The translations under genes were made by a program, and so were the position numbers. From Candidatus Latescibacterota bacterium (GTDB lineage: Bacteria > Latescibacterota > UBA2968), in assembly GCA_965204745.1 (NCBI GenBank), contig OZ242010.1, positions 2,176,001 through 2,240,000 of the forward strand: a DNA stretch of 64,000 bases, in the 5' to 3' direction. Shown here piece after piece: positions 1-64,000 of the stretch (within the stretch, counting starts at the first letter, position 1; each line of letters opens with the position of its first letter). The notes under the pieces are model-generated. The model had not been told where the DNA came from. It made no database searches and was given only the letters and a program-made list of their open reading frames with translations.

Positions 1-120
1 TTTTGGGATAGAGTAGTTGTGATAATGAAAATTTTTGGCTTGCTCCAACAGATTGACCAAGTTGTTATATTGGTCAGCGTGTGTCCAAGAGTGGCTGATG
101 AACAAATGATAGGGTTTCAT
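1..120 (-). CDS. TIR-like domain protein (DUF1863/MTH538, ThsB-like); 5' part only, runs off the window
   Basis: Not in the ORF track. Manual translation from ATG at 120 gives MKPYHLFISHSWTHADQYNNLVNLLEQAKNFHYHNYSIPK, with the TIR FISHS motif; GGAGG RBS at 126-130 directly after the res stop. Confidence 0.75.
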   Translation of the reverse strand, partial: MKPYHLFISHSWTHADQYNNLVNLLEQAKNFHYHNYSIPK

Positions 121-130
121 ATTTCCCTCC

Positions 131-2716
131 TCACTGTGGGTTTATCCAAGCCGTGATTGGCTCGATTTCCGCCGCGCTTATCGCAGCCGTTGAAGCATAG
201 ACGACGTGGTATCGAAACTTATCGGGTTGCATCTTTTGCAACCGCTCAACTGCCTTTTGTTTTGCCGCCACTGTCTTGTCGCCGCGCTCGTGCTCGGCTT
301 TGACCTCGACGATGTAAAACTCGCCCGTCTTCTTCACGATCACAAAGTCGGGAAAGTAACGGTGGTACCGCTCGTCCTCGCCCAGGTACTCAAAGTAAAA
401 ATCGGTCTTCTTGGGATCGGTCAGGCCGCCCGTGAACAGGAACGCTTTCACATCGTCGGGATCCGTATTGAGCACGGATAAAATTTGCCGAAAGAAAGCG
501 CGTTCCGGCTCGCTGTCAAAATTGTACGGCGTGTAGTGAAAGCTCAAATCGCGCCCGTCTGCATACTCCTCGCGGTCAGCAGACAGACCCCCGGCCTGTA
601 TTCGGTCATACGTCTGCTTGAGCAAGCGCAAACGATGGACAAAAACGCCGTTTTCGTCCCGTTCAAAAACATCCTTTCCCGCCTCGTCCCGAACCCGAAT
701 CAGCGCCAGTGCCTCCGTGACCTGTTCTTCAACGGTCTCGTAATTCGCCTGTTGATCTTCGACCTGCTGAAACAGGCCGTACAAGTGGCTATTCGGCATT
801 TCGCCCCGTGGATACAAGTCGTTGAGCCGCTTCAAAATCGGCATCATTAACAGGTGGTAGCGCGAGGCGATTTTGTACGCGGCGGCGTGGCAATCTGTCG
901 TTTCCGCTGCGGCTGGCAGTTCCTCAGTTTTGCCAGTGGGCATCAGCACTTCCCGCGGCCCGCTGAAATCCGGGGTTAGAATGCTGTGCAAAATTCCGGG
1001 GGCTTTTTGCGGTCTCGGCTTATCCAACGCGATCTCGTCGCGCGGTGCTTCGGCGCGGATGGCGCGCTTGACCGTTCGGGTAATCTCCAATGTCGGCAGT
1101 TCTGGTTTGACGATCCGCAGTGTCACGGTCTCTTTGTCACTCGTTCCCGCGCTGAGCAGGTCGAGGTCCGTGCGGAAGTTGTCTTTCAGTTCCTTATCCA
1201 AAATCATCGCATTGCCGTAATCGAGAAAAATTTTTGCCGGATGCCGGTTGCCCGGCACCTGCCGCAAACACCGAGTCGCCGCTTGCAGGACGTAATTGTT
1301 GCTCCTCGTCTGTTCTTTGATGAGCGCGCAGGCAAACAGGCTCGGGCAGTTCCAGCCTTCCACGCCCTTGCCGATCAGCAAAATGACCCGCTTTTGGGTG
1401 GTGGGATTGTTGAGCCGCTTGAACTCGTCGAGCTCGGATGCTTTTGATCGTTGCGTATTGACCAAGATCTGAGAGACGCTTTCGCCAACGCTCGTCATGG
1501 CCTGCTCGATCAAGTGCCGGGATTGGTCCAAGTGCTCCTGCGTCTTGAAGTAAAACGCGATTTTTGCCTTTGATCCGTCCGGCAACGCCACAGGGCCGTA
1601 GTTGCTGAAAAACTCATGGATGATGTCCTTGAAAACATCCCCATCCGACTGCCCTTGGAGGTCGTATTGGTGGATCCCGTTTTGGAGGTCTTTTAGGATA
1701 TTGTCCTGAATGCCATCGCCAAGCCCATACCAAACGAGGACTTCTTTCAGGTGTTGTTTTTTGTAATACGGCGTCCCGGTCGTGTTGATCACCGCGACGA
1801 TAGGGGTTTTCTCGTGGATGTAATTAATCGTCTCGCGCACCCGCTTCAGTTTGTCAAACGTGTTGCCATACGTGTGATGCGCTTCGTCTGAAAAGATGCC
1901 GAGGTTGGGCAAGCTGGCGATTTTTTGCAGCCTGAGATTGGCTTGCAACGCCCTTTCCCGAAACGCGAGGGCTTTCTGATTGCTCCGCCTTCTCGCCCGC
2001 AGACTGATTTTTTCCGTGTTGGTAACGATCAAGTTGTAACTGCTGCCCGTTTGAGCCTGTATGTCCTTTTCTCTGCCCGGGTATTCGATCTTCAAATTGG
2101 CGAGAAAATCGCGGTTGAGGTCGGGCGGCAAAACTTTCTGGTATGGCATACCACCGAGTTCGCGCAGGCTTTCGATAATCGTGGTGCCGGGCGCGAAGAC
2201 CAGGGCGTTTTTCATAAAATTGCCGTCGGGATAACGCAGGGACATCGCAAACTCGGTAGCGACAATCGCGCCGATCAACACGGTCTTGCCGGCCCCCATC
2301 GCCAGCGCGAGGATATAACTCGGATAGTCCAAAATCGCCGCTTCGTGCAACGCCTGAATTTTGAGGCTTTTGACCCAGTCCGAATCGCTTTTGACCTCCT
2401 CGAGCACGCCCTCTATTGTCGCCCACTCCAAAGCGTCTTTTGAGATCGGAATGCCGAGCGCGTCGAAAAGCGTTTTTTTGTCCGCGTAGTAATGCTTGTA
2501 CAGATCGATGACGTGGGGCGTTTGCAGTTTGAGGCGCACATACCAATACACCTCGAGCGCGAGGAATTGAGGCTCGCGCAAAAACTCGAGGGCTGGGCTA
2601 TCCGCCGCCATCTGATAGGCGAGGATTTCGCCGATGAGCGGATGCTCGCGACAAGCATATCCACCCTCGCGCCATTCGAGAGCGGATCGTTTTAGGTCTT
2701 CGTAAAGGATCGGCAT
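131..2716 (-). CDS. Type III restriction-modification Res-like subunit (SF2 helicase plus C-terminal PD-(D/E)xK nuclease)
   Basis: Walker A LAMGAGKT, DEAHH, EGWNCP, QAATRCLR, and C-terminal YFPDF...IVEVK. Confidence 0.85.
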   Translation of the reverse strand: MPILYEDLKRSALEWREGGYACREHPLIGEILAYQMAADSPALEFLREPQFLALEVYWYVRLKLQTPHVIDLYKHYYADKKTLFDALGIPISKDALEWATIEGVLEEVKSDSDWVKSLKIQALHEAAILDYPSYILALAMGAGKTVLIGAIVATEFAMSLRYPDGNFMKNALVFAPGTTIIESLRELGGMPYQKVLPPDLNRDFLANLKIEYPGREKDIQAQTGSSYNLIVTNTEKISLRARRRSNQKALAFRERALQANLRLQKIASLPNLGIFSDEAHHTYGNTFDKLKRVRETINYIHEKTPIVAVINTTGTPYYKKQHLKEVLVWYGLGDGIQDNILKDLQNGIHQYDLQGQSDGDVFKDIIHEFFSNYGPVALPDGSKAKIAFYFKTQEHLDQSRHLIEQAMTSVGESVSQILVNTQRSKASELDEFKRLNNPTTQKRVILLIGKGVEGWNCPSLFACALIKEQTRSNNYVLQAATRCLRQVPGNRHPAKIFLDYGNAMILDKELKDNFRTDLDLLSAGTSDKETVTLRIVKPELPTLEITRTVKRAIRAEAPRDEIALDKPRPQKAPGILHSILTPDFSGPREVLMPTGKTEELPAAAETTDCHAAAYKIASRYHLLMMPILKRLNDLYPRGEMPNSHLYGLFQQVEDQQANYETVEEQVTEALALIRVRDEAGKDVFERDENGVFVHRLRLLKQTYDRIQAGGLSADREEYADGRDLSFHYTPYNFDSEPERAFFRQILSVLNTDPDDVKAFLFTGGLTDPKKTDFYFEYLGEDERYHRYFPDFVIVKKTGEFYIVEVKAEHERGDKTVAAKQKAVERLQKMQPDKFRYHVVYASTAAISAAEIEPITAWINPQ

Positions 2717-3054
2717 CGATCTGACTCCAAGTCCTTAGAGGCTATCTTAAAATTATCGGGACCTACTCCCCTGGGGCCCCTTCCTCACAGGAAGAGGTGA
2801 GAAGTGAATGAACAACGCAACATGATAGCACGAGCCACATGAAAGAGCAAGGGAAAATCCGCCAAAACCGCGAAAGCCAAACGACGCAAGGCGCGTCTTT
2901 TTTTTTGACAATAAAATCGTATATTTGACGAATGGGCGAATTGACGAACCCCGACCACCGAGTGAAAGGCGAGACGCGAGAGGACTGCCCCGCTGTCCAA
3001 CCCCCCGCGCACTTCGTCGCTTCCTTGAACTTCTCTCTTTTTTAAAGGTTCCGC

Positions 3055-4308
3055 ATGCACTTGCGTCGGTACGTGTTGAGCGAATTGGCGATGCCATTTT
3101 TGCTCGGGTTTTCCGCGATCATTTTTTTGCTGATCATCGATCTCGTTCTGCAAATGCTCGACCGCATTTTGGGCAAGGGCGTGCCCGTGCGCGTGGTCGC
3201 AGAGTTGTTTTTTTTGAATACCGCGTGGATGATCGCCCTCGCCGTGCCCATGGCGGTTTTGGTGAGCGCGTTGTTGGGATTTGGCCGCTTGAGTGCGTCG
3301 GGCGAGATCGCGGGCATGCGCGCCTTGGGCATCGGGGTTCACCAAGTCGTCGCGCCCGTGCTACTCGTCGCCGCGTTGATGGGGGTTGGACTGGTGATTT
3401 TTAATGACCGCGTGTTGCCCGAATTTAATCACCGTGCACGCGCGTTGATGATGGATATTCACCGCAAACGCCCGGCCATCGCGCTGGTGGATAAGGCCGG
3501 CGTGGTGATAGGCGATTTTGAGGATTACCGAATTTTGTTCGACCGCGCCCGGGGCGATGTGCTCTACGACGTGCTGGTGTACAGCTTTGCCCGAGAGGGG
3601 TTCCCCGAGACTGCGGTTGCGGATTCGGGCATGGTCGCGTTTGACGACGCGCGAGACGAGGCCCTGCTCTATTTGTTCGATGGGGAGATGCACCGCATCG
3701 ACCCGGACGATCCCGGGGTGTACGCACTGACGACCTTTGCCAAGGCGCGTTTGCGATTGGGAGAGGCGGGGAACCAGTTGTCGCGGTCTTCGTCCGCGTA
3801 TCGCAATGACCGGGAAATGGATATCGCCACGATGCGGAGGCAAATTGCGGAGTACGAGCGCGAAATCGCCCAAGCACGGGCCGAGGCCGCCGCGTTGATG
3901 GATGCGGTTGCGCGGGAAGTGTTCCTCGATTCCACGGCTTCGATGCAGGCGTTGCAGGGCCGCGTCGCAGCGGATCTGCGGATTGCGCGCCACAAGCAAC
4001 GGGCCGCGGACCGGCTGCGCGTGGAGGTCCACAAGAAGTTTTCGATTCCCGCGGCGTGTGTGGCTTTTGTGTTGGTGGGCGCGCCTATCGGCGTGTGGGC
4101 ACGCAGCAGTAGCGCGGCAATAGGCGCGGGGATCAGCGTGGGGTTTTTCTTGGCGTGGTGGATTTTTCTCATCGCCGGGGAAAAATTGGCGGACCGCGGC
4201 GTGCTCATGCCCTGGTTGGCGATGTGGATGCCCAATGTGCTGACGCTGATCGTCGGCGCGGTTTTGTCCGCGCGGATCATCGGCGAGTGGGGCAAAAAAA
4301 GGAGATAG
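3055..4308 (+). CDS. lptF: LPS export ABC permease LptF
   Basis: RY-start TM helices, GRLSASGEIAGMRALGIG motif, HKKFSIP, MWMPN; tandem with lptG. Confidence 0.85.
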   Translation: MHLRRYVLSELAMPFLLGFSAIIFLLIIDLVLQMLDRILGKGVPVRVVAELFFLNTAWMIALAVPMAVLVSALLGFGRLSASGEIAGMRALGIGVHQVVAPVLLVAALMGVGLVIFNDRVLPEFNHRARALMMDIHRKRPAIALVDKAGVVIGDFEDYRILFDRARGDVLYDVLVYSFAREGFPETAVADSGMVAFDDARDEALLYLFDGEMHRIDPDDPGVYALTTFAKARLRLGEAGNQLSRSSSAYRNDREMDIATMRRQIAEYEREIAQARAEAAALMDAVAREVFLDSTASMQALQGRVAADLRIARHKQRAADRLRVEVHKKFSIPAACVAFVLVGAPIGVWARSSSAAIGAGISVGFFLAWWIFLIAGEKLADRGVLMPWLAMWMPNVLTLIVGAVLSARIIGEWGKKRR

Positions 4309-4316
4309 GCGTGCGG

Positions 4317-5372
4317 ATGATGAGTCGCTATGTGGTCGTGCAATTCGCCGTGCCCTTTGGGATCAGCGTGCTGGCCTTTGCCGTCGTTTTCGTGGTGATC
4401 GATTTGGTGGATCGGCTCAGCGCGTTTTTGGACCGCGCCGTGGGCATCGGCGCGATAGTCTCGTACTATCTCTGCTATTTGCCCCATATCATCGTTTTGG
4501 TGATGCCCATGGCGGTCTTGCTCGCCGGGCTGTTTTGCATGGGCGGGTTGATCCAGCGCGGGGAATTGCTGGCGATGAAAGCGGCCGGCATCAGCCTGTA
4601 TCAGGTGGTGATCCCGCTGCAAGTGCTGGCGCTGGGGATCGGCGTTTTGGCCGCTGTGATGACCGATCAGGTGTTGCCGCGGGCGAACCGGGCGCGGGCG
4701 AAGATCGAGCAACCGCGCCGATCAGGCTTCGCCCCGATTCGCGTGCAAATCGCGCTACGCGATACGGCCGGGCGCGTGTTTTCAATGGGGGAATACGACG
4801 CCATAGCCATGCGAGGCAAACGGGTCGTGCTCGACAGGTACGAAGGCGGGATGCTCAAAGAGCGCGTGCGCGCCGAGGATGCGATTTGGGCGGCTACGGA
4901 ATGGCATTTTATGGACGGGGACAGGCGCGTGTTTGGCGAGCGGGAATCGTATCGCGCGTTTCGGTTGTGGATACCGAGAGAGGTGACGCTGACGCCCGAG
5001 GATTTTGCGCGCGATGTGGTGCCCGAGGATCAGATGACGTATCGGGAACTGACCGAGTTTATCCGCCGCAAGACGCGCAATGGCAGCCAAGCCCTGCGAG
5101 AGTCGGTGGCGCGCCACATGCGCTTGGCTTTTCCATTCGCCAATTTTGTCATCGGCTTGTTCGGCCTGCCGATGGCGTCTCGCATGCGCCGCACGGGCCG
5201 CCCCATTCAAATTGGCATGTGCTTGCTGATCTGCTTTGCGTTTTACGGGTGCATTCAACTCGGCCGCGCAATGGCCTGGAACGATGTGCTACCTCCGGCT
5301 TGGGGCGCGTGGGCCGCAAACGCGATTTTCAGCGCGACTGGCCTTGCCCTGCTGCTGACGACGCGAAAATGA
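4317..5372 (+). CDS. lptG: LPS export ABC permease LptG
   Basis: GELLAMKAAGIS and AWAAN motifs; start moved to ATG 4317 (GTG 4311 possible), just after the lptF stop. Confidence 0.85.
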   Translation: MMSRYVVVQFAVPFGISVLAFAVVFVVIDLVDRLSAFLDRAVGIGAIVSYYLCYLPHIIVLVMPMAVLLAGLFCMGGLIQRGELLAMKAAGISLYQVVIPLQVLALGIGVLAAVMTDQVLPRANRARAKIEQPRRSGFAPIRVQIALRDTAGRVFSMGEYDAIAMRGKRVVLDRYEGGMLKERVRAEDAIWAATEWHFMDGDRRVFGERESYRAFRLWIPREVTLTPEDFARDVVPEDQMTYRELTEFIRRKTRNGSQALRESVARHMRLAFPFANFVIGLFGLPMASRMRRTGRPIQIGMCLLICFAFYGCIQLGRAMAWNDVLPPAWGAWAANAIFSATGLALLLTTRK

Positions 5373-5559
5373 AAAAGCCCCATCGGAAATCGCTTGCGCG
5401 ACTCGGATGGGGCGTTGGTTTGATGCGTCAAAACGAAGTGCAACCGCGCTTATCCTTGGTGGTTAGGGCGCGGAGGGAAAATCACTTGACAAGGCGAGAG
5501 GGAGTGCGGATTATTTATTTTCTTCCGCAAGTCGTTCAAACGATCTCAGGAGGTTCCCC

Positions 5560-6483
5560 ATGGCAGAATACGATACAATTTCCAAACAGTTGATTCGCAT
5601 CTACCCGCAAGACCTCGTCCGCTTGGCACTCGGACGCGAGGATGTCGAAATTGAAGAAGTTCTCGACACCGAACTCCCGAGGATTGAAACGCGCATGGTC
5701 GATAGCGTGATTCGCGTGCGGATCGATGGCGAGGAAGCCTTGGTACACATCGAATTTCAAACCACCGACAGCGCGAATATGGCTCTTCGCATGGCGATCT
5801 ATATCCTCCGCCTCATCGAACGCTATGACCTGCCGGTCTATGCCTTTGTCATCTACCTGCGTCCCAATGCCGGGCGCCGCGATGAAGGATACTACATTCA
5901 AGAACTTCCCGGCCATCGCGTCTTTGTAGAATACGAGGTGCTTCGATTGACCGAGATAGACGGGCAAGGTATCCTCGAGGGTGGTCATCCGGGCTTGCTT
6001 CCTTTCGCGCCGTTGATGAAGCATCCTGTGGGGATGGGTTCCGAGGACTGGTTGCGCGAGTGTGTTCGCAGGAGCGATTCGGTTTCGTTGGATCAATCAG
6101 AAAAGGCTAATTATTTGAATAGCTTGGCGGTCTTGAGTGGGTTGGCTTATGATCTGCCCACTATCACGCGGATTCTTTCACAGGAGGGTTTTATGGACGC
6201 GATTATGCGTGACTCATCGTTTGCCCAGTACCTCAAGGAACAAGGCATTGAGCAGGGCATTGAGCAGGGCATTGAGCAGGGCATTGAGCAGGGCATTGAG
6301 CAGGGCATTCGAGAGAGCATCCGAGAAGCGTTGGAGATTCGCTTTGATGCGGATGTGGCCGGCCAGTTCGCTGATCGCATTGCGGCCATCGACGATTTGC
6401 AACGGCTCAAGCGGTTGCTTCGCTCGGCGATGCAAGTGGATGATCTGGAGGCCTTTCAGCGCGTGTTGGATGCGGAAGCCTGA
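5560..6483 (+). CDS. Rpn/YhgA-like recombination-promoting nuclease (PD-(D/E)xK)
   Basis: YDT..K, VD...HIEFQT, MALRM motifs; EQGI repeats near the C-terminus; AGGAGG RBS. Confidence 0.85.
   Translation: MAEYDTISKQLIRIYPQDLVRLALGREDVEIEEVLDTELPRIETRMVDSVIRVRIDGEEALVHIEFQTTDSANMALRMAIYILRLIERYDLPVYAFVIYLRPNAGRRDEGYYIQELPGHRVFVEYEVLRLTEIDGQGILEGGHPGLLPFAPLMKHPVGMGSEDWLRECVRRSDSVSLDQSEKANYLNSLAVLSGLAYDLPTITRILSQEGFMDAIMRDSSFAQYLKEQGIEQGIEQGIEQGIEQGIEQGIRESIREALEIRFDADVAGQFADRIAAIDDLQRLKRLLRSAMQVDDLEAFQRVLDAEA
6238..6309 (+). repeat. 12-bp coding tandem repeat GAGCAGGGCATT x6 (EQGI)
   Basis: One variant unit plus five perfect units read directly. Confidence 0.95.
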
Positions 6484-6619
6484 CGCGCATCCCCAACCGG
6501 TAGGGGCTGATACCAAATTGAATTGCCGTTGGCCTCATGCGATGCGATATGCGGACATATCACACGAGTTGGGATTGATGGAAGGCTGGATACGAATGAC
6601 CGAAAATCAAATTCACTAT

Positions 6620-6651
6620 AAAAAGGCCGATGTGTTTCGCATCGGTCTTTT
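6620..6651. terminator. Bidirectional intrinsic terminator between convergent rpn and mtaB
   Basis: AAAAAGGCCGATG-loop-CATCGGTCTTTT. Confidence 0.7.
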
Positions 6652-6666
6652 GTCATGCGGGTGAGA

Positions 6667-8028
6667 TTACGCGGGTTGCATTTGCAATAAACCTCGGGCG
6701 CGGGGCAAAGGTGGGGCGGGGGCGTAATCCGTCAACTCGCCGATGACCATGCCATCTTCGATTCGCTGCAAGCGCGTATCTACGATCTGTTCACACGCGG
6801 CACTGGGGCCGGGCGCGAGCACGCGGATGTAATTGTCGGTCAGCCCTTGCAAGCACTGCCCGTTGCGGCGGTTTTCAAACAGCACGGGCAAGGTCTGTCC
6901 GAGAAACCGCGCTTGGAATGCCGCCACCTTTTGGCGTCCCAATTCGCGGAGGATCGCGCCGCGTTGCTTCTTCACCTGCGGGTCAACTTGGTTTGCCATG
7001 CGCGCTGCGGGCGTCTTGCCACGCGGGGAATAGGGAAAAACGTGCAAATACGTCAGGGGATGATCGGCGATCAAATCGCGCGTATTTTGAAACGCCGCGT
7101 CCGACTCCCCGGGAAAGCCCACCATCACGTCGCCGCCAATGCCCACGCCGGGCACGCGCTTTGCCACCTTCTCTAGCAGCGCGATGTATTGCGCCCGCGT
7201 GTAGGGGCGGCGCATCGCCTTGAGGATGCCATTGTCCCCGCTTTGCAAGGGGATGTGCAAATGCCGGCAAAACTTTTGGCTCTCCGCAAAAAAATCGATC
7301 ATCTCATCCGTGATGTACGTGGCTTCGATAGAACTGACGCGAAACCGGTCCAACCCATCGATCTGCTCCACAGCTTTTAGCACTTGCAACAACTCGCACC
7401 CTGCCAAATCCGCGCCGTAATCCCCGATATGCACCCCGGTCAGCACCACCTCGCGGTACCCCGCATCCACCAGCTTCTTCACCTGCGACACCGCGCTTTG
7501 CAATGTGCGGCTGCGACTGCGCCCACGCGCAAACGGAATAATGCAGAACGAGCAAAACTCGTTGCACCCCTCCTGAATTTTGACAAAGGCCCGCGCCCGC
7601 CCGCCAAAATTGTAAATATCCATATCTTGGAAATCAGCCGTGCGACTGCGCGTGACAAAGGTTCGGCCCAACGAACAGGTGTCGTTGATCAAATCCAAAA
7701 GCTGCACGCGCTCCGCAGTGCCGACCACCAAATCGACTTCCGGCATTTGGGACAGGGCATCCGGATCGGTTTGGGCATAGCACCCCACGGCCACGACCGT
7801 GCCCTCGGGCGAAATCCGATGCGCCCTTCGCAATGCCTTGCGCGACTGCGCGTCCCCCTGCCCGGTCACGGTACACGTATTGACCACCGTGACATCGGCT
7901 CGGTCGCCAAAGCTCACCTCGCGGTATCCCCGCGCTGCAAATTGCTCGGCATACCACTGCGTGTCGTACGCATTGAGCTTGCATCCGAGCGTGTAAAACG
8001 CCACTGTCTTTTGATCGCGCATAACCAT
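6667..8028 (-). CDS. mtaB: tRNA t6A37 methylthiotransferase MtaB
   Basis: TLGCKLN, NTCTVT, GCYAQ, radical-SAM CNEFCSFC, HVFPYSPR and TRAM domain. Confidence 0.92.
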   Translation of the reverse strand: MVMRDQKTVAFYTLGCKLNAYDTQWYAEQFAARGYREVSFGDRADVTVVNTCTVTGQGDAQSRKALRRAHRISPEGTVVAVGCYAQTDPDALSQMPEVDLVVGTAERVQLLDLINDTCSLGRTFVTRSRTADFQDMDIYNFGGRARAFVKIQEGCNEFCSFCIIPFARGRSRSRTLQSAVSQVKKLVDAGYREVVLTGVHIGDYGADLAGCELLQVLKAVEQIDGLDRFRVSSIEATYITDEMIDFFAESQKFCRHLHIPLQSGDNGILKAMRRPYTRAQYIALLEKVAKRVPGVGIGGDVMVGFPGESDAAFQNTRDLIADHPLTYLHVFPYSPRGKTPAARMANQVDPQVKKQRGAILRELGRQKVAAFQARFLGQTLPVLFENRRNGQCLQGLTDNYIRVLAPGPSAACEQIVDTRLQRIEDGMVIGELTDYAPAPPLPRARGLLQMQPA

Positions 8029-8217
8029 TTACCCTTGAAACAGCAAAGCGTTGAGACGAATGCCCCAACGCTTTGATCTCTAACCCCTAACCAGATGTGA
8101 TTCCCCCTTGGATCTTTGGACGAGCACGGGGGCATCGCCCAAAAAGGTGAGAGGTGAGAGGCAAGACGGGAGAAGGCCACCTCTCTCCCCTCTTCCTGTC
8201 AGAAAGGTAGGTAGGTA

Positions 8218-10122
8218 TCAATCACCTGTTTCTTCCTTTGCTTCTTTCTCATCTTCCCCCTCTGTTTCCGCTTCCCCTGTCGCTTCGCTCTCCGCTTTTG
8301 CTTCCGCTTCCCCTTTCACTTCAGCTTCAGCCTCTGCCTCGCTTTTTGCTTCCGCTTCCGCTTCCGCTTCGCGCTCTGCCTCGCCTTTTGCTTCGCGCTC
8401 TGCCTCCTCCTCTGTCTCGGCCTCTGCGGGTCGGCGGAGGGGGTGGGCTTCGAGGAACGCGGCGACTTCATCTGGTTCGGCATCGCGCAACCGCTCTTTC
8501 ACGCTCAGCACGATCTTCTTTTGATCTTCGTCGAACTCCATGACCTTCAGCGGCAGTTCGTCGCCTTCTGCGAAGGACTCGCCCGGGCGTTTCAGATCGT
8601 CAATGCCCAGTTGGGATGAGGGCACGAATCCCTCGACTTGGCCTTCGAGATCGACCAGCACCCCGCGGTCGAGCATGTGCGAGATGCGGCCGCTCACCGC
8701 ATTGCCCACCGCATAGGTCACGGCCAGCGCGGCCCAGGGATTTTCAATCGTCTGCTTGTGCCCCAACGAGATGCGCCTGCGCTCCTTGTCGATATTGATC
8801 ACGATAACATCCAATTCCTGGCCTTTTCTCACCACATCGCTCGGATGCCGAATGCGCTTCGTCCACGACAGATCGGAAATATGCACCAGCCCGTCGATCC
8901 CATCTTCAATTTCGACAAACGCGCCAAACGTAGTCAAATTCCGCACCACGCCGCGAATCGGCGTGCCGGCCGGGTACTTGATATCCAGGGACTCCCAAGG
9001 ATCCGGTTGCACCTGCTTGAGACCCAGGGAAATTTTCTGGCCTTCCTCGTCCACGCGCAAGACCATCACCTCGACCTCATCGCTGATAGACACCAACTTG
9101 GAGGGATGGCGGATGTGTTGCGTCCACGACATTTCAGAAATGTGAACCAGCCCCTCGACGCCCTGTTCCAACTCGACAAACGCGCCGTAATCCGTGATGC
9201 TGACCACCTTGCCCAGCACCTTGTCATCCACTTTATACCGCTCGGACACGCCTTTCCACGGATGGTCTTGCAACTGCTTCAGGCCCAGGGAAATGCGCTC
9301 GCGCTCCGCGTCGAAATTGAGCACCTGCACCTCGATCTCTTGCCCAATGGACAACTCTTCAGAGGGATGACCGACCCGGCCCCAGGCGATATCCGTGATG
9401 TGCAACAAGCCGTCCAAGCCGCCCAAGTCGATAAACGCGCCAAAGTCCGTGATGTTTTTGACCGTGCCCGAGCGGATTTGCCCCACCTCCAGCGTGGCGA
9501 GAATCTGCTTACGCAAGCGCGCGCGTTCCTCTTCGAGCACCACGCGCCGGGAAATGACGATGTTGCGCCGATTCTTGTTCAGCTTGATGATGCGGAACGG
9601 GAACACCTCGCCGATAAAGCGATCAAAGTTTTTGACCTGCTTGATGTCGATTTGCGAGCCGGGCAAAAACGCCTCCACCCCGAACAGATCGACCACGATG
9701 CCGCCCTTGATTCGGCGCATCAACCGGCCTTCGACCATCTGCTCGGTATCGTACGCGTCTCGAATGCGATCCCACACCCGCATAAAATCGGCTTTGGTCT
9801 TGGACAGCACCACTTGGCCTTCTTGATCCTCGATGCTCTCCAAAAAGACCTCGACCTCATCGCCCTCTTCAATCGCGGGGGGCTCTCCAAACTCGGAGAG
9901 GGAAATCACGCCTTCGGACTTGAACCCGATATCGACCAACACCGCATTGTCGCGGATGGACAACACCTTGCCAATCACAATTTCGCCCTGCTCAATGGCC
10001 TCAAACGTGTCTTCGTAGAGATCCATCATTTCATCGTGTTCCGCATCGCTGTATTCGCGTTCATCGCGTTCATCCAGCGCGGCGAGAGCTTCTTTGGGCG
10101 TGGGGAGGGTATTGACTGCCAT
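8218..10122 (-). CDS. rpsA: 30S ribosomal protein S1 with acidic E/A-rich tail
   Basis: Repeated S1 domains (FGAFV..GLVHISE); start at ATG 10122 with AAGGA RBS. Confidence 0.95.
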   Translation of the reverse strand: MAVNTLPTPKEALAALDERDEREYSDAEHDEMMDLYEDTFEAIEQGEIVIGKVLSIRDNAVLVDIGFKSEGVISLSEFGEPPAIEEGDEVEVFLESIEDQEGQVVLSKTKADFMRVWDRIRDAYDTEQMVEGRLMRRIKGGIVVDLFGVEAFLPGSQIDIKQVKNFDRFIGEVFPFRIIKLNKNRRNIVISRRVVLEEERARLRKQILATLEVGQIRSGTVKNITDFGAFIDLGGLDGLLHITDIAWGRVGHPSEELSIGQEIEVQVLNFDAERERISLGLKQLQDHPWKGVSERYKVDDKVLGKVVSITDYGAFVELEQGVEGLVHISEMSWTQHIRHPSKLVSISDEVEVMVLRVDEEGQKISLGLKQVQPDPWESLDIKYPAGTPIRGVVRNLTTFGAFVEIEDGIDGLVHISDLSWTKRIRHPSDVVRKGQELDVIVINIDKERRRISLGHKQTIENPWAALAVTYAVGNAVSGRISHMLDRGVLVDLEGQVEGFVPSSQLGIDDLKRPGESFAEGDELPLKVMEFDEDQKKIVLSVKERLRDAEPDEVAAFLEAHPLRRPAEAETEEEAEREAKGEAEREAEAEAEAKSEAEAEAEVKGEAEAKAESEATGEAETEGEDEKEAKEETGD

Positions 10123-10180
10123 TGTATTTCCTTTCGTGCGCCAAAACGCACACCTGCAAAAAGAACGGCGAACAACGCCG

Positions 10181-10849
10181 TCAAACCGTGCCGACACCGC
10201 TTGGTGATCCACTGCGAGAAGCGGGTGCGACCGTGCCGGCTTTCCGCCGCATCCGCTCGAGAACGACGAGGTGACGCATCACCTCACAACTGATAAACTG
10301 GTACGCGTCGCGCCGCCTGTCCGGCAACTGCTCGGCGGGAAATCGAATGGGCTTGCCAAACCGCACTTGCAGCCGATCCATGCCGAGCATCGTCTTCCAG
10401 ATATTCACTGTGCCGGAAATGTACACGGGTATGACAGGGGCCTGTGTGCGATACACCAGCAGGCCGACCCCGGCCTTGGGGCGCAAGAACCCGGGGCCTT
10501 TGTTGCGCGTGCCTTCGGGAAAGATGAGCACCGGATTGCCACTTTGCAAAATTTTCGTCCAAGCCAACAATGCACTGCGGTCACTCCGCCGCCGATCAAC
10601 GGGCATCGCATGTAGCTTGCGAATCAACTTTCCCAACGCCGGAATCGCAAAGAGTTCGGCCTTGGCAAGATACCAAAGTTCGCGCCCTGTGGCAACCCCA
10701 ATCATGACGGGATCGACCAAAGAGCGATGATTGGCCGCCAAAATCACCGCGCCAGATCGGGGAATATGACGCCCCCCCTCAACGCGCAATCGAAACGCAC
10801 ACGCGACCAAAACGTACGCCAGCCACCAGCAATACCGATAAAATGTCAT
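10181..10849 (-). CDS. plsC: 1-acyl-sn-glycerol-3-phosphate acyltransferase
   Basis: NHRSLVD and FPEGTR motifs; ATGA overlap with the cmk stop. Confidence 0.88.
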   Translation of the reverse strand: MTFYRYCWWLAYVLVACAFRLRVEGGRHIPRSGAVILAANHRSLVDPVMIGVATGRELWYLAKAELFAIPALGKLIRKLHAMPVDRRRSDRSALLAWTKILQSGNPVLIFPEGTRNKGPGFLRPKAGVGLLVYRTQAPVIPVYISGTVNIWKTMLGMDRLQVRFGKPIRFPAEQLPDRRRDAYQFISCEVMRHLVVLERMRRKAGTVAPASRSGSPSGVGTV

Positions 10850-11529
10850 TCGCTTTGTCCCCGAGCGAGTGCCACAATCCGATTGACTTGTTCTTTGACC
10901 GACAGCCCCGTGGTGTCGATATGCACCGCATCGGGCGCGGGCCACGCGCTGCGTTGCAACTGGGTTTGCTCGTCTCGAGCATCGCGTGCGCGAATATCGG
11001 CCAGCAGCGATTCAAAATCAGCGGACTCGCCCGCACGTTCCAAGTCCCTGAGCCGGCGGCGTGCGCGTTCCGCAGGATCGGCAATCAGAAAAATTTTCAA
11101 TTCTGCATCAGGAAAAATCGCCGTGCCCGTATCCCTGCCCTCCAAAACGATGCCCCCGTCTTTGCCCATGTCCTGCTGTCGCGCAACGAGCACCTCGCGC
11201 ACCCCCGGATGGACGGCCACGCGAGACGCGGCCCGCGAAACTTCGGACGTGCGAATGGCCCTGGAAACATCTTCGCCATCGAGCAGGGTTTGCCCCTGCC
11301 CATCCCGCGTTTCAAACGCAATATCGAGCGCCCGGCCCAATGCGGCGACCCCCTCCGCGTCATCGAGATCGACCCCGCGCCGCAATGCCGCCAACCCCAC
11401 CGCGCGATACATGGTGCCAGTGTCCAAATACACATAACCCATTTTACGCGCCACGCGCCGCGCCGTCGTGCTCTTGCCAGATCCGGCCGGCCCATCTATC
11501 GCAATGACAATGCCATTTTTGCGTTTCAT
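10846..11529 (-). CDS. cmk: Cytidylate kinase
   Basis: IAIDGPAGSGKST, DTGTMYR, EGRDTG; cmk-plsC-rpsA gene order. Confidence 0.95.
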   Translation of the reverse strand: MKRKNGIVIAIDGPAGSGKSTTARRVARKMGYVYLDTGTMYRAVGLAALRRGVDLDDAEGVAALGRALDIAFETRDGQGQTLLDGEDVSRAIRTSEVSRAASRVAVHPGVREVLVARQQDMGKDGGIVLEGRDTGTAIFPDAELKIFLIADPAERARRRLRDLERAGESADFESLLADIRARDARDEQTQLQRSAWPAPDAVHIDTTGLSVKEQVNRIVALARGQSE

Positions 11530-11637
11530 CTGTAGATGCCTTTTTCATCTTCGGTCAGGTGAGAGGTGAGAGGCAAGACGGAAGACGGGAGATATAAGAG
11601 GGGAGAGGGTTTGTCAGTTCCAATTCATCCTCAAGTC

Positions 11638-11690
11638 GTCAGTTGTCAGCCGCCTCCCCCCATCACCCGTAGGGACAGGCCCCGTGCCTG
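11638..11690. repeat. Left arm of ~55-bp imperfect inverted repeat (REP-like, GTAG) flanking the HNH gene
   Basis: GTCAGTTGTCAG...GTAGGGACAGGCCCCGTGCCTG; reverse complement at 12583-12637. Confidence 0.7.
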
Positions 11691-11840
11691 GCGTCATTCA
11701 GCGATCAGCCTGGCGTCATTCTGACGAAATTATACCCCTGTATATTTTAGGCAAAATCCAGTGACTTTTGTCTTTCTCTCCTTTGCCTCTTGTATCTTTG
11801 GGCGAGCCGTGTGTAGGGGCAGCACCCCTACGTTTCTATC

Positions 11841-11905
11841 CTCGCCTCTTGCCTCTCACCTCTTGCCTCTCACCTCTTACCTCTTGCCTCTTACCTCTTA
11901 CCTCT
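11841..11905 (+). repeat. Heptamer tandem repeat (CCTCTTG/CCTCTCA/CCTCTTA)
   Basis: About nine 7-bp units; contains a 27/28 match to the reconstructed empty IS110 site. Confidence 0.9.
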
Positions 11906-12415
11906 CCCCGCTTGCCGCCTATGCTCTACCCGTCCAAACAACGGCAGATCTGCCCGTCCCGCGCTTTCTATCTTCTGGTGACACGACGGGCACAAGCTAA
12001 TCAAATTGCTCAGTTGATTGGCCTCTTGTGGCGAATCGAACAGCCGATACGGAACTTTGTGATGCACGTCCATCTGCCGCCCGAGTGCGTCTTCTGTTAT
12101 CCCGCACGCCACGCAACAAAACCCATCGCGTTCCCGCGCCAAGCCCGCCTGCGTCTTCCAATTTCCCCCGCGGTATTCGGGGCGACCTTCGAGCACGAGT
12201 TCAAACGCCTCATCGGCCTCCCAGTCGGCTCTGCACGTATTGTTGCAAAACTGCGCGTGCATACCCCGCTCAACGTACCAGCGCGGTTGGGCAAATCGCT
12301 TGCCACACTGCACGCACCGCACCGCGACCTGATCCTCGCGCCGAACTTGCCGCTCCTCATCGAACGCCAAGCGCATCTGCGGCGACGCGATTGCCGAATG
12401 CTTTCCGTCTGCCAT
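11891..12415 (-). CDS. HNH endonuclease with N-terminal Cys zinc finger
   Basis: CxxC...FCxxxC, then RERDGFCCVACG...VHH...N...NLISLCPSCH; GGAG RBS before ATG 12415. Confidence 0.85.
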   Translation of the reverse strand: MADGKHSAIASPQMRLAFDEERQVRREDQVAVRCVQCGKRFAQPRWYVERGMHAQFCNNTCRADWEADEAFELVLEGRPEYRGGNWKTQAGLARERDGFCCVACGITEDALGRQMDVHHKVPYRLFDSPQEANQLSNLISLCPSCHQKIESAGRADLPLFGRVEHRRQAGRGKR

Positions 12416-12582
12416 TGCTAACTCCATTGGTCAAATGAACGGGCTTAGAATATCGGCACGATTGCGAGAAATTGCAAGCGCACATTTTTGCGTTATGAGT
12501 AGGGTAGTGGTCATACCAAAGTAGTAATACGAATTGATTTGATATCGATCTATATGGACGCCTCAGTAGTCACTGCTTCGGA

Positions 12583-12637
12583 CAGGCACGGGGGCTATCC
12601 CTACGACTGATGGGGCGAGGTGGACTGACAACTGACA
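12583..12637. repeat. Right arm of the inverted repeat flanking the HNH gene
   Basis: Reverse complement GTAGGGATAGCCCCCGTGCCTG matches 11669-11690 at 20/22. Confidence 0.7.
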
Positions 12638-12873
12638 ATGCGAATTGAGAGTAGAAAGCGAGTAAGAAGCAAGCCGCAACCCATCATCCAAAGACATGAA
12701 CGGGGTTCTGTTGACATTTTGTGTTAGAGCGATGAGCGTGGCCGCAAAACAGAGAAAGCCTCGATCCTCGCCGCGCCACCGCGCCACCCGTGCGTCCCCG
12801 TCCCCACCCCACCCGTGTCTGAATCGCGGATTAAACGGATTACGCGGATTGCGCGGATTACCCCACACCGCCC

Positions 12874-13115
12874 TACCGCCATAGCCCTATCCCCCCGGCC
12901 CCCGTTATTCGCTTCGCTCATTGTAGGCTACGCCTGTGCCTACGCGGAAAGGGGGAGCGCATGGCTTTCTTGAAGGTTTGTATCCCTGGCTGTTTTGATG
13001 GCTTTGCGCGAATAGATCACGCTATGAACCCCAAAAAACCTCTACGCCATTCCCCTCGCAAAACCGCTCACAGTTCCCCCTTCCTCGCAGGAAGGGGGTT
13101 AGGGGGTAGGTCCCC
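12874..13115. repeat. ~240-bp MITE/REP-mosaic element, left arm of a long inverted repeat around the giant adhesin
   Basis: Reverse complement aligns to 21465-21820; built from CCCCTTCCT..AGGAAGGGG palindromes. Confidence 0.85.
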
Positions 13116-13199
13116 CTCGCACACCCTCTCGCCATTCCCCCCTTCCTCGCAGGAAGGGGGCCAGGGGGTAGGTCCCAATTCCCATCGTCATTTTACCAC

Positions 13200-13228
13200 T
13201 TGACAAACAACAGCGTAATTTTTAATTT
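13200..13228 (+). promoter_or_regulatory. Sigma70-type promoter of the giant adhesin gene
   Basis: TTGACA-N17-TAATTT. Confidence 0.55.
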
Positions 13229-13312
13229 TTTACCCATTCGCTATTTCGATTTTGAGCGCGGAGGAAAAGCCGCGCCCGGTCTGTGCGACAGCTTTTGCAA
13301 AGGAGGCTCCAG

Positions 13313-16300
13313 ATGATCACCGCCATTTTCAGCCGCTGTTTGAACCTCATTTGGTGCTATGTTCCCACCGTGAAAAGTGGCGTTCATATCGCCCATTCTC
13401 GTCTTGATGTGTGGTTCTATTTCATTGCAAAACAATCTGTTAGGATGATCAGTACAGTGTACCCCCCCCCCCCCCCCCCCCCCCCTCTCGGAGAGGGGGA
13501 CAAAATGACGCCCCGCTACGCTCGCTTGTTGGCCCTGGTCGCGCTGGGCATGCTGGTGGCATCAGGGCCGGCTTTTGCCCAAACCGACTACGACTCGGAC
13601 AACGACGGCTACATTGATGTAGCCAACCTCGCACAGCTCAACGCCATTCGCTGGGATCTCAATGGCGATGGTGTTGTGTCGAGCACCGACTCTACAAACT
13701 ACTTCACCGCCTTCAGTAACCCCGCCTCGGGCATGGGGTGTCCGTCCTCCGGCTGTAATGGCTACGAACTGCTCAACAACTTGGACTTTGACGAGAACAA
13801 CGACAACTCAATCACCTCAGCAGACGCCACCTATTGGAACAACGGTGCCGGATGGCTACCCATAGGTGGTACCTACACGGGCAATTTCAAGGGCAACGGC
13901 TACACCATCGACAACCTGTTCATCAACCGTGGCTCCGCCAGCGCTATCGGACTGTTCTATCAATTTGGATCCAGCTCCCGCGTCGAAACCCTCGGCATCA
14001 TCAACGCCAATGTTACGTTAAAGAAATATGGCGGTATTCTGGTATACCAAAATTCCGGCACAATCGTCGCCTGCTACACCACCGGCACAGTGACGGGGGA
14101 AGAAAAAATTTCTGGATTAGTCGGCTGGGCTGGCACAGGAAGTATCTCAACTAGCTACTCCCATGCATCCGTTACAACCTCCACCAACGATAGCGATGTC
14201 GGCGGTTTGGTAGGCGAGATATGGGGCAATGCCATTATAAGAAATTCGTACTTCGCAGGTACCATCAACGGCACCAATTCCGCCGGCGGATTAGTCGGGG
14301 ACGAAGACGGAGGTAGCGCGTACGACAGCTACTGGGACTCCTCAAAAGCTTCAGGGACGATCCAACTGGGTAGCGGTCAGTCCACTACCACTCTCCAAGG
14401 TACCACCGGCTATACTGGCATCTACGCCAACTGGAACCTGGACTTGGATGGCAATACCAACACCGGCGATAGCCAAGGCAGAGACGATCCGTGGAACTTC
14501 GGCACCAGTAGCCAGTACCCGGTACTGAAGTACGTCGGTCCTTCCGCGGTAGTGATTGACCACGATGGCGATAACGATGGCCTGATTGACATCAAGACTT
14601 TGGCGCAACTCAACGCCATTCGCCACGACCTCAACGGCAATGGCGACGCTACCCACGCCGATTATGCCGCCGCCTTTCCCGGCCGAGTCACCACCAGTAG
14701 CGGCCGGATGGGTTGCCCGTCCGGGACCTGCACTGGCTACGAACTGCTCAACAACTTGGACTTTGACGAGAACAACGACGGCGCGATCACCCAAGCAGAC
14801 ACCACCTACTGGAATAGCGGTGCCGGCTGGGACCCTCTGGGGACTTACACCGGCACGTTCAAGGGCAACAACAAGACCATCTCCCACCTGTTCATCAACC
14901 GGGGGTCTCGGCATAATACAGGATTGTTCCAGGCGGTTGATGGCGATGTTTCGGGGTTGGGGTTGTTGAATGTGGATGTGACCGGCCGTGACCGCGTGGG
15001 TGGTCTGGCCGGTAATCAAGGTGGTGGGGGCACCATCTCGTCGTGTTATGTGACGGGTCGCGTTTCGGGGTCGAAGTGGGGTGTGGGTGGTTTGGTTGGT
15101 CGGTCTTTTCGCACTTCGGGCACCAACCGCATTGTGAGCAGCTATGCGAGAGTCTCTGTGCGCGTTCCTGCGTCTGTGACGAGTGGCGGGATGGCCGGCG
15201 GTTTGGTGGGTTGGCTGACCGATCAGACCGAGGTGGTGGCGTCTTACGCGATGGGCTCTGTGTTCGTGGGACACAGTAGCGGGGTGGGCGGTGGGTTGGT
15301 GGGTCAAATCGCGAGCGGCGGTGGCGTGACCGCGAGCTACTCGATAGGGCGGGTCACGGGTGCCGGCACGAAAGGCGGTTTGGTGGGTAGCATATCTGGC
15401 ACAGTGACCGATAGCTACTGGGACACGCAAGAAAGCGGCATTGCCGACGATGGCGATACTGTTGCGCCGGAGGGCAAGCTGATCTCCGACTTACAATCGG
15501 TCACGTCTGCGAGCGGCATCTATGCCAACTGGGACGATCTGACCATAGATGCTTCGGGGGCCAACGATGATGATCCCTGGACCTTTGGCACGACAAAGCA
15601 GTATCCGGTCTTGACGTTTGCCGACATGGACACCACGGTGCAATTCGCTATCCAACCTGTGCATTATGACACGGATAGCGACGGCCTCCTCGAGGTCTCG
15701 ACCTTGGCCCAACTGCATGCCATGCGCTGGGATCTCAATGGCGATGGGGTCGTCGCCGATAGTGATGCCATGACCTACAACGCCGCCTTTCCCAACGGGA
15801 ACTTGTCACGGAGCAAGGGGTGTCCTTCCACAGGTTGCATCGGCTACGAACTGCTCGCCAACCTGGACTTTGACACCTCCGGCGACGGAGAGATCACCTC
15901 AGCAGACGCCACCTACTGGAATGGCGGCGCCGGCTGGGCACCCATCGGCAGTAGCAACACCTCCCCATACACCGCCACGTTTGAGGGCAACGGCAAGACG
16001 ATCTCCCACCTGTACATCAACCGCTACGTCAACTTTTCGGGATTTTTCGCAAGCACGGATACCACTACCCACATTCGCTCTTTGGGGTTGGTCAACGCGG
16101 TGATCAATACGGGTCAGGGCACGGTGGGCGCGCTGGTGGGTCTGAACAAGGGTCGGATCGCGGCGAGTTACGTCACGGGGTCGGTCACGGCGAGCACCAA
16201 TGTCGGCGGGTTGGCGGGCGCCACTCAGAGGGGGTCGTACATCGTGGCGAGTTACGCCACGGCGTCTGTGGTGTGCAATCAGTCGGGGCCGTGGTCCACT

Positions 16301-19300
16301 GGCGGCGGGTTGGTAGGTGCCAATGGTCCGGGTGCGACGATCGCGTCGAGCTACTCAACAGGCTCAGTGACGGGGGCCTGCCTGCACAAGCATGGGCTGG
16401 CGGAAAACTCAGGTACAGTGACCGATAGCTACTGGGACACGCAAACAAGCGACATTGCCGATGATAGCGATACTGTTGCGCCGGAGGGCAAGTTGACCTC
16501 CGACTTACAATCGGTCACGTCTGCGAGCGGCATCTATGCCAACTGGGACGATCTGACCATAGATGCTTCGGGGGCCAACGATGATGATCCCTGGACCTTT
16601 GGCACGACGAATCAGTATCCGGCCTTGAAGTTTGCCGGCCTGGACACCACGGCGCAGTTCGCTACCCAACCCGTGCATTACGACACGGATAGCGATGGCC
16701 TCCTCGAGGTCTCGACCTTGGCCCAACTGCATGCCATGCGCTGGGATCTCAATGGCGATGGGGTCGTAGCCGATAGTGATGCCATGACCTACAACGCCGC
16801 CTTTCCCAACGGGAACTTGTCAGCGAGCAAGGGTTGCCCTTCCACAGGTTGCATCGGCTACGAACTGCTCAACAACTTGGACTTTGACGAGAACAACGAC
16901 GGCGCGATCACCCAAGCAGACGCCACCTACTGGAATAGCGGCGCCGGCTGGGACCCTGTGGGGCCTTACGGCGGCACATTCAAAGGCAACAACAAGACGA
17001 TCTCCCACCTGTTCATCAACCGGGGGTCTCGGCATAATACAGGATTGTTCCATGCGGTTGATGGCGATGTTTCGGGATTGGGGTTGTTGAATGTGAATGT
17101 GACCGGTGCTGACCGCGTGGGTGGTCTGGCCGGTAATCAAGGTGGTGGGGGCACCATCTCGTCGTGTTATGTGACGGGTCGCGTTTCGGGGTCGCGGTGG
17201 GGTGTGGGTGGTTTGGTTGGTCGGTCTTATCGCACTTCGGGCAGCAACCGCATTGTGAGCAGCTACGCGCTCGTCTCTGTGCGGGTTCCTGCACATGTGA
17301 CGAGTGACGGGCTGGCTGGCGGTTTGGTGGGTTGGCTGACCGATCAGACCGAGGTGGTGGCGTCTTACGCGCTGGGCTCTGTGTTCGCGGGACACAGCAG
17401 CGCGGTGGGCGGCGGGTTGGTGGGTCAAATCGCGAGCAACGCTGACGTGACAGCTAGCTACGCGATAGGACGGGTCACGGGTGCAGGCACGAAAGGCGGG
17501 TTGGTGGGCAGTTCGGCTGGTACAGTGACCGATAGCCACTGGGACACCTCCACCAGCGGGCAGACCACCAGTGCCGGCGGTAGCGGCGTTGTTGGCAAGA
17601 CGACTAGCGATCTCCTAAGCCCTACTACCTACGGTGCCACCGCCAACGACACCTACTACAACTGGAACGCCAACCTCGACGGACAACCCGGCAACGATGA
17701 TCCGTGGACCTTTGGCGCGATGGATCAGTATCCGGCCTTGAAGTATGCCGGCATGGACACCACCGCGCAATTTCAGCTTCAACCCGCGAGAGTGACGTTG
17801 ACCCTGATGCCCTCGTCGATCTCGGAAAGCGGCGGGATGGGCACTGTGACCGCGACGCTGGCACACCCGTTGAGCGCGGCAACGACGATCACGGTGCGCC
17901 CTGTGGCGGGTGCTTACACGGTGGGGTCGGATACGACGATCACCATCGCGGCCGGGAGCACTGCGAACGCGACGGATACGGTGGTCATCACAGCGGTGAA
18001 CAACACCCAAGACGAGCCTAATCGCGATGTGACCGTGTCCGTTGTGGCGGGCAACGCCCAAGGCGCGGGCAGTGTAACTGGTGCGACTTTGACGCTGGAG
18101 GACGACGACCCTGCACCGACAGCGACGTTGGCGGCGTCACCGGCGTCGATTTCGGAGAACGGCGCGGTTTCGACGATCACGGCGTCGCTATCGCGTCCAT
18201 CGAGCGCGGCGACGACGATCACGGTGCGCCCGGTGGCGGGTGCTTACACGGTGGGGGCGGATACGACGATCACCATCGCGGCCGGGGACACGATTAACGC
18301 GTCGGACACGGTGGTCATCACAGCGGTGAACAATACCCAAGACGCGCCTAATCGCGACGTGACCGTGCTAGGTGTGATGAGCAACACCCAAGGCGCGGGC
18401 AGTGTGACCGGTGCGGCTTTGACGCTGACGGACGACGACGTTGCGCCGGACGTGACGATGGTTTTGTCGCCTGCGTCGATTTCAGAGGACGGCGCGATTT
18501 CGACGGTGACCGCGACCCTGTCTCACACGTCGAGCGCGGCGACGACGATCACGGTTTCAGCGTCGGCTGTGTCGCCTGCGGTTCCGGGCGACTACATGCT
18601 GAGTACGCCGGCCACGCTGACCGTCGCGGCGGGCGCAACGACGAGCACGGGCACCGTGACGATCACGACGGTGGACAACAGCATATCTTCGGGGAACAAG
18701 ACGGTGACCGTGTCGAGCACGGTGGGCAACAGCATAGGCACGGGATCGGTCACTGATGCGACGCTGACGATTATCGATGACGAAGTGGCGCAGGTGACAT
18801 TGGTTTTGACTCCGGCGTCAATTACGGAGAATGCCCAGATTTCCACGATCACGGCGACGCTAGATCGCGTTGCAACCGTGGCGACGACGGTCACGGTTTC
18901 AGCGACCCCGGTGGCCCCTGCGGTTGCGGGCGATTTTACGCTATCGACCGCGACCACGCTGACCTTCGCGGCGAATGTGACGACGAGCACAGGCGCCGTG
19001 ACGATCACCTCGGTGAACGACACGACCGATGCGCCGGACAAGCGCGTGACCGTGTCTGCAACGGTGGCAGGTGGCAATGGGGCGTCGCTATCGTCTGCCG
19101 TGACCCTGACGATCACCGACGATGAGGCCGCGCCGGATGTGGCACTGACGCTGTCGCCCGCGTCGATTGCAGAGACCGGCGGTGTTTCGACGATCACGGC
19201 GACGCTGTCGCATCGGTCGAGCGCGGCGACGACGATCACAGTGCGCCCGGTGGCGGGTGCCTACACGGTGGGGATGGATTCGACGATCACCATCGCGGCT

Positions 19301-21211
19301 GGGAGCACGGCGAACGCGACGGACACAGTAGAGATCACGGCCGTGGACAACGCGACCGATGCGCCGAACAATTCCTTGACCGTGTCTGTTGCGGTGAGCA
19401 ATGACCAAGGCGCAGGCAACGTGACCGGCACGGCTTTGACGATCACAGACGATGACGCCGCGCCGGACGTGACACTAATGCTGTCGCCCGCGTCCATCTC
19501 GGAGGATGGCGGCGTGAGCACGGTGACGGCGACGCTGACACACCCATCGAGTGAGGCGACGACGATCACGGTGCGCCCGGTGGCGAATGCCTACACGGTG
19601 GGTTCGGATTCGACGATTACCATCGCGGCTGGGAGCACGGCGAACGCGACGGACACGGTGGCACTCACCGCCGTGGACAACGACATAGACGCATCAGACA
19701 ACGCGGTGATGGTGCAGACCGCCGCTGTGGAGAACGACCACGGCGCGGGCAACGTGCAGGCTACGTCGCTGACGATCACCGATGACGACGAGGCGGCGAT
19801 TGAGGTGTCGGCGATGACCACGACGACGGTCAGGCTCCACACGACAGAGTCGGGCAGGGCCGAGACCTTCACGGTCACGCTCGCCTCCGAGCCGACGGGG
19901 AACGTGGCCCTCTCGGTGGTCAGTTCAGACACGACGGAAGGCACTGTATCGCCCTCGGTGCTGACCTTCTCATCGACAACATGGAGCACGGCGCAAACCG
20001 TGACCGTGACCGGGCAGGACGATACTCCCGCCGCCGTCGATGGCAACCAGAACTATACGGTCACCCTTTCGGTGAACCAGACGGATACGCAGGACACCAA
20101 CTACGACGCGCTCACCGCGATCATCGTGTACATGGTCAACCGCGATAACGATTTCGGCTTGGACATAAGCGCGGTGACCGGGCAGGCCACAGAGGCCGGT
20201 GCCTCGGCGACCTTCACGGTGGCCCTGCTGACGCAACCCTCGGCGGCGGTAACGATTTCGGTGACGAGCCAAGACCCGAGCGAAGGGCGGGTTGAGCCTG
20301 CGATGCTGACCTTCGCGCCGACGAGCTATAACACGGCACAAACCGTGACCGTGACCGGGCAGGACGACATCATCGACGACGGGAACGTCACCTGGACGGT
20401 GCGACTCGCCCTATCAAGCGGCGATGCCAACTACAACACCCTTTCGGACGAGGATGTTCCGGTGACGACGACCGACGATGAAGATGCGCCGACCGTGACG
20501 TTGGTGCTCACACCCTCGTCCATCTCGGAAAACGGCGAGGTTTCCACGGTGAGCGCGACCCTATCGCATCCATCGAGCGGGATCACGACGATCACGGTCT
20601 CTGCTACGCCTGTGTCCCCTGCGACTGCGAGCGACTTCACGCTATCGAGTGCAGACACGCTGATCATCGCGGCGACGACCACAACGAGCACGGGCACCGT
20701 GACGATCACCGCAGAGGACAACAACGACCAGGCAGACGAGAAGATGGTCAGGGTGTCTGCAACCGCAAACAACGCCCAAGGCATCACCGATCCTTCGCCC
20801 GTGACCCTGACCCTGACCGATGACGAAACACCGAGTGCCAACTTGGATGTGGATGGCGATGGCCGGGTGAGATTGTTCTCGGATATAATCCTGGTCATTC
20901 GATACGTCCTCTTCTTCCGGGAAGAGGCCCTCCTCAGAGGGAACGTCATCGAGCCAACTGCCACGCGCACGACCGCTCAAGAAATTGAACCCTACCTCGA
21001 CACGTTGGTCAATCAGAACATTCTCGATGTGGATGGCGATGGCGATGTGAGGCTGTTCTCGGATATAATCCTGATCATTCGATATGTCCTCTTCTTCCGG
21101 AACGAGGCCCTCGTCAGAGGGAACGTCATCGAGCCAACTGCCACGCGCACGACCTCTCAAGCCATTGAACCCTACATCCGAAGCCTCTATCCCGCCTCCC
21201 ACTTCCAATGA
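13313..21211 (+). CDS. Giant secreted adhesin-like protein (GLUG/beta-helix repeats, Calx-beta/Ig-like Thr-rich repeats, duplicated dockerin-like DxDGDG domain)
   Basis: ATG 13313 has a perfect AGGAGG; the signal-peptide-like segment starts at ATG 13505 (MTPRYARLLALVALGMLVASGPAFA). VGGLVG motifs, TITDDD repeats and near-identical internal repeats at ~1.0 and ~2.1 kb spacing. Confidence 0.85.
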   Translation: MITAIFSRCLNLIWCYVPTVKSGVHIAHSRLDVWFYFIAKQSVRMISTVYPPPPPPPPLGEGDKMTPRYARLLALVALGMLVASGPAFAQTDYDSDNDGYIDVANLAQLNAIRWDLNGDGVVSSTDSTNYFTAFSNPASGMGCPSSGCNGYELLNNLDFDENNDNSITSADATYWNNGAGWLPIGGTYTGNFKGNGYTIDNLFINRGSASAIGLFYQFGSSSRVETLGIINANVTLKKYGGILVYQNSGTIVACYTTGTVTGEEKISGLVGWAGTGSISTSYSHASVTTSTNDSDVGGLVGEIWGNAIIRNSYFAGTINGTNSAGGLVGDEDGGSAYDSYWDSSKASGTIQLGSGQSTTTLQGTTGYTGIYANWNLDLDGNTNTGDSQGRDDPWNFGTSSQYPVLKYVGPSAVVIDHDGDNDGLIDIKTLAQLNAIRHDLNGNGDATHADYAAAFPGRVTTSSGRMGCPSGTCTGYELLNNLDFDENNDGAITQADTTYWNSGAGWDPLGTYTGTFKGNNKTISHLFINRGSRHNTGLFQAVDGDVSGLGLLNVDVTGRDRVGGLAGNQGGGGTISSCYVTGRVSGSKWGVGGLVGRSFRTSGTNRIVSSYARVSVRVPASVTSGGMAGGLVGWLTDQTEVVASYAMGSVFVGHSSGVGGGLVGQIASGGGVTASYSIGRVTGAGTKGGLVGSISGTVTDSYWDTQESGIADDGDTVAPEGKLISDLQSVTSASGIYANWDDLTIDASGANDDDPWTFGTTKQYPVLTFADMDTTVQFAIQPVHYDTDSDGLLEVSTLAQLHAMRWDLNGDGVVADSDAMTYNAAFPNGNLSRSKGCPSTGCIGYELLANLDFDTSGDGEITSADATYWNGGAGWAPIGSSNTSPYTATFEGNGKTISHLYINRYVNFSGFFASTDTTTHIRSLGLVNAVINTGQGTVGALVGLNKGRIAASYVTGSVTASTNVGGLAGATQRGSYIVASYATASVVCNQSGPWSTGGGLVGANGPGATIASSYSTGSVTGACLHKHGLAENSGTVTDSYWDTQTSDIADDSDTVAPEGKLTSDLQSVTSASGIYANWDDLTIDASGANDDDPWTFGTTNQYPALKFAGLDTTAQFATQPVHYDTDSDGLLEVSTLAQLHAMRWDLNGDGVVADSDAMTYNAAFPNGNLSASKGCPSTGCIGYELLNNLDFDENNDGAITQADATYWNSGAGWDPVGPYGGTFKGNNKTISHLFINRGSRHNTGLFHAVDGDVSGLGLLNVNVTGADRVGGLAGNQGGGGTISSCYVTGRVSGSRWGVGGLVGRSYRTSGSNRIVSSYALVSVRVPAHVTSDGLAGGLVGWLTDQTEVVASYALGSVFAGHSSAVGGGLVGQIASNADVTASYAIGRVTGAGTKGGLVGSSAGTVTDSHWDTSTSGQTTSAGGSGVVGKTTSDLLSPTTYGATANDTYYNWNANLDGQPGNDDPWTFGAMDQYPALKYAGMDTTAQFQLQPARVTLTLMPSSISESGGMGTVTATLAHPLSAATTITVRPVAGAYTVGSDTTITIAAGSTANATDTVVITAVNNTQDEPNRDVTVSVVAGNAQGAGSVTGATLTLEDDDPAPTATLAASPASISENGAVSTITASLSRPSSAATTITVRPVAGAYTVGADTTITIAAGDTINASDTVVITAVNNTQDAPNRDVTVLGVMSNTQGAGSVTGAALTLTDDDVAPDVTMVLSPASISEDGAISTVTATLSHTSSAATTITVSASAVSPAVPGDYMLSTPATLTVAAGATTSTGTVTITTVDNSISSGNKTVTVSSTVGNSIGTGSVTDATLTIIDDEVAQVTLVLTPASITENAQISTITATLDRVATVATTVTVSATPVAPAVAGDFTLSTATTLTFAANVTTSTGAVTITSVNDTTDAPDKRVTVSATVAGGNGASLSSAVTLTITDDEAAPDVALTLSPASIAETGGVSTITATLSHRSSAATTITVRPVAGAYTVGMDSTITIAAGSTANATDTVEITAVDNATDAPNNSLTVSVAVSNDQGAGNVTGTALTITDDDAAPDVTLMLSPASISEDGGVSTVTATLTHPSSEATTITVRPVANAYTVGSDSTITIAAGSTANATDTVALTAVDNDIDASDNAVMVQTAAVENDHGAGNVQATSLTITDDDEAAIEVSAMTTTTVRLHTTESGRAETFTVTLASEPTGNVALSVVSSDTTEGTVSPSVLTFSSTTWSTAQTVTVTGQDDTPAAVDGNQNYTVTLSVNQTDTQDTNYDALTAIIVYMVNRDNDFGLDISAVTGQATEAGASATFTVALLTQPSAAVTISVTSQDPSEGRVEPAMLTFAPTSYNTAQTVTVTGQDDIIDDGNVTWTVRLALSSGDANYNTLSDEDVPVTTTDDEDAPTVTLVLTPSSISENGEVSTVSATLSHPSSGITTITVSATPVSPATASDFTLSSADTLIIAATTTTSTGTVTITAEDNNDQADEKMVRVSATANNAQGITDPSPVTLTLTDDETPSANLDVDGDGRVRLFSDIILVIRYVLFFREEALLRGNVIEPTATRTTAQEIEPYLDTLVNQNILDVDGDGDVRLFSDIILIIRYVLFFRNEALVRGNVIEPTATRTTSQAIEPYIRSLYPASHFQ
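13462..13485 (+). repeat. Poly-C(24) homopolymer
   Basis: 24 consecutive C, in frame as a poly-Pro run between the two ATGs. Confidence 0.9.
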
Positions 21212-21402
21212 AAGCCTATTCCTTGACCGCCACAGATGGCAATGGCGATGGCAATGTGAATTTCGCCGACTTCTTGACCTTTGCGGATAAGTTTGGATCG
21301 CGGCTCGGACAGGAGCGATATGACCCCCGGTGCGATCTCAATGGCGAGATTGGATTCTCCGATTTCCTCATCTTCGCCGATAGCTTTGGCTCGACAGGCT
21401 GA
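21208..21402 (+). CDS. Small dockerin/EF-hand-like protein coupled to the adhesin
   Basis: DGNGDGNVNFADF...DLNGEIGFSDF; ATGA overlap with the adhesin stop. Confidence 0.65.
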   Translation: MKAYSLTATDGNGDGNVNFADFLTFADKFGSRLGQERYDPRCDLNGEIGFSDFLIFADSFGSTG

Positions 21403-21425
21403 ACGACGAAAGATGGAAAAAAACA

Positions 21426-21456
21426 AAAGCCCGGGTTCACTGTGAACCCGGGCTTT
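21426..21456 (+). terminator. Intrinsic terminator
   Basis: AAAGCCCGGGTTCAC-T-GTGAACCCGGGCTTT perfect hairpin. Confidence 0.8.
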
Positions 21457-21464
21457 ACTTTTTG

Positions 21465-21820
21465 GGACCTACCCCCCTAACCCCCCTTCCTGCGAGGAAG
21501 GGGGGAACGGTGAGCGGTTTTGCGAGGGGAATGGCGATAGGTTTTTTGGGGTTCATTGATCCATTCGCTCAAAGCCATCAAAACAGGCCTGGATGCAAAC
21601 CTTTCAGAAAGCCATGCGCTCCCCCTTTCCTTGTAGGAAAGGGGGCCGGGGGGATAGGTCGCATTTTCATGGCATGATCCATTCGCGCAAAGCCATCAAA
21701 ACAGCCAGGGATACAAACCTTCAAAAAGCCATGTGCTCCCCCTTTCCTTGTAGGCACAGGCGTAGCCTACAATGAGCGAAGCGAATAACGGGGGCCGGGG
21801 GGATAGGTCTCTATGGCGGG
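21465..21820. repeat. Right arm of the long inverted repeat, with an internal ~120-bp duplication
   Basis: Inverted match to 12874-13115; the GATCCATTCGC..AAAGCCATCAAAACAG block occurs twice. Confidence 0.85.
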
Positions 21821-21902
21821 GGATGCGAAGGACACAGCGGAGTGGGAACGATGAAGCGGTGGTAGGGTGGTGGGTGGCTCTCACCTCTTGTATGTTGTCA
21901 GA

Positions 21903-22110
21903 AAGGGTTAATTTAGGTGTTGCGCCCTCGCATCGAGACACGCCATCTTGATGCCCTGCTCGGGGAAGGCCGGCGCCTCTTGAAGGCTATGACCTTGTAA
22001 GTAAGATAGGCCCCCCGACCGCCGAGTTGATACCGAAGAGTATCTAAGTCCATTGAGGCTGCATATACAAGACCGGTAGACTGGGCAAACAGTCGGGACG
22101 CGAACCCGAG
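21903..22110 (+). ncRNA. Predicted bridge RNA of the IS110 element (ends approximate)
   Basis: Target loop: GGCGCCTCT (21972-21980) and AAGTAAG (21999-22005). Donor loop: AGAGTATCT (22037-22045) and ATACAAG (22065-22071). Each loop is closed by stems. Confidence 0.85.
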
Positions 22111-22154
22111 CGCACACCAGACCCCTTCCCCACCCCTCATCACAGGAGGCCCCG

Positions 22155-23162
22155 ATGTCGAACACTCAACCCGCTTTTGCCGGCATTGATGTCAGTGCCC
22201 ACACGTTGTCCGTTGCCCTGTCCAGACCCGGACAAGGGGTCATGCAAGCCACCTTTGACAACGCGCCTCGGGCGCACAAGCACCTGTTGAAGTGGCTCAC
22301 CAAGGGCGGGCGCATGGTCTCGGTCTGTCTCGAAGCGACCGGGCGTTATAGCTTGGGGGTGGCCTTGGCCTTGCATCAGCATCGCTGCACGCAGGTCATG
22401 GTCGTCAATCCCAAAGCGATGAGCAAGTACGCTCAAGCCTGCATGCAACGGGCAAAGACAGATGCGAAGGATGCGTTGTTGATCCTCGATGATGCCGAGC
22501 GCATGCCCTTTGTGCCTTGGCAAGTGCCGAGCGAGCACGTCCTGCAACTGCAAACGCTGACCAGACGCATTGACCAACTCAAACAGGAGGTCAGCCGCGA
22601 ACAGAACCGGCACCACGCGCAGGACTACCCCGTCAAGCGTGCCCGCCTCATCACACGCGATATTCAGGTGAATATTCGACACCTCAAACGCCGCATTGCC
22701 TACTTGGAAGACCAAGCCCTCAAACTCGTTTTGCAGGACGAGACCCAAAAGCGTGCCTACCAGCACCTCTGCTCGGTGCCCGGTATCGCCCAAACGAGTG
22801 CCTTGCGGCTCTTGGCCGAGCTGGCCTCCTTGCCAGACGGGATGGAACCGCCCCAATGGGTCGCTCATGCAGGCCTGGATCCCAAACCCAAACAATCCGG
22901 GATGGCCAACCCGGAAAGACGCATCTCGAAAACCGGAAATAAATATCTCCGCCATGCCCTCTACATGCCTGCTTGGGTGGCCTGCAGGCACGAAGTCCAT
23001 GTCAAAGCCTTTTATGACAAACTCATCGCCAGGGGCAAGAAACCTTTGCAGGCTATCGTTGCGGTGATGCGAAAGTTGCTCCATTCGATCTGGGGCATGT
23101 TGCGGCATGACCAAGATTTTGAGGGCGAGAAATTCTATCGAATCACCCCGAAAACCCCTTGA
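22155..23162 (+). CDS. IS110 family recombinase/transposase
   Basis: RuvC-like DEDD residues (GIDVS, LEATG, KTDAKDA), SVPGI, catalytic KQSG, GNKYLR; AGGAGG RBS. Confidence 0.95.
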   Translation: MSNTQPAFAGIDVSAHTLSVALSRPGQGVMQATFDNAPRAHKHLLKWLTKGGRMVSVCLEATGRYSLGVALALHQHRCTQVMVVNPKAMSKYAQACMQRAKTDAKDALLILDDAERMPFVPWQVPSEHVLQLQTLTRRIDQLKQEVSREQNRHHAQDYPVKRARLITRDIQVNIRHLKRRIAYLEDQALKLVLQDETQKRAYQHLCSVPGIAQTSALRLLAELASLPDGMEPPQWVAHAGLDPKPKQSGMANPERRISKTGNKYLRHALYMPAWVACRHEVHVKAFYDKLIARGKKPLQAIVAVMRKLLHSIWGMLRHDQDFEGEKFYRITPKTP

Positions 23163-23438
23163 CCTTTTAAGAGAGTATCTTACTTCTTGCCTCTTACTCG
23201 GGGATAGGGCTTGCGGTGGGGCGGTGATGGGATGGGCACGCATGGGCGGCAGGGCATGCGAAGGACATAGCGGTGGGGAACGATGAAGCGGTGGTGGGGA
23301 TGCGGGGTAATCCGCGTAATCCCCTAATCCGTTTAATCCGCGATTCTCCGCCTTTGACCTTGACACGCAACATAGCGATTCCGATATTGGACGCAACAGA
23401 GGTTTGTCGAACAATTTACAACGCACTTGGAGCGCGCT

Positions 23439-24605
23439 ATGGCTGAACGAAAGAAGATCGCGGCGATTGTGACTTCGTATTTTCCCCGGTCGCATGCGGA
23501 TGTGATTGTGACGAAGTTTTTGAAGGGGTTCCCCACGGATGACGGGTTGTTGTTGCCGGAGGTGGATGTCGCGTCGATGTATTTGGATCAAGTGCATTTT
23601 AGAGACGATATCGGGTGCGCGATAGCAGAGGAGTTTGGAGTGCCGATGTATGGAAGTATTACGCGAGCTCTGACGTTGGGAGGAAGCGAGTTGGCGGTGG
23701 ATGGCGTGTTGCTGATCGGCGAACACGGGGATTATGCGTGGAATGAAAAAGAACAACACATGTATCCGCGCAAGTATTTTTTTGAGCAAATCTGCGGGGT
23801 GTTTGCCTCGTCCGGGCGGGCGGTGCCGGTGTTTAATGACAAGCATCTCTCGTACAACTGGCAAGACGCCAAGTGGATGTACGACCGCGCGTGCGAACTC
23901 GAGGTGCCGTTTATGGCCGGGTCGTCCGTGCCGCTGGCATGGCGCAAGCCGTGGATCGACTATGCGTTGGATGCGGAGATCGAAAAGGCGATGTCCGTGG
24001 CGTATAGCGGGCTGGATTCCTACGGGTTTCACGCATTGGAGCTCTTACAGTGTATGGTGGAGCGGCGCGCTGGCGGCGAGACCGGGATTGTGGCTGTGAG
24101 GTGTTTGGAGGGCGACGATGTTTGGGCGTCCGATGCGTGGGATCGCGATCTCTACGCGGCGGCGGTGGCACCCATCGAGGCGAAAGAAGAGGGCGATGTG
24201 CGCGACCACTGCGAAAATCCAGCGCTCTTTTTGTTGGAATATGCGGATGGATTGCAGGCGGCGACGTTGATGTTGAATGGGTACACAAAAGGGTGGGGCT
24301 TCGCAGCGCGGCGAAACGGACAGGTGGAGGGCATGCGCGTTTTGTTGCCGGATAGCCCGCATCCGCATTTCAGTTATTTGAGTTTGAATGTCCAGCAGAT
24401 GTTTTTGACGGGCGAGCCGCAGTACCCGGTCGAGCGCACGCTGTTGGTGTCTGGCGCGCTGGAGGCGTTGTTGGATTCGCGGTATCAAGGGCACGAGCGC
24501 GTCAAGACGCCGCATTTGCAGGTGGCCTATCAATCGTATCGAAAGATGCCGATTCGCCCGGTGAATCCGCATCCGATGGGCGCGAGTTTGGCGCCGTTTG
24601 AATGA
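23439..24605 (+). CDS. Conserved hypothetical protein, probable NAD(P)-binding oxidoreductase-like fold
   Basis: SHADVI, DGVLLIGEHGDY, FNDKHL, YGFHALE motifs; GGAG RBS. Confidence 0.6.
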   Translation: MAERKKIAAIVTSYFPRSHADVIVTKFLKGFPTDDGLLLPEVDVASMYLDQVHFRDDIGCAIAEEFGVPMYGSITRALTLGGSELAVDGVLLIGEHGDYAWNEKEQHMYPRKYFFEQICGVFASSGRAVPVFNDKHLSYNWQDAKWMYDRACELEVPFMAGSSVPLAWRKPWIDYALDAEIEKAMSVAYSGLDSYGFHALELLQCMVERRAGGETGIVAVRCLEGDDVWASDAWDRDLYAAAVAPIEAKEEGDVRDHCENPALFLLEYADGLQAATLMLNGYTKGWGFAARRNGQVEGMRVLLPDSPHPHFSYLSLNVQQMFLTGEPQYPVERTLLVSGALEALLDSRYQGHERVKTPHLQVAYQSYRKMPIRPVNPHPMGASLAPFE

Positions 24606-24713
24606 TTGCCACGAGAAGCGCGCCCTGTGCTGATTCTACACAGAGGTCACAAACGAGCGCAAAGTGCGTCAGTAAGGGGCGGTGCCCGTGCCCGCCCGAA
24701 GCTACGAGAGGTG

Positions 24714-25061
24714 ATGGTGCTCAAGTGCGTTGAAAATCCCGAGCGCGAGCGGGGGTATGCGATTGAATTTGAGACCGCGGAATTTACGGCTCTGTACGCG
24801 GTGACAGAACAGCCGATTTTTGCGACGGTCTCGATTTCTTATGTGCCTCGAGAATTGTGCGTGGAACAGATGTCGCTCAAGGCGTATTTGGGCTCGTTTC
24901 GCAATGAGAAGGTGTTTTGCGAGGGCGCGATCAATCGGATCGCTGACGATTTTATCCGGGCCTGCGATCCGTTGACGGTAAACGTGACAGGTGATTTTAC
25001 CGTGCGCGGGGGCATAGAGACGCGCATCGCCGTGACATGCGAACGCGAGGATGGGGCATGA
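24714..25061 (+). CDS. QueF-like T-fold protein lacking the catalytic Cys/Asp
   Basis: EFTALYAVTEQPIFA in place of EFTSLCPxTGQPDFA; keeps SLKAYL and RGGI. Confidence 0.75.
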   Translation: MVLKCVENPERERGYAIEFETAEFTALYAVTEQPIFATVSISYVPRELCVEQMSLKAYLGSFRNEKVFCEGAINRIADDFIRACDPLTVNVTGDFTVRGGIETRIAVTCEREDGA

Positions 25062-25441
25062 GTTCGGTGGATCTCTTAGAGGCATTCGACAATCCCAATC
25101 CGGAACGGCAGTACGAGATCGAATTTACGTTTGCCGAGTTCACGTCGCTGTGTCCCAAAACCGGGCAACCGGATTTTGCGACGATTGTGATTCGGTACGT
25201 GCCCGGCCCGCGATGCGTGGAATTGCGCTCGCTGAAGCACTACTTTTGGTCCTTTCGCAATCGGGGCATTTACATGGAGCCTGTAACCAACGAGATTTTG
25301 AACGATCTGGTGGCGCTGTGCGACCCTGTGGAAATGCAGGTGAGTAGCCGATTCAATATCCGAGGCGGCATCGATCACGAGATTGTGACGCATTACAAGC
25401 GGGAAGCGGATGCACCTGCGAAAGAGGAGAAATCACCCTGA
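25058..25441 (+). CDS. queF: NADPH-dependent 7-cyano-7-deazaguanine reductase QueF (unimodular type)
   Basis: EFTSLCPKTGQPDFA, ELRSLKHY, RGGI; ATGA overlap with the upstream paralog. Confidence 0.88.
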   Translation: MSSVDLLEAFDNPNPERQYEIEFTFAEFTSLCPKTGQPDFATIVIRYVPGPRCVELRSLKHYFWSFRNRGIYMEPVTNEILNDLVALCDPVEMQVSSRFNIRGGIDHEIVTHYKREADAPAKEEKSP

Positions 25442-25599
25442 ACAACGCGGCGTTTGAGAAATCAGCGTAAGCCCAAGACACCTCAAAAACCGCCCTTGCC
25501 CAAATGACGCGATTTGTGTACCTTTTTCATGAACGCGAAAACAACCGCTGGCTTTTGGGCTGAATTTTACCACGACCACAACACAGAAGGAGAAGATCG

Positions 25600-26262
25600 A
25601 TGCAACAGACAAAGCCGCAGCAGGAAGACTTGTTGGTTTGGTTTCTCAAGGTGTGGGATCAGATTGAGGACAATTACATTCCGATCCTCATAGGAGTGGG
25701 CATCGCGCTGATCGCCGCGCTGATTTTCGTCTTTTTTCATCAAGAGCACACGCAACGCGCTCGGGATGCGCGTGAAGCCTTGGGATCCGTTTATATCGCG
25801 CTTTCCCAAGGCCGCACAGCAGACGCCATCGCCACATCGCACGACGTGATGGCGACTTATGCAGGCGAAGCCGCCGCTGCCGAGGCATTGATGACCTTGG
25901 CCAATTTGCATTTTGAAGAGGGCGACATCGCAGAAGCGCGCACGCTCTTTCAAAAATATTTGGATGAGAACTCGTCAGCAGGGCCACTGGGATATGGTGC
26001 CTGGTCGGGGTTGGCTTCATGTCTCGAAACCGAGGGCAAATTTGCCGAAGCGGGGCAACGATTCGCGGCTTTTGCCGACGCCCAACCCAACTCGCCCTAC
26101 GCGGCCATCGCGCTGAAAGAAGCGGGCAGATGTTACGAACTCGCGCAACAACCCGCGCAAGCCCGCGACGCGTATCAAAAGATCACCGCAGAATACAGCG
26201 CGTCCTCCGTCGCCCGATTCGCACGCGGGCAGTTGAATATGATGGGGATTGAGGCCGAGTGA
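25600..26262 (+). CDS. Membrane-anchored TPR protein (YfgM-like)
   Basis: Single N-terminal TM helix followed by TPR-like helices; AAGGAG RBS. Confidence 0.75.
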   Translation: MQQTKPQQEDLLVWFLKVWDQIEDNYIPILIGVGIALIAALIFVFFHQEHTQRARDAREALGSVYIALSQGRTADAIATSHDVMATYAGEAAAAEALMTLANLHFEEGDIAEARTLFQKYLDENSSAGPLGYGAWSGLASCLETEGKFAEAGQRFAAFADAQPNSPYAAIALKEAGRCYELAQQPAQARDAYQKITAEYSASSVARFARGQLNMMGIEAE

Positions 26263-26405
26263 AAAGCAACCACGGGCATGCCCCTGCGTGGTGTAAGCCG
26301 GGATGAACGCGAATGAACAACGCGGTTGGGGTTTCAAACCCGTGTCAATCGCGTCAAATTGACTTGGGCACCTCAAAAACACCAGATCGCCAGACGGAGA
26401 AAGTA

Positions 26406-26666
26406 ATGTCGCATTTTCAATATTTTCCCGAAACCGATACCCTCTCTATCGACCTATCCGACAAGCCTGCAATGGGTGGGGCTATAAATGCAGGTGCAGA
26501 TGGCGAGGACGAGGATATTTTGTTTTCTATCGACAACAAGGGGCGGATCACAAATATCACTATCGAAAGGGCCAGCGTCCGCACAGATCTGTCCCGCATC
26601 GCCTTGGATGAGCATCACATCGTTGTCGGACGCGGGTGCCCGACAACGCAACGTCAATCTGCTTAA
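26406..26666 (+). CDS. DUF2283-like small protein
   Basis: YFPETDTLSIDLS...DNKGRITNITIERAS pattern; GGAG RBS. Confidence 0.6.
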   Translation: MSHFQYFPETDTLSIDLSDKPAMGGAINAGADGEDEDILFSIDNKGRITNITIERASVRTDLSRIALDEHHIVVGRGCPTTQRQSA

Positions 26667-26839
26667 TTTTGGAGATCTTGTGCCCAGAGAACCGGAAGCG
26701 GCAGGACGGTGATGGGCTGGGCACGCACGGGTGGTTGAGTGGAGCGGCTGGGCCGTTACTTTATCCTTGTTTTGAAATGGATTTGGGATTTTCATGGAGC
26801 AATGTAGGTGCATCGCGCAAGTAGGCAAAGGAGGATGGT

Positions 26840-28585
26840 ATGGATCAGCAGATGATGACGAATGAGGAGAATTACGCCTTTGATTTGACGGGCTATTTGC
26901 ACGTGCCGGGGGTGTTGACCCGGCCCGAAGTGGCGCGGTTGAACGAGGCGATAGATCGGATGGGGGCGCTCGAGGGGATGTTGGGATGGGAAGGCGATTT
27001 GCGCGAGCCGTTCCGCGACGTGTTGGTTCATCCCCAACTGGTGTGGTATTTGGATCAAATCGTGGGGCCTGGGTTTCGCCTGGACCGCGAACCCACAATC
27101 CTGTGCGACGAGACGTGCGATACGTCTGCGCCGCTGATGGGCGGCAATGAGCCGAGAGACCCGGCACTGGCGTATTACCACCAAAATGGGCGCCGATTTT
27201 GCGAGGGCGTGCGCGTGATTTGGGCGTTGTCAGACGTGAAGGCAGGCGATAGCGGGTTTGTGATGCTGCCGTGTACGCACAAGGCGAATGTGGAGACGCC
27301 AGCGGATGTTTTGACCGGTGTGGATGATGCGGACCATCTCTTTCAGCCCGAGTTGAAAGCGGGCGATTTGCTGATCGTGGGCCTGACGGTCGTGCAAGGG
27401 ATGCGCGCCTGGCAAGGCGAGGGGCCGCAGCGGTTGTTGTCCTACGAGTACGTGGGGCGCGGGGTGATGCGTTCCGCCGGGCCTAGCGACGCATCGAAAA
27501 CAATGCCCGTGCCCGACTGGATGGCGGAGATGCAACCCGAACAGCGCGCCTCCCTGTATCGCCCCGGGTATGGGGATACGACGCCGCCACCGACGTTGAA
27601 GACGGATGGCGAGACCGTGACATTGGACGCATCCCGCGAACTTTTTCATCCGTCCATTTTGACGAAAAATCCCGATTCGGGCATCGACGAGAAGGAATTT
27701 TACTTTTGGGATTTGAACGGGTATCTCGTATTGCGCGGGGTGATGGACGACGCGTGGCTGGCCGAGGCCAATGCGACTATCGACAAATTCGAAGATCAGA
27801 TCGTCGTCGGCGAAGAACTCGCCCGCGGGTCAAAAGCCCTCGCGGGCACGGGCAGGCCCTTGTTGAACGGGCTGATTCAGTTGCCCAAGCCCTATTGCGA
27901 TCCATTTCGGCGCATGCTCGCGCATCCGGGCGTTGAACACCGGCTCAACTGGATGGGTGGCAGTGGCGGGCGCACGGGCGGTGGCACGGCATTTTGCGCG
28001 GTGAAGGGCACGTCCGGCCATTCCCTGCACGATTCCAACGAGCCGCTCAATCCCACGCGGGGGTACGTGTATCACAATGGGCGCAGCTATTGCGAAGCCA
28101 TCACCGTGACCTGGCAGTTGCGCGACGTCGCGGAAGCAGATGGCGGGTTTGCGTGCGTGCCGGGATCACACAAGGCGTATTACCCTCTGCCCCCGGGCGT
28201 GCGCTCGTATGATGACCACATGGGCTTGGTCAAACACGTGGCGATGAAAGCGGGCGACGTGCTCTTTTTCATGGATGGCGGCACGACACACGGCACCTTG
28301 GCGTGGAAGAGCGAGATTTCGAGGCGGGGGATTTTGCACAAATACTCCTCGCGGAATTTCAATCGCAGCGGCGGGGAATTGACCCATCCAGAGAACCGCT
28401 GGGGCGATCTGGTGGCGGGCATGACAGACGCACAACTGGCCGTGATGCGCGGCCCTGACCGCGATGTTTTCGACAAGAACGTGCCGCGCCTGACCGTTGC
28501 CAACGGCGTTGTGGGGGTGTCTTACGAGCGAGGCAGTGCGTTGTACAGCAAGGACGCGCCACAAGGGCCGGTGGCAAAACGATAA
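26840..28585 (+). CDS. Tandem two-domain phytanoyl-CoA dioxygenase (PhyH)-family protein
   Basis: Two F(D/W)DLxGYL-type starts, GGFACVPGSHK, KAGD, THGTLAW. Confidence 0.8.
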   Translation: MDQQMMTNEENYAFDLTGYLHVPGVLTRPEVARLNEAIDRMGALEGMLGWEGDLREPFRDVLVHPQLVWYLDQIVGPGFRLDREPTILCDETCDTSAPLMGGNEPRDPALAYYHQNGRRFCEGVRVIWALSDVKAGDSGFVMLPCTHKANVETPADVLTGVDDADHLFQPELKAGDLLIVGLTVVQGMRAWQGEGPQRLLSYEYVGRGVMRSAGPSDASKTMPVPDWMAEMQPEQRASLYRPGYGDTTPPPTLKTDGETVTLDASRELFHPSILTKNPDSGIDEKEFYFWDLNGYLVLRGVMDDAWLAEANATIDKFEDQIVVGEELARGSKALAGTGRPLLNGLIQLPKPYCDPFRRMLAHPGVEHRLNWMGGSGGRTGGGTAFCAVKGTSGHSLHDSNEPLNPTRGYVYHNGRSYCEAITVTWQLRDVAEADGGFACVPGSHKAYYPLPPGVRSYDDHMGLVKHVAMKAGDVLFFMDGGTTHGTLAWKSEISRRGILHKYSSRNFNRSGGELTHPENRWGDLVAGMTDAQLAVMRGPDRDVFDKNVPRLTVANGVVGVSYERGSALYSKDAPQGPVAKR

Positions 28586-28686
28586 AAGTCAACTTGACAG
28601 ATCTCGACATGCGGTCTATTTTTGGCTTCGCCCGCCCTGCCGTGGCGCAGGTGGGCTGGTACTGACGACTGAATGAGGAGAACGCA

Positions 28687-29664
28687 ATGGGCATTAACGT
28701 GGGTTTTGTGGGCGCAGGCGGACGTGCGCGGTCACACATGCGCGTGCTGTCGCGCCTTGAAGATGTCGATATCGTCGCGCTTTGCGATGTCAAAGAAGAC
28801 GCGGCACAAAGCGCGGCTTCTGAATTTGGCGGCGCGGTCTATACCGATTACCGCGAGATGTTGGACAAAGAAGATTTGACGGCGATGTACGTGGTGGTGC
28901 CGACGTTTGCACACTACGACGCGGAGATTTTGGCCGCGCAACAGGGCGTCCACATGTTGTTGGAAAAACCCGTGGTGCCGACGATGGAAAAGGGCTTGGA
29001 AATTTTGGAAGCCGTGCAAACCTCGGGCGTGTTGACGTCTGTGGGCTATCAACAGCGATACACCGGCGGCGCGAAGCAGGGGCGCGAATTTTTGCGGGAT
29101 AAGGATGTGGCCATGGCGACGGCCTATCGCTGGGGCGGTTTGCCGGGCACGCCTTGGTGGCGCGTGATGGCGCAATCGGGCGGGCAAATTGTGGAGCAGA
29201 CCACGCACCAAGTCGATTTGTTGCGCTATCTCGTGGGCGAGGTGGCAGAAGTGCATGCGTATTATGCCACGCGCGCCTTGAACGATGTCGAAAATTTGGA
29301 TATTCCCGATGTGTACGCGCTGTCCTTGCAATTTGAAAATGGCGCGGTGGGCACGCTGAGTTCCACTTGCGTGCTCCGCAACGGCGGTGGCTCAAATGGG
29401 ATCGACGTGATGATGCGCGATATGCGCGCGACGGTTGGCGCGAATGGCGTGACGGTATTTCCAAGCGGCGCCGCTGAAGTGGGCGAGATGCCCGAATCCG
29501 AGGATATCGACGAGGTGTTTATGGACGCGATTCGCTCGGGCGATAGATCGGGGATTTTATCCGATTTTGAAGACGGGTTACGCAGCCTCGATATTTCCCT
29601 CGCGGCGAACAAATCCGCCGAGACAGGACAACCCGAGCGAACTTATTTTTCGCAGAATCGTTAA
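28687..29664 (+). CDS. Gfo/Idh/MocA family oxidoreductase
   Basis: GFVGAGG, EKP, SGGQIVEQTTHQVD. Confidence 0.88.
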   Translation: MGINVGFVGAGGRARSHMRVLSRLEDVDIVALCDVKEDAAQSAASEFGGAVYTDYREMLDKEDLTAMYVVVPTFAHYDAEILAAQQGVHMLLEKPVVPTMEKGLEILEAVQTSGVLTSVGYQQRYTGGAKQGREFLRDKDVAMATAYRWGGLPGTPWWRVMAQSGGQIVEQTTHQVDLLRYLVGEVAEVHAYYATRALNDVENLDIPDVYALSLQFENGAVGTLSSTCVLRNGGGSNGIDVMMRDMRATVGANGVTVFPSGAAEVGEMPESEDIDEVFMDAIRSGDRSGILSDFEDGLRSLDISLAANKSAETGQPERTYFSQNR

Positions 29665-29758
29665 AGAGGAGCAACGACCACTATCTGGTCGAACTCGCCT
29701 CCGTAACGGTGCTTCGCGCAATCGGCGCAAAGTTCCCCTATATCGAGGTTTGTAACTC

Positions 29759-31132
29759 ATGATCAGACAGATAAAAATAAAAAATTTGGGGCCAATCACG
29801 CGGGGATCCTTTGAGGTTAAACCGATCACGCTTTTTTGCGGCCCCAATAATAGCGGTAAGACCTGGGCGATGTATTCGCTGTACTACTATTTGAATTTGC
29901 AACATGAGCCGTCGCCATCACTCGGTTCCCTTACTGTTTTTAGAGATATGTACGCTTCTCTCTTTGAGAACAGCAGTGATTACACTTTCTCCGTAAAGGA
30001 GTGGGTATCAAAAAATGGGAAAACATTTATTGAGCAGGTCAATCGAATCATTCACGCCAATCTGCCCAATTTGTTTAATACTCCGTCAGAATTATTCGAG
30101 TCCTCTTATTTTTTTCTTCAGCCCGATTTGGAGAGTCTTGTTGCTGAATTGATCGAAAAAGAGGTCAATGCCTCGGTTTCTTTAGGACGAAAAAAAATTA
30201 TGCGTCTCACCAAAAAAGCGGGGCATGATTGTATTCGGCTAATCGCAGAATCAGATCGACCTCCTTACGAGATATTTGCAGACAGGATTGGTTGTCTTTT
30301 GTTGGGACTCGGTGAAGGCCGAGATGCTTTTCTGATGCCGGCAGAACGCAATGGACTGCATTTATTTTTTCGGGAATTGAGTAGTAAAAGGACCGCCCTA
30401 TTGCATCATGCTTCTCGGGAAAATATCGATATCCTGGAACTTTTGCGCGATGTCATGCGATCCCGCTATGCCATGCCTATCGCCCATTACATCGACTGGC
30501 TCAATGATATGCAAAGCATCCAAAAACGCGGAACGGGCGATTTCCACCCGTATGCGAAAAAAATAAAAAAATTGGTGTCGGGTAGCTACACTGTGGATGC
30601 GCGTACTGGCGAGATTACCTTTAAGCCCTATCAAAAAAAACGCGATGGCAAGTCAACTCAGCGGATGGGATTGCATTCGACTTCATCTGCGGTAAAGAGT
30701 TTGTTCGGTCTTTGGTTTTATTTGGAAAACCAAGCAAAAAAAGGCGATGTGCTGATGATCGATGAGCCGGAATTGAACATACACCCCGAGAACCAACGCA
30801 AGATAGCGCGAGTTTTGGCTATGTTGGTGAACGCTGGGCTAAATGTCGTGGTGAGTACACACAGCGACTATATCGTGCGAGAACTCAATTCTCTGATCAT
30901 GTTGTCTGGCGACAAGGGCAAAAAACTCCGAGAAAAATATGGCTATCAAAAGGACGAGGTTTTGTCTCACAAAAAAATTGGTGCTTATTTGTTTGACGAG
31001 CAAAAAATCACGCCGTTTGAAATTACACCTGAAGATGGCGTCTATGCCACGACTTTTGACGAGGTGATTAGGGAACTCAATACCGTAAACGACGACATTT
31101 ATTATAGCTTACAGGAAAGCAACAATGGGTAA
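29759..31132 (+). CDS. ABC-class (AAA_15/AAA_21-like) ATPase, AT-rich
   Basis: GPNNSGKT, PAERNG, SSAVKSL, IDEPELNIHP, STHS. Confidence 0.85.
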   Translation: MIRQIKIKNLGPITRGSFEVKPITLFCGPNNSGKTWAMYSLYYYLNLQHEPSPSLGSLTVFRDMYASLFENSSDYTFSVKEWVSKNGKTFIEQVNRIIHANLPNLFNTPSELFESSYFFLQPDLESLVAELIEKEVNASVSLGRKKIMRLTKKAGHDCIRLIAESDRPPYEIFADRIGCLLLGLGEGRDAFLMPAERNGLHLFFRELSSKRTALLHHASRENIDILELLRDVMRSRYAMPIAHYIDWLNDMQSIQKRGTGDFHPYAKKIKKLVSGSYTVDARTGEITFKPYQKKRDGKSTQRMGLHSTSSAVKSLFGLWFYLENQAKKGDVLMIDEPELNIHPENQRKIARVLAMLVNAGLNVVVSTHSDYIVRELNSLIMLSGDKGKKLREKYGYQKDEVLSHKKIGAYLFDEQKITPFEITPEDGVYATTFDEVIRELNTVNDDIYYSLQESNNG

Positions 31133-31712
31133 TGGAAAAACATTGTTTGATCTGTTTGATAGCACAATTGAGAAAACATTTCATCTCAAAAGAAATGGAC
31201 GGCAGTGGATTTTGACCGAAAGGGCAAAAAAAGGTACTCAACTGTCGATTATTGCTCCAAACAGATATTCGCTGGGATTCACGCTGGACGAGGCAAACTC
31301 GCCATCGGCCCAAAATCCTATGTCTTTTATCTCGGGCAATCCCCCTGAACATATAAAAAAAATGTGCGATGCTATCGTGGCCTTGACATATAGAGGTATG
31401 GGTTATCTGTTTTGCATAGAACAAAAGAGTGGGAATAAGGGAGATTACAAAAAACAACTGATGAACGGCGCGATTTTTTGTAACTGGCTTATGGCTTTAT
31501 TCAAAGCGCACAATCACTTTAACCAAAAGCCAATTTATATTGGCCTCCTCGTCTTCACGCCTAGGGCAAAGGCAACGAGAAAAGGTTTGACCTCACACAG
31601 AGAGGATGAACCTGAAGCATGTGGCCCCATCAAACCTTTTGACAAGTGTTACAGAATAGTCAATCAAAATGAAATTCGGTTGGGAGAAGTGTGTAAATTG
31701 CATCGAGAGTAA
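31125..31712 (+). CDS. Hypothetical protein, possible PD-(D/E)xK nuclease partner of the ATPase
   Basis: KMCDAIV...CIEQKS...KQL; overlaps the ATPase stop; AT-rich. Confidence 0.6.
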   Translation: MGNGKTLFDLFDSTIEKTFHLKRNGRQWILTERAKKGTQLSIIAPNRYSLGFTLDEANSPSAQNPMSFISGNPPEHIKKMCDAIVALTYRGMGYLFCIEQKSGNKGDYKKQLMNGAIFCNWLMALFKAHNHFNQKPIYIGLLVFTPRAKATRKGLTSHREDEPEACGPIKPFDKCYRIVNQNEIRLGEVCKLHRE

Positions 31713-31883
31713 CGGGGGTTTCGCGCTTCGCGCAATCGGTGCAGAGTTCCCCGACTTCATCGCCTGACCGAGGTCGGGATGCCCGCAACGTACCGATCAC
31801 ACAGTATTTTTTCGCAAGGCCCGAACCCGAGTTGGCGTTTGGGGCCCTGACAACTGTATCACCTTTATTCACCACGGTAGGCT

Positions 31884-32519
31884 ATGAGAAAGAGAATTCG
31901 AGAAGTTGGAATCGCCATTTTTTTGGCTATTTTGATTCGAGGCACGCTGGTGCAAGCGTATCACATCCCGTCTGGATCGATGGAAAATACGCTGTTGGAA
32001 GGCGATTTCGTGTTGGGCGATAAGTTGACGTTTGGCACGCAAATCCCGGACCGCGTGCCCATATTTAATAACAAATTGCCCTCGTTTCGCGTGCCGGGGT
32101 TCTCGACCCCCAAGCCGGGGGATCTGGTCATTTTTGAATTTCCCGGCGATGACTCGCGCGATTTTATTAAGCGGTGCATCGCGGCTGAAGGGCAAACCGT
32201 GGAAATCAAAAATAAAATCGTGTACGTGGATGGAAAGCGATTCGATAATCCCCAAGGCGTGAAGTACGAAGACCCCACTGTGCTGAGCAAACGGGATGGC
32301 CCGCGCGACAACTACGACCCGCGCAAGGTGCCGCCCGGGCACATTTTCGTGATGGGCGACAACCGCGACAGCAGTTACGACAGCCGATATTTTGGGATGG
32401 TGCCGATAGAGAAAGTCAAGGCGCACCCCTTGTTTATTTACTATTCGTGGGACAGCCAAAAGCCGTTGTGGAATATTTTTGAGAAAATCCGCTGGGGCAG
32501 GCTGGGGCTTTTGGATTGA
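31884..32519 (+). CDS. lepB: Signal peptidase I
   Basis: IPSGSMENTL, FIKRC, GDNRDSSYDSR. Confidence 0.93.
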   Translation: MRKRIREVGIAIFLAILIRGTLVQAYHIPSGSMENTLLEGDFVLGDKLTFGTQIPDRVPIFNNKLPSFRVPGFSTPKPGDLVIFEFPGDDSRDFIKRCIAAEGQTVEIKNKIVYVDGKRFDNPQGVKYEDPTVLSKRDGPRDNYDPRKVPPGHIFVMGDNRDSSYDSRYFGMVPIEKVKAHPLFIYYSWDSQKPLWNIFEKIRWGRLGLLD

Positions 32520-32527
32520 TGGGTACC

Positions 32528-32664
32528 TAAGAGGCAAGACGTAAGACGTAAGACGTAAGACGTAAGACGCAAGACGCAAGACGTAAGACGCAAGACGCAA
32601 GACGCAAGACGCAAGACGTAAGACGTAAGACGTAAGACGTAAGACGCAAGACGTAAGACGTAAG
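32528..32664 (+). repeat. Heptamer VNTR: TAAGAGG followed by (YAAGACG) x18
   Basis: Units counted directly from 32535 to 32660. Confidence 0.95.
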
Positions 32665-32712
32665 TGGGCAGGGTCCGAATTTGTTTGAACCAGTCTTGAG
32701 GCGAAACCGACA

Positions 32713-35607
32713 ATGCGACGAACGACATATCCAAGAAAAAGCAGTGAGGGAGAAAGATCGACGACAGGGGCTTGGTTTCTTTTTTTTGTAGCCGCTGTTT
32801 TTTGTTTTTTGACCGCGGTGCCGATCCGGGCCGCAGAGGTGGTGTTGCTCTACACGGGCGATACGCAGAGTTTTTTGGAAGTGTGTGGCTGTGCGGACAA
32901 CCAACTCGGCGGCATTGCGCGGCGGGCGACGATGGTGCGGGATTTGAGGCGGTCACATCCCGATGCGGTGTTGTTGGACGCGGGCGGCCTGTTTGCCGGC
33001 GATACGGTCTTGGATCAACTGCGATGCAAAATCCACCTAAACGCGATGAAGGCCATGCGCTACGATGTCGCCAATGCGGGGGTGGGCGAATTGCGCTTTG
33101 GGCAGGCGTTTTTTGAAACCATGCGCGATTCCGGAGGCGTGCCTTTTGCGAGTGCAAATCTGAAGGTCGATGGCGTGCGGATGGGCGCGGAAACGCGAAT
33201 TTTGAATGCGGGCGATGTGCGCGTGGGCATCGTGGGGGTGGCGGGCGAACGCGAGCTCGAAGCCCACGGCATGGCGATGGGCGCATCGCGCTTGCACCTG
33301 CCCGATGGCGTGGAGGTCGCGCTCGATGGCATCGAAGCGGCGATAGCAAAGGCGAGTCGCGCCGCCGATCTCGTGGTGGTGTTGAGCGATTTGGACCGCG
33401 ACTCAGAACGCGAGCTCATCCGGCAAAACGCGGAGATAGATGTGGTGATCAGCACGCGGTCAAATGAGACCGCGCAACGGGTCGGCAACGCGCTGTTGCT
33501 GGGGACACAGGCGCAGGGCAAGGCGATAGGGCAGGCGGTATTGACACTGGAAACCGGGCGCGTGACAGCCGAACGGGTCAAGCCCATCCTCCTCTCGGAA
33601 GCCATTGCCGAAGACCGCGCGATCAAACAACTCGTGGATGGCTTTTACACTCAGGTGGCGCAAACCGCAACGTTGCAACAGACCGCACGCCCCCGGTTTG
33701 CGGGCTTCGCGTTGGAGGATCAACTCGCCTTGGGCACCAACCGCTACGTGGGCGCAGAGGCGTGCGCCGGATGCCACACCGCAGAGGCCGAGGATTGGGA
33801 ACACTCGCATCACGCGGGGGCGTTTAACCGGCTGTTGCAGCAACAAAAACACTATCAGCCCGATTGCGTGACGTGCCATACCACCGGGTTCGGCTATCCA
33901 ACCGGCTTTCGGATCGGCAAAGATGTGCTGACCCATGTGCAGTGCGAAGTGTGTCACGGGCCGGGAGAGCGACACGCGCGCCGGCCCGAAGCGCGGAATA
34001 TCCGGCGCACCCCGCCGCCCGAGTTGTGCCAACGCTGTCACGATGCCGACCAAACGCCGGATTTTGATGTGCGATTTCCGCAGATGCTGGCCGAGGTGAA
34101 CCACACCGGATCGCACGCCGAATCCCACGCACCTGCCGAGCAAGAGGAACTCGGCCGAGAGGGTCGGCCGCTGGTCGAGTTGTTCGTCATGGCAGATTGC
34201 CCTTATGGCATCCGCGCAGAACAAAATTTGGGGCAGATGTTTCACGCCTTGCGGGATCAGATCAATTTTCAACTGTATTTTATCGCAGAGGAAGCGGAGA
34301 ACGGGGAGGCCGAGGTCGTGCGTGCGCCGGTCAATCCCATGCCGTCGGGCCCAGGATGTCAGGCGACGACCGCGACTGGCACCGGGCGTTTTCGCAGTTT
34401 GCACGGCGATGTGGAAGTGGCCGAGGGCATCCGGCAAACAGCGGTGATGTCATTGTATCCCGAGCGGTTTTGGGATTATATCCTCTGCCGCAATCAGGCG
34501 GGGATCGCGACCGAGTGGCGCGGTTGTGCAACGCAGGTGGGGATGGATGCAGACAAAATCGCCGCGCTGGCCGAAAGTGCCGCGGGCGAGGATTTGTTTG
34601 CCGAGAATATCCGCCGCGCCAATGTGTTGGGCGTCCAAGCGTCGCCCACGTTGCGCGTAAATGGGCGTGCCGTGAATGCGTCTCTTGATGCGGGGGCCAT
34701 AGCGCAAGTGCTTTGTCGCAATGGCGATGCCCTGCGGTTTTGCGCGGATGTTCCCGCGTGCCGTGCGGATGTGGATTGCGCGCAACCGGGCAAAGTGGGC
34801 GTGTGTCGCAAAGGTGGAACGCCCGAGGCGCGTTGCGAATTTTTGGATCCGGTGTCGTTTCAAGCCACGATTCTCAATGACGCGACCTGTGAGGTGTGCG
34901 ACACGTACGCGCTGATTCGATCCACCCTGTCCCTGTTTCCCGGCGCGACGTTTCAAACCGTGGATGTGAACAGTTGGGCGGGGCAAAATTTGATTTCGCG
35001 CTATGGCCTAGACCGCGTGCCGGCTACCGTGCTGATGGAGGGCTTTGAAAAGACGGCCCGGTTTGGGCAATACGCCCATCTCATGCAGCGCGTTGGCGAT
35101 CAGTTCGTGCCCTCTGTGCGATTGAACCCGGTGACGCGGCTGTTGCGCGGCCGGGAGTTGGCGGGTATGGATTTGTTTTTGGATGTGGAATCGCGCACGT
35201 CTTTGGACATCGCCGCGCGCTTGTTGGACTGGATAAAAAAGGTCGATGCGCCTGCGCGCTTGCGCTTGCACTTCGCGGGCGATAGCGAGCAAAACGCGCT
35301 GTTTCGACAGGCGCAACAGGTCGCGCCAAACCGAGTCGGCGACGCGTTGTTGTGCCATTATCAAAAGCGGGCTTCTGCGGCGGACTGCATCGGTCAAGCG
35401 GGCATTGCCGGGCAGGGGCGAGACGATCACGCAGCCGTTCTCGCGCTGGCGCAAGCGCTCGGGGTGTCGTCTATCGTGCCCGCAGTGGTGATCGATGGTG
35501 GTTTTGTGGTGCAAGCCAATGGGCTCAAGCAGGTGGAAGCGGTCTTTTACAGCCTGCATCCCGAAGTCGTCCAACGCGACAGGAATTTGTTATCCGACAC
35601 CAACTGA
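32713..35607 (+). CDS. Exported fusion: 5'-nucleotidase/metallophosphatase-like domain + tetraheme cytochrome c (c554-like) + thioredoxin-like domains
   Basis: CGC..QLGG, LLDAG; four CxxCH motifs (CAGCH, CVTCH, CEVCH, CQRCH); LFVMADCPYG, SLHG, SPTL. Confidence 0.75.
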   Translation: MRRTTYPRKSSEGERSTTGAWFLFFVAAVFCFLTAVPIRAAEVVLLYTGDTQSFLEVCGCADNQLGGIARRATMVRDLRRSHPDAVLLDAGGLFAGDTVLDQLRCKIHLNAMKAMRYDVANAGVGELRFGQAFFETMRDSGGVPFASANLKVDGVRMGAETRILNAGDVRVGIVGVAGERELEAHGMAMGASRLHLPDGVEVALDGIEAAIAKASRAADLVVVLSDLDRDSERELIRQNAEIDVVISTRSNETAQRVGNALLLGTQAQGKAIGQAVLTLETGRVTAERVKPILLSEAIAEDRAIKQLVDGFYTQVAQTATLQQTARPRFAGFALEDQLALGTNRYVGAEACAGCHTAEAEDWEHSHHAGAFNRLLQQQKHYQPDCVTCHTTGFGYPTGFRIGKDVLTHVQCEVCHGPGERHARRPEARNIRRTPPPELCQRCHDADQTPDFDVRFPQMLAEVNHTGSHAESHAPAEQEELGREGRPLVELFVMADCPYGIRAEQNLGQMFHALRDQINFQLYFIAEEAENGEAEVVRAPVNPMPSGPGCQATTATGTGRFRSLHGDVEVAEGIRQTAVMSLYPERFWDYILCRNQAGIATEWRGCATQVGMDADKIAALAESAAGEDLFAENIRRANVLGVQASPTLRVNGRAVNASLDAGAIAQVLCRNGDALRFCADVPACRADVDCAQPGKVGVCRKGGTPEARCEFLDPVSFQATILNDATCEVCDTYALIRSTLSLFPGATFQTVDVNSWAGQNLISRYGLDRVPATVLMEGFEKTARFGQYAHLMQRVGDQFVPSVRLNPVTRLLRGRELAGMDLFLDVESRTSLDIAARLLDWIKKVDAPARLRLHFAGDSEQNALFRQAQQVAPNRVGDALLCHYQKRASAADCIGQAGIAGQGRDDHAAVLALAQALGVSSIVPAVVIDGGFVVQANGLKQVEAVFYSLHPEVVQRDRNLLSDTN

Positions 35608-35625
35608 CCTCATGGAGGAACGATT

Positions 35626-36249
35626 ATGACCGCCTTGAAGAGAATCGGATTCGGCCCATTGTTTTGCGCGTTCGCGCTGTGTGGCCTGCTCGCGGCTTTG
35701 GGGTGTAAGCCGATTCCCACGGCCCCCACTGCGGATGATGACGTTTTCGACGGGCTTTCGTATTTCAACGAACAATGGAAGTTTCAAATCAGCCGTCCAG
35801 ACAGCCAGTGGGGGATTCAGGTCTCGACGGACAACCTCAACCGAGATAGCAATGGTTTGTACCCCGTGACCGTACGCATTTTCAGCCCCAGGACATCAGA
35901 TGAATTCCGCCCGTACTTCTACTTTTTTCCTCGGGCATTGCAAACCAATACGCCGCTGGATTCGCTCATCGTGAATTTTGAAGAGCAACAGTTAATGCTG
36001 GCATTTGATCGATATCGGGTCGTTGGTGAAAAACAGCGCGTGCAACTCGAGACGGGCGAGGCGATGCAGTGGGAGTTTCGCTATTCCCAACTGGAACGAT
36101 CCAACCAGCGATTTCCCGGCAACCGTTTTTTCGCCGCCGTGGCCCGCCACAATCAGGTGGGGTATTACATGATCGGCAATGGCAGCCGAGACGCTATCTA
36201 TCCGGTCGACGCATACCGGCAGATCGTCGCCAGCTTGGAATTTCGATAG
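35626..36249 (+). CDS. Putative lipoprotein
   Basis: Signal peptide with ALGC lipobox; GGAGG RBS. Confidence 0.7.
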   Translation: MTALKRIGFGPLFCAFALCGLLAALGCKPIPTAPTADDDVFDGLSYFNEQWKFQISRPDSQWGIQVSTDNLNRDSNGLYPVTVRIFSPRTSDEFRPYFYFFPRALQTNTPLDSLIVNFEEQQLMLAFDRYRVVGEKQRVQLETGEAMQWEFRYSQLERSNQRFPGNRFFAAVARHNQVGYYMIGNGSRDAIYPVDAYRQIVASLEFR

Positions 36250-36333
36250 ACGCCGCACCCCGTCCTGTTCCCCCTCGGCCTTCCTTTAACGAGGGTTCTG
36301 CGCGGTTTTTTGTGAACCAATAATAGGTTGAGC

Positions 36334-37110
36334 ATGCCCAAAAATCCATTCTGGGAATTTGATCGCGTTCTCCCATCCGAAAAGACGGCCGAAAAGCGCG
36401 TCAGCGGCTCGTTATCCACAACGCGCAATCCGTTCGGAGAATTTGCCGAAAGTGCAACCGAAAAGCGCGGTCTGCCCATGGATGAGATTTTGGCGTCTCA
36501 CGCCTCGGCAATGGGTCGCTTGACAGACGCCTATCGCGCATTGGTTGCCGAATGCATGGGCGAGGGGTTGTGGCAAGCCAATCGCAAGACCATTGAAATG
36601 ACCTATCGCACCGCGTCGCGGATCGTGCGCGAGATCGATTGGGAAATGGCCGACATCGAAGCGTTTTGCACGCATGCCTTGCAAAGCGATGATGCGGCTT
36701 TTTTTGTGATCGAACCCCTCGGCCTGTTCCTGTCGGCCTTTTGCAACGCATCTTCCCAAGCGGAAATTCGCCTCGAGCTCACAGGTTGCGATTTGCGCTT
36801 GTCCCTGATGGGCTATCGCCTCCGCCATGGCGCCTCGCTCACTATCGCGGGCGATTTGGGCGACCTGACGGGCATTTCGCTCATGGGCGGCCACTTAAAA
36901 ATCGAGGGCGATGTGGGTCACTATCTCGGCGCGGGAATGACCGCCGGGCGGATCGAAGTATCGGGCAATGCCGGCAAATCTATCGGCGAGCAGATGACGG
37001 GTGGCGAAATTCACATCAACGGGCGATTGGGCGGCATCGGCCACGCCGAAGGGGGCGCGGTTTATCACCGTCAACACGCGCTCAGAGGAACGGGGATTAC
37101 TGACTCATGA
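36334..37110 (+). CDS. Protein with C-terminal GXGXG beta-helix (FwdC/GltB-C-like); start uncertain
   Basis: Repeats of IxGDxGxxxGxxMxGG. Confidence 0.7.
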   Translation: MPKNPFWEFDRVLPSEKTAEKRVSGSLSTTRNPFGEFAESATEKRGLPMDEILASHASAMGRLTDAYRALVAECMGEGLWQANRKTIEMTYRTASRIVREIDWEMADIEAFCTHALQSDDAAFFVIEPLGLFLSAFCNASSQAEIRLELTGCDLRLSLMGYRLRHGASLTIAGDLGDLTGISLMGGHLKIEGDVGHYLGAGMTAGRIEVSGNAGKSIGEQMTGGEIHINGRLGGIGHAEGGAVYHRQHALRGTGITDS

Positions 37111-38636
37111 ATTTTGACACCATCATCCAGCGCGTTTGGCCCTCTGTGCGCCAACGCTATCTGTTTCCCGAATTGCCGATGCCCGAAGTGGTCGAGTCGG
37201 GCGATGGAGATGTGTGCATCCAGATGAAGGACAAAGTGATCCAGTTGAATGCCGTGCGCTTGACCGCCCTCGCAGAGGTGATGGACGCAGAAGACGCCAC
37301 CGCCGCGCTGTTGGATCACGGGGTGGGGCACCACGCGGTTTGTCCGTGGGATTTTGAGACCCATCTCGACCTGTACGCCGCGCTCAAGCCCATCCTCTTG
37401 GACGGGGTACGGGTCAAGCAGGTGGTCGCGTATTTTATGGATGTGGTGGTCGATACCCATGCCGTGCGCGAGCGCGAATCGAAGTTGCCCGAAGTGTATC
37501 GGCACGCGGAACCGGGCGAGGTGACGGATGTGATTCGCGCCTTGTACCAACGCCTGTGGGGCGAGGATTTGGGCGTGGATGACCGCGCCGAAGTCGATAG
37601 GCTCGCGCGCATTCCCTATTTGGACGCGGCGCGATGGGGCGACAGCCTCCGGGCCTTTGCCCAAGTGATCGCCCCGTTGATCGCGCAGGCCGCAGAGCAG
37701 GGGCAAGGCGGGATGATGGGCGATGTGCAACAGTATTCGGCAGACGAACTCGCCGCGGGATTGGCGCGATTCGCGGATCAGGGGTTTTACGCATTTCGGG
37801 AAATGGTGCGCGATTTTAAGGACGAGTTGGAAGACGCGGATGCACTGCCCAACATGGGCCGGGGCAAGGGCGCGCCCTCAGATGCCGATCTGCTGTTCTA
37901 CATGGCGCGCGCCGCTGCCTTTCGCTTGCCCGTGCAACCCATGCCCATGAAAAAAGTGGGCGGACTGCATCCGCATTCTCATTCGCCGTGGGAAATCGGC
38001 AAACCCGTGCAGCATATCGACGTGTGGACGAGCTTTGGGCGCGTGATGCCGGGCATTTCCCAGATGTGGAACTGGCGAGATGGAGAGACCCACGGCCATG
38101 GCGATGGCGTGCCCGATTGCGCGATCCTCGTCGATTCCTCGGGCAGCATGGTCGATCCCTGCCGGGAACTATCCCACGCGGTTTTGGGCGCCGGATGCGC
38201 GGCAGATGCGTATTTGCGCCGGGGCAAGCGCGTTGCGGTGTACAATTTTAGCGATGCCCAAGCCGGCGGCAAAGCGGTGCTGGATTTTTCACGAGACCGA
38301 AAGCGCGTCTTTTTCGCGCTGTGCCGGTATTTCGGCGGGGGAACCGCGTTGCACCTGCCCGATCTGCAACCGCTGCTCAAAAATCATGCGGATGTCTTTT
38401 TGATGACGGACATGCAGATCACCAATCTCGATGCCCTGATGCAATTTTTGATGGGCCGCGAAAATCGCGTCACAGCGGTTCATGTGGCACAGAACCGAGA
38501 CGCACAGCGGTTTCGCCAGCGCGCCGATGCCGCGGATCACATGTGCGTCTATGCGGTTGAGCGCGCGGAGGATATTCCCAATATCGTGCTGTCCGAAGTC
38601 GAGGCGCGATTTCGCGGGGCGGAGTTCGCACCTTAA
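37107..38636 (+). CDS. VWA (MIDAS) domain protein with degenerate metallopeptidase-like N-terminus
   Basis: DSSGSM, GGGT, MTD; DHGVGHH at the HExxH-like position; ATGA overlap with the upstream gene. Confidence 0.75.
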   Translation: MNFDTIIQRVWPSVRQRYLFPELPMPEVVESGDGDVCIQMKDKVIQLNAVRLTALAEVMDAEDATAALLDHGVGHHAVCPWDFETHLDLYAALKPILLDGVRVKQVVAYFMDVVVDTHAVRERESKLPEVYRHAEPGEVTDVIRALYQRLWGEDLGVDDRAEVDRLARIPYLDAARWGDSLRAFAQVIAPLIAQAAEQGQGGMMGDVQQYSADELAAGLARFADQGFYAFREMVRDFKDELEDADALPNMGRGKGAPSDADLLFYMARAAAFRLPVQPMPMKKVGGLHPHSHSPWEIGKPVQHIDVWTSFGRVMPGISQMWNWRDGETHGHGDGVPDCAILVDSSGSMVDPCRELSHAVLGAGCAADAYLRRGKRVAVYNFSDAQAGGKAVLDFSRDRKRVFFALCRYFGGGTALHLPDLQPLLKNHADVFLMTDMQITNLDALMQFLMGRENRVTAVHVAQNRDAQRFRQRADAADHMCVYAVERAEDIPNIVLSEVEARFRGAEFAP

Positions 38637-38689
38637 AATGTGGCTGTGAGTTTTGGCTCGTGTCGCTGGTTATTTTCAAAGGAGATACT

Positions 38690-39385
38690 ATGAGGCGTTT
38701 TTTTGCGGTATGCCTGACCGCTGGCGCGTTGGGTTGCCAAAGTCAGGAGAAACCCGAATTTGTGGAAGTTGACTTGGAGAACGAGCACCACGAGCAGAGT
38801 TATGCCCTGGGCTTAAATTTGTCCGATCAACTCAAACAGCAGGGTGTAGATGTCGATGTCGATGTGTTTATGCAGGGGTTCAAAGACGGGTATGCCGGAG
38901 AGTCCGCGCTGCTGACTTCGGACCAGGCAATGGAGGTTCTCATCCAAAGGGAGCGAGAACAACGGGCGCAACAACAAGCGGAGCAAACCAAGATGGCAGA
39001 GGAAAACAAAAAAGCCGGCGAGGCGTTCCTCGCGGAAAATGGGAAAAAGGAGGGCGTGATCACACTGGACAGCGGCTTGCAATACAAGGTGATCAAAGCG
39101 GGCGAAGGCCCCAAGCCTAAAAAGACCGATACGGTCGTGTGCCACTATCGCGGCACCTTGCTCGACGGCACGCAATTCGACAGTTCTTACGACCGCGGCG
39201 AGCCGGCGGAGTTTCGCGTGGACAAACTCATCCCCGGCTGGACAGAGGCGTTGCAACTCATGCCTGCGGGCTCGAAATGGGAGCTCTATATTCCGCCCTA
39301 TCTGGGGTACGGTGCGCGACAAGCCGGGCAAATCGGCCCAAACGCCACGCTCATTTTTGAATTGGAATTGCTCGAGGTGAAATAA
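38690..39385 (+). CDS. FKBP-type peptidyl-prolyl isomerase (FkpA/Mip-like lipoprotein)
   Basis: SGLQY, HYRGTL, FDSSY, IPGWTEAL, LIFELEL; AAGGAG RBS. Confidence 0.92.
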   Translation: MRRFFAVCLTAGALGCQSQEKPEFVEVDLENEHHEQSYALGLNLSDQLKQQGVDVDVDVFMQGFKDGYAGESALLTSDQAMEVLIQREREQRAQQQAEQTKMAEENKKAGEAFLAENGKKEGVITLDSGLQYKVIKAGEGPKPKKTDTVVCHYRGTLLDGTQFDSSYDRGEPAEFRVDKLIPGWTEALQLMPAGSKWELYIPPYLGYGARQAGQIGPNATLIFELELLEVK

Positions 39386-39402
39386 TCTCACAGGAGGTCG
39401 GT

Positions 39403-41298
39403 ATGGGAAGTCCAGCAAAAAAGGCGATTGTGATCGGGATGGATGGGGCGAGTATGGAAATTGTGAAAAACATGGTCGATTGGGGGCACATGCCCAATTT
39501 GGCAAAACTGGTCGAGCGCGGCGCGTGGCGACCGATGGTGGGCGTGTTTCCCACCCTCACGCCGCCGGGCTGGACCGCGGTCTCCACCGGGTCGTGGCCG
39601 GGCAATCACGAGGTGATGGATTTCAACATCCGCGCCCTGGGCGAGCGCCTGGATCAAACCGTGTGGGGCATCGATACGGGCCTGTCCAAATCGGAATACA
39701 TTTGGAACACCTTTGAGCGGGCCGGGAAAACGCCGATCCTGGTCAAGTGGGAAATGTCGTGGCCCCCCACAGTGACGACCGGGATTCAGGTGGAAGGCAC
39801 GGGGCCCGGGGTGTCCAATCACCATCAGGTCGCCGGGTATCACTTGTTTGTAGGCGGCAAGTGGGCGCCGCGCCGATTGGTGTTGCAGCGCGATCCCGAG
39901 ACGCTGGATCCGAGTGCGTTGCAAACGGTTTCGGAATTTGATCCCGTGACCCTCAAACCCGCCGAGGGGTGGACCGCGCTTCCTGCTTCCGAGAAGGCAC
40001 CGCTCGAAGTCGAGCTGGTGATTCGGCCTTTGGCGCGGGGGCGCGCGCCGATGAATCGCGGAAAGAAGGGCACGCCCAAGGCGTTTTTCGGTTTGATTTA
40101 CGCCACGACCGCCAAGGGGTACGACCGCGTGCGCGTGTGTCGCAACCGAGACGGGGGGTCACAAGTGTGCGATTTGGGCGAGGGCGAATGGAGCGAGTGG
40201 TGGCTCGACAGCTTTGAAATCGACGGGGAGCAGGTGCGCGGTTACGTGCAGATGAAGTTGATCGCGCTGACCCACAATGCGGATATGTTCGAGTTGTTCG
40301 TGCCGCAAATTTGGCCGCCCGATGGCTATACGCAACCGGCGGTCATTGCGCGAGAAATCGACGAACATGTCGGCAATTTTTTGCAGAACCCGGCCCGCGA
40401 TGCCTTGGGCAAGATCGACGATGACACGTATTTTGAGTTGTTGGATTTCCACCACCAGCGCTTGGCCGATGTCGCGCAGTATTTGACCGGGTCTCGGGAT
40501 TGGGACTTGTTGATGATCGAGACGCACGCTTCGGATTATACGAGCCACTTCTTTTTGGGGCAGGCCGATCCCACGAGCGGCGCCGCGCAAGCCGTGCTAG
40601 ACAGGTCGCGCGAGGGGGTCTTCCGAACCTATCAATCCATCGACGGCATGATCGGGCGTCTGATGGACGATGTCGCGGATGGGGATACGGTCATCGCCGT
40701 GGTGGCGGATCACGGGGGCACGTCCAATCAATTCCCGGCGGTCAATATCCGCAAGGTGCTCGCGGAGACCGGGTTTGTGAAATACGCGGAAGATGGGGGG
40801 ATCGACTGGCGCCAAACGCGCGCATGCGACGTGGGCTTGGTGCATATCTTCATCAATCTGGAAGGCCGCGAACCAGATGGCATCGTTTCCCCGCAGGATT
40901 ACGAAAGCGTGCGCCGAGAACTGATCGCCGCGCTGATGGAATACAAGGACGAAGCCACCGGTCGCCACCCCTTCGCGCTGGCATTGACCCGGGAAAATGC
41001 CGAGATGGTCAATTTGTGGGGCGATCTGGTCGGCGATGTGGTCTATGCCCTGCACCCGGAATTCGACGGCGCGCACGGCAAGCAATTGCCGTCCGTGAGT
41101 TTTGGCATGGGGGGGCAACATTCGGCATTTGTGATCGCGGGCGCGGGCATTAAGCAGGCGGGCATGCTCACCAAACAAGTGCGCTCCATCGACGTTGCCC
41201 CCACGATCTGCTATCTCACCGGCGTGCCCATGCCCAAACAGGTCGAAGGCGGCGTGGTCTATGAGGCCCTCGAAGACCCGGACTGGCATTTGAAATAA
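39403..41298 (+). CDS. Alkaline phosphatase superfamily / nucleotide pyrophosphatase-phosphodiesterase
   Basis: IGMDGA, PTLTPPGW, VADHG, DVAPTI. Confidence 0.85.
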   Translation: MGSPAKKAIVIGMDGASMEIVKNMVDWGHMPNLAKLVERGAWRPMVGVFPTLTPPGWTAVSTGSWPGNHEVMDFNIRALGERLDQTVWGIDTGLSKSEYIWNTFERAGKTPILVKWEMSWPPTVTTGIQVEGTGPGVSNHHQVAGYHLFVGGKWAPRRLVLQRDPETLDPSALQTVSEFDPVTLKPAEGWTALPASEKAPLEVELVIRPLARGRAPMNRGKKGTPKAFFGLIYATTAKGYDRVRVCRNRDGGSQVCDLGEGEWSEWWLDSFEIDGEQVRGYVQMKLIALTHNADMFELFVPQIWPPDGYTQPAVIAREIDEHVGNFLQNPARDALGKIDDDTYFELLDFHHQRLADVAQYLTGSRDWDLLMIETHASDYTSHFFLGQADPTSGAAQAVLDRSREGVFRTYQSIDGMIGRLMDDVADGDTVIAVVADHGGTSNQFPAVNIRKVLAETGFVKYAEDGGIDWRQTRACDVGLVHIFINLEGREPDGIVSPQDYESVRRELIAALMEYKDEATGRHPFALALTRENAEMVNLWGDLVGDVVYALHPEFDGAHGKQLPSVSFGMGGQHSAFVIAGAGIKQAGMLTKQVRSIDVAPTICYLTGVPMPKQVEGGVVYEALEDPDWHLK

Positions 41299-41319
41299 GA
41301 CGCGCAGACGAAAAACAAC

Positions 41320-41350
41320 AAGCCCGAGTTCCTTGCGAACCCGGGCTTTT
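41320..41350. terminator. Bidirectional terminator (copies at 49651 and 60354)
   Basis: AAGCCCGAGTTC-CTTGC-GAACCCGGGCTTTT. Confidence 0.75.
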
Positions 41351-41375
41351 GTTTTGCGAACATCGTTTTTACGCA

Positions 41376-44300
41376 TCAGCCTCCAGTGCCGAATTGGTCG
41401 GTGAGGATCTGGCCATCGGAAAATCCAATTTCGCCATCGCTGTCGAGATCGTACCGCGCATCGTACTCCGCATCGCCTCGGCGCGTCCCATACTTAAAAA
41501 TAAAGGCTATGAAGTCGGCAAAATTAACCTGACCATCGCCATTGAAGTCGGCGGTCGGTTGTTGCACTTCAAGGGTGAACGTCAGCGAGGCGAAATCGCC
41601 ATCTGCATCAAACGCCGACAAGGTGTATTCGGTCTCGGTCATCACCTTGCTCGGCGTGCCGGAGATCGTGTGCGTGGCCGAGTCGAATCGCAATCCCTTC
41701 GGTAGGATCGGCAGTAGGATATAGACCAGCGTGCCATCGCCACCGGTGGCTTCGGGCAGGGTCATGCGGACATTGCCCCCGATGAAGTAGCGTTGCGCGG
41801 CAACCCGTGTCCCATCGCCAAAGGCAGGCAGTCGGTCCGCTATGACCGCGAGCGTGAAGGTCAATGTCGTCGCATCGCCATCTGTATCGGTTGCAGTTAG
41901 CGTGTATTCGGTTTCGTCCATTATCTCGCCCGGCGTGCCAGACAGTTCCCGCGTTGTCGCGTCAAAGGTCAGTCCCGATGGCAGAGCGGGCGTTAGGGCG
42001 TAGGTCAGTGCCTCATCGCCGCCGGTTGCCTGCGGCAAGGTGATGTTGATGGCTGTCCCTGTCCGATAGCGTTGCGCGGTGACTGTTGAACCCTTGAAGG
42101 ATGGCAGATAGTCTGGGGTGGGGTCGGGCGGGGCAGGCGGATCAGGCGGGGGCGGCGAGGGCGGTCTGTCACTGGGCGTCCCCGTTACGCCCACCGAGGG
42201 TTGCCCATCGTCGGCGTTGGTCAGGGTGGCGATGACGCGCACAGTGTATTCCGTGCCCGCGGTCAGACCGGCGATTGTCGCACTCGTCTTGCCACCGTTG
42301 TCGATGACTTGCTGACGGTCAGAGGCGTACAACGCATCCCCGGATTTCCACTGCACTTTGTAACCGGTCGCCCCGTTCACCGCATCCCACGACACGCCCA
42401 AATAGCCCTCGCCGGGCGCGACTGTCACACCCGTCACTTGCCCCGGTTCTGTCACCACTGTGACCGGCCCCGTCCCCTGCGCGGCTGTCACGGTGAAGGT
42501 CACGGACTTGTCAATATCCGCGACGTCGATAATTGCCTTAACTGTATTCGCGCCCGCAGTACCCAGGGTCAACCTCGTCGAGGCGCGCCCATTGGCATCG
42601 GTGGTATCGGTTGTGGTACTGAGCGAGCCACCGCCCGCCGTGACCGAAAAAGTGACCGGCACCCCGGCAAAGGCAACATCGTTCTGATCCCGCACTTCAA
42701 CGATGAACGGATCGGACAGGCGAGAACCAGCCGTGCCGGTTTGGTCATCGCCCGAGATTTTTACCAAACTGGCCAAGGTGCGGGAAGAGTAGCCGTAGTC
42801 TACAAAAACGCCTCGGCTCCCTAGATCCGAGATGTAGGTAGCGCGAGAAAGATAGTTTAAGGGATTACCCGTAAGCTCTATCCGTCTCAGGCTGGTTAAG
42901 CCCAACAGGGCTGAGATATCCGAGATGTTGTTTTCTTGACAATATAACCGGATCAAGCTAGTGAGACCCCGAAGCGGCGAGATATCCGAGATACGGTTTT
43001 TGTCAATATCCAGCTCTTTCAGGCTGGTTAAGCCCGACAAGGCCGAGATATCAGAGATGCGGTTGCTTTCAAGAGACAGCGTTGTCAGGCTGGTTAAGCC
43101 CGACAAGGCCGAGATATCAGAGATGTTGTTGTTGTAAAGCCACAGCCTTGTCAGGCTGGTTAAGCCCGACAAGGCCGAGATATCAGAGATATCAGAGATG
43201 CCGCTGCTGAAAAGCCACAGCGTTGTCAGGCTGGTTAAGCCCGACAAGGCCGAGATATCAGAGATGCCTCTGCTACTAAGACTCAGAAATGTCAGGCTGG
43301 TTAAGCCCGACAGGGCCGAGATATCAGAGATGCGCCAGTTGTAGGCAAGAGCCAGATGTGTCAGGCTAGTTAAGCCCGACAGGGCCGAGATATCAGAGAT
43401 GCGGTTGCCGGAAAGACCCAGATATTCCAGGCTAGTTGCATGCTCCAGCCCGGTCAAATCACCTATGCGTAAAGCCGGATCATCATCAAAGTGGAACAAG
43501 TCAAGGCGGGTCAGGGTCGCCATCTCACTTGGGGTAATGATCGCACCGCTCGATTTTTTTAGTGCGCTCTCAATGGCAGCACGCAAGTTGGCGTCGGGAA
43601 TGTTCACGTCGCGCACAACGGTCACTGTGTAGGTTTTCGTCGTCGTCCCATCTTCTGCTGTGACCACTATGGTAATGGGATTTTCGCCCACACTGAGGGA
43701 AATGGCACTGCTCGCACTGCCACTCGATACCGAAGTGCCGTTCACCGTGATCGTGGCACCGTCGTAATTGCTCGTCGGCATAATGGTCAGGCTGTCGATG
43801 CTGTGCGCCACGGTCGCCGTGTAGGAGAGAGAGTCATACACAAAGGCAGGAACCAGCGTCCCTGCCGAGAGGGTCAAGCCGATCAGGTCCGCTGTCCCAC
43901 CTGTTGCCGTGGTGAAGGTCACGGACTTGTCAATGCCCGAGACGTCGATAGCTGCTACAACCGTGTCCGCGCCCACAGTCCCCAGCGTCAACCTCGTCGA
44001 GGCGCGCCCATTGGCGTCTGTGGTATCGGTTGTGGTACTGAGCGACCCTCCGCCCGCCGTGACCGAAAAAGCGACCAGCACCCCGGCAAAGGCAACGTCG
44101 TTCTGATCCCGCACTTCAACGATGAGCGGATCGGACAGGCGATCAGTGCTACTGGTTATTTGGTCATCGCCCGAGATTTTTACCAAACTGGTCAAGGTGC
44201 GGGGAATATAGTATACATTGACGCCTCGGCTCTGGAGAGCCGGGATATGGGTAGCGAGGGAAGGATAGTTCAATAAATTATAATGAATCTCCAGACTTGT

Positions 44301-45965
44301 CAGGCTAGTGAGATCCTGAAGTGGAAGTGCCGAAATATCCGAGATGCGGTTGAAACGAAGATCCAAATATGTCAGGCTGGTTAAGCCCGATAGGGCCGAG
44401 ATATCAGAGATATGGTTTTGGTTAAGAATCAGCTCTTTCAGGCTGGTTAAGCCCGATAGTGAGATAGCCGAGATGTTGTTGCCGGAAAGATTCAGATTTG
44501 TCAGGCTGGTTAAGCCCGATAGTGAGATAGCCGAGATGTTGTTGCCGGAAAGATTCAGCGTTGTCAGGCTGGTTAAGCCCGACAGGGCCGAGATATCAGA
44601 GATGGAGTTCCTATCAAGATTCAGCGTTGTCAGGCTGGTTAAGCCCGACAGGGCCGAGATATCAGAGATGGAGTTCCTATCAAGATTCAGCGTTGTCAGG
44701 CTGGTTAAGCCCGACAGGGCCGAGTTATCAGAGATGGAGTTCCTATCAAGATTCAGCGTTGTCAGGCTGGTTAAGCCCGACAGGGCCGAGATGTCCGAGA
44801 TGCCGTTGCCGCTAAGAGACAGCGTTGTCAAGCTGGTTAAGCCCGATAGGGCCGACGACAGGGCCGAGATATCAGAGATGCCGCTAAGAGACAGCGTTGT
44901 CAGGCTGGTTAAGCCCGATAGGGCCGAGATATCAGAGATGCCGTTGACGTTTAGAAACAGCGTTGTCAGGCTAGTTAAGCCCGACAGGGCCGAGATATCA
45001 GAGATGCCGTTGACGTTTAGAGACAGCGTTGTCAGGCTGGTTAAGCCCGACAGGGCCGAGATATCCGAAAAGCGGTTGTTGTAAAGATACAGCGTTGTCA
45101 GGCTGGTTGCATGCTCCAGCCCGGTCAAATCACCTATGGGTAAATACAGACCATTGAACTTTAAGTCAAGGCTGGTCAGGGTCGCCATCTCACTTGGGGT
45201 AATGATCGCACCGCTCGATTTTTCTAGTGCGCCCTCAATAGCAGCACGCAAGTTGGCGTCGGGGATGTTCACGCCGCGCTCAACGGTCACTGTGTAGGTT
45301 TTCGTCGTGGTCCCATCTTCTGCTGTGACCACTATGGTAATGGTGTTTTCACCCACACTGAGGGAAATGGCACTGCTCGCATTACCACTCGATACCGAAG
45401 TGCCGTTCACCGTGATCGTGGCGCCGTTGTGATTGCTCGTCGGCGTAACGGTCAAGCTGTCGATGCTGTGCGCCACGGTCGCGGTGTAGGCGAGAGAGTC
45501 GCGGGCAAAGGCCGGAACCAGCGTCCCGGTCGAGAGCGTCAGACCGCTCAAATCCTCATCGCTTGAAGCGGTATTCTGCGTGTTCACACCGCGCTCAACG
45601 GTCACTGTGTAGGTTTTCGTCGTCGTCCCATCTTCTGCTGTGACCACTATGGTAATGGTGTTTTCGCCCACACTGAGGGAAATGGCACGGCTCGCGTTGC
45701 CACTCGATACCGAAGTGCCGTTCACCGTGATCGTGGCACCGTTGTGGTTGCTCGTCGGCGTGACGGTCAGGCTGTCGATGCTGTTCGCCACGGTCGCGGT
45801 GTAGGCGAGAGAGTCACGCACAAAGGCCGGAGCCAGCGTCCCTGCCGAGAGCGTCAGGCCGCTCAGGTCCGCATCGCTTGAAGCGGTATTCTGCGCGGCG
45901 GATTCGCCACAAACAACGAGCAGGGCGCAGAGCAGAAGAACGGAGCTAAAAGGGCGGTAGGTCAT
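41376..45965 (-). CDS. Internalin-like LRR surface protein (cadherin-like beta-sandwich, LRR, Big-1, FN3, putative Ig, C-terminal dockerin-like domain)
   Basis: Signal peptide; IPDANLRAAI cap; 22-aa ISDISALSGLTSLTxLxL repeats; DFNGDGQVNFADF; start at ATG 45965 with GGAG RBS. Confidence 0.88.
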   Translation of the reverse strand: MTYRPFSSVLLLCALLVVCGESAAQNTASSDADLSGLTLSAGTLAPAFVRDSLAYTATVANSIDSLTVTPTSNHNGATITVNGTSVSSGNASRAISLSVGENTITIVVTAEDGTTTKTYTVTVERGVNTQNTASSDEDLSGLTLSTGTLVPAFARDSLAYTATVAHSIDSLTVTPTSNHNGATITVNGTSVSSGNASSAISLSVGENTITIVVTAEDGTTTKTYTVTVERGVNIPDANLRAAIEGALEKSSGAIITPSEMATLTSLDLKFNGLYLPIGDLTGLEHATSLTTLYLYNNRFSDISALSGLTSLTTLSLNVNGISDISALSGLTSLTTLFLNVNGISDISALSGLTSLTTLSLSGISDISALSSALSGLTSLTTLSLSGNGISDISALSGLTSLTTLNLDRNSISDNSALSGLTSLTTLNLDRNSISDISALSGLTSLTTLNLDRNSISDISALSGLTSLTTLNLSGNNISAISLSGLTSLTNLNLSGNNISAISLSGLTSLKELILNQNHISDISALSGLTSLTYLDLRFNRISDISALPLQDLTSLTSLEIHYNLLNYPSLATHIPALQSRGVNVYYIPRTLTSLVKISGDDQITSSTDRLSDPLIVEVRDQNDVAFAGVLVAFSVTAGGGSLSTTTDTTDANGRASTRLTLGTVGADTVVAAIDVSGIDKSVTFTTATGGTADLIGLTLSAGTLVPAFVYDSLSYTATVAHSIDSLTIMPTSNYDGATITVNGTSVSSGSASSAISLSVGENPITIVVTAEDGTTTKTYTVTVVRDVNIPDANLRAAIESALKKSSGAIITPSEMATLTRLDLFHFDDDPALRIGDLTGLEHATSLEYLGLSGNRISDISALSGLTSLTHLALAYNWRISDISALSGLTSLTFLSLSSRGISDISALSGLTSLTTLWLFSSGISDISDISALSGLTSLTRLWLYNNNISDISALSGLTSLTTLSLESNRISDISALSGLTSLKELDIDKNRISDISPLRGLTSLIRLYCQENNISDISALLGLTSLRRIELTGNPLNYLSRATYISDLGSRGVFVDYGYSSRTLASLVKISGDDQTGTAGSRLSDPFIVEVRDQNDVAFAGVPVTFSVTAGGGSLSTTTDTTDANGRASTRLTLGTAGANTVKAIIDVADIDKSVTFTVTAAQGTGPVTVVTEPGQVTGVTVAPGEGYLGVSWDAVNGATGYKVQWKSGDALYASDRQQVIDNGGKTSATIAGLTAGTEYTVRVIATLTNADDGQPSVGVTGTPSDRPPSPPPPDPPAPPDPTPDYLPSFKGSTVTAQRYRTGTAINITLPQATGGDEALTYALTPALPSGLTFDATTRELSGTPGEIMDETEYTLTATDTDGDATTLTFTLAVIADRLPAFGDGTRVAAQRYFIGGNVRMTLPEATGGDGTLVYILLPILPKGLRFDSATHTISGTPSKVMTETEYTLSAFDADGDFASLTFTLEVQQPTADFNGDGQVNFADFIAFIFKYGTRRGDAEYDARYDLDSDGEIGFSDGQILTDQFGTGG

Positions 45966-46044
45966 GATAAACTCCAAAAGTTATACTGCCGGGCGGTGAA
46001 AAAAATAGAATATACGCGATTGTAGCGTGATTGGATGCCACGCC

Positions 46045-49000
46045 TTAGTCCGCCGAGCCAAAGCTGTCGGCGAAGATCAGGAAATCGGAAAATCCAATCT
46101 CGCCATCGCCATTGAGATCGCACCGCGCATCATACCGCTCCTCGCCTCGGCGCGTCCCAAACTTGCCCGCAAAGGTCAAAAAGTCGGCGAAAGTCACCTG
46201 CCCATCGCCATCAAAATCGGCCGTGGGCAATAACACGCCAAGCGCGAACAGCAACGAGGTGAGATCCCCATCCGCGGCCAGCGCGCTCAAGATATGGGCC
46301 GTTTCTGCCACATCCATTGAGATCGCCGCCTTACTGGGAGGGGAGCAGTTCGGACGGAGGCTGCAGATGTAGGATTCAATGGCTTGAGAGGTCGTGCGCG
46401 TAGCATTTTGCTCGATGACGTTCCCTCGGATGAGGGCCTCGTTCCGAAAGAAGAGGACGTATCGAATGATCAGGATTATATCCGAGAACAGCCTCACATC
46501 GCCATCGCCATCCACATCGAGAATGTTCTGATTGACCAACGTGTCGAGGTAGGGTTGAATTTCTTGAGCGGTCGTGCGCGTGGCATCTGGCTCGATGACG
46601 TTGCCTCGGATGAGGGCCTCTCCCCGGAAGAAAAGGACGTATCGTTTGATCAGGATTATATCCGAGAACAGTTTCACCTCGCCATTGCCATCGATATCCA
46701 AGCTGGCAGGCATGCCGGTCACCTCCACTGGGTCGCTGTCGGTTGCATGGCGGCGCGTGGCGATCACTTGAACCGTGTAGGTCGTCCCTGCTTTTAGATC
46801 GGGGATTGTGTCGGTCGTGGTCGTCGGCGGGCGCTCACGGATCGCCGAGTAGGTGGTATCCGATCCTGACTTCCACCGCACTTTGTACCCATTCGCAGTG
46901 GTCACGGTATCCCAAGACACGATTATTGCGGCCACCCAAGGCTTTACCTGCACATTGGTTGGCTTGCCCGGCCTGGCGAGTGCGTTGCGTACCGCGAGGG
47001 TGAAGGTCAAGGTGTCGGTATCGCTTGCCGCTATGTTGGCATCCGTAGCGGTTGCTGTCAGCGTGTACGTGCGCGCAGGCGCCGCAGTGGTCGGCGTGCC
47101 AGCAATGACGCCCCCATTGCCCGAAGTGGCGGCTTTGTACGTCAGACTATCCGGCAGGGCAGGGGTCAAGGCGTAGGTCAGCGTGCCAGTGCCACCGGTG
47201 GCCCCAGGTAGCGTATCCGAGACCGCGGTGTTCACCGTATAGGTCGTGTCCCGCTTCGTCGCCGCAAAGGTCGGGGCGCTATATACTGAGATGGTAAAGG
47301 TCAAGGTGTCGGTATCGCTTGCCGCTGTGTTGGCATGGCATCCGCATCGGTTGCTGTCAGCGTGTACGTGCGCGCAGACGCCGCCGTGGTTGGCGTGCCA
47401 GAGATGACCCGCGTCATGTTGTTGAAGGTCAGGCCTGTCGGCAGTTTGGGAGTCAAGGCATAGGTCAGTTTGCCATTGCCGCTCGTGGCAAGAGCCGCGG
47501 GTAGGGTATCCAAGACCTCCACCTTCGCCGTATATGTGGTATCCCTCACCGTCGCCGTGTCAAAATTCGGTGCCTTGTCCGGCTGTGCGGCAAACTGTGC
47601 GGTGGTGTCGTGGCCGGCATATCTTAAGACCGGATATTGGTTGGACTCGCCGAAACTCCACGGATTATCTGGACTATTATTATGGGGGGTGGTGGACGTG
47701 CTATCTACGTTCACGTCCCAAGCAGAGTAGATGGCATTAGCGCCGTTACCCAAAGTGGAAGTATAAGAAGTAGGGGCCTGCAACTGCGCGGTGGTCTTGG
47801 CACCAGTGTGCGTTCCGCTGACTTCGGTGGTCACGCTGTCGTAGTAGCTATGCGTGATGTGCCCGCTACCAACCAAGCCCTGGCTACTACCGCTCACCTT
47901 GCCGATGGCATAACTCGTGATGATCGCGCTTAAGTTGTAGCCTACCAGCGCGCCAACACTGCTGGAGCCGGTGACGGAGGCGGTTGAGTAAGAGGCGATG
48001 ACACGCCCATTGTTGTCATTTTTACCGACCAAGCCGCCGACACTGGTCCTGCCAGAAACAGTACCAGTGACGTAGGAGTTGACGACGGTTCCTTTGTTGA
48101 TGCCCACCAACGCACCAACGTCATTAACGTCATTAACGTCATGATTGCCGGTGACTTTCGCGTTAATCAACCCGACGCCTTCAATACGTCCGCTATCGTT
48201 GATGGAATGAAACAGTCCGACGCCGGTGGTGGAGCTATTGATGAAGAGGTTGGAGATGGTGTGACCGTTGCCCTTGAAAATGGCAGTAAATTCTTGATCG
48301 TTCCGGCCGATGGGCACAAATCCGGTACTGTCCCTCGTGCCTATAGAAAAAAAGTCCGTGTTATCGGCCACGGTAATCAGGCCATCCCCGTTGGTGTCAA
48401 AGTCCAGGTCGTTCAGCAGTTCATAGCCAGTGCAGGAGGACGGACAGCCCATGGAAGATAGACCAGGGATCGGTCCTATATCGGGGAAGGCGAGGGCATA
48501 GGCGTTGACATCGGCAGTATGAACATCACCATCGCCATTCAAGTCGTAGCGGATGGCATTTAGTTGCGCCAAGTTCCTCACGTCAATCAGGCCATCGCCG
48601 TCCGCATCATAGTTTTTAGATCCCTTTCTCGTCACTGCAATGGTATAGGTAGTCGTGTCTCCGTTTGCTGCTGTCACTTTGACGGTGATTGGAGTTGTAC
48701 TTATAGTGTCATAAGTAGCTGGCTTGACGAGATTGACTTGATGGCCGGCCAGGCTACGACTATCTTCTGGTTTAATAGTGTACGTGGCTGTGCTATCATT
48801 CGTCGTCGGCTTCACGGTCAAAAAGGTCACCTTGGCCTCTACGGTGAAGCGAAAGGTGTCGCGGATGGTCAAGTGGTGAAAAGTAAAGTCTTCTATCTGT
48901 ATATTTTTCAAGTTCGCGTCATCAGATCCCGTTTGTCCGCCTACACCTCCTGTTTGTCCTCCCACACCGCTTGCCGCTTGCTCGACGCTGTAGAACGTCA

Positions 49001-49433
49001 GCCTGCTCAAAGTCGCGTCTGAAGACAGGGTGACCGAGAGGGTAAAAGTCAGCGCGGTTGTGGCATTGTTCGCATCGGTCACTGTCAGCGTGTACGTGCG
49101 CGCAGATGCCGCCGTGGTCGGCGTGCCAGCAATGACGCCCCCATTACCCGAAGTGGCGGCTTTGTACGTCAGCCCATCCGGCAGGGCAGGGGTCGTCGTC
49201 AAGGCGTAGGTCAGCGTGCCAGTGCCACCGGTGGCCCCAGGTAGCGTATCCGAGACCGTCGCTCTCACCGTATAGGTCGTGTCCCGCTTCGTCGCCGCGC
49301 CAAAGGTCGGCGTCGTCTGTGCGATGGCCGACTTGGGGGCGAGGATCAACAGCGGTGCGGTCAGGGTCAACAGTGCGATAATCGCCCTCCAGTTGCGGAG
49401 GACAGGGAAAAAATGGATCAAACGGTTCGGCAT
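46045..49433 (-). pseudogene. Frameshifted adhesin gene (putative Ig, cadherin-like, GLUG, FN3, dockerin-like); ORFs 47301-49433 and 46045-47304
   Basis: The 5-bp duplication TGGCA-TGGCA at 47331-47340 breaks a repeat that is intact at 47011-47050; removing it joins the two ORFs. Confidence 0.8.
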
Positions 49434-49545
49434 GTGCTTCTCCTTATTAGAAATCCTACACTACGGTTGCAATTTGTAACCAATATAATAGATATAATAG
49501 CCCATAAAAGAAAAATCGTAGCCAATTAGAAAAAAATGTAATGGA

Positions 49546-49628
49546 CCCGCAAAGGTCAAAAAGTCGGCGAAAGTCACCTGCCCATCGCCATCAAAATCGG
49601 GCGTGGGCACTAATACGCCAAGCGCGAA
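49546..49628 (-). pseudogene. Orphan fragment of the dockerin-like coding sequence
   Basis: Near-identical to 46166-46248; no start codon or context. Confidence 0.7.
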
Positions 49629-49650
49629 TCGACGCACAGACGAAAAACAA

Positions 49651-49683
49651 AAAGCCCGAGTTCCTTGCGAACCCGGGCTTTTT
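49651..49683. terminator. Terminator copy
   Basis: Same hairpin as 41320-41350. Confidence 0.75.
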
Positions 49684-49705
49684 GTTTGAACATCGTTTTT
49701 ACTCA

Positions 49706-50245
49706 TCAACCGCCAGTGCCGAATTGGTCGATGAGGATCTGGCCATCGGAAAATCCAATTTCGCCATCGCTGTCGAGATCGTACCGCGCATCGTACTCCG
49801 CATCGCCTCGGCGCATCCCATACTTGAAAATAAAGGCTATGAAGTCGGCAAAATTAACCTGACCATCGCCATTGAAGTCGGCGGTCGGTTGTTGCACTTC
49901 AAGGGTGAACGTCAGCGAGGTGAAATCGCCATCTGCATCAAACGCCGACAAGGTGTATTCGGTCTCGGTCATCACCTTGCTCGGCGTGCCGGAGATCGTG
50001 TGCGTGGCCGAGTCGAATCGCAATCCCTTCGGTAGGGTCGGCAGTAGGATATAGACCAGCGTGCCATCGCCGCCGGTGGCTTCGGGCAAGATCACGCGGA
50101 CGCTGTCCCCGATGATGTAGCGTTGCGCGGCAACCCGTGTCGAATCGCCAAAGGCCGGCAGTCGATCCGCCGTGACCGAGAGCATAAACTTCAACGGGGC
50201 CGCGACGCCGTCTTCATCTGTGGCGGTCAGGGAACAGGCTTTCAT
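49706..50245 (-). CDS. Putative Ig + dockerin-like module coupled to the upstream LRR protein
   Basis: Near-identical to the C-terminus of the 41376 protein; ATGA overlap. Confidence 0.7.
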   Translation of the reverse strand: MKACSLTATDEDGVAAPLKFMLSVTADRLPAFGDSTRVAAQRYIIGDSVRVILPEATGGDGTLVYILLPTLPKGLRFDSATHTISGTPSKVMTETEYTLSAFDADGDFTSLTFTLEVQQPTADFNGDGQVNFADFIAFIFKYGMRRGDAEYDARYDLDSDGEIGFSDGQILIDQFGTGG

Positions 50246-53200
50246 TGGAAGTGGGAGGCGGGATAGAGGCTTCGGATGTAGGATTCAATATCTTGCGGGG
50301 TCGTGCGCGTGGCATCTGAAGAGACAGCACGATTGATGAGGGCCTCTTCCCGGAAGAAGAGGACGTATCGAGTGATCAGGATGATATCCGAGAACAGTTC
50401 CACCTCGCCATTGCCATCCACATCGAGAATTTTCTGATCGACCAAAATGGCGATGTAGGATTCAATGTCTTGCGGGGTCGTGCGCGTGGCATCTAAAGAG
50501 ACAGCACGATTGATGAGGGCCTCTTCCCGGAAGAAGAGGACGTATCGAGTGATCAGGATGATATCCGAGAACAGTTCCACCCGGCCATTGCCATCCACAT
50601 CCAAGTTGGCACTCGGTGTGTCGTCATCGGTCAGGGTCACGGGCGAGGGAGGCGAGGTCGTTCTGGCACTGGGCGTCCCCGTCACGCCCACCGAGGGCGG
50701 GCCATCGTCGGCATTGGTTAGGGTGGCGATGACGCGCACAGTGTATTCCGTGCCTGCGGTCAGACCGGCGATTGTCGCACTCGTCTTACTGCCGTTGTCG
50801 ATGATTTGCTGACGGTCAGATGAGTACAACGCCTCCCCGGATTTCCACTGCACTTTGTAACCGGTCGCCCCGTTCACCGCATTCCACGACACGCCCAAAT
50901 AGCCCACGCCGGGCGTGACTTCCACACCCGTCACTTGCCCCGGTTCTGTCACCACTGTGACCGGTCCCGTCCCCTGCGCGGGCGTCACGGTGACCGATCC
51001 CGTCGTCAAGTCCTCGCTACCAGAATGGGCCGCGGCCTTCACGGTCACGCGCAAACTCTGATTCGCGTCAAAACCCAACCCGGTATAAGCGAGCGTCAGT
51101 TGGGCGACGGTGGCGGAGGTTCTGACAGGCGTACCGCTGATGCTCGCGCCCTGCGGTGCGGTGTGCAATGCGAAGTGGTTGGCGGCGAGGGTCTCGTTGT
51201 AGGTGGCACCGGTCAGGGTGATGTTGACTTTTGCCCCGTCGAGATTGGTTTCTGTCAGCGCGTCCGGAACCGTCGATGATATCGCTACCCCCTCTGCCGT
51301 GGCGGTGAAGGTCACGGACTTGTCAATGTTCGAGACGTCGATAGCTGCTACAACCGTGTCCACACCCGCAGCACCCAGCGTGTCGGCACCCGTAGCACCT
51401 AGCGTCAACCTTGTCGAGGCACGCCCGTTGGCATCGGTGGTATCGGTTGTGGTACTGAGCGACCCACCGCCCGCCGTGACCGAAAAAGCGACCGGCACCC
51501 CGGCAAAGGCGACGGCGTTCTGATCCCGCACTTCAACGATGAACGGATCGGACAGGCGAGAACTAGCAGTGCCGGTTTGGTCATCGCCCGAGATTTTTAC
51601 CAAACTGGTCAAGGTGCGGGTATCGTAGCGTACATCAACGCCTCGGCTCTGGAGAGCCGGGATATGGGTAGCGAGGGAAGGATAGTTCAAGGGATTACCC
51701 GTAAGCCACAGACCGGTCAGGCTGGTTAAGCCCGACAAGGCCGAGATATCAGAGATGTTGTTGCTTCTAAGAAACAGACCGGTCAGGCTGGTTAAGCCCG
51801 ACAAGGCCGAGATATCAGAGATGCGGTTGGTGTCAAGATACAGAAATGTCAGGCTGGTTAAGCCCGACAAGGCCGAGATATCAGAGATGTTGTTGCTTCC
51901 AAGATACAGACGGGTCAGGCTAGTTAAGCCCGACAAGGCCGAGATATCAGAGATGCGGTTGGTGGAAAGACCTAGATCGGTCAGGTAGGTTAAGCCCGAC
52001 AAGGCCGAGATATCAGAGATGCGGTTGGTGGAAAGACGCAGATCGGTCAGGCTGGTTAAGCCCGACAGGGCCGAGATATCAGAGATACGGTTGTCGGAAA
52101 GATCCAGAAATATCAGGCTGGTTAAGCCCGACAAGGCCGAGATATCAGAGATGCGGTTGTCGGAAAGATGCAACGCACTCAAGCTGGTTAAGCCGGATAG
52201 CGGCGAGACATCCGAGATGCTTAAGTTGCTGTTAAGATTCAGATCTCTCAGGTTGGTTAAGTTGGATAGCGGCGAGACATCCGAGATGTTGCTACCGGAA
52301 AGATCTAGAAATGTCAGGCTGGTTAAGCCCGACAAGGCCGAGATATCCGAGACGCTGTTGCTGTCAAGATTTAGCGTTGTCAGGCGGGTTGCATGCTCTA
52401 GCCCGGTCAAATCACTAATGTTCTGACTCACAGCAACAAGGCGGGTCAGGGTCGCCATCTCACTTGGGGTAATGATCGCACCGCTCGATTTTTTCAGTGC
52501 GCCCTCAATGGCAGCACGCAAGTTGGCGTCGGGGATGTTCACGCCGCGCACAACGGTCACTGTGTAGGTTTTCGTCGTGGTCCCATCTTCTGCTGTGACC
52601 ACAATGGTAATGGTGTTTTCGCCCACACTGAGGGAAATGGCACTGCTCGCACTGCTGCTCGATACCGAAGTGTCGTTCACCGTGATCGTGGCGCCGTTGT
52701 AACTGCTCGTCGGCGTGACGGTCAGGCTGTCGATGCTGTCCGCCACGGTCGCCGTGTAGGAGAGAGAATCACGGGCGAAGGCCGGATCCAGCGTCCCTGC
52801 CGAGAGCGTCAGGCCGCTCAAATCCGCATCGCTTGAGGTCCTACCTGTTGCCGTGGCGGTGAAGGTCACGGACTTGTCAATGTCCGAGACGTCGATAGCC
52901 GCTACAACCGTGTCCACACCCGCAGCACCCAGCGTGTCGGCACCCGTAGCACCTAGCGTCAACCTCGTCGAGGCACGCCCGTTGGCATCGGTTGTATCGG
53001 TTGTGGTACTGAGCGACCCACCGCCCGCCGTGACCGAAAAGGCGACCAGCACCCCGGCAAAGGCGACGTCGTTCTGATCCCGCACTTCAACGATGAGCGG
53101 ATCGGACAGGCGAGAACCAGCAGTACCGGTTTGGTCATCGCCCGAAATTTTTACCAAACTGGTCAACGTGCGGGTATCGTAGCTTACACCAACGCCTCGG

Positions 53201-54339
53201 CTCCGAAGATCCGGGATGTGGGTAGTGAGAGAAGGATAGTTCAAGAGATTACCCGGAAGATACACCGTTTTCAGGGTGGTGTGCCCCTTAAGCGGCGAGA
53301 TATCCGAGATAAGGTTGTTGTTAAGATACACCGTTGTCAGGCTGAGCCCCTTAAGCGGCGAGATATCCGAGATGCGGTTGGCGTAAAGCCACAGCACTTC
53401 CAAGCTGGTTAAGCCCGACAGGGCCGAGATATCAGAGATGCGGTTGTTGTTAAGATATAGACGTTCCAGGCTGGTTAAGCCCGACAGTGCCGAGATATCA
53501 GAGACGCTGATGCGGCCAAGATTCAGCACTTTCAGACTGGTTAAGCTCGACAGGGCCGAGATATCAGAGATGCTGGTGGTGCCGAAAAGATTCAGCACTT
53601 TCAGGCTGGTTAAGCCCGACAGTGCCGAGATATCAGAGATGCGGTTGTTGTCGAGACTCAACCATCTCAAGCTAGTGAGCCCCTGAAGCGACGAGATATC
53701 CGAGATGTGGTTGGCGGAAAGAGACAGATATATCAGGCTGGTGAGATCCTGAAGCGACGAGATATCCGAGATGCGGTTGTCGGAAAGAGACAGCGTGTCC
53801 AAATTGGTTGCATACTCCAGCCCGGTCAAATCACTAATGTTCTGATTCCTAGCATCGAGATCAGTCAGGGTCGCCATCTCGCTTGGGGTAATGATCGCAC
53901 CGCTCGATTTTTTTAGAGCTCTCTCAATGGCAGCACGCAAGGTGGCGTCGGGGATGTTCACGCCGCGCACAACGATCACTGTGTAGGTTTTCGTCGTGGT
54001 GCTATCCTCTGCGGCAACCACTATGGTAATGGTGTTTTCGCCCACACTGAGGGAAATGGCACTGCTGGCACTGCCACTCGATACCGAAGTGCCGTTCACC
54101 GTGATCGTGGCGCCGTTGTGGTTGCTCGTCGGCGTGACGGTCAGGCTGTCGATGCTGTTCGCCACGGTCGCGGTGTAGGAGAGAGAGTCACGCACAAAGG
54201 CCGGATCCAGCGTCCCTGCCGAGAGCGTCAGGCCGCTCAAATCCGCATCGCTTGAAGCGGTATTCTGCGCGGCGGATTCGCCACAAACAACGAGCAGGGT
54301 GCAGAGCATAAGAACGGATCTAAAAGAGCGATAGATCAT
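50242..54339 (-). CDS. Internalin-like LRR surface protein with duplicated DxDGNG...LFSDIIL domain
   Basis: Same signal peptide and module set as its neighbours; ends in SLYPASHFQ, like the 13313 adhesin. Confidence 0.88.
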   Translation of the reverse strand: MIYRSFRSVLMLCTLLVVCGESAAQNTASSDADLSGLTLSAGTLDPAFVRDSLSYTATVANSIDSLTVTPTSNHNGATITVNGTSVSSGSASSAISLSVGENTITIVVAAEDSTTTKTYTVIVVRGVNIPDATLRAAIERALKKSSGAIITPSEMATLTDLDARNQNISDLTGLEYATNLDTLSLSDNRISDISSLQDLTSLIYLSLSANHISDISSLQGLTSLRWLSLDNNRISDISALSGLTSLKVLNLFGTTSISDISALSSLTSLKVLNLGRISVSDISALSGLTSLERLYLNNNRISDISALSGLTSLEVLWLYANRISDISPLKGLSLTTVYLNNNLISDISPLKGHTTLKTVYLPGNLLNYPSLTTHIPDLRSRGVGVSYDTRTLTSLVKISGDDQTGTAGSRLSDPLIVEVRDQNDVAFAGVLVAFSVTAGGGSLSTTTDTTDANGRASTRLTLGATGADTLGAAGVDTVVAAIDVSDIDKSVTFTATATGRTSSDADLSGLTLSAGTLDPAFARDSLSYTATVADSIDSLTVTPTSSYNGATITVNDTSVSSSSASSAISLSVGENTITIVVTAEDGTTTKTYTVTVVRGVNIPDANLRAAIEGALKKSSGAIITPSEMATLTRLVAVSQNISDLTGLEHATRLTTLNLDSNSVSDISALSGLTSLTFLDLSGSNISDVSPLSNLTNLRDLNLNSNLSISDVSPLSGLTSLSALHLSDNRISDISALSGLTSLIFLDLSDNRISDISALSGLTSLTDLRLSTNRISDISALSGLTYLTDLGLSTNRISDISALSGLTSLTRLYLGSNNISDISALSGLTSLTFLYLDTNRISDISALSGLTSLTGLFLRSNNISDISALSGLTSLTGLWLTGNPLNYPSLATHIPALQSRGVDVRYDTRTLTSLVKISGDDQTGTASSRLSDPFIVEVRDQNAVAFAGVPVAFSVTAGGGSLSTTTDTTDANGRASTRLTLGATGADTLGAAGVDTVVAAIDVSNIDKSVTFTATAEGVAISSTVPDALTETNLDGAKVNITLTGATYNETLAANHFALHTAPQGASISGTPVRTSATVAQLTLAYTGLGFDANQSLRVTVKAAAHSGSEDLTTGSVTVTPAQGTGPVTVVTEPGQVTGVEVTPGVGYLGVSWNAVNGATGYKVQWKSGEALYSSDRQQIIDNGSKTSATIAGLTAGTEYTVRVIATLTNADDGPPSVGVTGTPSARTTSPPSPVTLTDDDTPSANLDVDGNGRVELFSDIILITRYVLFFREEALINRAVSLDATRTTPQDIESYIAILVDQKILDVDGNGEVELFSDIILITRYVLFFREEALINRAVSSDATRTTPQDIESYIRSLYPASHFQ

Positions 54340-54389
54340 GATGAACTCCTGTCAAAAAGAGTGATACTGCTGGTGACGCCGTTGGGTAA

Positions 54390-54419
54390 AATATACGCGA
54401 TTTAGGATACGACAGTCAA
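54390..54419 (-). promoter_or_regulatory. Sigma70-type promoter (duplicated at 59264-59293)
   Basis: TTGACT-N18-TATATT on the minus strand. Confidence 0.6.
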
Positions 54420-54457
54420 TTTTTTTGGCATTTGATGCGAACATCGTTTTTCGTGCG

Positions 54458-57400
54458 TCAACCGCCAGTGCCGAAATTGCTGGCGAAGATCAGGAAATCG
54501 GAAAATCCAATTTCGCCATCGCTGTCGAGATCGTACCGCGCATCGTACTCCGCATCGCCTCGGCGCGTCCCAAACTTGCCGACAAAGGACAAGAAGTCGG
54601 CAAAATCAACCTGACCATCGCCATCGATGTCGGCGGTTGGTCGTTGCACTTCAAGGGTGAACGTCAGCGAAGCACTATCGCCATCTGCATCCAACGCCGA
54701 CAAAGTGTATTCGGTCTCGGTCAGCACCCTGCTCGGCATACCGGAAATCGTGCGCGTGGCCGAGTCGAACCGCAACCCGCTCGGTAGGAACGGCAGTAGG
54801 ATATAGACTAGCGTGCCATCGCCGCCGGTGGCTTCGGGCAGGGTCACGCGGATGCTGTCCCCGATGATGTAGCGTTGCGCGGCAACCCGTGTCGAAGTGC
54901 CAAAGGCAGGCAGTCGGTCCGCTATAACCGAGATCGTGAACGTCAATGTCGCTCCATCGCCATCTGTTGCCAGCGTGTATTCGGTTTCATCCATCACCTC
55001 GCGTGGCGTGCCAGCAATGACTCGCGTTGTCGCGTCAAAGGTCAACCCCGATGGCAGATCGGGCGTCAGGCTATAAGTCAGCGTTCCATAGCCGCCGGTT
55101 ACCTGCGGCAAAGTGATGCTGATGGTCGTCCCAGCCGTGAGCGTCAGGCCGATAAAATCCGCGGGCGTCCCCGTCACGCCCACCGAGGGCGGGCCATCGT
55201 CGGCATTGGTCAAGGTGGCTATGACGCGCACAGTGTATTCCGTGCCCGCGGTCAGACCGGGGATTGTCGAACTCGTCGTACCGCCGTTGCCGATGACTCG
55301 CTGACGGTCGGAGGCGTACACCGCATCCTCGGATTTCCACTGCACTTTGTAACCGGTCGCCCCGTTCACCGCATTCCAGGACACATCCAAATATCTCACG
55401 CCGGACATGACTTCCACACCCGTCACTTGAGCCAGTTCTGTCACCACCGTGCCCGGCCCCGTCACCTGCGCGGGCGTCACGGTGACCGATTCTGTCGTCA
55501 AGTCCCCGCTACCGGAATGGGCCGCGGCCTTCACGGTCACGCGCAAGCTCTGATTCGCGTCAAAACCCAACCCGGTATAAGCGAGCGTCAGTTGGGCGAC
55601 TGTGGCGGAGGTTCTGACGGGCGTACCGCTGATGCTCGCGCCCTGAGGTGCGGTGTGCAATGCGAAGTGGTCGGCGTCGAGAGTCTCGTTGTAGGTGGTG
55701 CCGGTCAAGGTGATGTTGACTTTTGCCCCGTCGAGATTTGCCGCTGTCAGCGCGTCCGGAACCGTCGATGATATCGCTGCCTCCTCTACCGTTGTCCCAC
55801 CGGTTGCCGTGGCAGTGAAATTCACGGACTTGTCAATGTCCGTGACGTCGATAGCCGCCACAACCGTGTCCACGCCCGCAGCACCTAACGTCAACCTCGT
55901 CGAGGCACGCCCGTCGGCGTCGGTTGCATCGGTTGTGGTACTGAGTGCCCCACCGCCGCCTGTAACTGAAAAAGCGACCGGCACCCCGGCAAAGGCGACG
56001 TCGTTCTGATCCCGCACTTCAACGATGAACGGATCGGACAGGCGAGAACCAGCCGTGCCGGTTTGGTCATCGCCCGAGATTTTTACCAAACTGGTCAAGG
56101 TGCGGGCATCGTAACTCACATAAACGCTTCGGGACTCAAAGGCGGGGATATGCGTGGCGAGGGAAGGATAGGTCAAAAAATTACCACTAAGATACAACTC
56201 GGTCAGGCTAGTTAAGCCGGATAGCGACGAGATGTCCGAGACGTTGGTGTTGGAAAGACTCAACTCTCTCAGGCTGGTAAGCCCTTGAAGCGACGAAATA
56301 TCCGAGACGCCGGTGTAGGAAAGCCCCAGCGAGAACAGGCTGAGACCTTGAAGCGGCGAGATATCCGAGACGTTGGTGTTGGAAAGACTCAGTTCTCTCA
56401 GGCTGGAGAGACCCTTAAGCGGCGAGATATCCGAGACGTTGGTGTAGATAAGACGCAGAGATATCAGGCTATTAAGCCCTTGAAGTGCCGAGATATCCGA
56501 GACGCTGTTTTGGCTAAAAGACAGCGAGGTCAGGCTGGTTAAGCCCGACAGGGCCGAGATATCCGAGATGCGGTTGTCGGAAAGATGCAGAACTGTCAGG
56601 CTATTAAGCCCTTGAAGCGACGAAATATCCGAGATGCGGTTGCCCGCAAGATCCAGCGCGGTCAGACTAATTGCATGTTCCAACCCGGTCAAATCGCTAA
56701 TTTCCCTCAAACTAAAATAAAGGTCAGTCATGGTCGCCATCTCACTTGGGGTAATGATCGCACCGCTCGATTTTTTCAGTGCGCCCTCAATGGCAGCACG
56801 CAAGTTGGCGTCGGGGATGTTCACGCCGCGCTCAACGGTCACTGTGTAGGTTTTCGTCGTGGTCCCATCTTCTGCTGTGACCACAATGGCAATGGTGTTT
56901 TCGCCCACACTGAGGGAAATGGCACTGCTCGCACTGCCACTCGATACCGAAGTGCCGTTCACCGTGATCGTGGCGCCGTTGTGGTTGCTCGTCGGCGTGA
57001 CGGTCAGACTGGTTGTGCTGTTCGCCACGGTCGCGGTGTAGGCGAGAGAGTCGCGGGCGAAGGCCGGAGCCAGCGTCCCTGCCGAGAGCGTCAGGCCGCT
57101 CAAATCCGCATCGTCAGACGAGGTAGGCGAGGGCGGGGTGGGCGGCGGCGAGGGCGGCTGAGTCCTGGCAATGGGCGTCCCCGTCACGCCCACCGAGGGC
57201 GGGCCATCGTCGGCATTGGTCAAGGTGGCGATGACGCACACAGTGTATTCCGTGCCCGCGGTCAGACCGGGGATTGTCGCACTCGTCGTGCCACCGTTGC
57301 CGATGACTTGCTGACGGTCGGAGGCGTACAACGCCTCCCCGGATTTCCACTGCACTTTGTAACCGGTCGCCCCATTCACCGCATTCCAGGACACATCCAA

Positions 57401-59212
57401 ATAGCCCTCGCCGGGCGTGACTGTCACACCCGTCACTTGCCCCACTTCTGTCACCACTGTGACCGGCCCCGTCACCTGCGCGGGCGTCACGGTGACCGAT
57501 CCCGTCGTCAAGTCCCCGCTACCGGAATGGGCCGCGGCCTTCACGGTCACGCGCAAGCTCTGATTCGCGTCAAAACCCAACCCGGTATAAGTGAGCGTCA
57601 GTTGGGCGACGGTGGCGGAGGTTCTGACGGGCGTACCGCTGATGCTCGCGCCCTGAGGTGCGGTGTGCAATGCGAAGTGGTCGGCGTCGAGAGTCTCGTT
57701 GTAGGTGGTGCCGGTCAGGGTAATGTTGACTTTTGCCCCGTCGAGATTTGCCTCTGTCAGCGCGTCCGGAACCGTCGATGAGATCGTTGCCCCCTCTACC
57801 GTTGTCCCACCGGTTGCCGTGGCAGTGAAAGTCACGGACTTGTCAATGTCCGAGACGTCGATAATTGCCTTAACTGTATTCGCGCCCGCAGCACCTAACG
57901 TCAACCTCGTCGAGGCACGCCCGTCGGCGTCGGTTGCATCGGTTGTGGTACTGAGCGACCCGCCGCCCGCCGTGACCGAAAAAGCGACCGGCACCCCGGC
58001 AAAGGCGACGTCGTTCTGATCCCGCACTTCAACGATGAACGGATCGGACAGACGAGAACTAGCCGTGCCGGTTTGGTCATCGCCCGAGATTTTTACCAAA
58101 CTGGTCAAGGTGCGGGCATCGTAGCTCACATAAACGCCTCGGGACCGAAAGGCGGGGATATGCGTGGCGAGGGAAGGATAGGTCAAAAAATTACCACTAA
58201 GATACAACTCGGTCAGGCTAGTTAAGCCGGATAGCGACGAGATGTCCGAGACGCCGGTGTTGGAAAGACTCAACTCTCTCAGGCTGGTAAGCCCTTGAAG
58301 CGACGAAATATCCGAGACGTTGGTGTAGGAAAGCCCCAGCGAGAACAGGCTGAGACCCTTAAGCGGCGAGATATCCGAGACGTTGGTGTTGGAAAGACTC
58401 AGATCTCTCAAGCTGGAGAGACCCTTAAGCGGCGAGATATCCGAGACGTTGGTGTAGATAAGACGCAGAGATATCAGGCTGTTAAGCCCTTGAAGTGCCG
58501 AGATATCCGAGACGCTGTTTTGGCTAAAAGACAGCGAGGTCAGGCTGGTTAAGCCCGACAGGGCCGAGATATCCGAGATACGGTTGTCGGAAAGATGCAG
58601 AACTGTCAGGCTGGTAAGCCCTTGAAGCGACGAAATATCCGAGATGCGATTGCCGGCAAGATCCAGCGCGGTCAGACTAATTGCATGTTCCAGCCCGGTC
58701 AAATCGCTAATTCCCCTCGAACTAAAATAAAGGCCAGTCAAGGTCGCCATCTCACTTGGGGTAATGATCGCACCGCTCGATTTTTTCAGTGCGCCCTCAA
58801 TGGCAGCACGCAAGTTGGCGTCGGGGATGTTCACGCCGCGCTCAACGGTCACTGTGTAGGTTTTCGTCGTGGTCCCATCTTCTGCGGCAACCACAATGGC
58901 AATGGTGTTTTCGCCCACACCGAGGGAAATGGCACTGCTCGCACTGCCGCTCGATACCGAAGTGCCGTTCACCGTGATCGTGGCGCCGTTGTGATTGCTC
59001 GTCGGCGTGACGGTCAGGCTGGTTGTATTGTTCGCCACGGTCGTGGTGTAGGCGAGCGAGTCGCGGGCGAAGGCCGGATCCAGCGTCCCTGCCGAGAGCG
59101 TCAGGCCGCTCAAATCCGCATCGCTTGAAGCGGTATTCTGCGCGGCGGATTCGCCACAGACAACGAGCAGGGCGCAGAGCAGAAGAACGGAGCTAAAAGG
59201 GCGATAGGTCAT
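54458..59212 (-). CDS. Internalin-like LRR surface protein with ~2.0-kb internal tandem duplication and C-terminal dockerin-like domain
   Basis: Identical landmarks at 56161 and 58171 (2010 bp apart); DIDGDGQVDFADF. Confidence 0.88.
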   Translation of the reverse strand: MTYRPFSSVLLLCALLVVCGESAAQNTASSDADLSGLTLSAGTLDPAFARDSLAYTTTVANNTTSLTVTPTSNHNGATITVNGTSVSSGSASSAISLGVGENTIAIVVAAEDGTTTKTYTVTVERGVNIPDANLRAAIEGALKKSSGAIITPSEMATLTGLYFSSRGISDLTGLEHAISLTALDLAGNRISDISSLQGLTSLTVLHLSDNRISDISALSGLTSLTSLSFSQNSVSDISALQGLNSLISLRLIYTNVSDISPLKGLSSLRDLSLSNTNVSDISPLKGLSLFSLGLSYTNVSDISSLQGLTSLRELSLSNTGVSDISSLSGLTSLTELYLSGNFLTYPSLATHIPAFRSRGVYVSYDARTLTSLVKISGDDQTGTASSRLSDPFIVEVRDQNDVAFAGVPVAFSVTAGGGSLSTTTDATDADGRASTRLTLGAAGANTVKAIIDVSDIDKSVTFTATATGGTTVEGATISSTVPDALTEANLDGAKVNITLTGTTYNETLDADHFALHTAPQGASISGTPVRTSATVAQLTLTYTGLGFDANQSLRVTVKAAAHSGSGDLTTGSVTVTPAQVTGPVTVVTEVGQVTGVTVTPGEGYLDVSWNAVNGATGYKVQWKSGEALYASDRQQVIGNGGTTSATIPGLTAGTEYTVCVIATLTNADDGPPSVGVTGTPIARTQPPSPPPTPPSPTSSDDADLSGLTLSAGTLAPAFARDSLAYTATVANSTTSLTVTPTSNHNGATITVNGTSVSSGSASSAISLSVGENTIAIVVTAEDGTTTKTYTVTVERGVNIPDANLRAAIEGALKKSSGAIITPSEMATMTDLYFSLREISDLTGLEHAISLTALDLAGNRISDISSLQGLNSLTVLHLSDNRISDISALSGLTSLTSLSFSQNSVSDISALQGLNSLISLRLIYTNVSDISPLKGLSSLRELSLSNTNVSDISPLQGLSLFSLGLSYTGVSDISSLQGLTSLRELSLSNTNVSDISSLSGLTSLTELYLSGNFLTYPSLATHIPAFESRSVYVSYDARTLTSLVKISGDDQTGTAGSRLSDPFIVEVRDQNDVAFAGVPVAFSVTGGGGALSTTTDATDADGRASTRLTLGAAGVDTVVAAIDVTDIDKSVNFTATATGGTTVEEAAISSTVPDALTAANLDGAKVNITLTGTTYNETLDADHFALHTAPQGASISGTPVRTSATVAQLTLAYTGLGFDANQSLRVTVKAAAHSGSGDLTTESVTVTPAQVTGPGTVVTELAQVTGVEVMSGVRYLDVSWNAVNGATGYKVQWKSEDAVYASDRQRVIGNGGTTSSTIPGLTAGTEYTVRVIATLTNADDGPPSVGVTGTPADFIGLTLTAGTTISITLPQVTGGYGTLTYSLTPDLPSGLTFDATTRVIAGTPREVMDETEYTLATDGDGATLTFTISVIADRLPAFGTSTRVAAQRYIIGDSIRVTLPEATGGDGTLVYILLPFLPSGLRFDSATRTISGMPSRVLTETEYTLSALDADGDSASLTFTLEVQRPTADIDGDGQVDFADFLSFVGKFGTRRGDAEYDARYDLDSDGEIGFSDFLIFASNFGTGG

Positions 59213-59263
59213 GATGATACTCCTCTCAAAAAGAGTGATACTGCTGGTAATCCCATTAAAAAA

Positions 59264-59293
59264 AATATACGCGATTTAGGATACGACAGTCAA
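59264..59293 (-). promoter_or_regulatory. Sigma70-type promoter copy
   Basis: Identical to 54390-54419. Confidence 0.6.
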
Positions 59294-59602
59294 TTTTTTT
59301 GGCATTTGACTTGATCGACAACGGTGTTGCCCTTTCGAAAAAAGAAAATGCTCATCTGCATACCAATGGCGTTCAAATAGCGTTCAAGGTCCCCAAAGGT
59401 GAAACTCCCGAATTGATTAGATCGACAAAACGCTATAAATTATCGAGCACAGCACCCAATTCGCGGGGATGATTTTTTTTGTTTTGAAACGCGCTCGGTA
59501 TCTTTCTGTGCCTTCCAACTTCCACATAGCCAAGATATTCTCTCACCTCTCACCTTTGGGATGTGGGATTAATCCGCGATTCAGACAAAGTTGTTCTGTC
59601 CC

Positions 59603-59630
59603 TTGACATTTTCTTTTTTCATCGTACAAT
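59603..59630 (+). promoter_or_regulatory. Sigma70-type promoter of the TA operon
   Basis: TTGACA-N16-TACAAT. Confidence 0.7.
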
Positions 59631-59654
59631 AGATGGTATCTAAAGGAGGTCGTT

Positions 59655-60056
59655 CTGAACATTGTGATTGACACGTCAGCGATTATTGCGGTGATCGTCG
59701 CTGAACCCGAGAGAGACGCGATTATTGCGGCGACATGGGGGCACGCACTTATCGGCCCCGGTTCTATTCCTTGGGAAATTGGGAATGCCTTCTCGGCGAT
59801 GATAAAGCAACGTCGCGTCAATGTTGCAGATGCCCAGCAGGGGCTGGAGATTTTCGACAGCATCCCGTTGCGATATGTGGATGTTGACATGGCAAATGTC
59901 CTGTCTATCGTTGCCCGAGTAAACGCGTACGCTTATGATGCCTACTTTTTGGACTGCGCCTTGCAACAGGCGGCCCCTTTGTTGACATTGGATCGATCTC
60001 TTAGACGTGCCGCAGGTACCCTCGGCGTCGATCTCATTGATTTGGAGAAAAAATAA
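59655..60056 (+). CDS. PIN-domain (VapC-like) toxin; probable CTG start
   Basis: IDTSA, WEIGNA, YAYDAY, LTLD; AAGGAGG 5 nt before in-frame CTG 59655 (the track uses GTG 59664). Confidence 0.85.
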   Translation: MNIVIDTSAIIAVIVAEPERDAIIAATWGHALIGPGSIPWEIGNAFSAMIKQRRVNVADAQQGLEIFDSIPLRYVDVDMANVLSIVARVNAYAYDAYFLDCALQQAAPLLTLDRSLRRAAGTLGVDLIDLEKK

Positions 60057-60057
60057 A

Positions 60058-60321
60058 ATGGCAGTCTATACGTACTCAGAAGCCAGACAGAAACTCGCCA
60101 GCGTGCTCGATGAAGCCGAGACTACGGGTAAGGTTCTCATTCGCAGAAAAGATGGCAGGACGTATGCCCTGGTGCCAGAGCACTCACCCACATCACCCCT
60201 GAATGTTCCCGCTATTGAGGCGGACATCTCCACGCGGGAAATCGTCACACTCGTCAGGGAGCAAAGAGGCAAAACAAGGGGCGTTGGGACGAAGGGCGGG
60301 GTTAATCCGCACAATTCATAA
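60058..60321 (+). CDS. Phd/YefM-family antitoxin
   Basis: YTYSEARQKLASVLDEA...VLIRRKDG; ATG 1 nt after the toxin stop. Confidence 0.85.
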   Translation: MAVYTYSEARQKLASVLDEAETTGKVLIRRKDGRTYALVPEHSPTSPLNVPAIEADISTREIVTLVREQRGKTRGVGTKGGVNPHNS

Positions 60322-60353
60322 CTCCGCGACAATCCGCGATTCAGACAAACAAC

Positions 60354-60385
60354 AAGCCCGAGTTCCTTGCGAACCCGGGCTTTTT
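60354..60385 (+). terminator. Terminator copy after the TA operon
   Basis: Same hairpin as at 41320 and 49651. Confidence 0.75.
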
Positions 60386-60532
60386 GTTTGGCGTAGGCGG
60401 ACGGATAACGGACGACGGACCGCTGACCGCGATTTAGAAAACAGTTGCTATTGTGGGCGTTTTGGGCGACTTTGGAAGTCGTTGTCTATCTTCGATTTTG
60501 TTGCGCGTTGTGAAACACAGAGGGTTACACCT

Positions 60533-62506
60533 GTGGCAGAAGCATCGACATATCCGACAGAAACCGCTGAGGTTCATCGCGGTCGCGCTGTCACGCCTCG
60601 GTGCGTTTTGGCGGGCATTGGGATCATCATCCTGACGGTGTTGTGGGACGAGTGGACCGCCTATTACATGCGCGGGTCCAACATCAGCCGCAGCCATTTT
60701 CCCATGGCATTGTTCTTTCCGTTTTTGTCCTTGGCCGTGGTGAACATGCTCACGCGCCTGATCCGGCCTTCTGCCGCGCTCACGCCCTCCGAGTTGCGCG
60801 TGGTGTTGGGGATGGGGTTGGTCGCTGCGATTGTGCCTTACGATGGCGTGACCGGGCATCTCATCGGGGTGTTGGCCGGGGTGTACTATTTTGCCACGCC
60901 GGAAAATGGTTGGGATGTGTACTTGCATCACCACATCCCGACGTGGTTGGCGCCCCAAAATGACGCCGGTGCCATGAACTGGTTTTACGAAGGCACGCCC
61001 GCAGGACACATGCCCGCGGTCAGCGCGTGGGCCACGCCCCTGTTTTGGTGGACGTGTTTCTTGGGCGCGGTGGCGTTTGCGATCTTCTGCCTCGTCGTGA
61101 TGTTGCGCCGGCAGTGGGTCGATCACGAGCGGTTGACCTATCCCATCGTCGAGGTGGGCAAGTTGTTGACCGAAACAGAAGCGGGCGGCAGGCTCAGCCG
61201 GGTCTTTTGGTCGCCCCTGTTCTGGATCGCGTTTGGCATTGTCATGCTGATGAAAGTGTGGAACATCGGGTCGTATTTCATGCCTGCTTTTCCGCCCATT
61301 CCATTTGAAGGCGGGCAGTTTCGGTTTTATCCCGACTTTCCCTTTTTGATCCGCAGGGTCAGTTTTTACGCGATTGGATTCGGGTACTTTGCGCGCTTGG
61401 ACGTGTTGTTCAGTGTTTGGGTGTGGGTCTTTTTGTCCGGCTTTGAGGTCTTTTTGTTCAACCGATTTGGGTACACCCCAGGCGCGGCAGACCGGCAGTG
61501 GCAAAGCCCTGCGCTGGGTTGGCAAAGCGGGGGCGCGCTCATTTTTTTGGCGATCTGGAGTTTGTGGATGGGCCGGCAACACCTCGTGGATGTTTGGCGA
61601 AAAGCCACGCGCACGGGGTGGGAAGGCATTGACGACGGCCGGGAATTGTTGTCCTATCGCACGGCTGTGATCGGCCTGCTCGCCTCCTTGGCATTTGTCG
61701 TCGCGTGGTTGTACGCCGCCGGGATGGACCTGTTCGTCATTCTGACATTTGTGCCGATCTCCCTCTTGACATTTTTGGGGCTTTCCCGCGTGGTCGCCGA
61801 ACTGGGCTTGGTGTACGTGTATTACCAAGTGCAGCCCTTTGACGCGGTTTTGCAAATTTGGGGCACGCCGACCATTGGCGGGCAAAGCGTGACGACCCTG
61901 TCGTTTATGCGCGTCTTCAACAGCGCGGGCAAAGGCTATGTCATGCCCGCGATGACGCAGTCGGTCAAGGTGGTTGACGGCGTGGTCAAACCCCGACAAA
62001 TCGCCCTGATGATGGGGGTGTCCCTGGTCGTGGGCTACATCGTTTCCGTCGCCAATACCCTGTATTTGGGCTATGCGTATGGCGCGTACAACTTGGGCAA
62101 CATGGGCTTGAAGAACGCGGCACCGGGCGCGCTTAACAAGGCGATCAATGCCATCCGCAATCCGATTCCCATGGGCGGCAAGGGCGGGTTGGCCCTGTGG
62201 GCCGTCATCGGCGCAGTCGCCATGGGCGGGTTCACGCTGGCGCGCTATTGGTTGCCGTGGTGGCCCCTGCATCCGATTGGCTTGGCTATCCAAGGCAATT
62301 ACGGGGTGACAAAGATCGTGTTTTCCATCGTGATCGTATGGGCCGCCAAGTCCCTGCTGATGAGCATAGGCGGCGTAAATCTGTACGAACGCGCCAAGCC
62401 CTTTTTCGTGGGCTTGATCGTCGCACAGGCCGTCAGCACCGCGCTGGTCTTTGCCCTCGACTGCGTGTGGTTCCCCGCACGCGGGCACAATGTGCATAAT
62501 TACTAG
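60533..62506 (+). CDS. Multi-pass membrane protein (DUF6785/DUF6784-like, putative transporter); start approximate
   Basis: Many TM helices; RRQWVDHERLTYP, WWPLHPIG, KPFFVGL. Confidence 0.7.
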   Translation: MAEASTYPTETAEVHRGRAVTPRCVLAGIGIIILTVLWDEWTAYYMRGSNISRSHFPMALFFPFLSLAVVNMLTRLIRPSAALTPSELRVVLGMGLVAAIVPYDGVTGHLIGVLAGVYYFATPENGWDVYLHHHIPTWLAPQNDAGAMNWFYEGTPAGHMPAVSAWATPLFWWTCFLGAVAFAIFCLVVMLRRQWVDHERLTYPIVEVGKLLTETEAGGRLSRVFWSPLFWIAFGIVMLMKVWNIGSYFMPAFPPIPFEGGQFRFYPDFPFLIRRVSFYAIGFGYFARLDVLFSVWVWVFLSGFEVFLFNRFGYTPGAADRQWQSPALGWQSGGALIFLAIWSLWMGRQHLVDVWRKATRTGWEGIDDGRELLSYRTAVIGLLASLAFVVAWLYAAGMDLFVILTFVPISLLTFLGLSRVVAELGLVYVYYQVQPFDAVLQIWGTPTIGGQSVTTLSFMRVFNSAGKGYVMPAMTQSVKVVDGVVKPRQIALMMGVSLVVGYIVSVANTLYLGYAYGAYNLGNMGLKNAAPGALNKAINAIRNPIPMGGKGGLALWAVIGAVAMGGFTLARYWLPWWPLHPIGLAIQGNYGVTKIVFSIVIVWAAKSLLMSIGGVNLYERAKPFFVGLIVAQAVSTALVFALDCVWFPARGHNVHNY

Positions 62507-62580
62507 ATTGATTTTAGGCGGGCGATTGCGTATTCTGCACGCGCTTGTAGCGAACACCACATTCAACGAAAGGATATGAG

Positions 62581-63417
62581 ATGGAGCTCACGTACATGAT
62601 GTTCACAAAGCACCTCGAGGGCATGGATATTCCCGAGATCATCGAGGCACTCCAAGACGTGGGGGTGCAAGGGGCTGATTTGTGTGTGCGCCCGGGATAT
62701 CCGGTGAATCCGGAAAATATCGCCGGGGCATTGCCGGATGCGGCCAAGCAGTTTGAGGCCGCGGGCCTGTGCATTCCGCTGGTGACGGCCCCCGGGGATT
62801 TTAGCCGCCCGGACCTCGACTATGCCGAGCGTTATTACGGCGCGTTGGGCGATGCGGGTGTGCCGCATGTCAAGTTGGGGTACTGGCACTGGTCGGCCGA
62901 GAAACACTATTGGGATCAGTTGGAGGAAATCCGAGGCTGGATGGCGGGCTTTGAGAAATTGTCGGCAAAGCACGGGGTGAAAACAGTGGTCCACAACCAT
63001 TCGGGCAAGTCGATGGGCCTCAATTCGTGCGCGATCATGAACGTGGTCAAGGGGTTCGATCCCGCGCATGTGGGCGTGTTTTCCGATCCGGGGCATTTGT
63101 CGATCTGCGGCGAGCCTATCGAAATGGCATTGGACATCGTGCGCGACTACCTCTCGGTGCTGGCATTTAAGGATTTGATTCGCCAACGCCCCTTGGGGCG
63201 ACCCACGCAAGGCGCGCCCACGGGCGGCACCATGCGCTTGGGGCAGGGCTTTGGCGATTGGCCCGCGGTGGTGCAAACGCTGGATCGCTTGAACTTTGAA
63301 GGGCCGGTGAGTTTCCACAGCGAATACAGCGGCGAGCCAGTGGAAACCGTGATCGACCTCGCGCGGATCGACGTGCGCTTTTTTGATGCGATGCGGGCGC
63401 AATACGAAGGCGCGTAG
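62581..63417 (+). CDS. Sugar phosphate isomerase/epimerase (AP endonuclease 2-type TIM barrel)
   Basis: FTKHL, VRPG, HNHSG, DPGH, KD, HSEY. Confidence 0.8.
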   Translation: MELTYMMFTKHLEGMDIPEIIEALQDVGVQGADLCVRPGYPVNPENIAGALPDAAKQFEAAGLCIPLVTAPGDFSRPDLDYAERYYGALGDAGVPHVKLGYWHWSAEKHYWDQLEEIRGWMAGFEKLSAKHGVKTVVHNHSGKSMGLNSCAIMNVVKGFDPAHVGVFSDPGHLSICGEPIEMALDIVRDYLSVLAFKDLIRQRPLGRPTQGAPTGGTMRLGQGFGDWPAVVQTLDRLNFEGPVSFHSEYSGEPVETVIDLARIDVRFFDAMRAQYEGA

Positions 63418-63426
63418 GAGACGAGC

Positions 63427-64000
63427 ATGGACCAACACCCCAACATCTTGCTCATCATGAGCGACGAACACGATCCCGCGGTCACCGGTTGTTACGGTCA
63501 TCCCCACGTTGACACGCCGCACTTGGACCGCCTCGCATCCGAAGGCGCGACTTTTGAGAATGCGTACACCGCTTGCCCGATCTGCGTGCCGGCGCGCCTG
63601 TCCTGTATGACCGGGCAGTACATCCACCAAATCGGCGCGTGGGACAATGGCTCGTCCCTGCCCGATGCCGTCCCCACGATGGGCAGTTATCTCGAAGCCG
63701 CCGGTTATGAGACCGCGCTGTGTGGGCGCACGCATTTTGTCGGCCCTGATCGCCTGCGCGGTTTTGGCGAACGCCTGTTGGACGACGCGGAAAAATGGCA
63801 ACATGGGCGCACGCCTTCTCGTGCGCCCAATGCCCGACGCGGTAGCAACAGCCACGTCACCGAATGCGGGCCGGGCGACCACTGGCACAACGCTTATGAC
63901 CGCACGGCCGCGGATCGCTCGGAACGCTTTCTCAAATCCCGCGCCCAATCCCCAGATCGCCCCTTCCTCCTGTACACGGGGTTCATAAACCCGCACTTCC
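63427..64000 (+). CDS. Sulfatase (choline-sulfatase-like), truncated by the window end
   Basis: Manual translation MDQHPNILLIMSDEH...DTPHLDRLA...CPICVPARLSCMTG with the CxPxR motif; AGGAG RBS. Confidence 0.88.
   Translation, partial: MDQHPNILLIMSDEHDPAVTGCYGHPHVDTPHLDRLASEGATFENAYTACPICVPARLSCMTGQYIHQIGAWDNGSSLPDAVPTMGSYLEAAGYETALCGRTHFVGPDRLRGFGERLLDDAEKWQHGRTPSRAPNARRGSNSHVTECGPGDHWHNAYDRTAADRSERFLKSRAQSPDRPFLLYTGFINPHF

Follow-up and report, generated by a model that had tools for sequence, protein, structure and literature searches.

A 28-bp sequence at positions 11867-11894 of a 64,000-bp stretch of the genome of a Candidatus Latescibacterota bacterium (contig OZ242010.1, positions 2,176,001 to 2,240,000; this whole stretch is called the window, and coordinates are those of the window unless given as genome positions) closely resembles the site that is rebuilt when the flanks of an insertion sequence (IS) lying 10 kb away are joined. 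An earlier note on this DNA regarded the sequence as the empty copy of the IS target. The question raised by the locus is whether it is a vacant target equal to the occupied one, and so a probable place for the next insertion or rearrangement, and what determines where this IS inserts.

The flagged sequence lies within an intergenic heptamer microsatellite

When the IS flanks (21878-21888 and 23181-23197) were joined and compared with the flagged 28-mer, CTCTCACCTCTTACCTCTTGCCTCTTAC, 27 of the 28 positions were identical, as had been claimed, with the sole difference at position 15 (C at the flagged site, T in the rebuilt one). Using Tandem Repeats Finder, the array around the flagged site was placed at 11845-11905, with a period of 7, 8.7 copies and the consensus CCTCTTA, while a regular-expression scan placed the same (CCTCTYR)n array at 11845-11907, with nine units. 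The array is intergenic, lying between cmk (10846-11529, minus strand) and an ORF for an HNH endonuclease (11891-12427, minus strand) whose stop overlaps the end of the array, as found by Pfam searches of the neighboring ORFs.

The genome consists of one contig of 5,482,115 bp with 56.5% G+C. A search of it with the rebuilt 28-mer gave no exact match, eight sites with at most one mismatch, 25 with at most two and 86 with at most three, and the motif CRCCTCTTAC was found 137 times, where base composition predicts 21. The 27/28 match is therefore far beyond expectation from base composition, yet within expectation from the genome's own repeats. Contigs of the public assemblies of four of 15 runs (X10, X12, X1 and X5) were placed on 11000-12900, and none spans the array: pieces of an X10 contig end at 11846 and restart at 11894, those of X1 end at 11870 and restart at 11879, and depth within the array is inflated by other arrays.

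The insertion sequence is a typical IS110-group element

The IS at the nearby site (Table 1) has noncoding ends of 266 nt on the left (21889-22154) and 18 nt on the right (23163-23180). Its recombinase has DEDD RuvC-like and serine Tnp domains (Pfam PF01548, E value of 1.4e-24, residues 9-155; PF02371, E value of 3.1e-19, residues 203-287) and aligns end to end with the transposases of IS621 (E value of 3e-32) and ISCro4 (E value of 2.2e-35) in the PDB. Residues D12 (in GIDVS), E60 (CLEATG), D103 and D106 (KTDAKDA) and the SG of KQSGM align with D11, E60, D102, D105 and S241-G242 of IS621, the roles of which have been described (PMC11208158).

Every full-length copy in the genome starts with TGTAT and finishes with GTATCT, has a left flank ending in CCTCT and a right flank of the form T/C-R-CC, and shares a CT core between the flank and the IS end. 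Beyond the shared TCT(T), no duplication was found at the 52 insertion sites; IS110 elements insert without target duplication. A paralogous empty copy of the module that flanks the window IS runs without a gap over the join at genome positions 3459712/3459713, and the IS ends proposed in the earlier note are correct. Because TCTT occurs at both junctions, the ends can be placed by sequence only to about 4 bases. The cut adopted in the earlier note falls directly after the CT core, the position at which the top strand is cleaved by the enzyme of IS621 (PMC11208158). Both Pfam domains, the catalytic residues, the shared short core and the combination of a long left end with a short right end were all found, a long left end that carries an RNA having been described for the group (PMC11208160), and on these features the element at 21889-23180 is a typical IS110-group member.

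The 52 copies comprise 15 distinct sequences, one present 30 times, one eight times and one twice, with 12 singletons. An abundant (main) subfamily accounts for 45 copies; the subfamily of the window copy has five members that are 94.8 to 100% identical to each other and approximately 88.7% identical to the main group. That 30 copies are identical points to recent expansion of the main subfamily in a burst. The five window-subfamily copies, by comparison, show only 94.8 to 99.8% identity; this subfamily is older and sparser, although the window copy has an intact ORF and intact guides. At one locus (L031, genome positions 1121591-1124180), v0 and v1 copies of different subfamilies lie head to tail with a single heptamer unit, TACCTCT, between them.

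An orthologous pre-insertion site was sought in 12 genomes of the same genus (approximately 81 to 83% identical in the downstream gene), and none crossing the insertion point was present among the matches listed; the flanks of the window IS are themselves high-copy repeats. Immediately left of the IS, 260 bp (21629-21888) form a mosaic of high-copy dispersed repeats that gives 589 blastn HSPs in the genome, and the best-covered stretches, including the part that contains CCTTGTAGGCACAGGCGTAGCCTACAATGAGCGAAGCGAATAACGGGG, are present in about 160 to 300 copies.

Table 1. Features of the flagged array and of the IS110-group element in the window (a slash marks the insertion junction)
Feature	Position	Strand	Basis or remark
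Heptamer microsatellite (CCTCTYR), 9 units	11845..11907	+	Tandem Repeats Finder; regular expression; Pfam of neighboring ORFs
Flagged 28-mer	11867..11894	+	27/28 to the joined IS flanks
CT core of near-cognate junction CACCT-CT/TACCT	11876..11877	+	Per-junction guide scores
Left half of the short module holding the window copy, GGTAGGGTGGTGGGTGGCTCTCACCTCT	21860..21888	+	Sequence comparison
IS110-group insertion sequence, 1292 bp, one of 52 full-length copies	21889..23180	+	blastn against the genome
Predicted target-binding domain: outer stem, internal loop, inner hairpin	21960..22018	+	RNAalifold, 13 left ends from 4 genomes; pair counts
Left target guide CGCCTCT	21974..21980	+	Equals top strand of left flank plus core; G.T at own flank CACCTCT
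Right target guide AAGTAAG	21999..22005	+	Reverse complement of core plus right flank, CTTACTT
Predicted donor-binding domain	22020..22087	+	RNAalifold; pair counts
Left donor guide AGAGTATCT	22037..22045	+	Matches the terminal 9 nt at the IS right end exactly
Right donor guide ATACAAG	22065..22071	+	Reverse complement of CTTGTAT, i.e., CT plus the first 5 nt of the IS
Recombinase gene, 335 aa, intact	22155..23162	+	Pfam PF01548 and PF02371; PDB matches
Candidate -35 TTGACC in the right end	23159..23164	+	Read by eye
Right half of the same module, TACTTCTTGCCTCTTACTCGGGGATAGGGCTTGCGG...	23181..23220	+	Common to all 5 window-subfamily copies

Insertions are concentrated in the heptamer arrays

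Once the IS had been deleted in silico, 47 of the 52 sites were found to lie in arrays of at least three heptamer units and 51 in arrays of at least two, the single site scored as having none (genome position 5200241) being the product of a 1-nt registration offset. Of all oriented positions, 0.25% lie in such arrays, as do 1.3% of CT dinucleotides and 21% of CCTCT sites. The view that the target is a multicopy heptamer repeat is thus strongly supported. The earlier note had taken a lack of enrichment in the repeats, relative to random intergenic CT sites, as the result that would speak against it, and the enrichment is clear.

The left end is predicted to encode a bridge RNA whose guides read the target

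Left ends were aligned first among the 15 variants of this genome and then as a set of 13 from four genomes. In the main subfamily, the segment GGCCGG-CCCCTCT-TGAAGG contains the top strand of the left flank plus core, and a second segment, CCTTGTA-GGTAAG-ATAGG, carries the reverse complement of CTTACC. The corresponding guides of the window subfamily are CGCCTCT and AAGTAAG, and its flanks are CRCCTCT and CT plus TACTT. The layout described for a bridge RNA (PMC11208160) is the same, with left guides in the sense of the top strand, right guides antisense and the core present in all four.

RNAalifold gave two domains, each of a stem, an internal loop and a hairpin, with the four guide segments located in the loops. 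When the guides are kept out of any helix, 97.4% of 416 cells (four helices, 32 pairs) can pair, against 30 to 49% when the partners are slid, and compensatory changes occur in four pairs, three of them among the 14 outer-stem pairs of the donor domain; these pair statistics are derived from the same 13 closely related left ends as the structure itself, are biased towards it and are to be read as supportive rather than independent. The fold of a single left end is not unusually stable (z score of -1.0) and pairs part of the left target guide. A scan of 21700-23400 against Rfam 15 returned no relevant family, the five matches (E values of 2.4 to 9.7) all being far below gathering scores. We predict that the left end encodes a bridge RNA of two loops; its synthesis and its binding to the recombinase we infer from the homology to IS621. 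On a circular junction of the right and left ends, the candidate -35 TTGACC would stand 18 nt upstream of TATGTT (candidate -10, 21891-21896), or 17 nt in copies with one T fewer, as read by eye, an arrangement that resembles the junction promoter described for IS110 elements (PMC11208160).

Guides and flanks change together

The guides of each copy were compared with that copy's own flanks over 7 plus 7 nt. Perfect agreement was found in 23 of the 52 copies, a further 16 differ only by A-to-G changes opposite a guide U (U.G wobble) and in two more the sole departure is a G.T wobble, with A replacing G opposite a guide G, so that 41 copies are fully paired when wobble is allowed. The singleton v14 has both guides changed (TCCCTCT and GGTGAG), and its flanks are exactly TCCCTCT/CACCT; in v5, the left target guide is TGCCTCT and the flank is TACCTCT. 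Joint change of guide and flank was found across four guide classes in this genome and three more in relatives, always at the two loop positions.

Approximately 10 of the 52 copies do not fit their own guides. Four main-guide copies have two left-flank mismatches (TACCTCT) and three copies have two or three right-flank mismatches, two of these at CTCCCGT. The apparent misfit at genome position 5200241 is a 1-nt registration slip of the extraction, the flank as read by eye ending in CTCTCCCCTCT. A chimeric copy, v8 (genome positions 602782-604074, L025), has a left end like that of the window subfamily and is otherwise like the main group; its flanks, TCCCTCT/CACCT, fit the guides of v14 and not its own; gene conversion between copies or an RNA acting in trans might explain this. 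More generally, the misfit insertions may represent one-arm "half-match" events, guidance in trans by the RNA of another copy, or later slippage or recombination. Off-target half-match insertion has been reported for IS621 (10.64898/2026.08.31.748434), and the handful of insertions here that fit only one target arm resemble that class.

Occupancy follows the fit to the guide

The 12-mer that is the Watson-Crick match to the main guide, CCCCTCT/TACCT, was found occupied at 20 sites and empty at five, and for the U.G wobble 12-mer, CCCCTCT/TGCCT, the counts were 16 occupied and 65 empty (Fisher odds ratio of 16, P = 7e-8 between the two). Counted for the main group as defined by identity (n = 46, v14 included) and with wobble allowed, full matches to the main guide were occupied at 37 sites and empty at 91, whereas single-mismatch sites were occupied once and empty 675 times. 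Among generic junctions NNCCTCT/TRCCT, the main-guide copies occupy 36 of the CC class (70 empty) and four of the TA class (136 empty), and none of the CA, TG and CG classes (84, 289 and 60 empty, respectively). The window guide's own match, CGCCTCT/TACTT, was occupied twice and empty 25 times, or three and 53 times when G.T was allowed. Occupancy of the sites by insertions follows guide fit.

The flagged junction is a near match to both guides

The flagged junction, CACCTCT/TACCT, differs from the main guide by one mismatch, at the second base of the left word, and from the guide of the window copy by two strict mismatches, or one if G.T is allowed. The G.T pair is also present at the window copy's own occupied site, the left half CACCTCT being identical at the two. 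The mismatch that remains places A opposite C at the sixth base of the core plus right flank, within the 7 nt addressed by the right target guide, and it is this base that separates the guides of the two subfamilies (G in GGTAAG, A in AAGTAAG) and their flanks.

Eight sites match the rebuilt 28-mer at 27 of 28 positions, and the flagged site is the only one of them in which the mismatch is at position 15. Over 120 ungapped positions, the context of the flagged site is identical to that of the real insertion site at 46, compared with 81 to 103 in six other 27/28 sites, all of which are copies of a short module, ...GCGGTAGGGYGGTGGGYGGNTCTCRCCTCT/TACTTCTTGCCTCTTACTTGGGGATAGGGCTTGCGG.... Thirty-seven empty sites elsewhere in the genome fit CRCCTCT/TACTT exactly, 11 of them in the module and none within the window. 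Two marks of a cognate target, pairing of all 12 guide-addressed bases and paralogy extending beyond the repeat units, are both absent from the flagged site.

The flagged sequence could still be read as a true empty copy, equal to the occupied site and hence the likely place of the next insertion or rearrangement. The 27/28 match and the shared left half are in keeping with such a reading, as is the half-match insertion reported for IS621 (10.64898/2026.08.31.748434); moreover, v7, the most diverged copy of the window subfamily, sits at CGCCTCT/TACCT, so the right-flank mismatch of the flagged site is tolerated at least sometimes. We nevertheless consider the reading quite improbable. The mismatch affects one of the 7 nt addressed by the right target guide; apart from the heptamers, the surroundings bear no relation to those of the occupied site; 37 other sites are better fits to the guide; single-mismatch sites of the main guide are almost all empty; and the class to which the flagged junction belongs, CACCTCT/TRCCT, is empty throughout for main-guide copies. 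The claim that 11867-11894 is the empty copy of the target is thus overstated. We conclude that the flagged junction, which misses each guide program by one base, is a near-cognate, low-probability landing site. The true "empty twins" of the window insertion are copies of the module elsewhere, such as that at genome position 3459702 (L030). The flagged site may still receive an insertion or recombine, though the chance for any single site is low. It has hundreds of fellow near matches, and nothing suggests that it stands apart from them.

Heptamer arrays and the IS in related genomes

Tandem Repeats Finder returned 1,762 rows for the genome, 606 of them with a period of 7. After merging, 262 arrays were of the CT type (15,070 bp) and 325 belonged to a second family with the unit ACTGACH (14,664 bp). 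No IS copies were seen within the ACTGACH arrays (CNACTGA in another register; e.g., 12624-12638). Counts of array and IS orientation per twelfth of the chromosome gave no obvious replication-strand pattern.

To compare genomes of the order, a 26-nt CT-type pattern was counted: it occurs 443 times in this genome (G000), 204 times in G052 and zero or one time in each of the other 51. The ACTGACH pattern, with 897 occurrences in this genome, was found 15 to 45 times in four relatives of the genus, one to three times in six further genomes and not in G052, the range over the other 52 order genomes being 0 to 45 matches each. The IS itself was identified in three of the 52 other order genomes: G052 (18 matches), G048 (8 matches) and G021 (3 matches; 52% protein identity). 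In G052, the guides are CTCGCCTCT and GGGAG and the copies lie in heptamer arrays at CTCGCCTCT/CCCGT; in G048, the guide is AGAAAAG and the flanks are ...CCCCT/TTTCT; and in G021, the guides are ATTGCGCAT and GACGTTAG and the flanks are ...GCGCAT/AACGTT. In two G048 copies (L012 and L026, two of the six fetched), the right ends read ...GAGTTTCT and the donor guide is still GAGTATCT, a mismatch between donor and guide.

A one-gene tree (ribosomal protein S1, 21 genomes of the genus) gave (G048,(G000,G052)), with support of 100/100 and 99/97. The IS is confined to one three-species clade, and CT-type arrays with heptamer-reading guides are confined to one sister pair, so the association of the two is a single co-occurrence that carries no statistical weight. 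This bears on the proposal that the element itself makes or spreads the CT-type arrays, through abortive or half-match strand transfers, the flagged array then being a by-product. The proposal would account for the abundance of CT-type arrays in only those two of the 53 order genomes that have heptamer-reading guides, and for G048, which has the IS with other guides and no array matches. The sister relationship (99/97) reduces this pattern to one event, however, and there are 262 arrays against 52 IS copies. The unrelated ACTGACH family reached 325 arrays without an IS and occurs at a low level in eight of 20 other genomes of the genus; IS110 insertion leaves no target duplication, none being seen here beyond the shared core; and heptanucleotide microsatellites have been reported to be the commonest class of long simple sequence repeat in most genomes surveyed (PMC4679880). 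We regard the proposal as very unlikely. The simplest reading is that the guides have been tuned to an intergenic repeat that happens to be abundant in the host, as described for IS110 elements and REP sequences (PMC11208160); long heptanucleotide repeats are known in some bacterial genomes (PMC4679880).

Several other repeats were observed in the window and the genome. A 19-unit TAAGACG array at 32528-32664 (CGTCTTR on the minus strand) is a CT-type variant outside both guide classes. A 9-mer tandem repeat (GTAATCCGC or CGCGGATTA) lies beside heptamer modules at 12825-12861 and 23307-23342, and 93 occurrences of the word GTAATCCGCG were counted genome-wide. The palindrome GCGATCGC (the HIP1 octamer) occurs five times, against about 130 by a rough estimate from base composition, and its scarcity suggests avoidance, perhaps connected with a restriction system. 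A cyanobacterial origin, which the heptamer arrays had brought to mind, was set aside in view of the five HIP1 occurrences. An ORF of 2,642 amino acids (13283-21211) contains internal 330-bp tandem repeats, and its last 1.2 kb, with the adjoining downstream DNA, has at least eight paralogous copies in the genome at 89 to 97% identity. Runs of a repeat with a 66-bp period lie at 42978-45108, 51708-52370, 53257-53794, 56223-56665 and 58199-58675; at a guess, these are coding repeats resembling leucine-rich repeats.

A probably RNA-guided element with a microsatellite target

Taken together, the flagged 28 bases are very probably one junction in a host (CCTCTYR)n microsatellite, the arrays of which serve as landing pads for a bridge-RNA-guided, 52-copy IS of the IS110 group. 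The approximately 260 arrays would be natural landing pads, with the target chosen by a bridge RNA from the 266-nt left end. Its 7-nt left guide would read the site by repeating the top strand of the left flank plus CT core and its 7-nt right guide by complementing the core plus five right-flank bases, while a second pair of segments would do likewise for the joined ends of the element. The window copy (CGCCTCT, AAGTAAG) would be programmed for CRCCTCT/TACTT, found chiefly in a three-unit module, ...GGTGGGYGGNTCTCRCCTCT/TACTTCTTGCCTCTTACTTGGGG..., and the abundant subfamily (CCCCTCT, GGTAAG) for CCCCTCT/TRCCT. That the protein instead reads the target directly, the guides being a coincidence of a left end as pyrimidine rich as the arrays, might be argued from an RNA that is predicted and whose single-sequence fold is not significantly stable, yet it is hardly credible given that guides and flanks change together in seven classes (four here, three in relatives) at the two loop positions, that the donor guides match the element's own ends and that the protein is homologous to two bridge recombinases with solved structures.

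The bridge-RNA reading makes the element an ordinary IS110 element with an unusual target, a microsatellite. It is like IS621 of Escherichia coli (PDB 8wt6) in its two Pfam domains, aligned catalytic residues, CT core and long left and short right ends, in a two-loop RNA with a top-strand left guide and a complementary right guide (PMC11208160), and in targeting a multicopy intergenic repeat. It is unlike IS621 in that a heptamer microsatellite, each array of which offers several candidate junctions, takes the place of the REP palindrome targeted by IS621; the right guide pairs over 7 nt natively here, compared with 4 bp natively, extendable to 7, in IS621 (PMC11208160); and several guide alleles coexist in one genome here. 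Among solved structures, the best match is the ISCro4 transposase (PDB 9t56; E value of 2.2e-35, residues 7-326). ISPpu9 (PMC12288879) and ISPpu10 (10.64898/2026.03.19.712850) of Pseudomonas putida are described as IS110-family elements with all copies in one conserved intergenic repeat; by those descriptions, their targets are REP or conserved intergenic sequences and not tandem heptamers.

The arrays themselves are like the TAACTGA arrays of marine Beggiatoaceae, which are intergenic tandem heptamers at hundreds of loci, ACTGACH being CNACTGA-like (PMC4679880), and are unlike them in the sequence of the CT-type unit, CCTCTYR. A term search of PMC4679880 gave no link between heptamer repeats and an insertion sequence, the word "transposase" occurring in it 0 times. 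Among the papers listed by a limited search of the literature, none joins IS110 elements and heptamer repeats, a result that bears only weakly on novelty.

The homology to IS621 further suggests that the element may be active now. Copy-and-paste routes of transposition have been argued in preprints (10.1101/2025.10.25.684509 and 10.64898/2026.08.31.748434), and such a route would suit a 52-copy family. Slippage in a microsatellite target can add or remove landing sites. The IS and the arrays that it enters might be evolving together, with slippage making and destroying the 12-nt target words and the IS splitting into at least four guide alleles in this genome, all of them exploiting different sub-variants; the allele with most copies is near exhaustion of its perfect sites (20 of 25). 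We consider this unlikely. In its boldest form, if true, half-match recombinase events would contribute to seeding or reshaping the arrays, which would account for CT-type arrays being abundant only in two sister genomes with matching guides.

The 52 insertions and several guide alleles of this one genome are a natural data set on bridge-RNA specificity, in which occupancy falls in steps from 80% of sites with a Watson-Crick match to 20% with a U.G wobble and to well under 1% with a single mismatch.

Follow-up and report, generated by a model that had tools for sequence, protein, structure and literature searches.

IS621 of Escherichia coli, a member of the IS110 group (PDB 8wt6), combines a long left end with a short right end, a CT core, a promoter whose halves lie at opposite ends, and a bridge RNA with two internal-loop hairpins. 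In each loop, as set out in PMC11208160, the 5' arm (~9 nt) reads like the top strand and the 3' arm (7 nt) is complementary to that strand. The concept of a handshake dinucleotide is given in PMC11208158, and the element targets a dispersed host repeat, a REP palindrome, with one mismatched LT position being tolerated (PMC11208160). ISPpu10 and ISPpu9 of Pseudomonas putida are also multi-copy IS110 elements, inserting in intergenic or REP repeats as reported in 10.64898/2026.03.19.712850 and PMC12288879. The IS1111 group (seekRNA) shares the recombinase superfamily and the RNA-guided principle with these elements, and according to PMC11208160 is characterized by a long non-coding right end and subterminal inverted repeats of 7-17 bp.

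The element described here lies in the window, a 64,000-nt stretch of the genome of an uncultured Latescibacterota bacterium, and agrees with IS621 in its long left and short right end, its CT core, the layout of its two predicted hairpins and the use of a dispersed host repeat with a tolerated mismatch at one LT position; its promoter halves are putative, and a handshake dinucleotide is a candidate only in the target loop. It differs from IS621 in that the protein is only distantly related (phmmer E 3e-32, residues 8-326), the 5' loops measure 11 nt instead of 13 and the donor hairpin 48 nt instead of 68 (IS621 figures from PMC11208158), the sequence targeted consists of tandem 7-bp units, and 52 copies with four guide classes are present in one genome. 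Placement in the IS1111 group was considered and rejected, as the right end has just 18 nt and the RNA is encoded in the 266-nt left end, upstream of the gene. The segment 21889-23180 is very probably an intact insertion sequence of the IS110 group, mobilized like IS621 through recombination guided by a bridge RNA. It is a natural example of the RNA-guided DNA recombinase already known from IS621, which leaves the known mechanism unchanged and does not constitute a new kind of system. The preliminary description had called it a natural bridge system with a new target specificity; the first part is supported, whereas the novelty was overrated, since nearly every IS110 orthologue can be expected to have a target of its own and Durrant et al. 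2024 analysed 5,511 ncRNA-target pairs (PMC11208160). The IS621 donor string given in that description had no occurrence in the main text of PMC11208160. In the literature on IS110 target sites and tandem repeats and on Latescibacterota transposases, no description of the element or of heptamer-array targeting was found.

Boundaries and recombinase of the element

The 52 full-length copies in the whole genome have common ends and range from 1288 to 1294 bp. All but one start with TGTAT (51/52), the exception being copy 5200253, in which a 1-nt insertion gives TGCTAT. At ten empty paralogous sites the left flank directly abuts the right flank (TACTT) with a gap of 0. Based on these copies and empty sites, the boundaries of the window copy were confirmed to the base (Table 1), and the gap-0 paralogues indicate insertion at a short CT core without further duplication. 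The CT-bounded junctions and every motif coordinate proposed earlier were reproduced, and the proposed range of 21878-23197 does enclose the element but exceeds its true extent by flanking heptamer tract. Donor and target share TCT(T), so that CT and TC/TT fit the sequence alike as crossover dinucleotide. The left end occupies 21889-22154, and the right end is counted from the stop codon.

The 14-mer of the circle junction (AGAGTAT-CT-TGTAT) had no occurrence in the assembled genome, and no circle joint was listed over 21700-23400 in the contigs of four runs, contigs being known to drop rare forms. Comparison of the same runs over the same interval revealed a joint skipping exactly 1292 bases in two contigs of X5 and one contig of X6; this joint was not counted as evidence of excision, as at 90% likeness it may stem from empty paralogues.

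Like IS621, the gene product carries PF01548 (DEDD, N-terminal RuvC-like; E 1.4e-24) and PF02371 (Tnp, C-terminal; E 3.1e-19), and its score with the NCBIfam model NF033542, 'IS110 family RNA-guided transposase', was 209.6 bits (cutoff 140). The best relative by sequence among solved structures was ISCro4 (PDB 9t56; phmmer E 2.2e-35, residues 7-326), in a comparison of the proteins. Residues D12, E60, D103, D106, S248 and G249 aligned in phmmer with D11, E60, D102, D105, S241 and G242 of IS621 (catalytic residue names as in PMC11208158; 8wt6 chain numbering +2) and were invariant among four relatives. Judged from its sequence, the gene product belongs to the DEDD/Tnp recombinases of the IS110 family and is homologous to the IS621 and ISCro4 bridge recombinases. 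The reading frame is intact in 51 of the 52 full copies.

Table 1. Features of the element and its flanks (positions in the window)
Feature	Position	Strand	Remarks
Left target flank	21878-21888	+	heptamer CTCTCAC then CTCT; LT = CTCACCT 21880-21886; core CT 21887-21888
IS110-family insertion sequence	21889-23180	+	1292 bp, one CT core counted; 52 full-length copies with the same ends
Right donor half (RD) TGTAT	21889-21893	+	first bases of left end; RDG ATACAAG is its reverse complement including the core
Putative -10 half TATGTT	21891-21896	+	promoter would be completed only in circular form; role by analogy with IS621 (PMC11208160)
5' stem-loop of predicted bridge RNA	21930-21954	+	GCATCGAGA / TCTTGATGC, 7-nt loop; MFE and centroid fold
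Target-binding loop hairpin	21961-22017	+	outer stem CGGGG..GGCC / GGCC..CCCCG, AA bulge, inner stem-loop 21983-21996; fold, covariance model, pair counts
Left target guide (LTG) GGCGCCTCT	21972-21980	+	same sense as top strand of LT plus core
Right target guide (RTG) AAGTAAG	21999-22005	+	reverse complement of CT+TACTT; 7/7 against 23179-23185
Putative handshake guide AU, target loop	22006-22007	+	once strands are exchanged, could pair with AT of AGAGTAT (donor positions 6-7); AT in 52/52 copies
Donor-binding loop hairpin	22031-22078	+	TACCG/CGGTA outer stem, inner stem-loop 22047-22060; fold, covariance model, pair counts
Left donor guide (LDG) AGAGTATCT	22037-22045	+	9/9 identical to right end 23172-23180; in 51/52 copies
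Right donor guide (RDG) ATACAAG	22065-22071	+	reverse complement of CT+TGTAT, 7/7; in 52/52 copies
Recombinase gene, 335 aa	22155-23162	+	PF01548 + PF02371; NF033542; PDB matches 9t56, 8wt6
Putative -35 half TTGACC	23159-23164	+	overlaps stop codon; presumed function
Left donor half AGAGTAT (23172-23178) + core CT (23179-23180)	23172-23180	+	right end of element
Right target flank	23181-23197	+	TACTT 23181-23185; heptamer tract runs on (TAC, TTCTTGC, CTCTTAC)

The predicted bridge RNA and its guides

The two-loop bridge architecture assumed in the preliminary description was recovered, as both internal-loop hairpins appeared in the minimum-free-energy fold and the structure is kept in relatives. 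Thermodynamics alone supports this fold weakly, since its z-score is only -1.69 and 7 of 200 shuffles fold equally well. Of 73 distant metagenomic relatives, 67 had a match to a covariance model of the two loops (R1) upstream of the reading frame. In the R1 alignment, 95.2% of cells pair and 14 of the 22 pairs change on both sides, a value reached by 0 of 500 shuffles, and slid controls gave 28-50% pairing, all these counts leaning towards the model to which the alignment was fitted. Variation in this otherwise conserved RNA is highest at the guide positions. An Rfam 15 scan of 21500-23500 (E up to 10) yielded no relevant family, only three chance matches to eukaryotic RNA families, and blastn with the left end as query, aimed at the RNA of IS621, gave no match in 5,426 E. 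coli genomes.

The donor loop of the window copy matches the element's own ends at all positions of LDG and RDG, and the target loop matches the flanks, as had been claimed for both. On the left, six of the seven 3' positions of GGCGCCTCT match CTCACCTCT and one forms a G:T wobble; on the right the fit is complete. The target is part of the dispersed heptamer repeat of the host, as claimed earlier, with the qualification that the site of this copy is a short 4-unit heptamer tract inside a longer dispersed repeat. As to a handshake, the target-loop AU would fit donor positions 6-7, and of the donor-loop AC only the A is able to pair (with target T7).

TTGACC is present in the right ends of the 52 copies and of L002 and L005 of sister genome X, and once the ends are joined it is separated from TATGTT by 18 nt (16 nt from the right end and the TG of the left end), the spacing proposed earlier. 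The integrated copy has no sigma-70-like site upstream of TATGTT. By analogy with IS621, the element would excise as a circle, whereby the right end would be joined to the left end. TTGACC would then precede TATGTT by 18 nt (17 nt in some copies), and this promoter would drive a left-end RNA of ~180 nt. The donor loop (AGAGTATCT + ATACAAG) would pair with both strands of the joined ends, and the target loop (GGCGCCTCT + AAGTAAG) with both strands of C(G/A)CCT-CT-TACTT in a heptamer tract of the host. A tetramer of the DEDD/Ser recombinase would presumably exchange strands at the CT core and thereby insert the element with no duplication beyond CT.

Guide classes and insertion sites

The 52 full copies fall into four guide classes on one common donor module. 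Class A (GGCGCCTCT/AAGTAAG) comprises four copies at sites reading CTC(G/A)CCTCT followed by CTTACTT (three copies) or CTTACCT (one copy). Class B (GGCCCCTCT/AGGTAAG) comprises 45 copies, with LT CCCCTCT in 41, and RT CTTACCT in 24 and CTTGCCT, with a U:G wobble, in 17. The single class-C copy (GGTCCCTCT/AGGTGAG) lies at CTTCCCTCT + CTCACCT, an exact fit, and the fourth class (GGTGCCTCT/AAGTAAG) has two copies, one of which fits its own site (CTTACCTCT + CTTACTT). Pairwise identity among the class-B copies has a median of 1.0, and their sequences indicate a recent burst of copies; the window copy is 99.8% identical to copy 289979.

Mapping of the flanks of all genomic copies, a check suggested in the preliminary description, revealed that insertion sites co-vary with the guides. 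When sites were shuffled, none of 10000 permutations reached the observed fit, whether the 52 copies were taken by themselves or 77 copies from three genomes were used, and Fisher's test gave p = 2.7e-4 at each of two discriminating positions. In 45 of these 77 copies the own guide is paired at all 14 positions. Exact class-B sites were occupied in 20 of 25 cases and wobble sites in 17 of 82 (p = 1.2e-7). Misfits included two LT mismatches in four class-B copies, RT CTCCCGT (4/7) in two, CTTGCCC in one and CTTACTT in one, together with copy 602771, whose guides fit its own site at 6/9 (LT) and 5/7 (RT) positions.

Further guide classes, each suited to its own sites, were found in two sister genomes. 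In genome Y, where the target loop shows a 1-nt register shift relative to that of the window element, the guides are CTCGCCTCT/AGGGAG, and the sites end with CCTCT in 18/18 cases and continue with CTCCC in 16/18. In genome X the guides GATCC(T/C)CCT/AG(A/G)AAAG are accompanied by the right flank CTTTTCT in six of seven cases. Furthermore, in a blind test on 43 distinct metagenomic relatives, which covered the right flank only and permitted one substitution in LDG, the reverse complement of RTG equalled the bases following the right end in 31 (mean 5.6/6; permutation 0/5000). The targets of these relatives are unrelated and non-heptamer. An exact-match blind search for both ends in the metagenomic loci did not recover the left end.

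Alternative explanations

Site choice might instead be set by the protein or by the DNA structure of the heptamer arrays, the loop-flank matches being incidental because heptamer-like words are common in the genome. These words are indeed very abundant, and the fold has a weak z-score. Folding would be possible for some arrays, which occur as inverted pairs around GGCCACC, and a target stem-loop layer has been reported for ISPpu10 (10.64898/2026.03.19.712850). There, however, the stem-loop is described as a requirement, whereas inverted pairs occur in only a subset of the arrays of the present genome (23 pairs within 30 nt). As sites change with the guides across the four classes of this genome and further classes of two sister genomes, as the RTG rule is obeyed by the 43 distant relatives irrespective of the heptamer, and as the guides are the most variable positions of a conserved RNA, we regard this explanation as highly improbable.

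An element of the bridge type might also have been directed in many of its insertions by sibling RNAs acting in trans, so that a pool of guides would serve a common donor and the guide found in a given copy would not necessarily be the one that had directed its insertion. Consistent with this, LDG, RDG and the element ends are alike in all guide classes, the site of copy 602771 exactly fits class C instead of its own guides, the site of L004 in genome X suits the guide of a sibling better than its own, and the bridge RNA of IS621 is described as working in trans (PMC11208160). Most copies nevertheless fit their own guide, and copy 602771 looks recombinant, beginning with ~100 nt of class-A-like sequence and being class-C-like thereafter (96.4% identity to copy 1297031), so that its guides may have changed after insertion. 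In-trans direction of many insertions therefore appears quite improbable. Decay or domestication of the window copy into an immobile relic is highly improbable: the one wobble in its LT could be taken as a sign of decay, but the reading frame, every catalytic residue and all RNA motifs are intact, it is nearly identical to copy 289979, and the natural target of IS621 itself departs from its guide at one position (ATCAGGCCTAC vs ATCGGGCCTAC; PMC11208160). An intact element guided to its site by its own bridge RNA remains our preferred reading.

The copies thus provide a clean natural record of bridge-RNA reprogramming, in which four guide classes on one donor module each occur at the tandem-repeat variant that they match. 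Few perfect sites are still free, and the sister genomes show more retargeting. The system should lend itself to studies of how far mismatches and wobbles are tolerated, of half-match insertion and of guidance in trans under natural conditions, and it adds a compact orthologue (335 aa, predicted ~180-nt RNA) from an uncultured Latescibacterota lineage.

Heptamer arrays of the host

The targets lie in arrays of the heptamer BTCTYNC. Such arrays with at least three units numbered 680 in the genome and 1 in a first-order Markov genome, so that the heptamer noted in the preliminary description is a real dispersed repeat. When 41 relatives were compared, ~1,500 four-unit windows were found in just two, the present genome and its closest relative, both of which have heptamer-reading guides, with 0-78 in the others. 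The same element also occurs in a sister species without arrays, where it has been redirected to a non-heptamer site. Long heptamer arrays are used mainly by sister subfamily B. It is conceivable, though rather unlikely, that element and host arrays are coupled in evolution, in that the recombinase would expand or remodel the arrays (e.g. by half-matched exchanges between in-register units) and saturation of perfect sites (20/25 occupied) would then drive guide diversification into new heptamer variants.

With regard to location, 50% of array bases fell in stop-to-stop reading frames of at least 200 codons as opposed to 87% genome-wide, a measure too crude at 56.5% G+C to prove intergenic location. 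Two arrays of the window, 32534-32659 and 8147-8174, are situated between the long reading frames; intergenic placement is less clear for those at 11559-11586 and 11839-11908, the latter being overlapped by listed reading frames.

Organization of the element and its recombinase

The IS110-family insertion sequence carries a single ORF, and its organization is summarized in the table of features below. The predicted protein contains both domains that Pfam assigns to IS110 transposases (PF01548, E = 1.4e-24; PF02371, E = 3.1e-19) and scored 209.6 bits against NCBIfam NF033542, 'IS110 family RNA-guided transposase' (cutoff 140). Its only solved relatives by sequence were the recombinases of ISCro4 (9t56, E = 2.2e-35) and of the Escherichia coli bridge-recombinase element IS621 (8wt6, E = 3e-32), the alignments spanning residues 7/8-326. 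In the alignment to 8wt6, whose chain numbering in the PDB differs by 2, D12, E60, D103, D106, S248 and G249 stand opposite D11, E60, D102, D105, S241 and G242, the residues from which the composite active site of IS621 is built (Hiraizumi et al. 2024, PMC11208158).

Table. Features of the element and heptamer arrays in the window
Feature	Position	Strand	Remarks
Insertion sequence	21889-23180	+	1292 bp, single ORF
Left non-coding end			266 nt, 5' of ORF
5' stem-loop	21930-21954	+	MFE and centroid folds
Target hairpin	21961-22017	+	large internal loop; MFE and centroid folds
Donor hairpin	22031-22078	+	large internal loop; MFE and centroid folds
Recombinase ORF	22155-23162	+	335 aa
Right non-coding end			18 nt, 3' of ORF
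Heptamer array	8147-8174		between long ORFs
Heptamer array	11559-11586		placement relative to long ORFs less clear
Heptamer array	11839-11908		overlapped by listed ORFs
Heptamer array	32534-32659		between long ORFs

Genomic copies and element boundaries

The genome, one contig of 5.48 Mb with 56.5% G+C, harbours 52 full-length copies of 1288-1294 bp (1.25% of the genome) and 11 partial matches. The window copy is flanked on both sides by sequence of a longer dispersed repeat, and in 10 other copies of this repeat a left flank with terminal CT joins TACTT or TACCT directly, with gap 0, so that the element corresponds exactly to the stretch between the two CT cores; two further paralogues are two heptamers shorter. 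Judged from these sequences, nothing beyond CT is duplicated on insertion. Four class-B copies (see below) carry TTACCT in place of TCCCCT left of the core, and in a tandem pair of class-B copies (C1:1121577-1124185) exactly one heptamer (TACCT + CT) lies between the two, the left flank of the second consisting of the right end of the first plus this heptamer, which indicates that the seven bases preceding the core lie outside the element. The ORF is intact in 51/52 copies and the median pairwise identity within class B is 1.0, evidence of a recent burst.

The surroundings of the window copy are themselves repetitive. The class-A target is embedded in the dispersed repeat, which is seen at positions 21790-21877 and 23198-23300 with the pattern GCGAAGGACA.AGCGG..GGGAACGATGAAGCGGTGGT.GGG on the left and GGGGATAGGGCTTGCGGT on the right; blast matches in the genome numbered 134 for the left and 80 for the right flank, and a second partial repeat unit follows the element. 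Contig depth over 21700-21813 was 10 to 100x that over the element in four sponge-associated runs, which suggests a further, highly abundant short repeat immediately upstream, and ORF translations revealed a recurring PFPCRKGG-like unit at 21462-21775. A 2642-aa ORF (13283-21211, +) that is rich in internal repeats ends ~670 nt upstream of the element; its C-terminal 60-aa unit is duplicated (180-nt tandem repeat, 20846-21175).

Predicted bridge RNA and its guides

Both the MFE and the centroid fold of 21890-22154 gave a 5' stem-loop followed by two hairpins, each opened by a large internal loop; the z-score of the fold energy was only -1.69, so that the fold alone is little proof. In the donor hairpin, the 5' arm AGAGTATCT is identical to the final nine bases of the element, and the 3' arm ATACAAG is the reverse complement of CT plus its first five bases. 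In the target hairpin, the last seven bases of the 5' arm GGCGCCTCT match the left flank CTCACCTCT save for a G opposite A, which would face the bottom strand as a G:T wobble; CTTACTT (core and right flank) has its exact reverse complement in the 3' arm, AAGTAAG. The donor and target loops, with their stems, had been proposed in the preliminary description, all of whose coordinates proved correct on re-reading the sequence. The strand arrangement of the arms is that described for IS621, where pairing to the bottom strand falls to the 5' arm (8-9 nt) and pairing to the top strand to the 3' arm (4-7 nt; Durrant et al. 2024, PMC11208160).

Directly after the right target guide stands AU, which, once strands are exchanged, could base-pair with the AT at donor positions 6-7; AT occupies this putative handshake-guide position in 52/52 copies. 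This dinucleotide, absent from the preliminary description, would correspond to the handshake guide of PMC11208158; its donor-loop counterpart, AC, could pair through A only.

Guide classes and insertion sites

Four guide classes were distinguished among the 52 copies, with donor guides and ends common to all (left donor guide intact in 51/52, right in 52/52); such a constant donor module with varying target guides is, at the level of sequence, the modular design that a bridge RNA would be expected to have.

Table. Target guide classes and their sites
Class	Left / right target guide	Copies	Sites (left half with right half)
A1 (window copy included)	GGCGCCTCT / AAGTAAG	4	CTC(G/A)CCTCT with CTTACTT (3) or CTTACCT (1)
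A2	GGTGCCTCT / AAGTAAG	2	CTTACCTCT/CTTACTT; CTTCCCTCT/CTCACCT (copy at 602771, no fit)
B	GGCCCCTCT / AGGTAAG	45	left CCCCTCT 41, TACCTCT 4; right CTTACCT 24, CTTGCCT 17 (U:G wobble), CTCCCGT 2, CTTGCCC 1, CTTACTT 1
C	GGTCCCTCT / AGGTGAG	1	CTTCCCTCT/CTCACCT, both arms exact

In the fitting class A2 copy, a C-to-U change in the guide is mirrored by C-to-T in the site. Fisher's exact test gave p = 2.7e-4 at each of two discriminating positions, and shuffling sites among the 52 copies reached the observed number of pairs in 0/10000 permutations. Mapping the flanks of all copies, a check put forward in the preliminary description, hence revealed sites co-varying with guides.

The other class A2 copy (C1:602771-604086, locus L102) has guides that misfit its own site, which the class-C guides fit exactly. 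As its first ~100 nt are class A-like and the remainder class C-like, it looks like a recombinant; alternatively, it may have been inserted in trans by the RNA of a sibling, with which the exact class-C fit of the site would agree. Two class-B copies with a perfect left and a poor right half recall the half-match insertions named in 10.64898/2026.08.31.748434.

Sister genomes and distant relatives

When one genome per species was scanned at the protein level, the family turned up in two metagenome-derived chromosome assemblies of Latescibacterota, with 75-81% protein identity, and in a single contig of Gemmatimonadota (48%). The 18 loci of sister genome Y have guides CTCGCCTCT and AGGGAG; their left flanks terminate in CCTCT (18/18; exactly CTCGCCTCT in 3), the right flank starts with CTCCC in 16/18, and both arms of the target loop show a compensating 1-nt shift relative to the window element. 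The seven loci of sister genome X have guides GATCC(T/C)CCT and AG(A/G)AAAG, with CTTTTCT as right flank in 6/7 and left flanks fitting at 4 to 7 of the seven 3' positions. Altogether, 45 of 77 insertions paired at all 14 scored positions (permutation 0/10000).

An RNA model of 119 positions and two hairpins, built on 12 sequences and a structure drawn by hand, matched upstream of the ORF on the coding strand in 67/73 metagenomic relatives (34-66% protein identity). In an alignment fitted to the model, and thereby favouring it, 95.2% of cells paired and both-side changes occurred in 14/22 pairs (141 cells); 0/500 shuffles reached the observed value and partners slid by 1-3 columns paired at 28-50%. 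Variability in the RNA was highest in the guide columns. In a blind test, the right end was located through each relative's own left donor guide (at most one substitution) and the following bases were compared with the reverse complement of the right target guide; pairing was 6/6, the first two positions being the constant core, in 31 of 43 distinct loci (mean 5.6; permutation 0/5000). Many soil and sediment orthologues (L027-L099) have a right target starting CTAACG and left guides such as GTTGCYGCC, which suggests one common conserved target across unrelated hosts.

Comparison with IS621 and proposed transposition cycle

Anatomy, boundaries, complementarity of guides to donor and target, guide-site co-variation and conserved RNA structure and catalytic residues are all evident from sequence, and the element is a genuine, probably active bridge-RNA insertion sequence. 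Those defining features of IS110-group bridge elements that could be judged were all present, in keeping with the bridge-recombinase reading of the preliminary description; an IS1111/seekRNA identity was rejected. The element would work like IS621, with excision, expression and catalysis assigned by analogy. Compared with IS621, its protein is distant, its loops are shorter, it targets a tandem heptamer instead of a REP palindrome, and its copy number is unusually high (10 copies are treated as high in preprint 10.1101/2025.10.25.684509). Guide-target covariation is already known as a principle across IS110 orthologues (PMC11208160); a literature search retrieved no description of this element or of heptamer-array targeting.

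By analogy with IS621, the element would be excised as a circle, and joining of the ends would create a promoter from TTGACC (23159-23164), which overlaps the stop codon, and TATGTT (21891-21896), with a spacer of 18 nt, shortened to 17 nt in those copies that have one T less. This arrangement had been noted previously with correct coordinates, its promoter role being presumed by analogy. An RNA of ~180 nt would be transcribed, and a recombinase tetramer would exchange strands at CT. No sigma-70-like site was found upstream of the RNA in the integrated copy, which fits circle-dependent expression; integrated IS621 loci are described as weakly expressed (PMC13626964). As TCT(T) is common to donor and target, the exact crossover dinucleotide is not readable from the junctions.

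Heptamer arrays as targets

Across the genome, 680 arrays of at least three BTCTYNC-type heptamers (27 kb in total) were detected, 66 of them with at least 10 units and lengths reaching 20 or more, compared with 1 array in a first-order Markov control genome; they are likely intergenic genome-wide. Class B is inserted inside a unit, CTCT|TAC or CTCT|TGC, preceded by a CTCTCCC unit. Its exact 12-mer sites were occupied in 20/25 cases (80%) versus 17/82 (21%) for the wobble variant (p = 1.2e-7); of exact class A sites, 25 were free and 2 occupied.

Among 41 genomes of the order, four-unit windows numbered 1667 in the source genome, 1464 in Y (G020) and 0-78 in the other 39, many of which are single-contig assemblies. 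The RNA model matched in 5/41: the source genome (60 matches), Y (20), X (G018; 7) and two genomes of another genus with non-heptamer guides (4 and 2). Judged by a single host protein, the nearest relatives of the source genome are Y (89%) and X (83%), followed by a genome at 72%, so that the association of array expansion with heptamer guides may represent a single ancestral event, and a coupling of the two may serve as a lead only.

In 23 cases, two arrays lay within 30 nt of each other, a purine-rich array being followed by a GGCCACC(C) or GTGGCC centre and a pyrimidine-rich array (e.g. C1:747909-747986 and 1385015-1385071); the reverse order, with the pyrimidine-rich array first, was never found in the genome. 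These pairs form imperfect palindromes, potentially foldable and somewhat REP/BIME-like.
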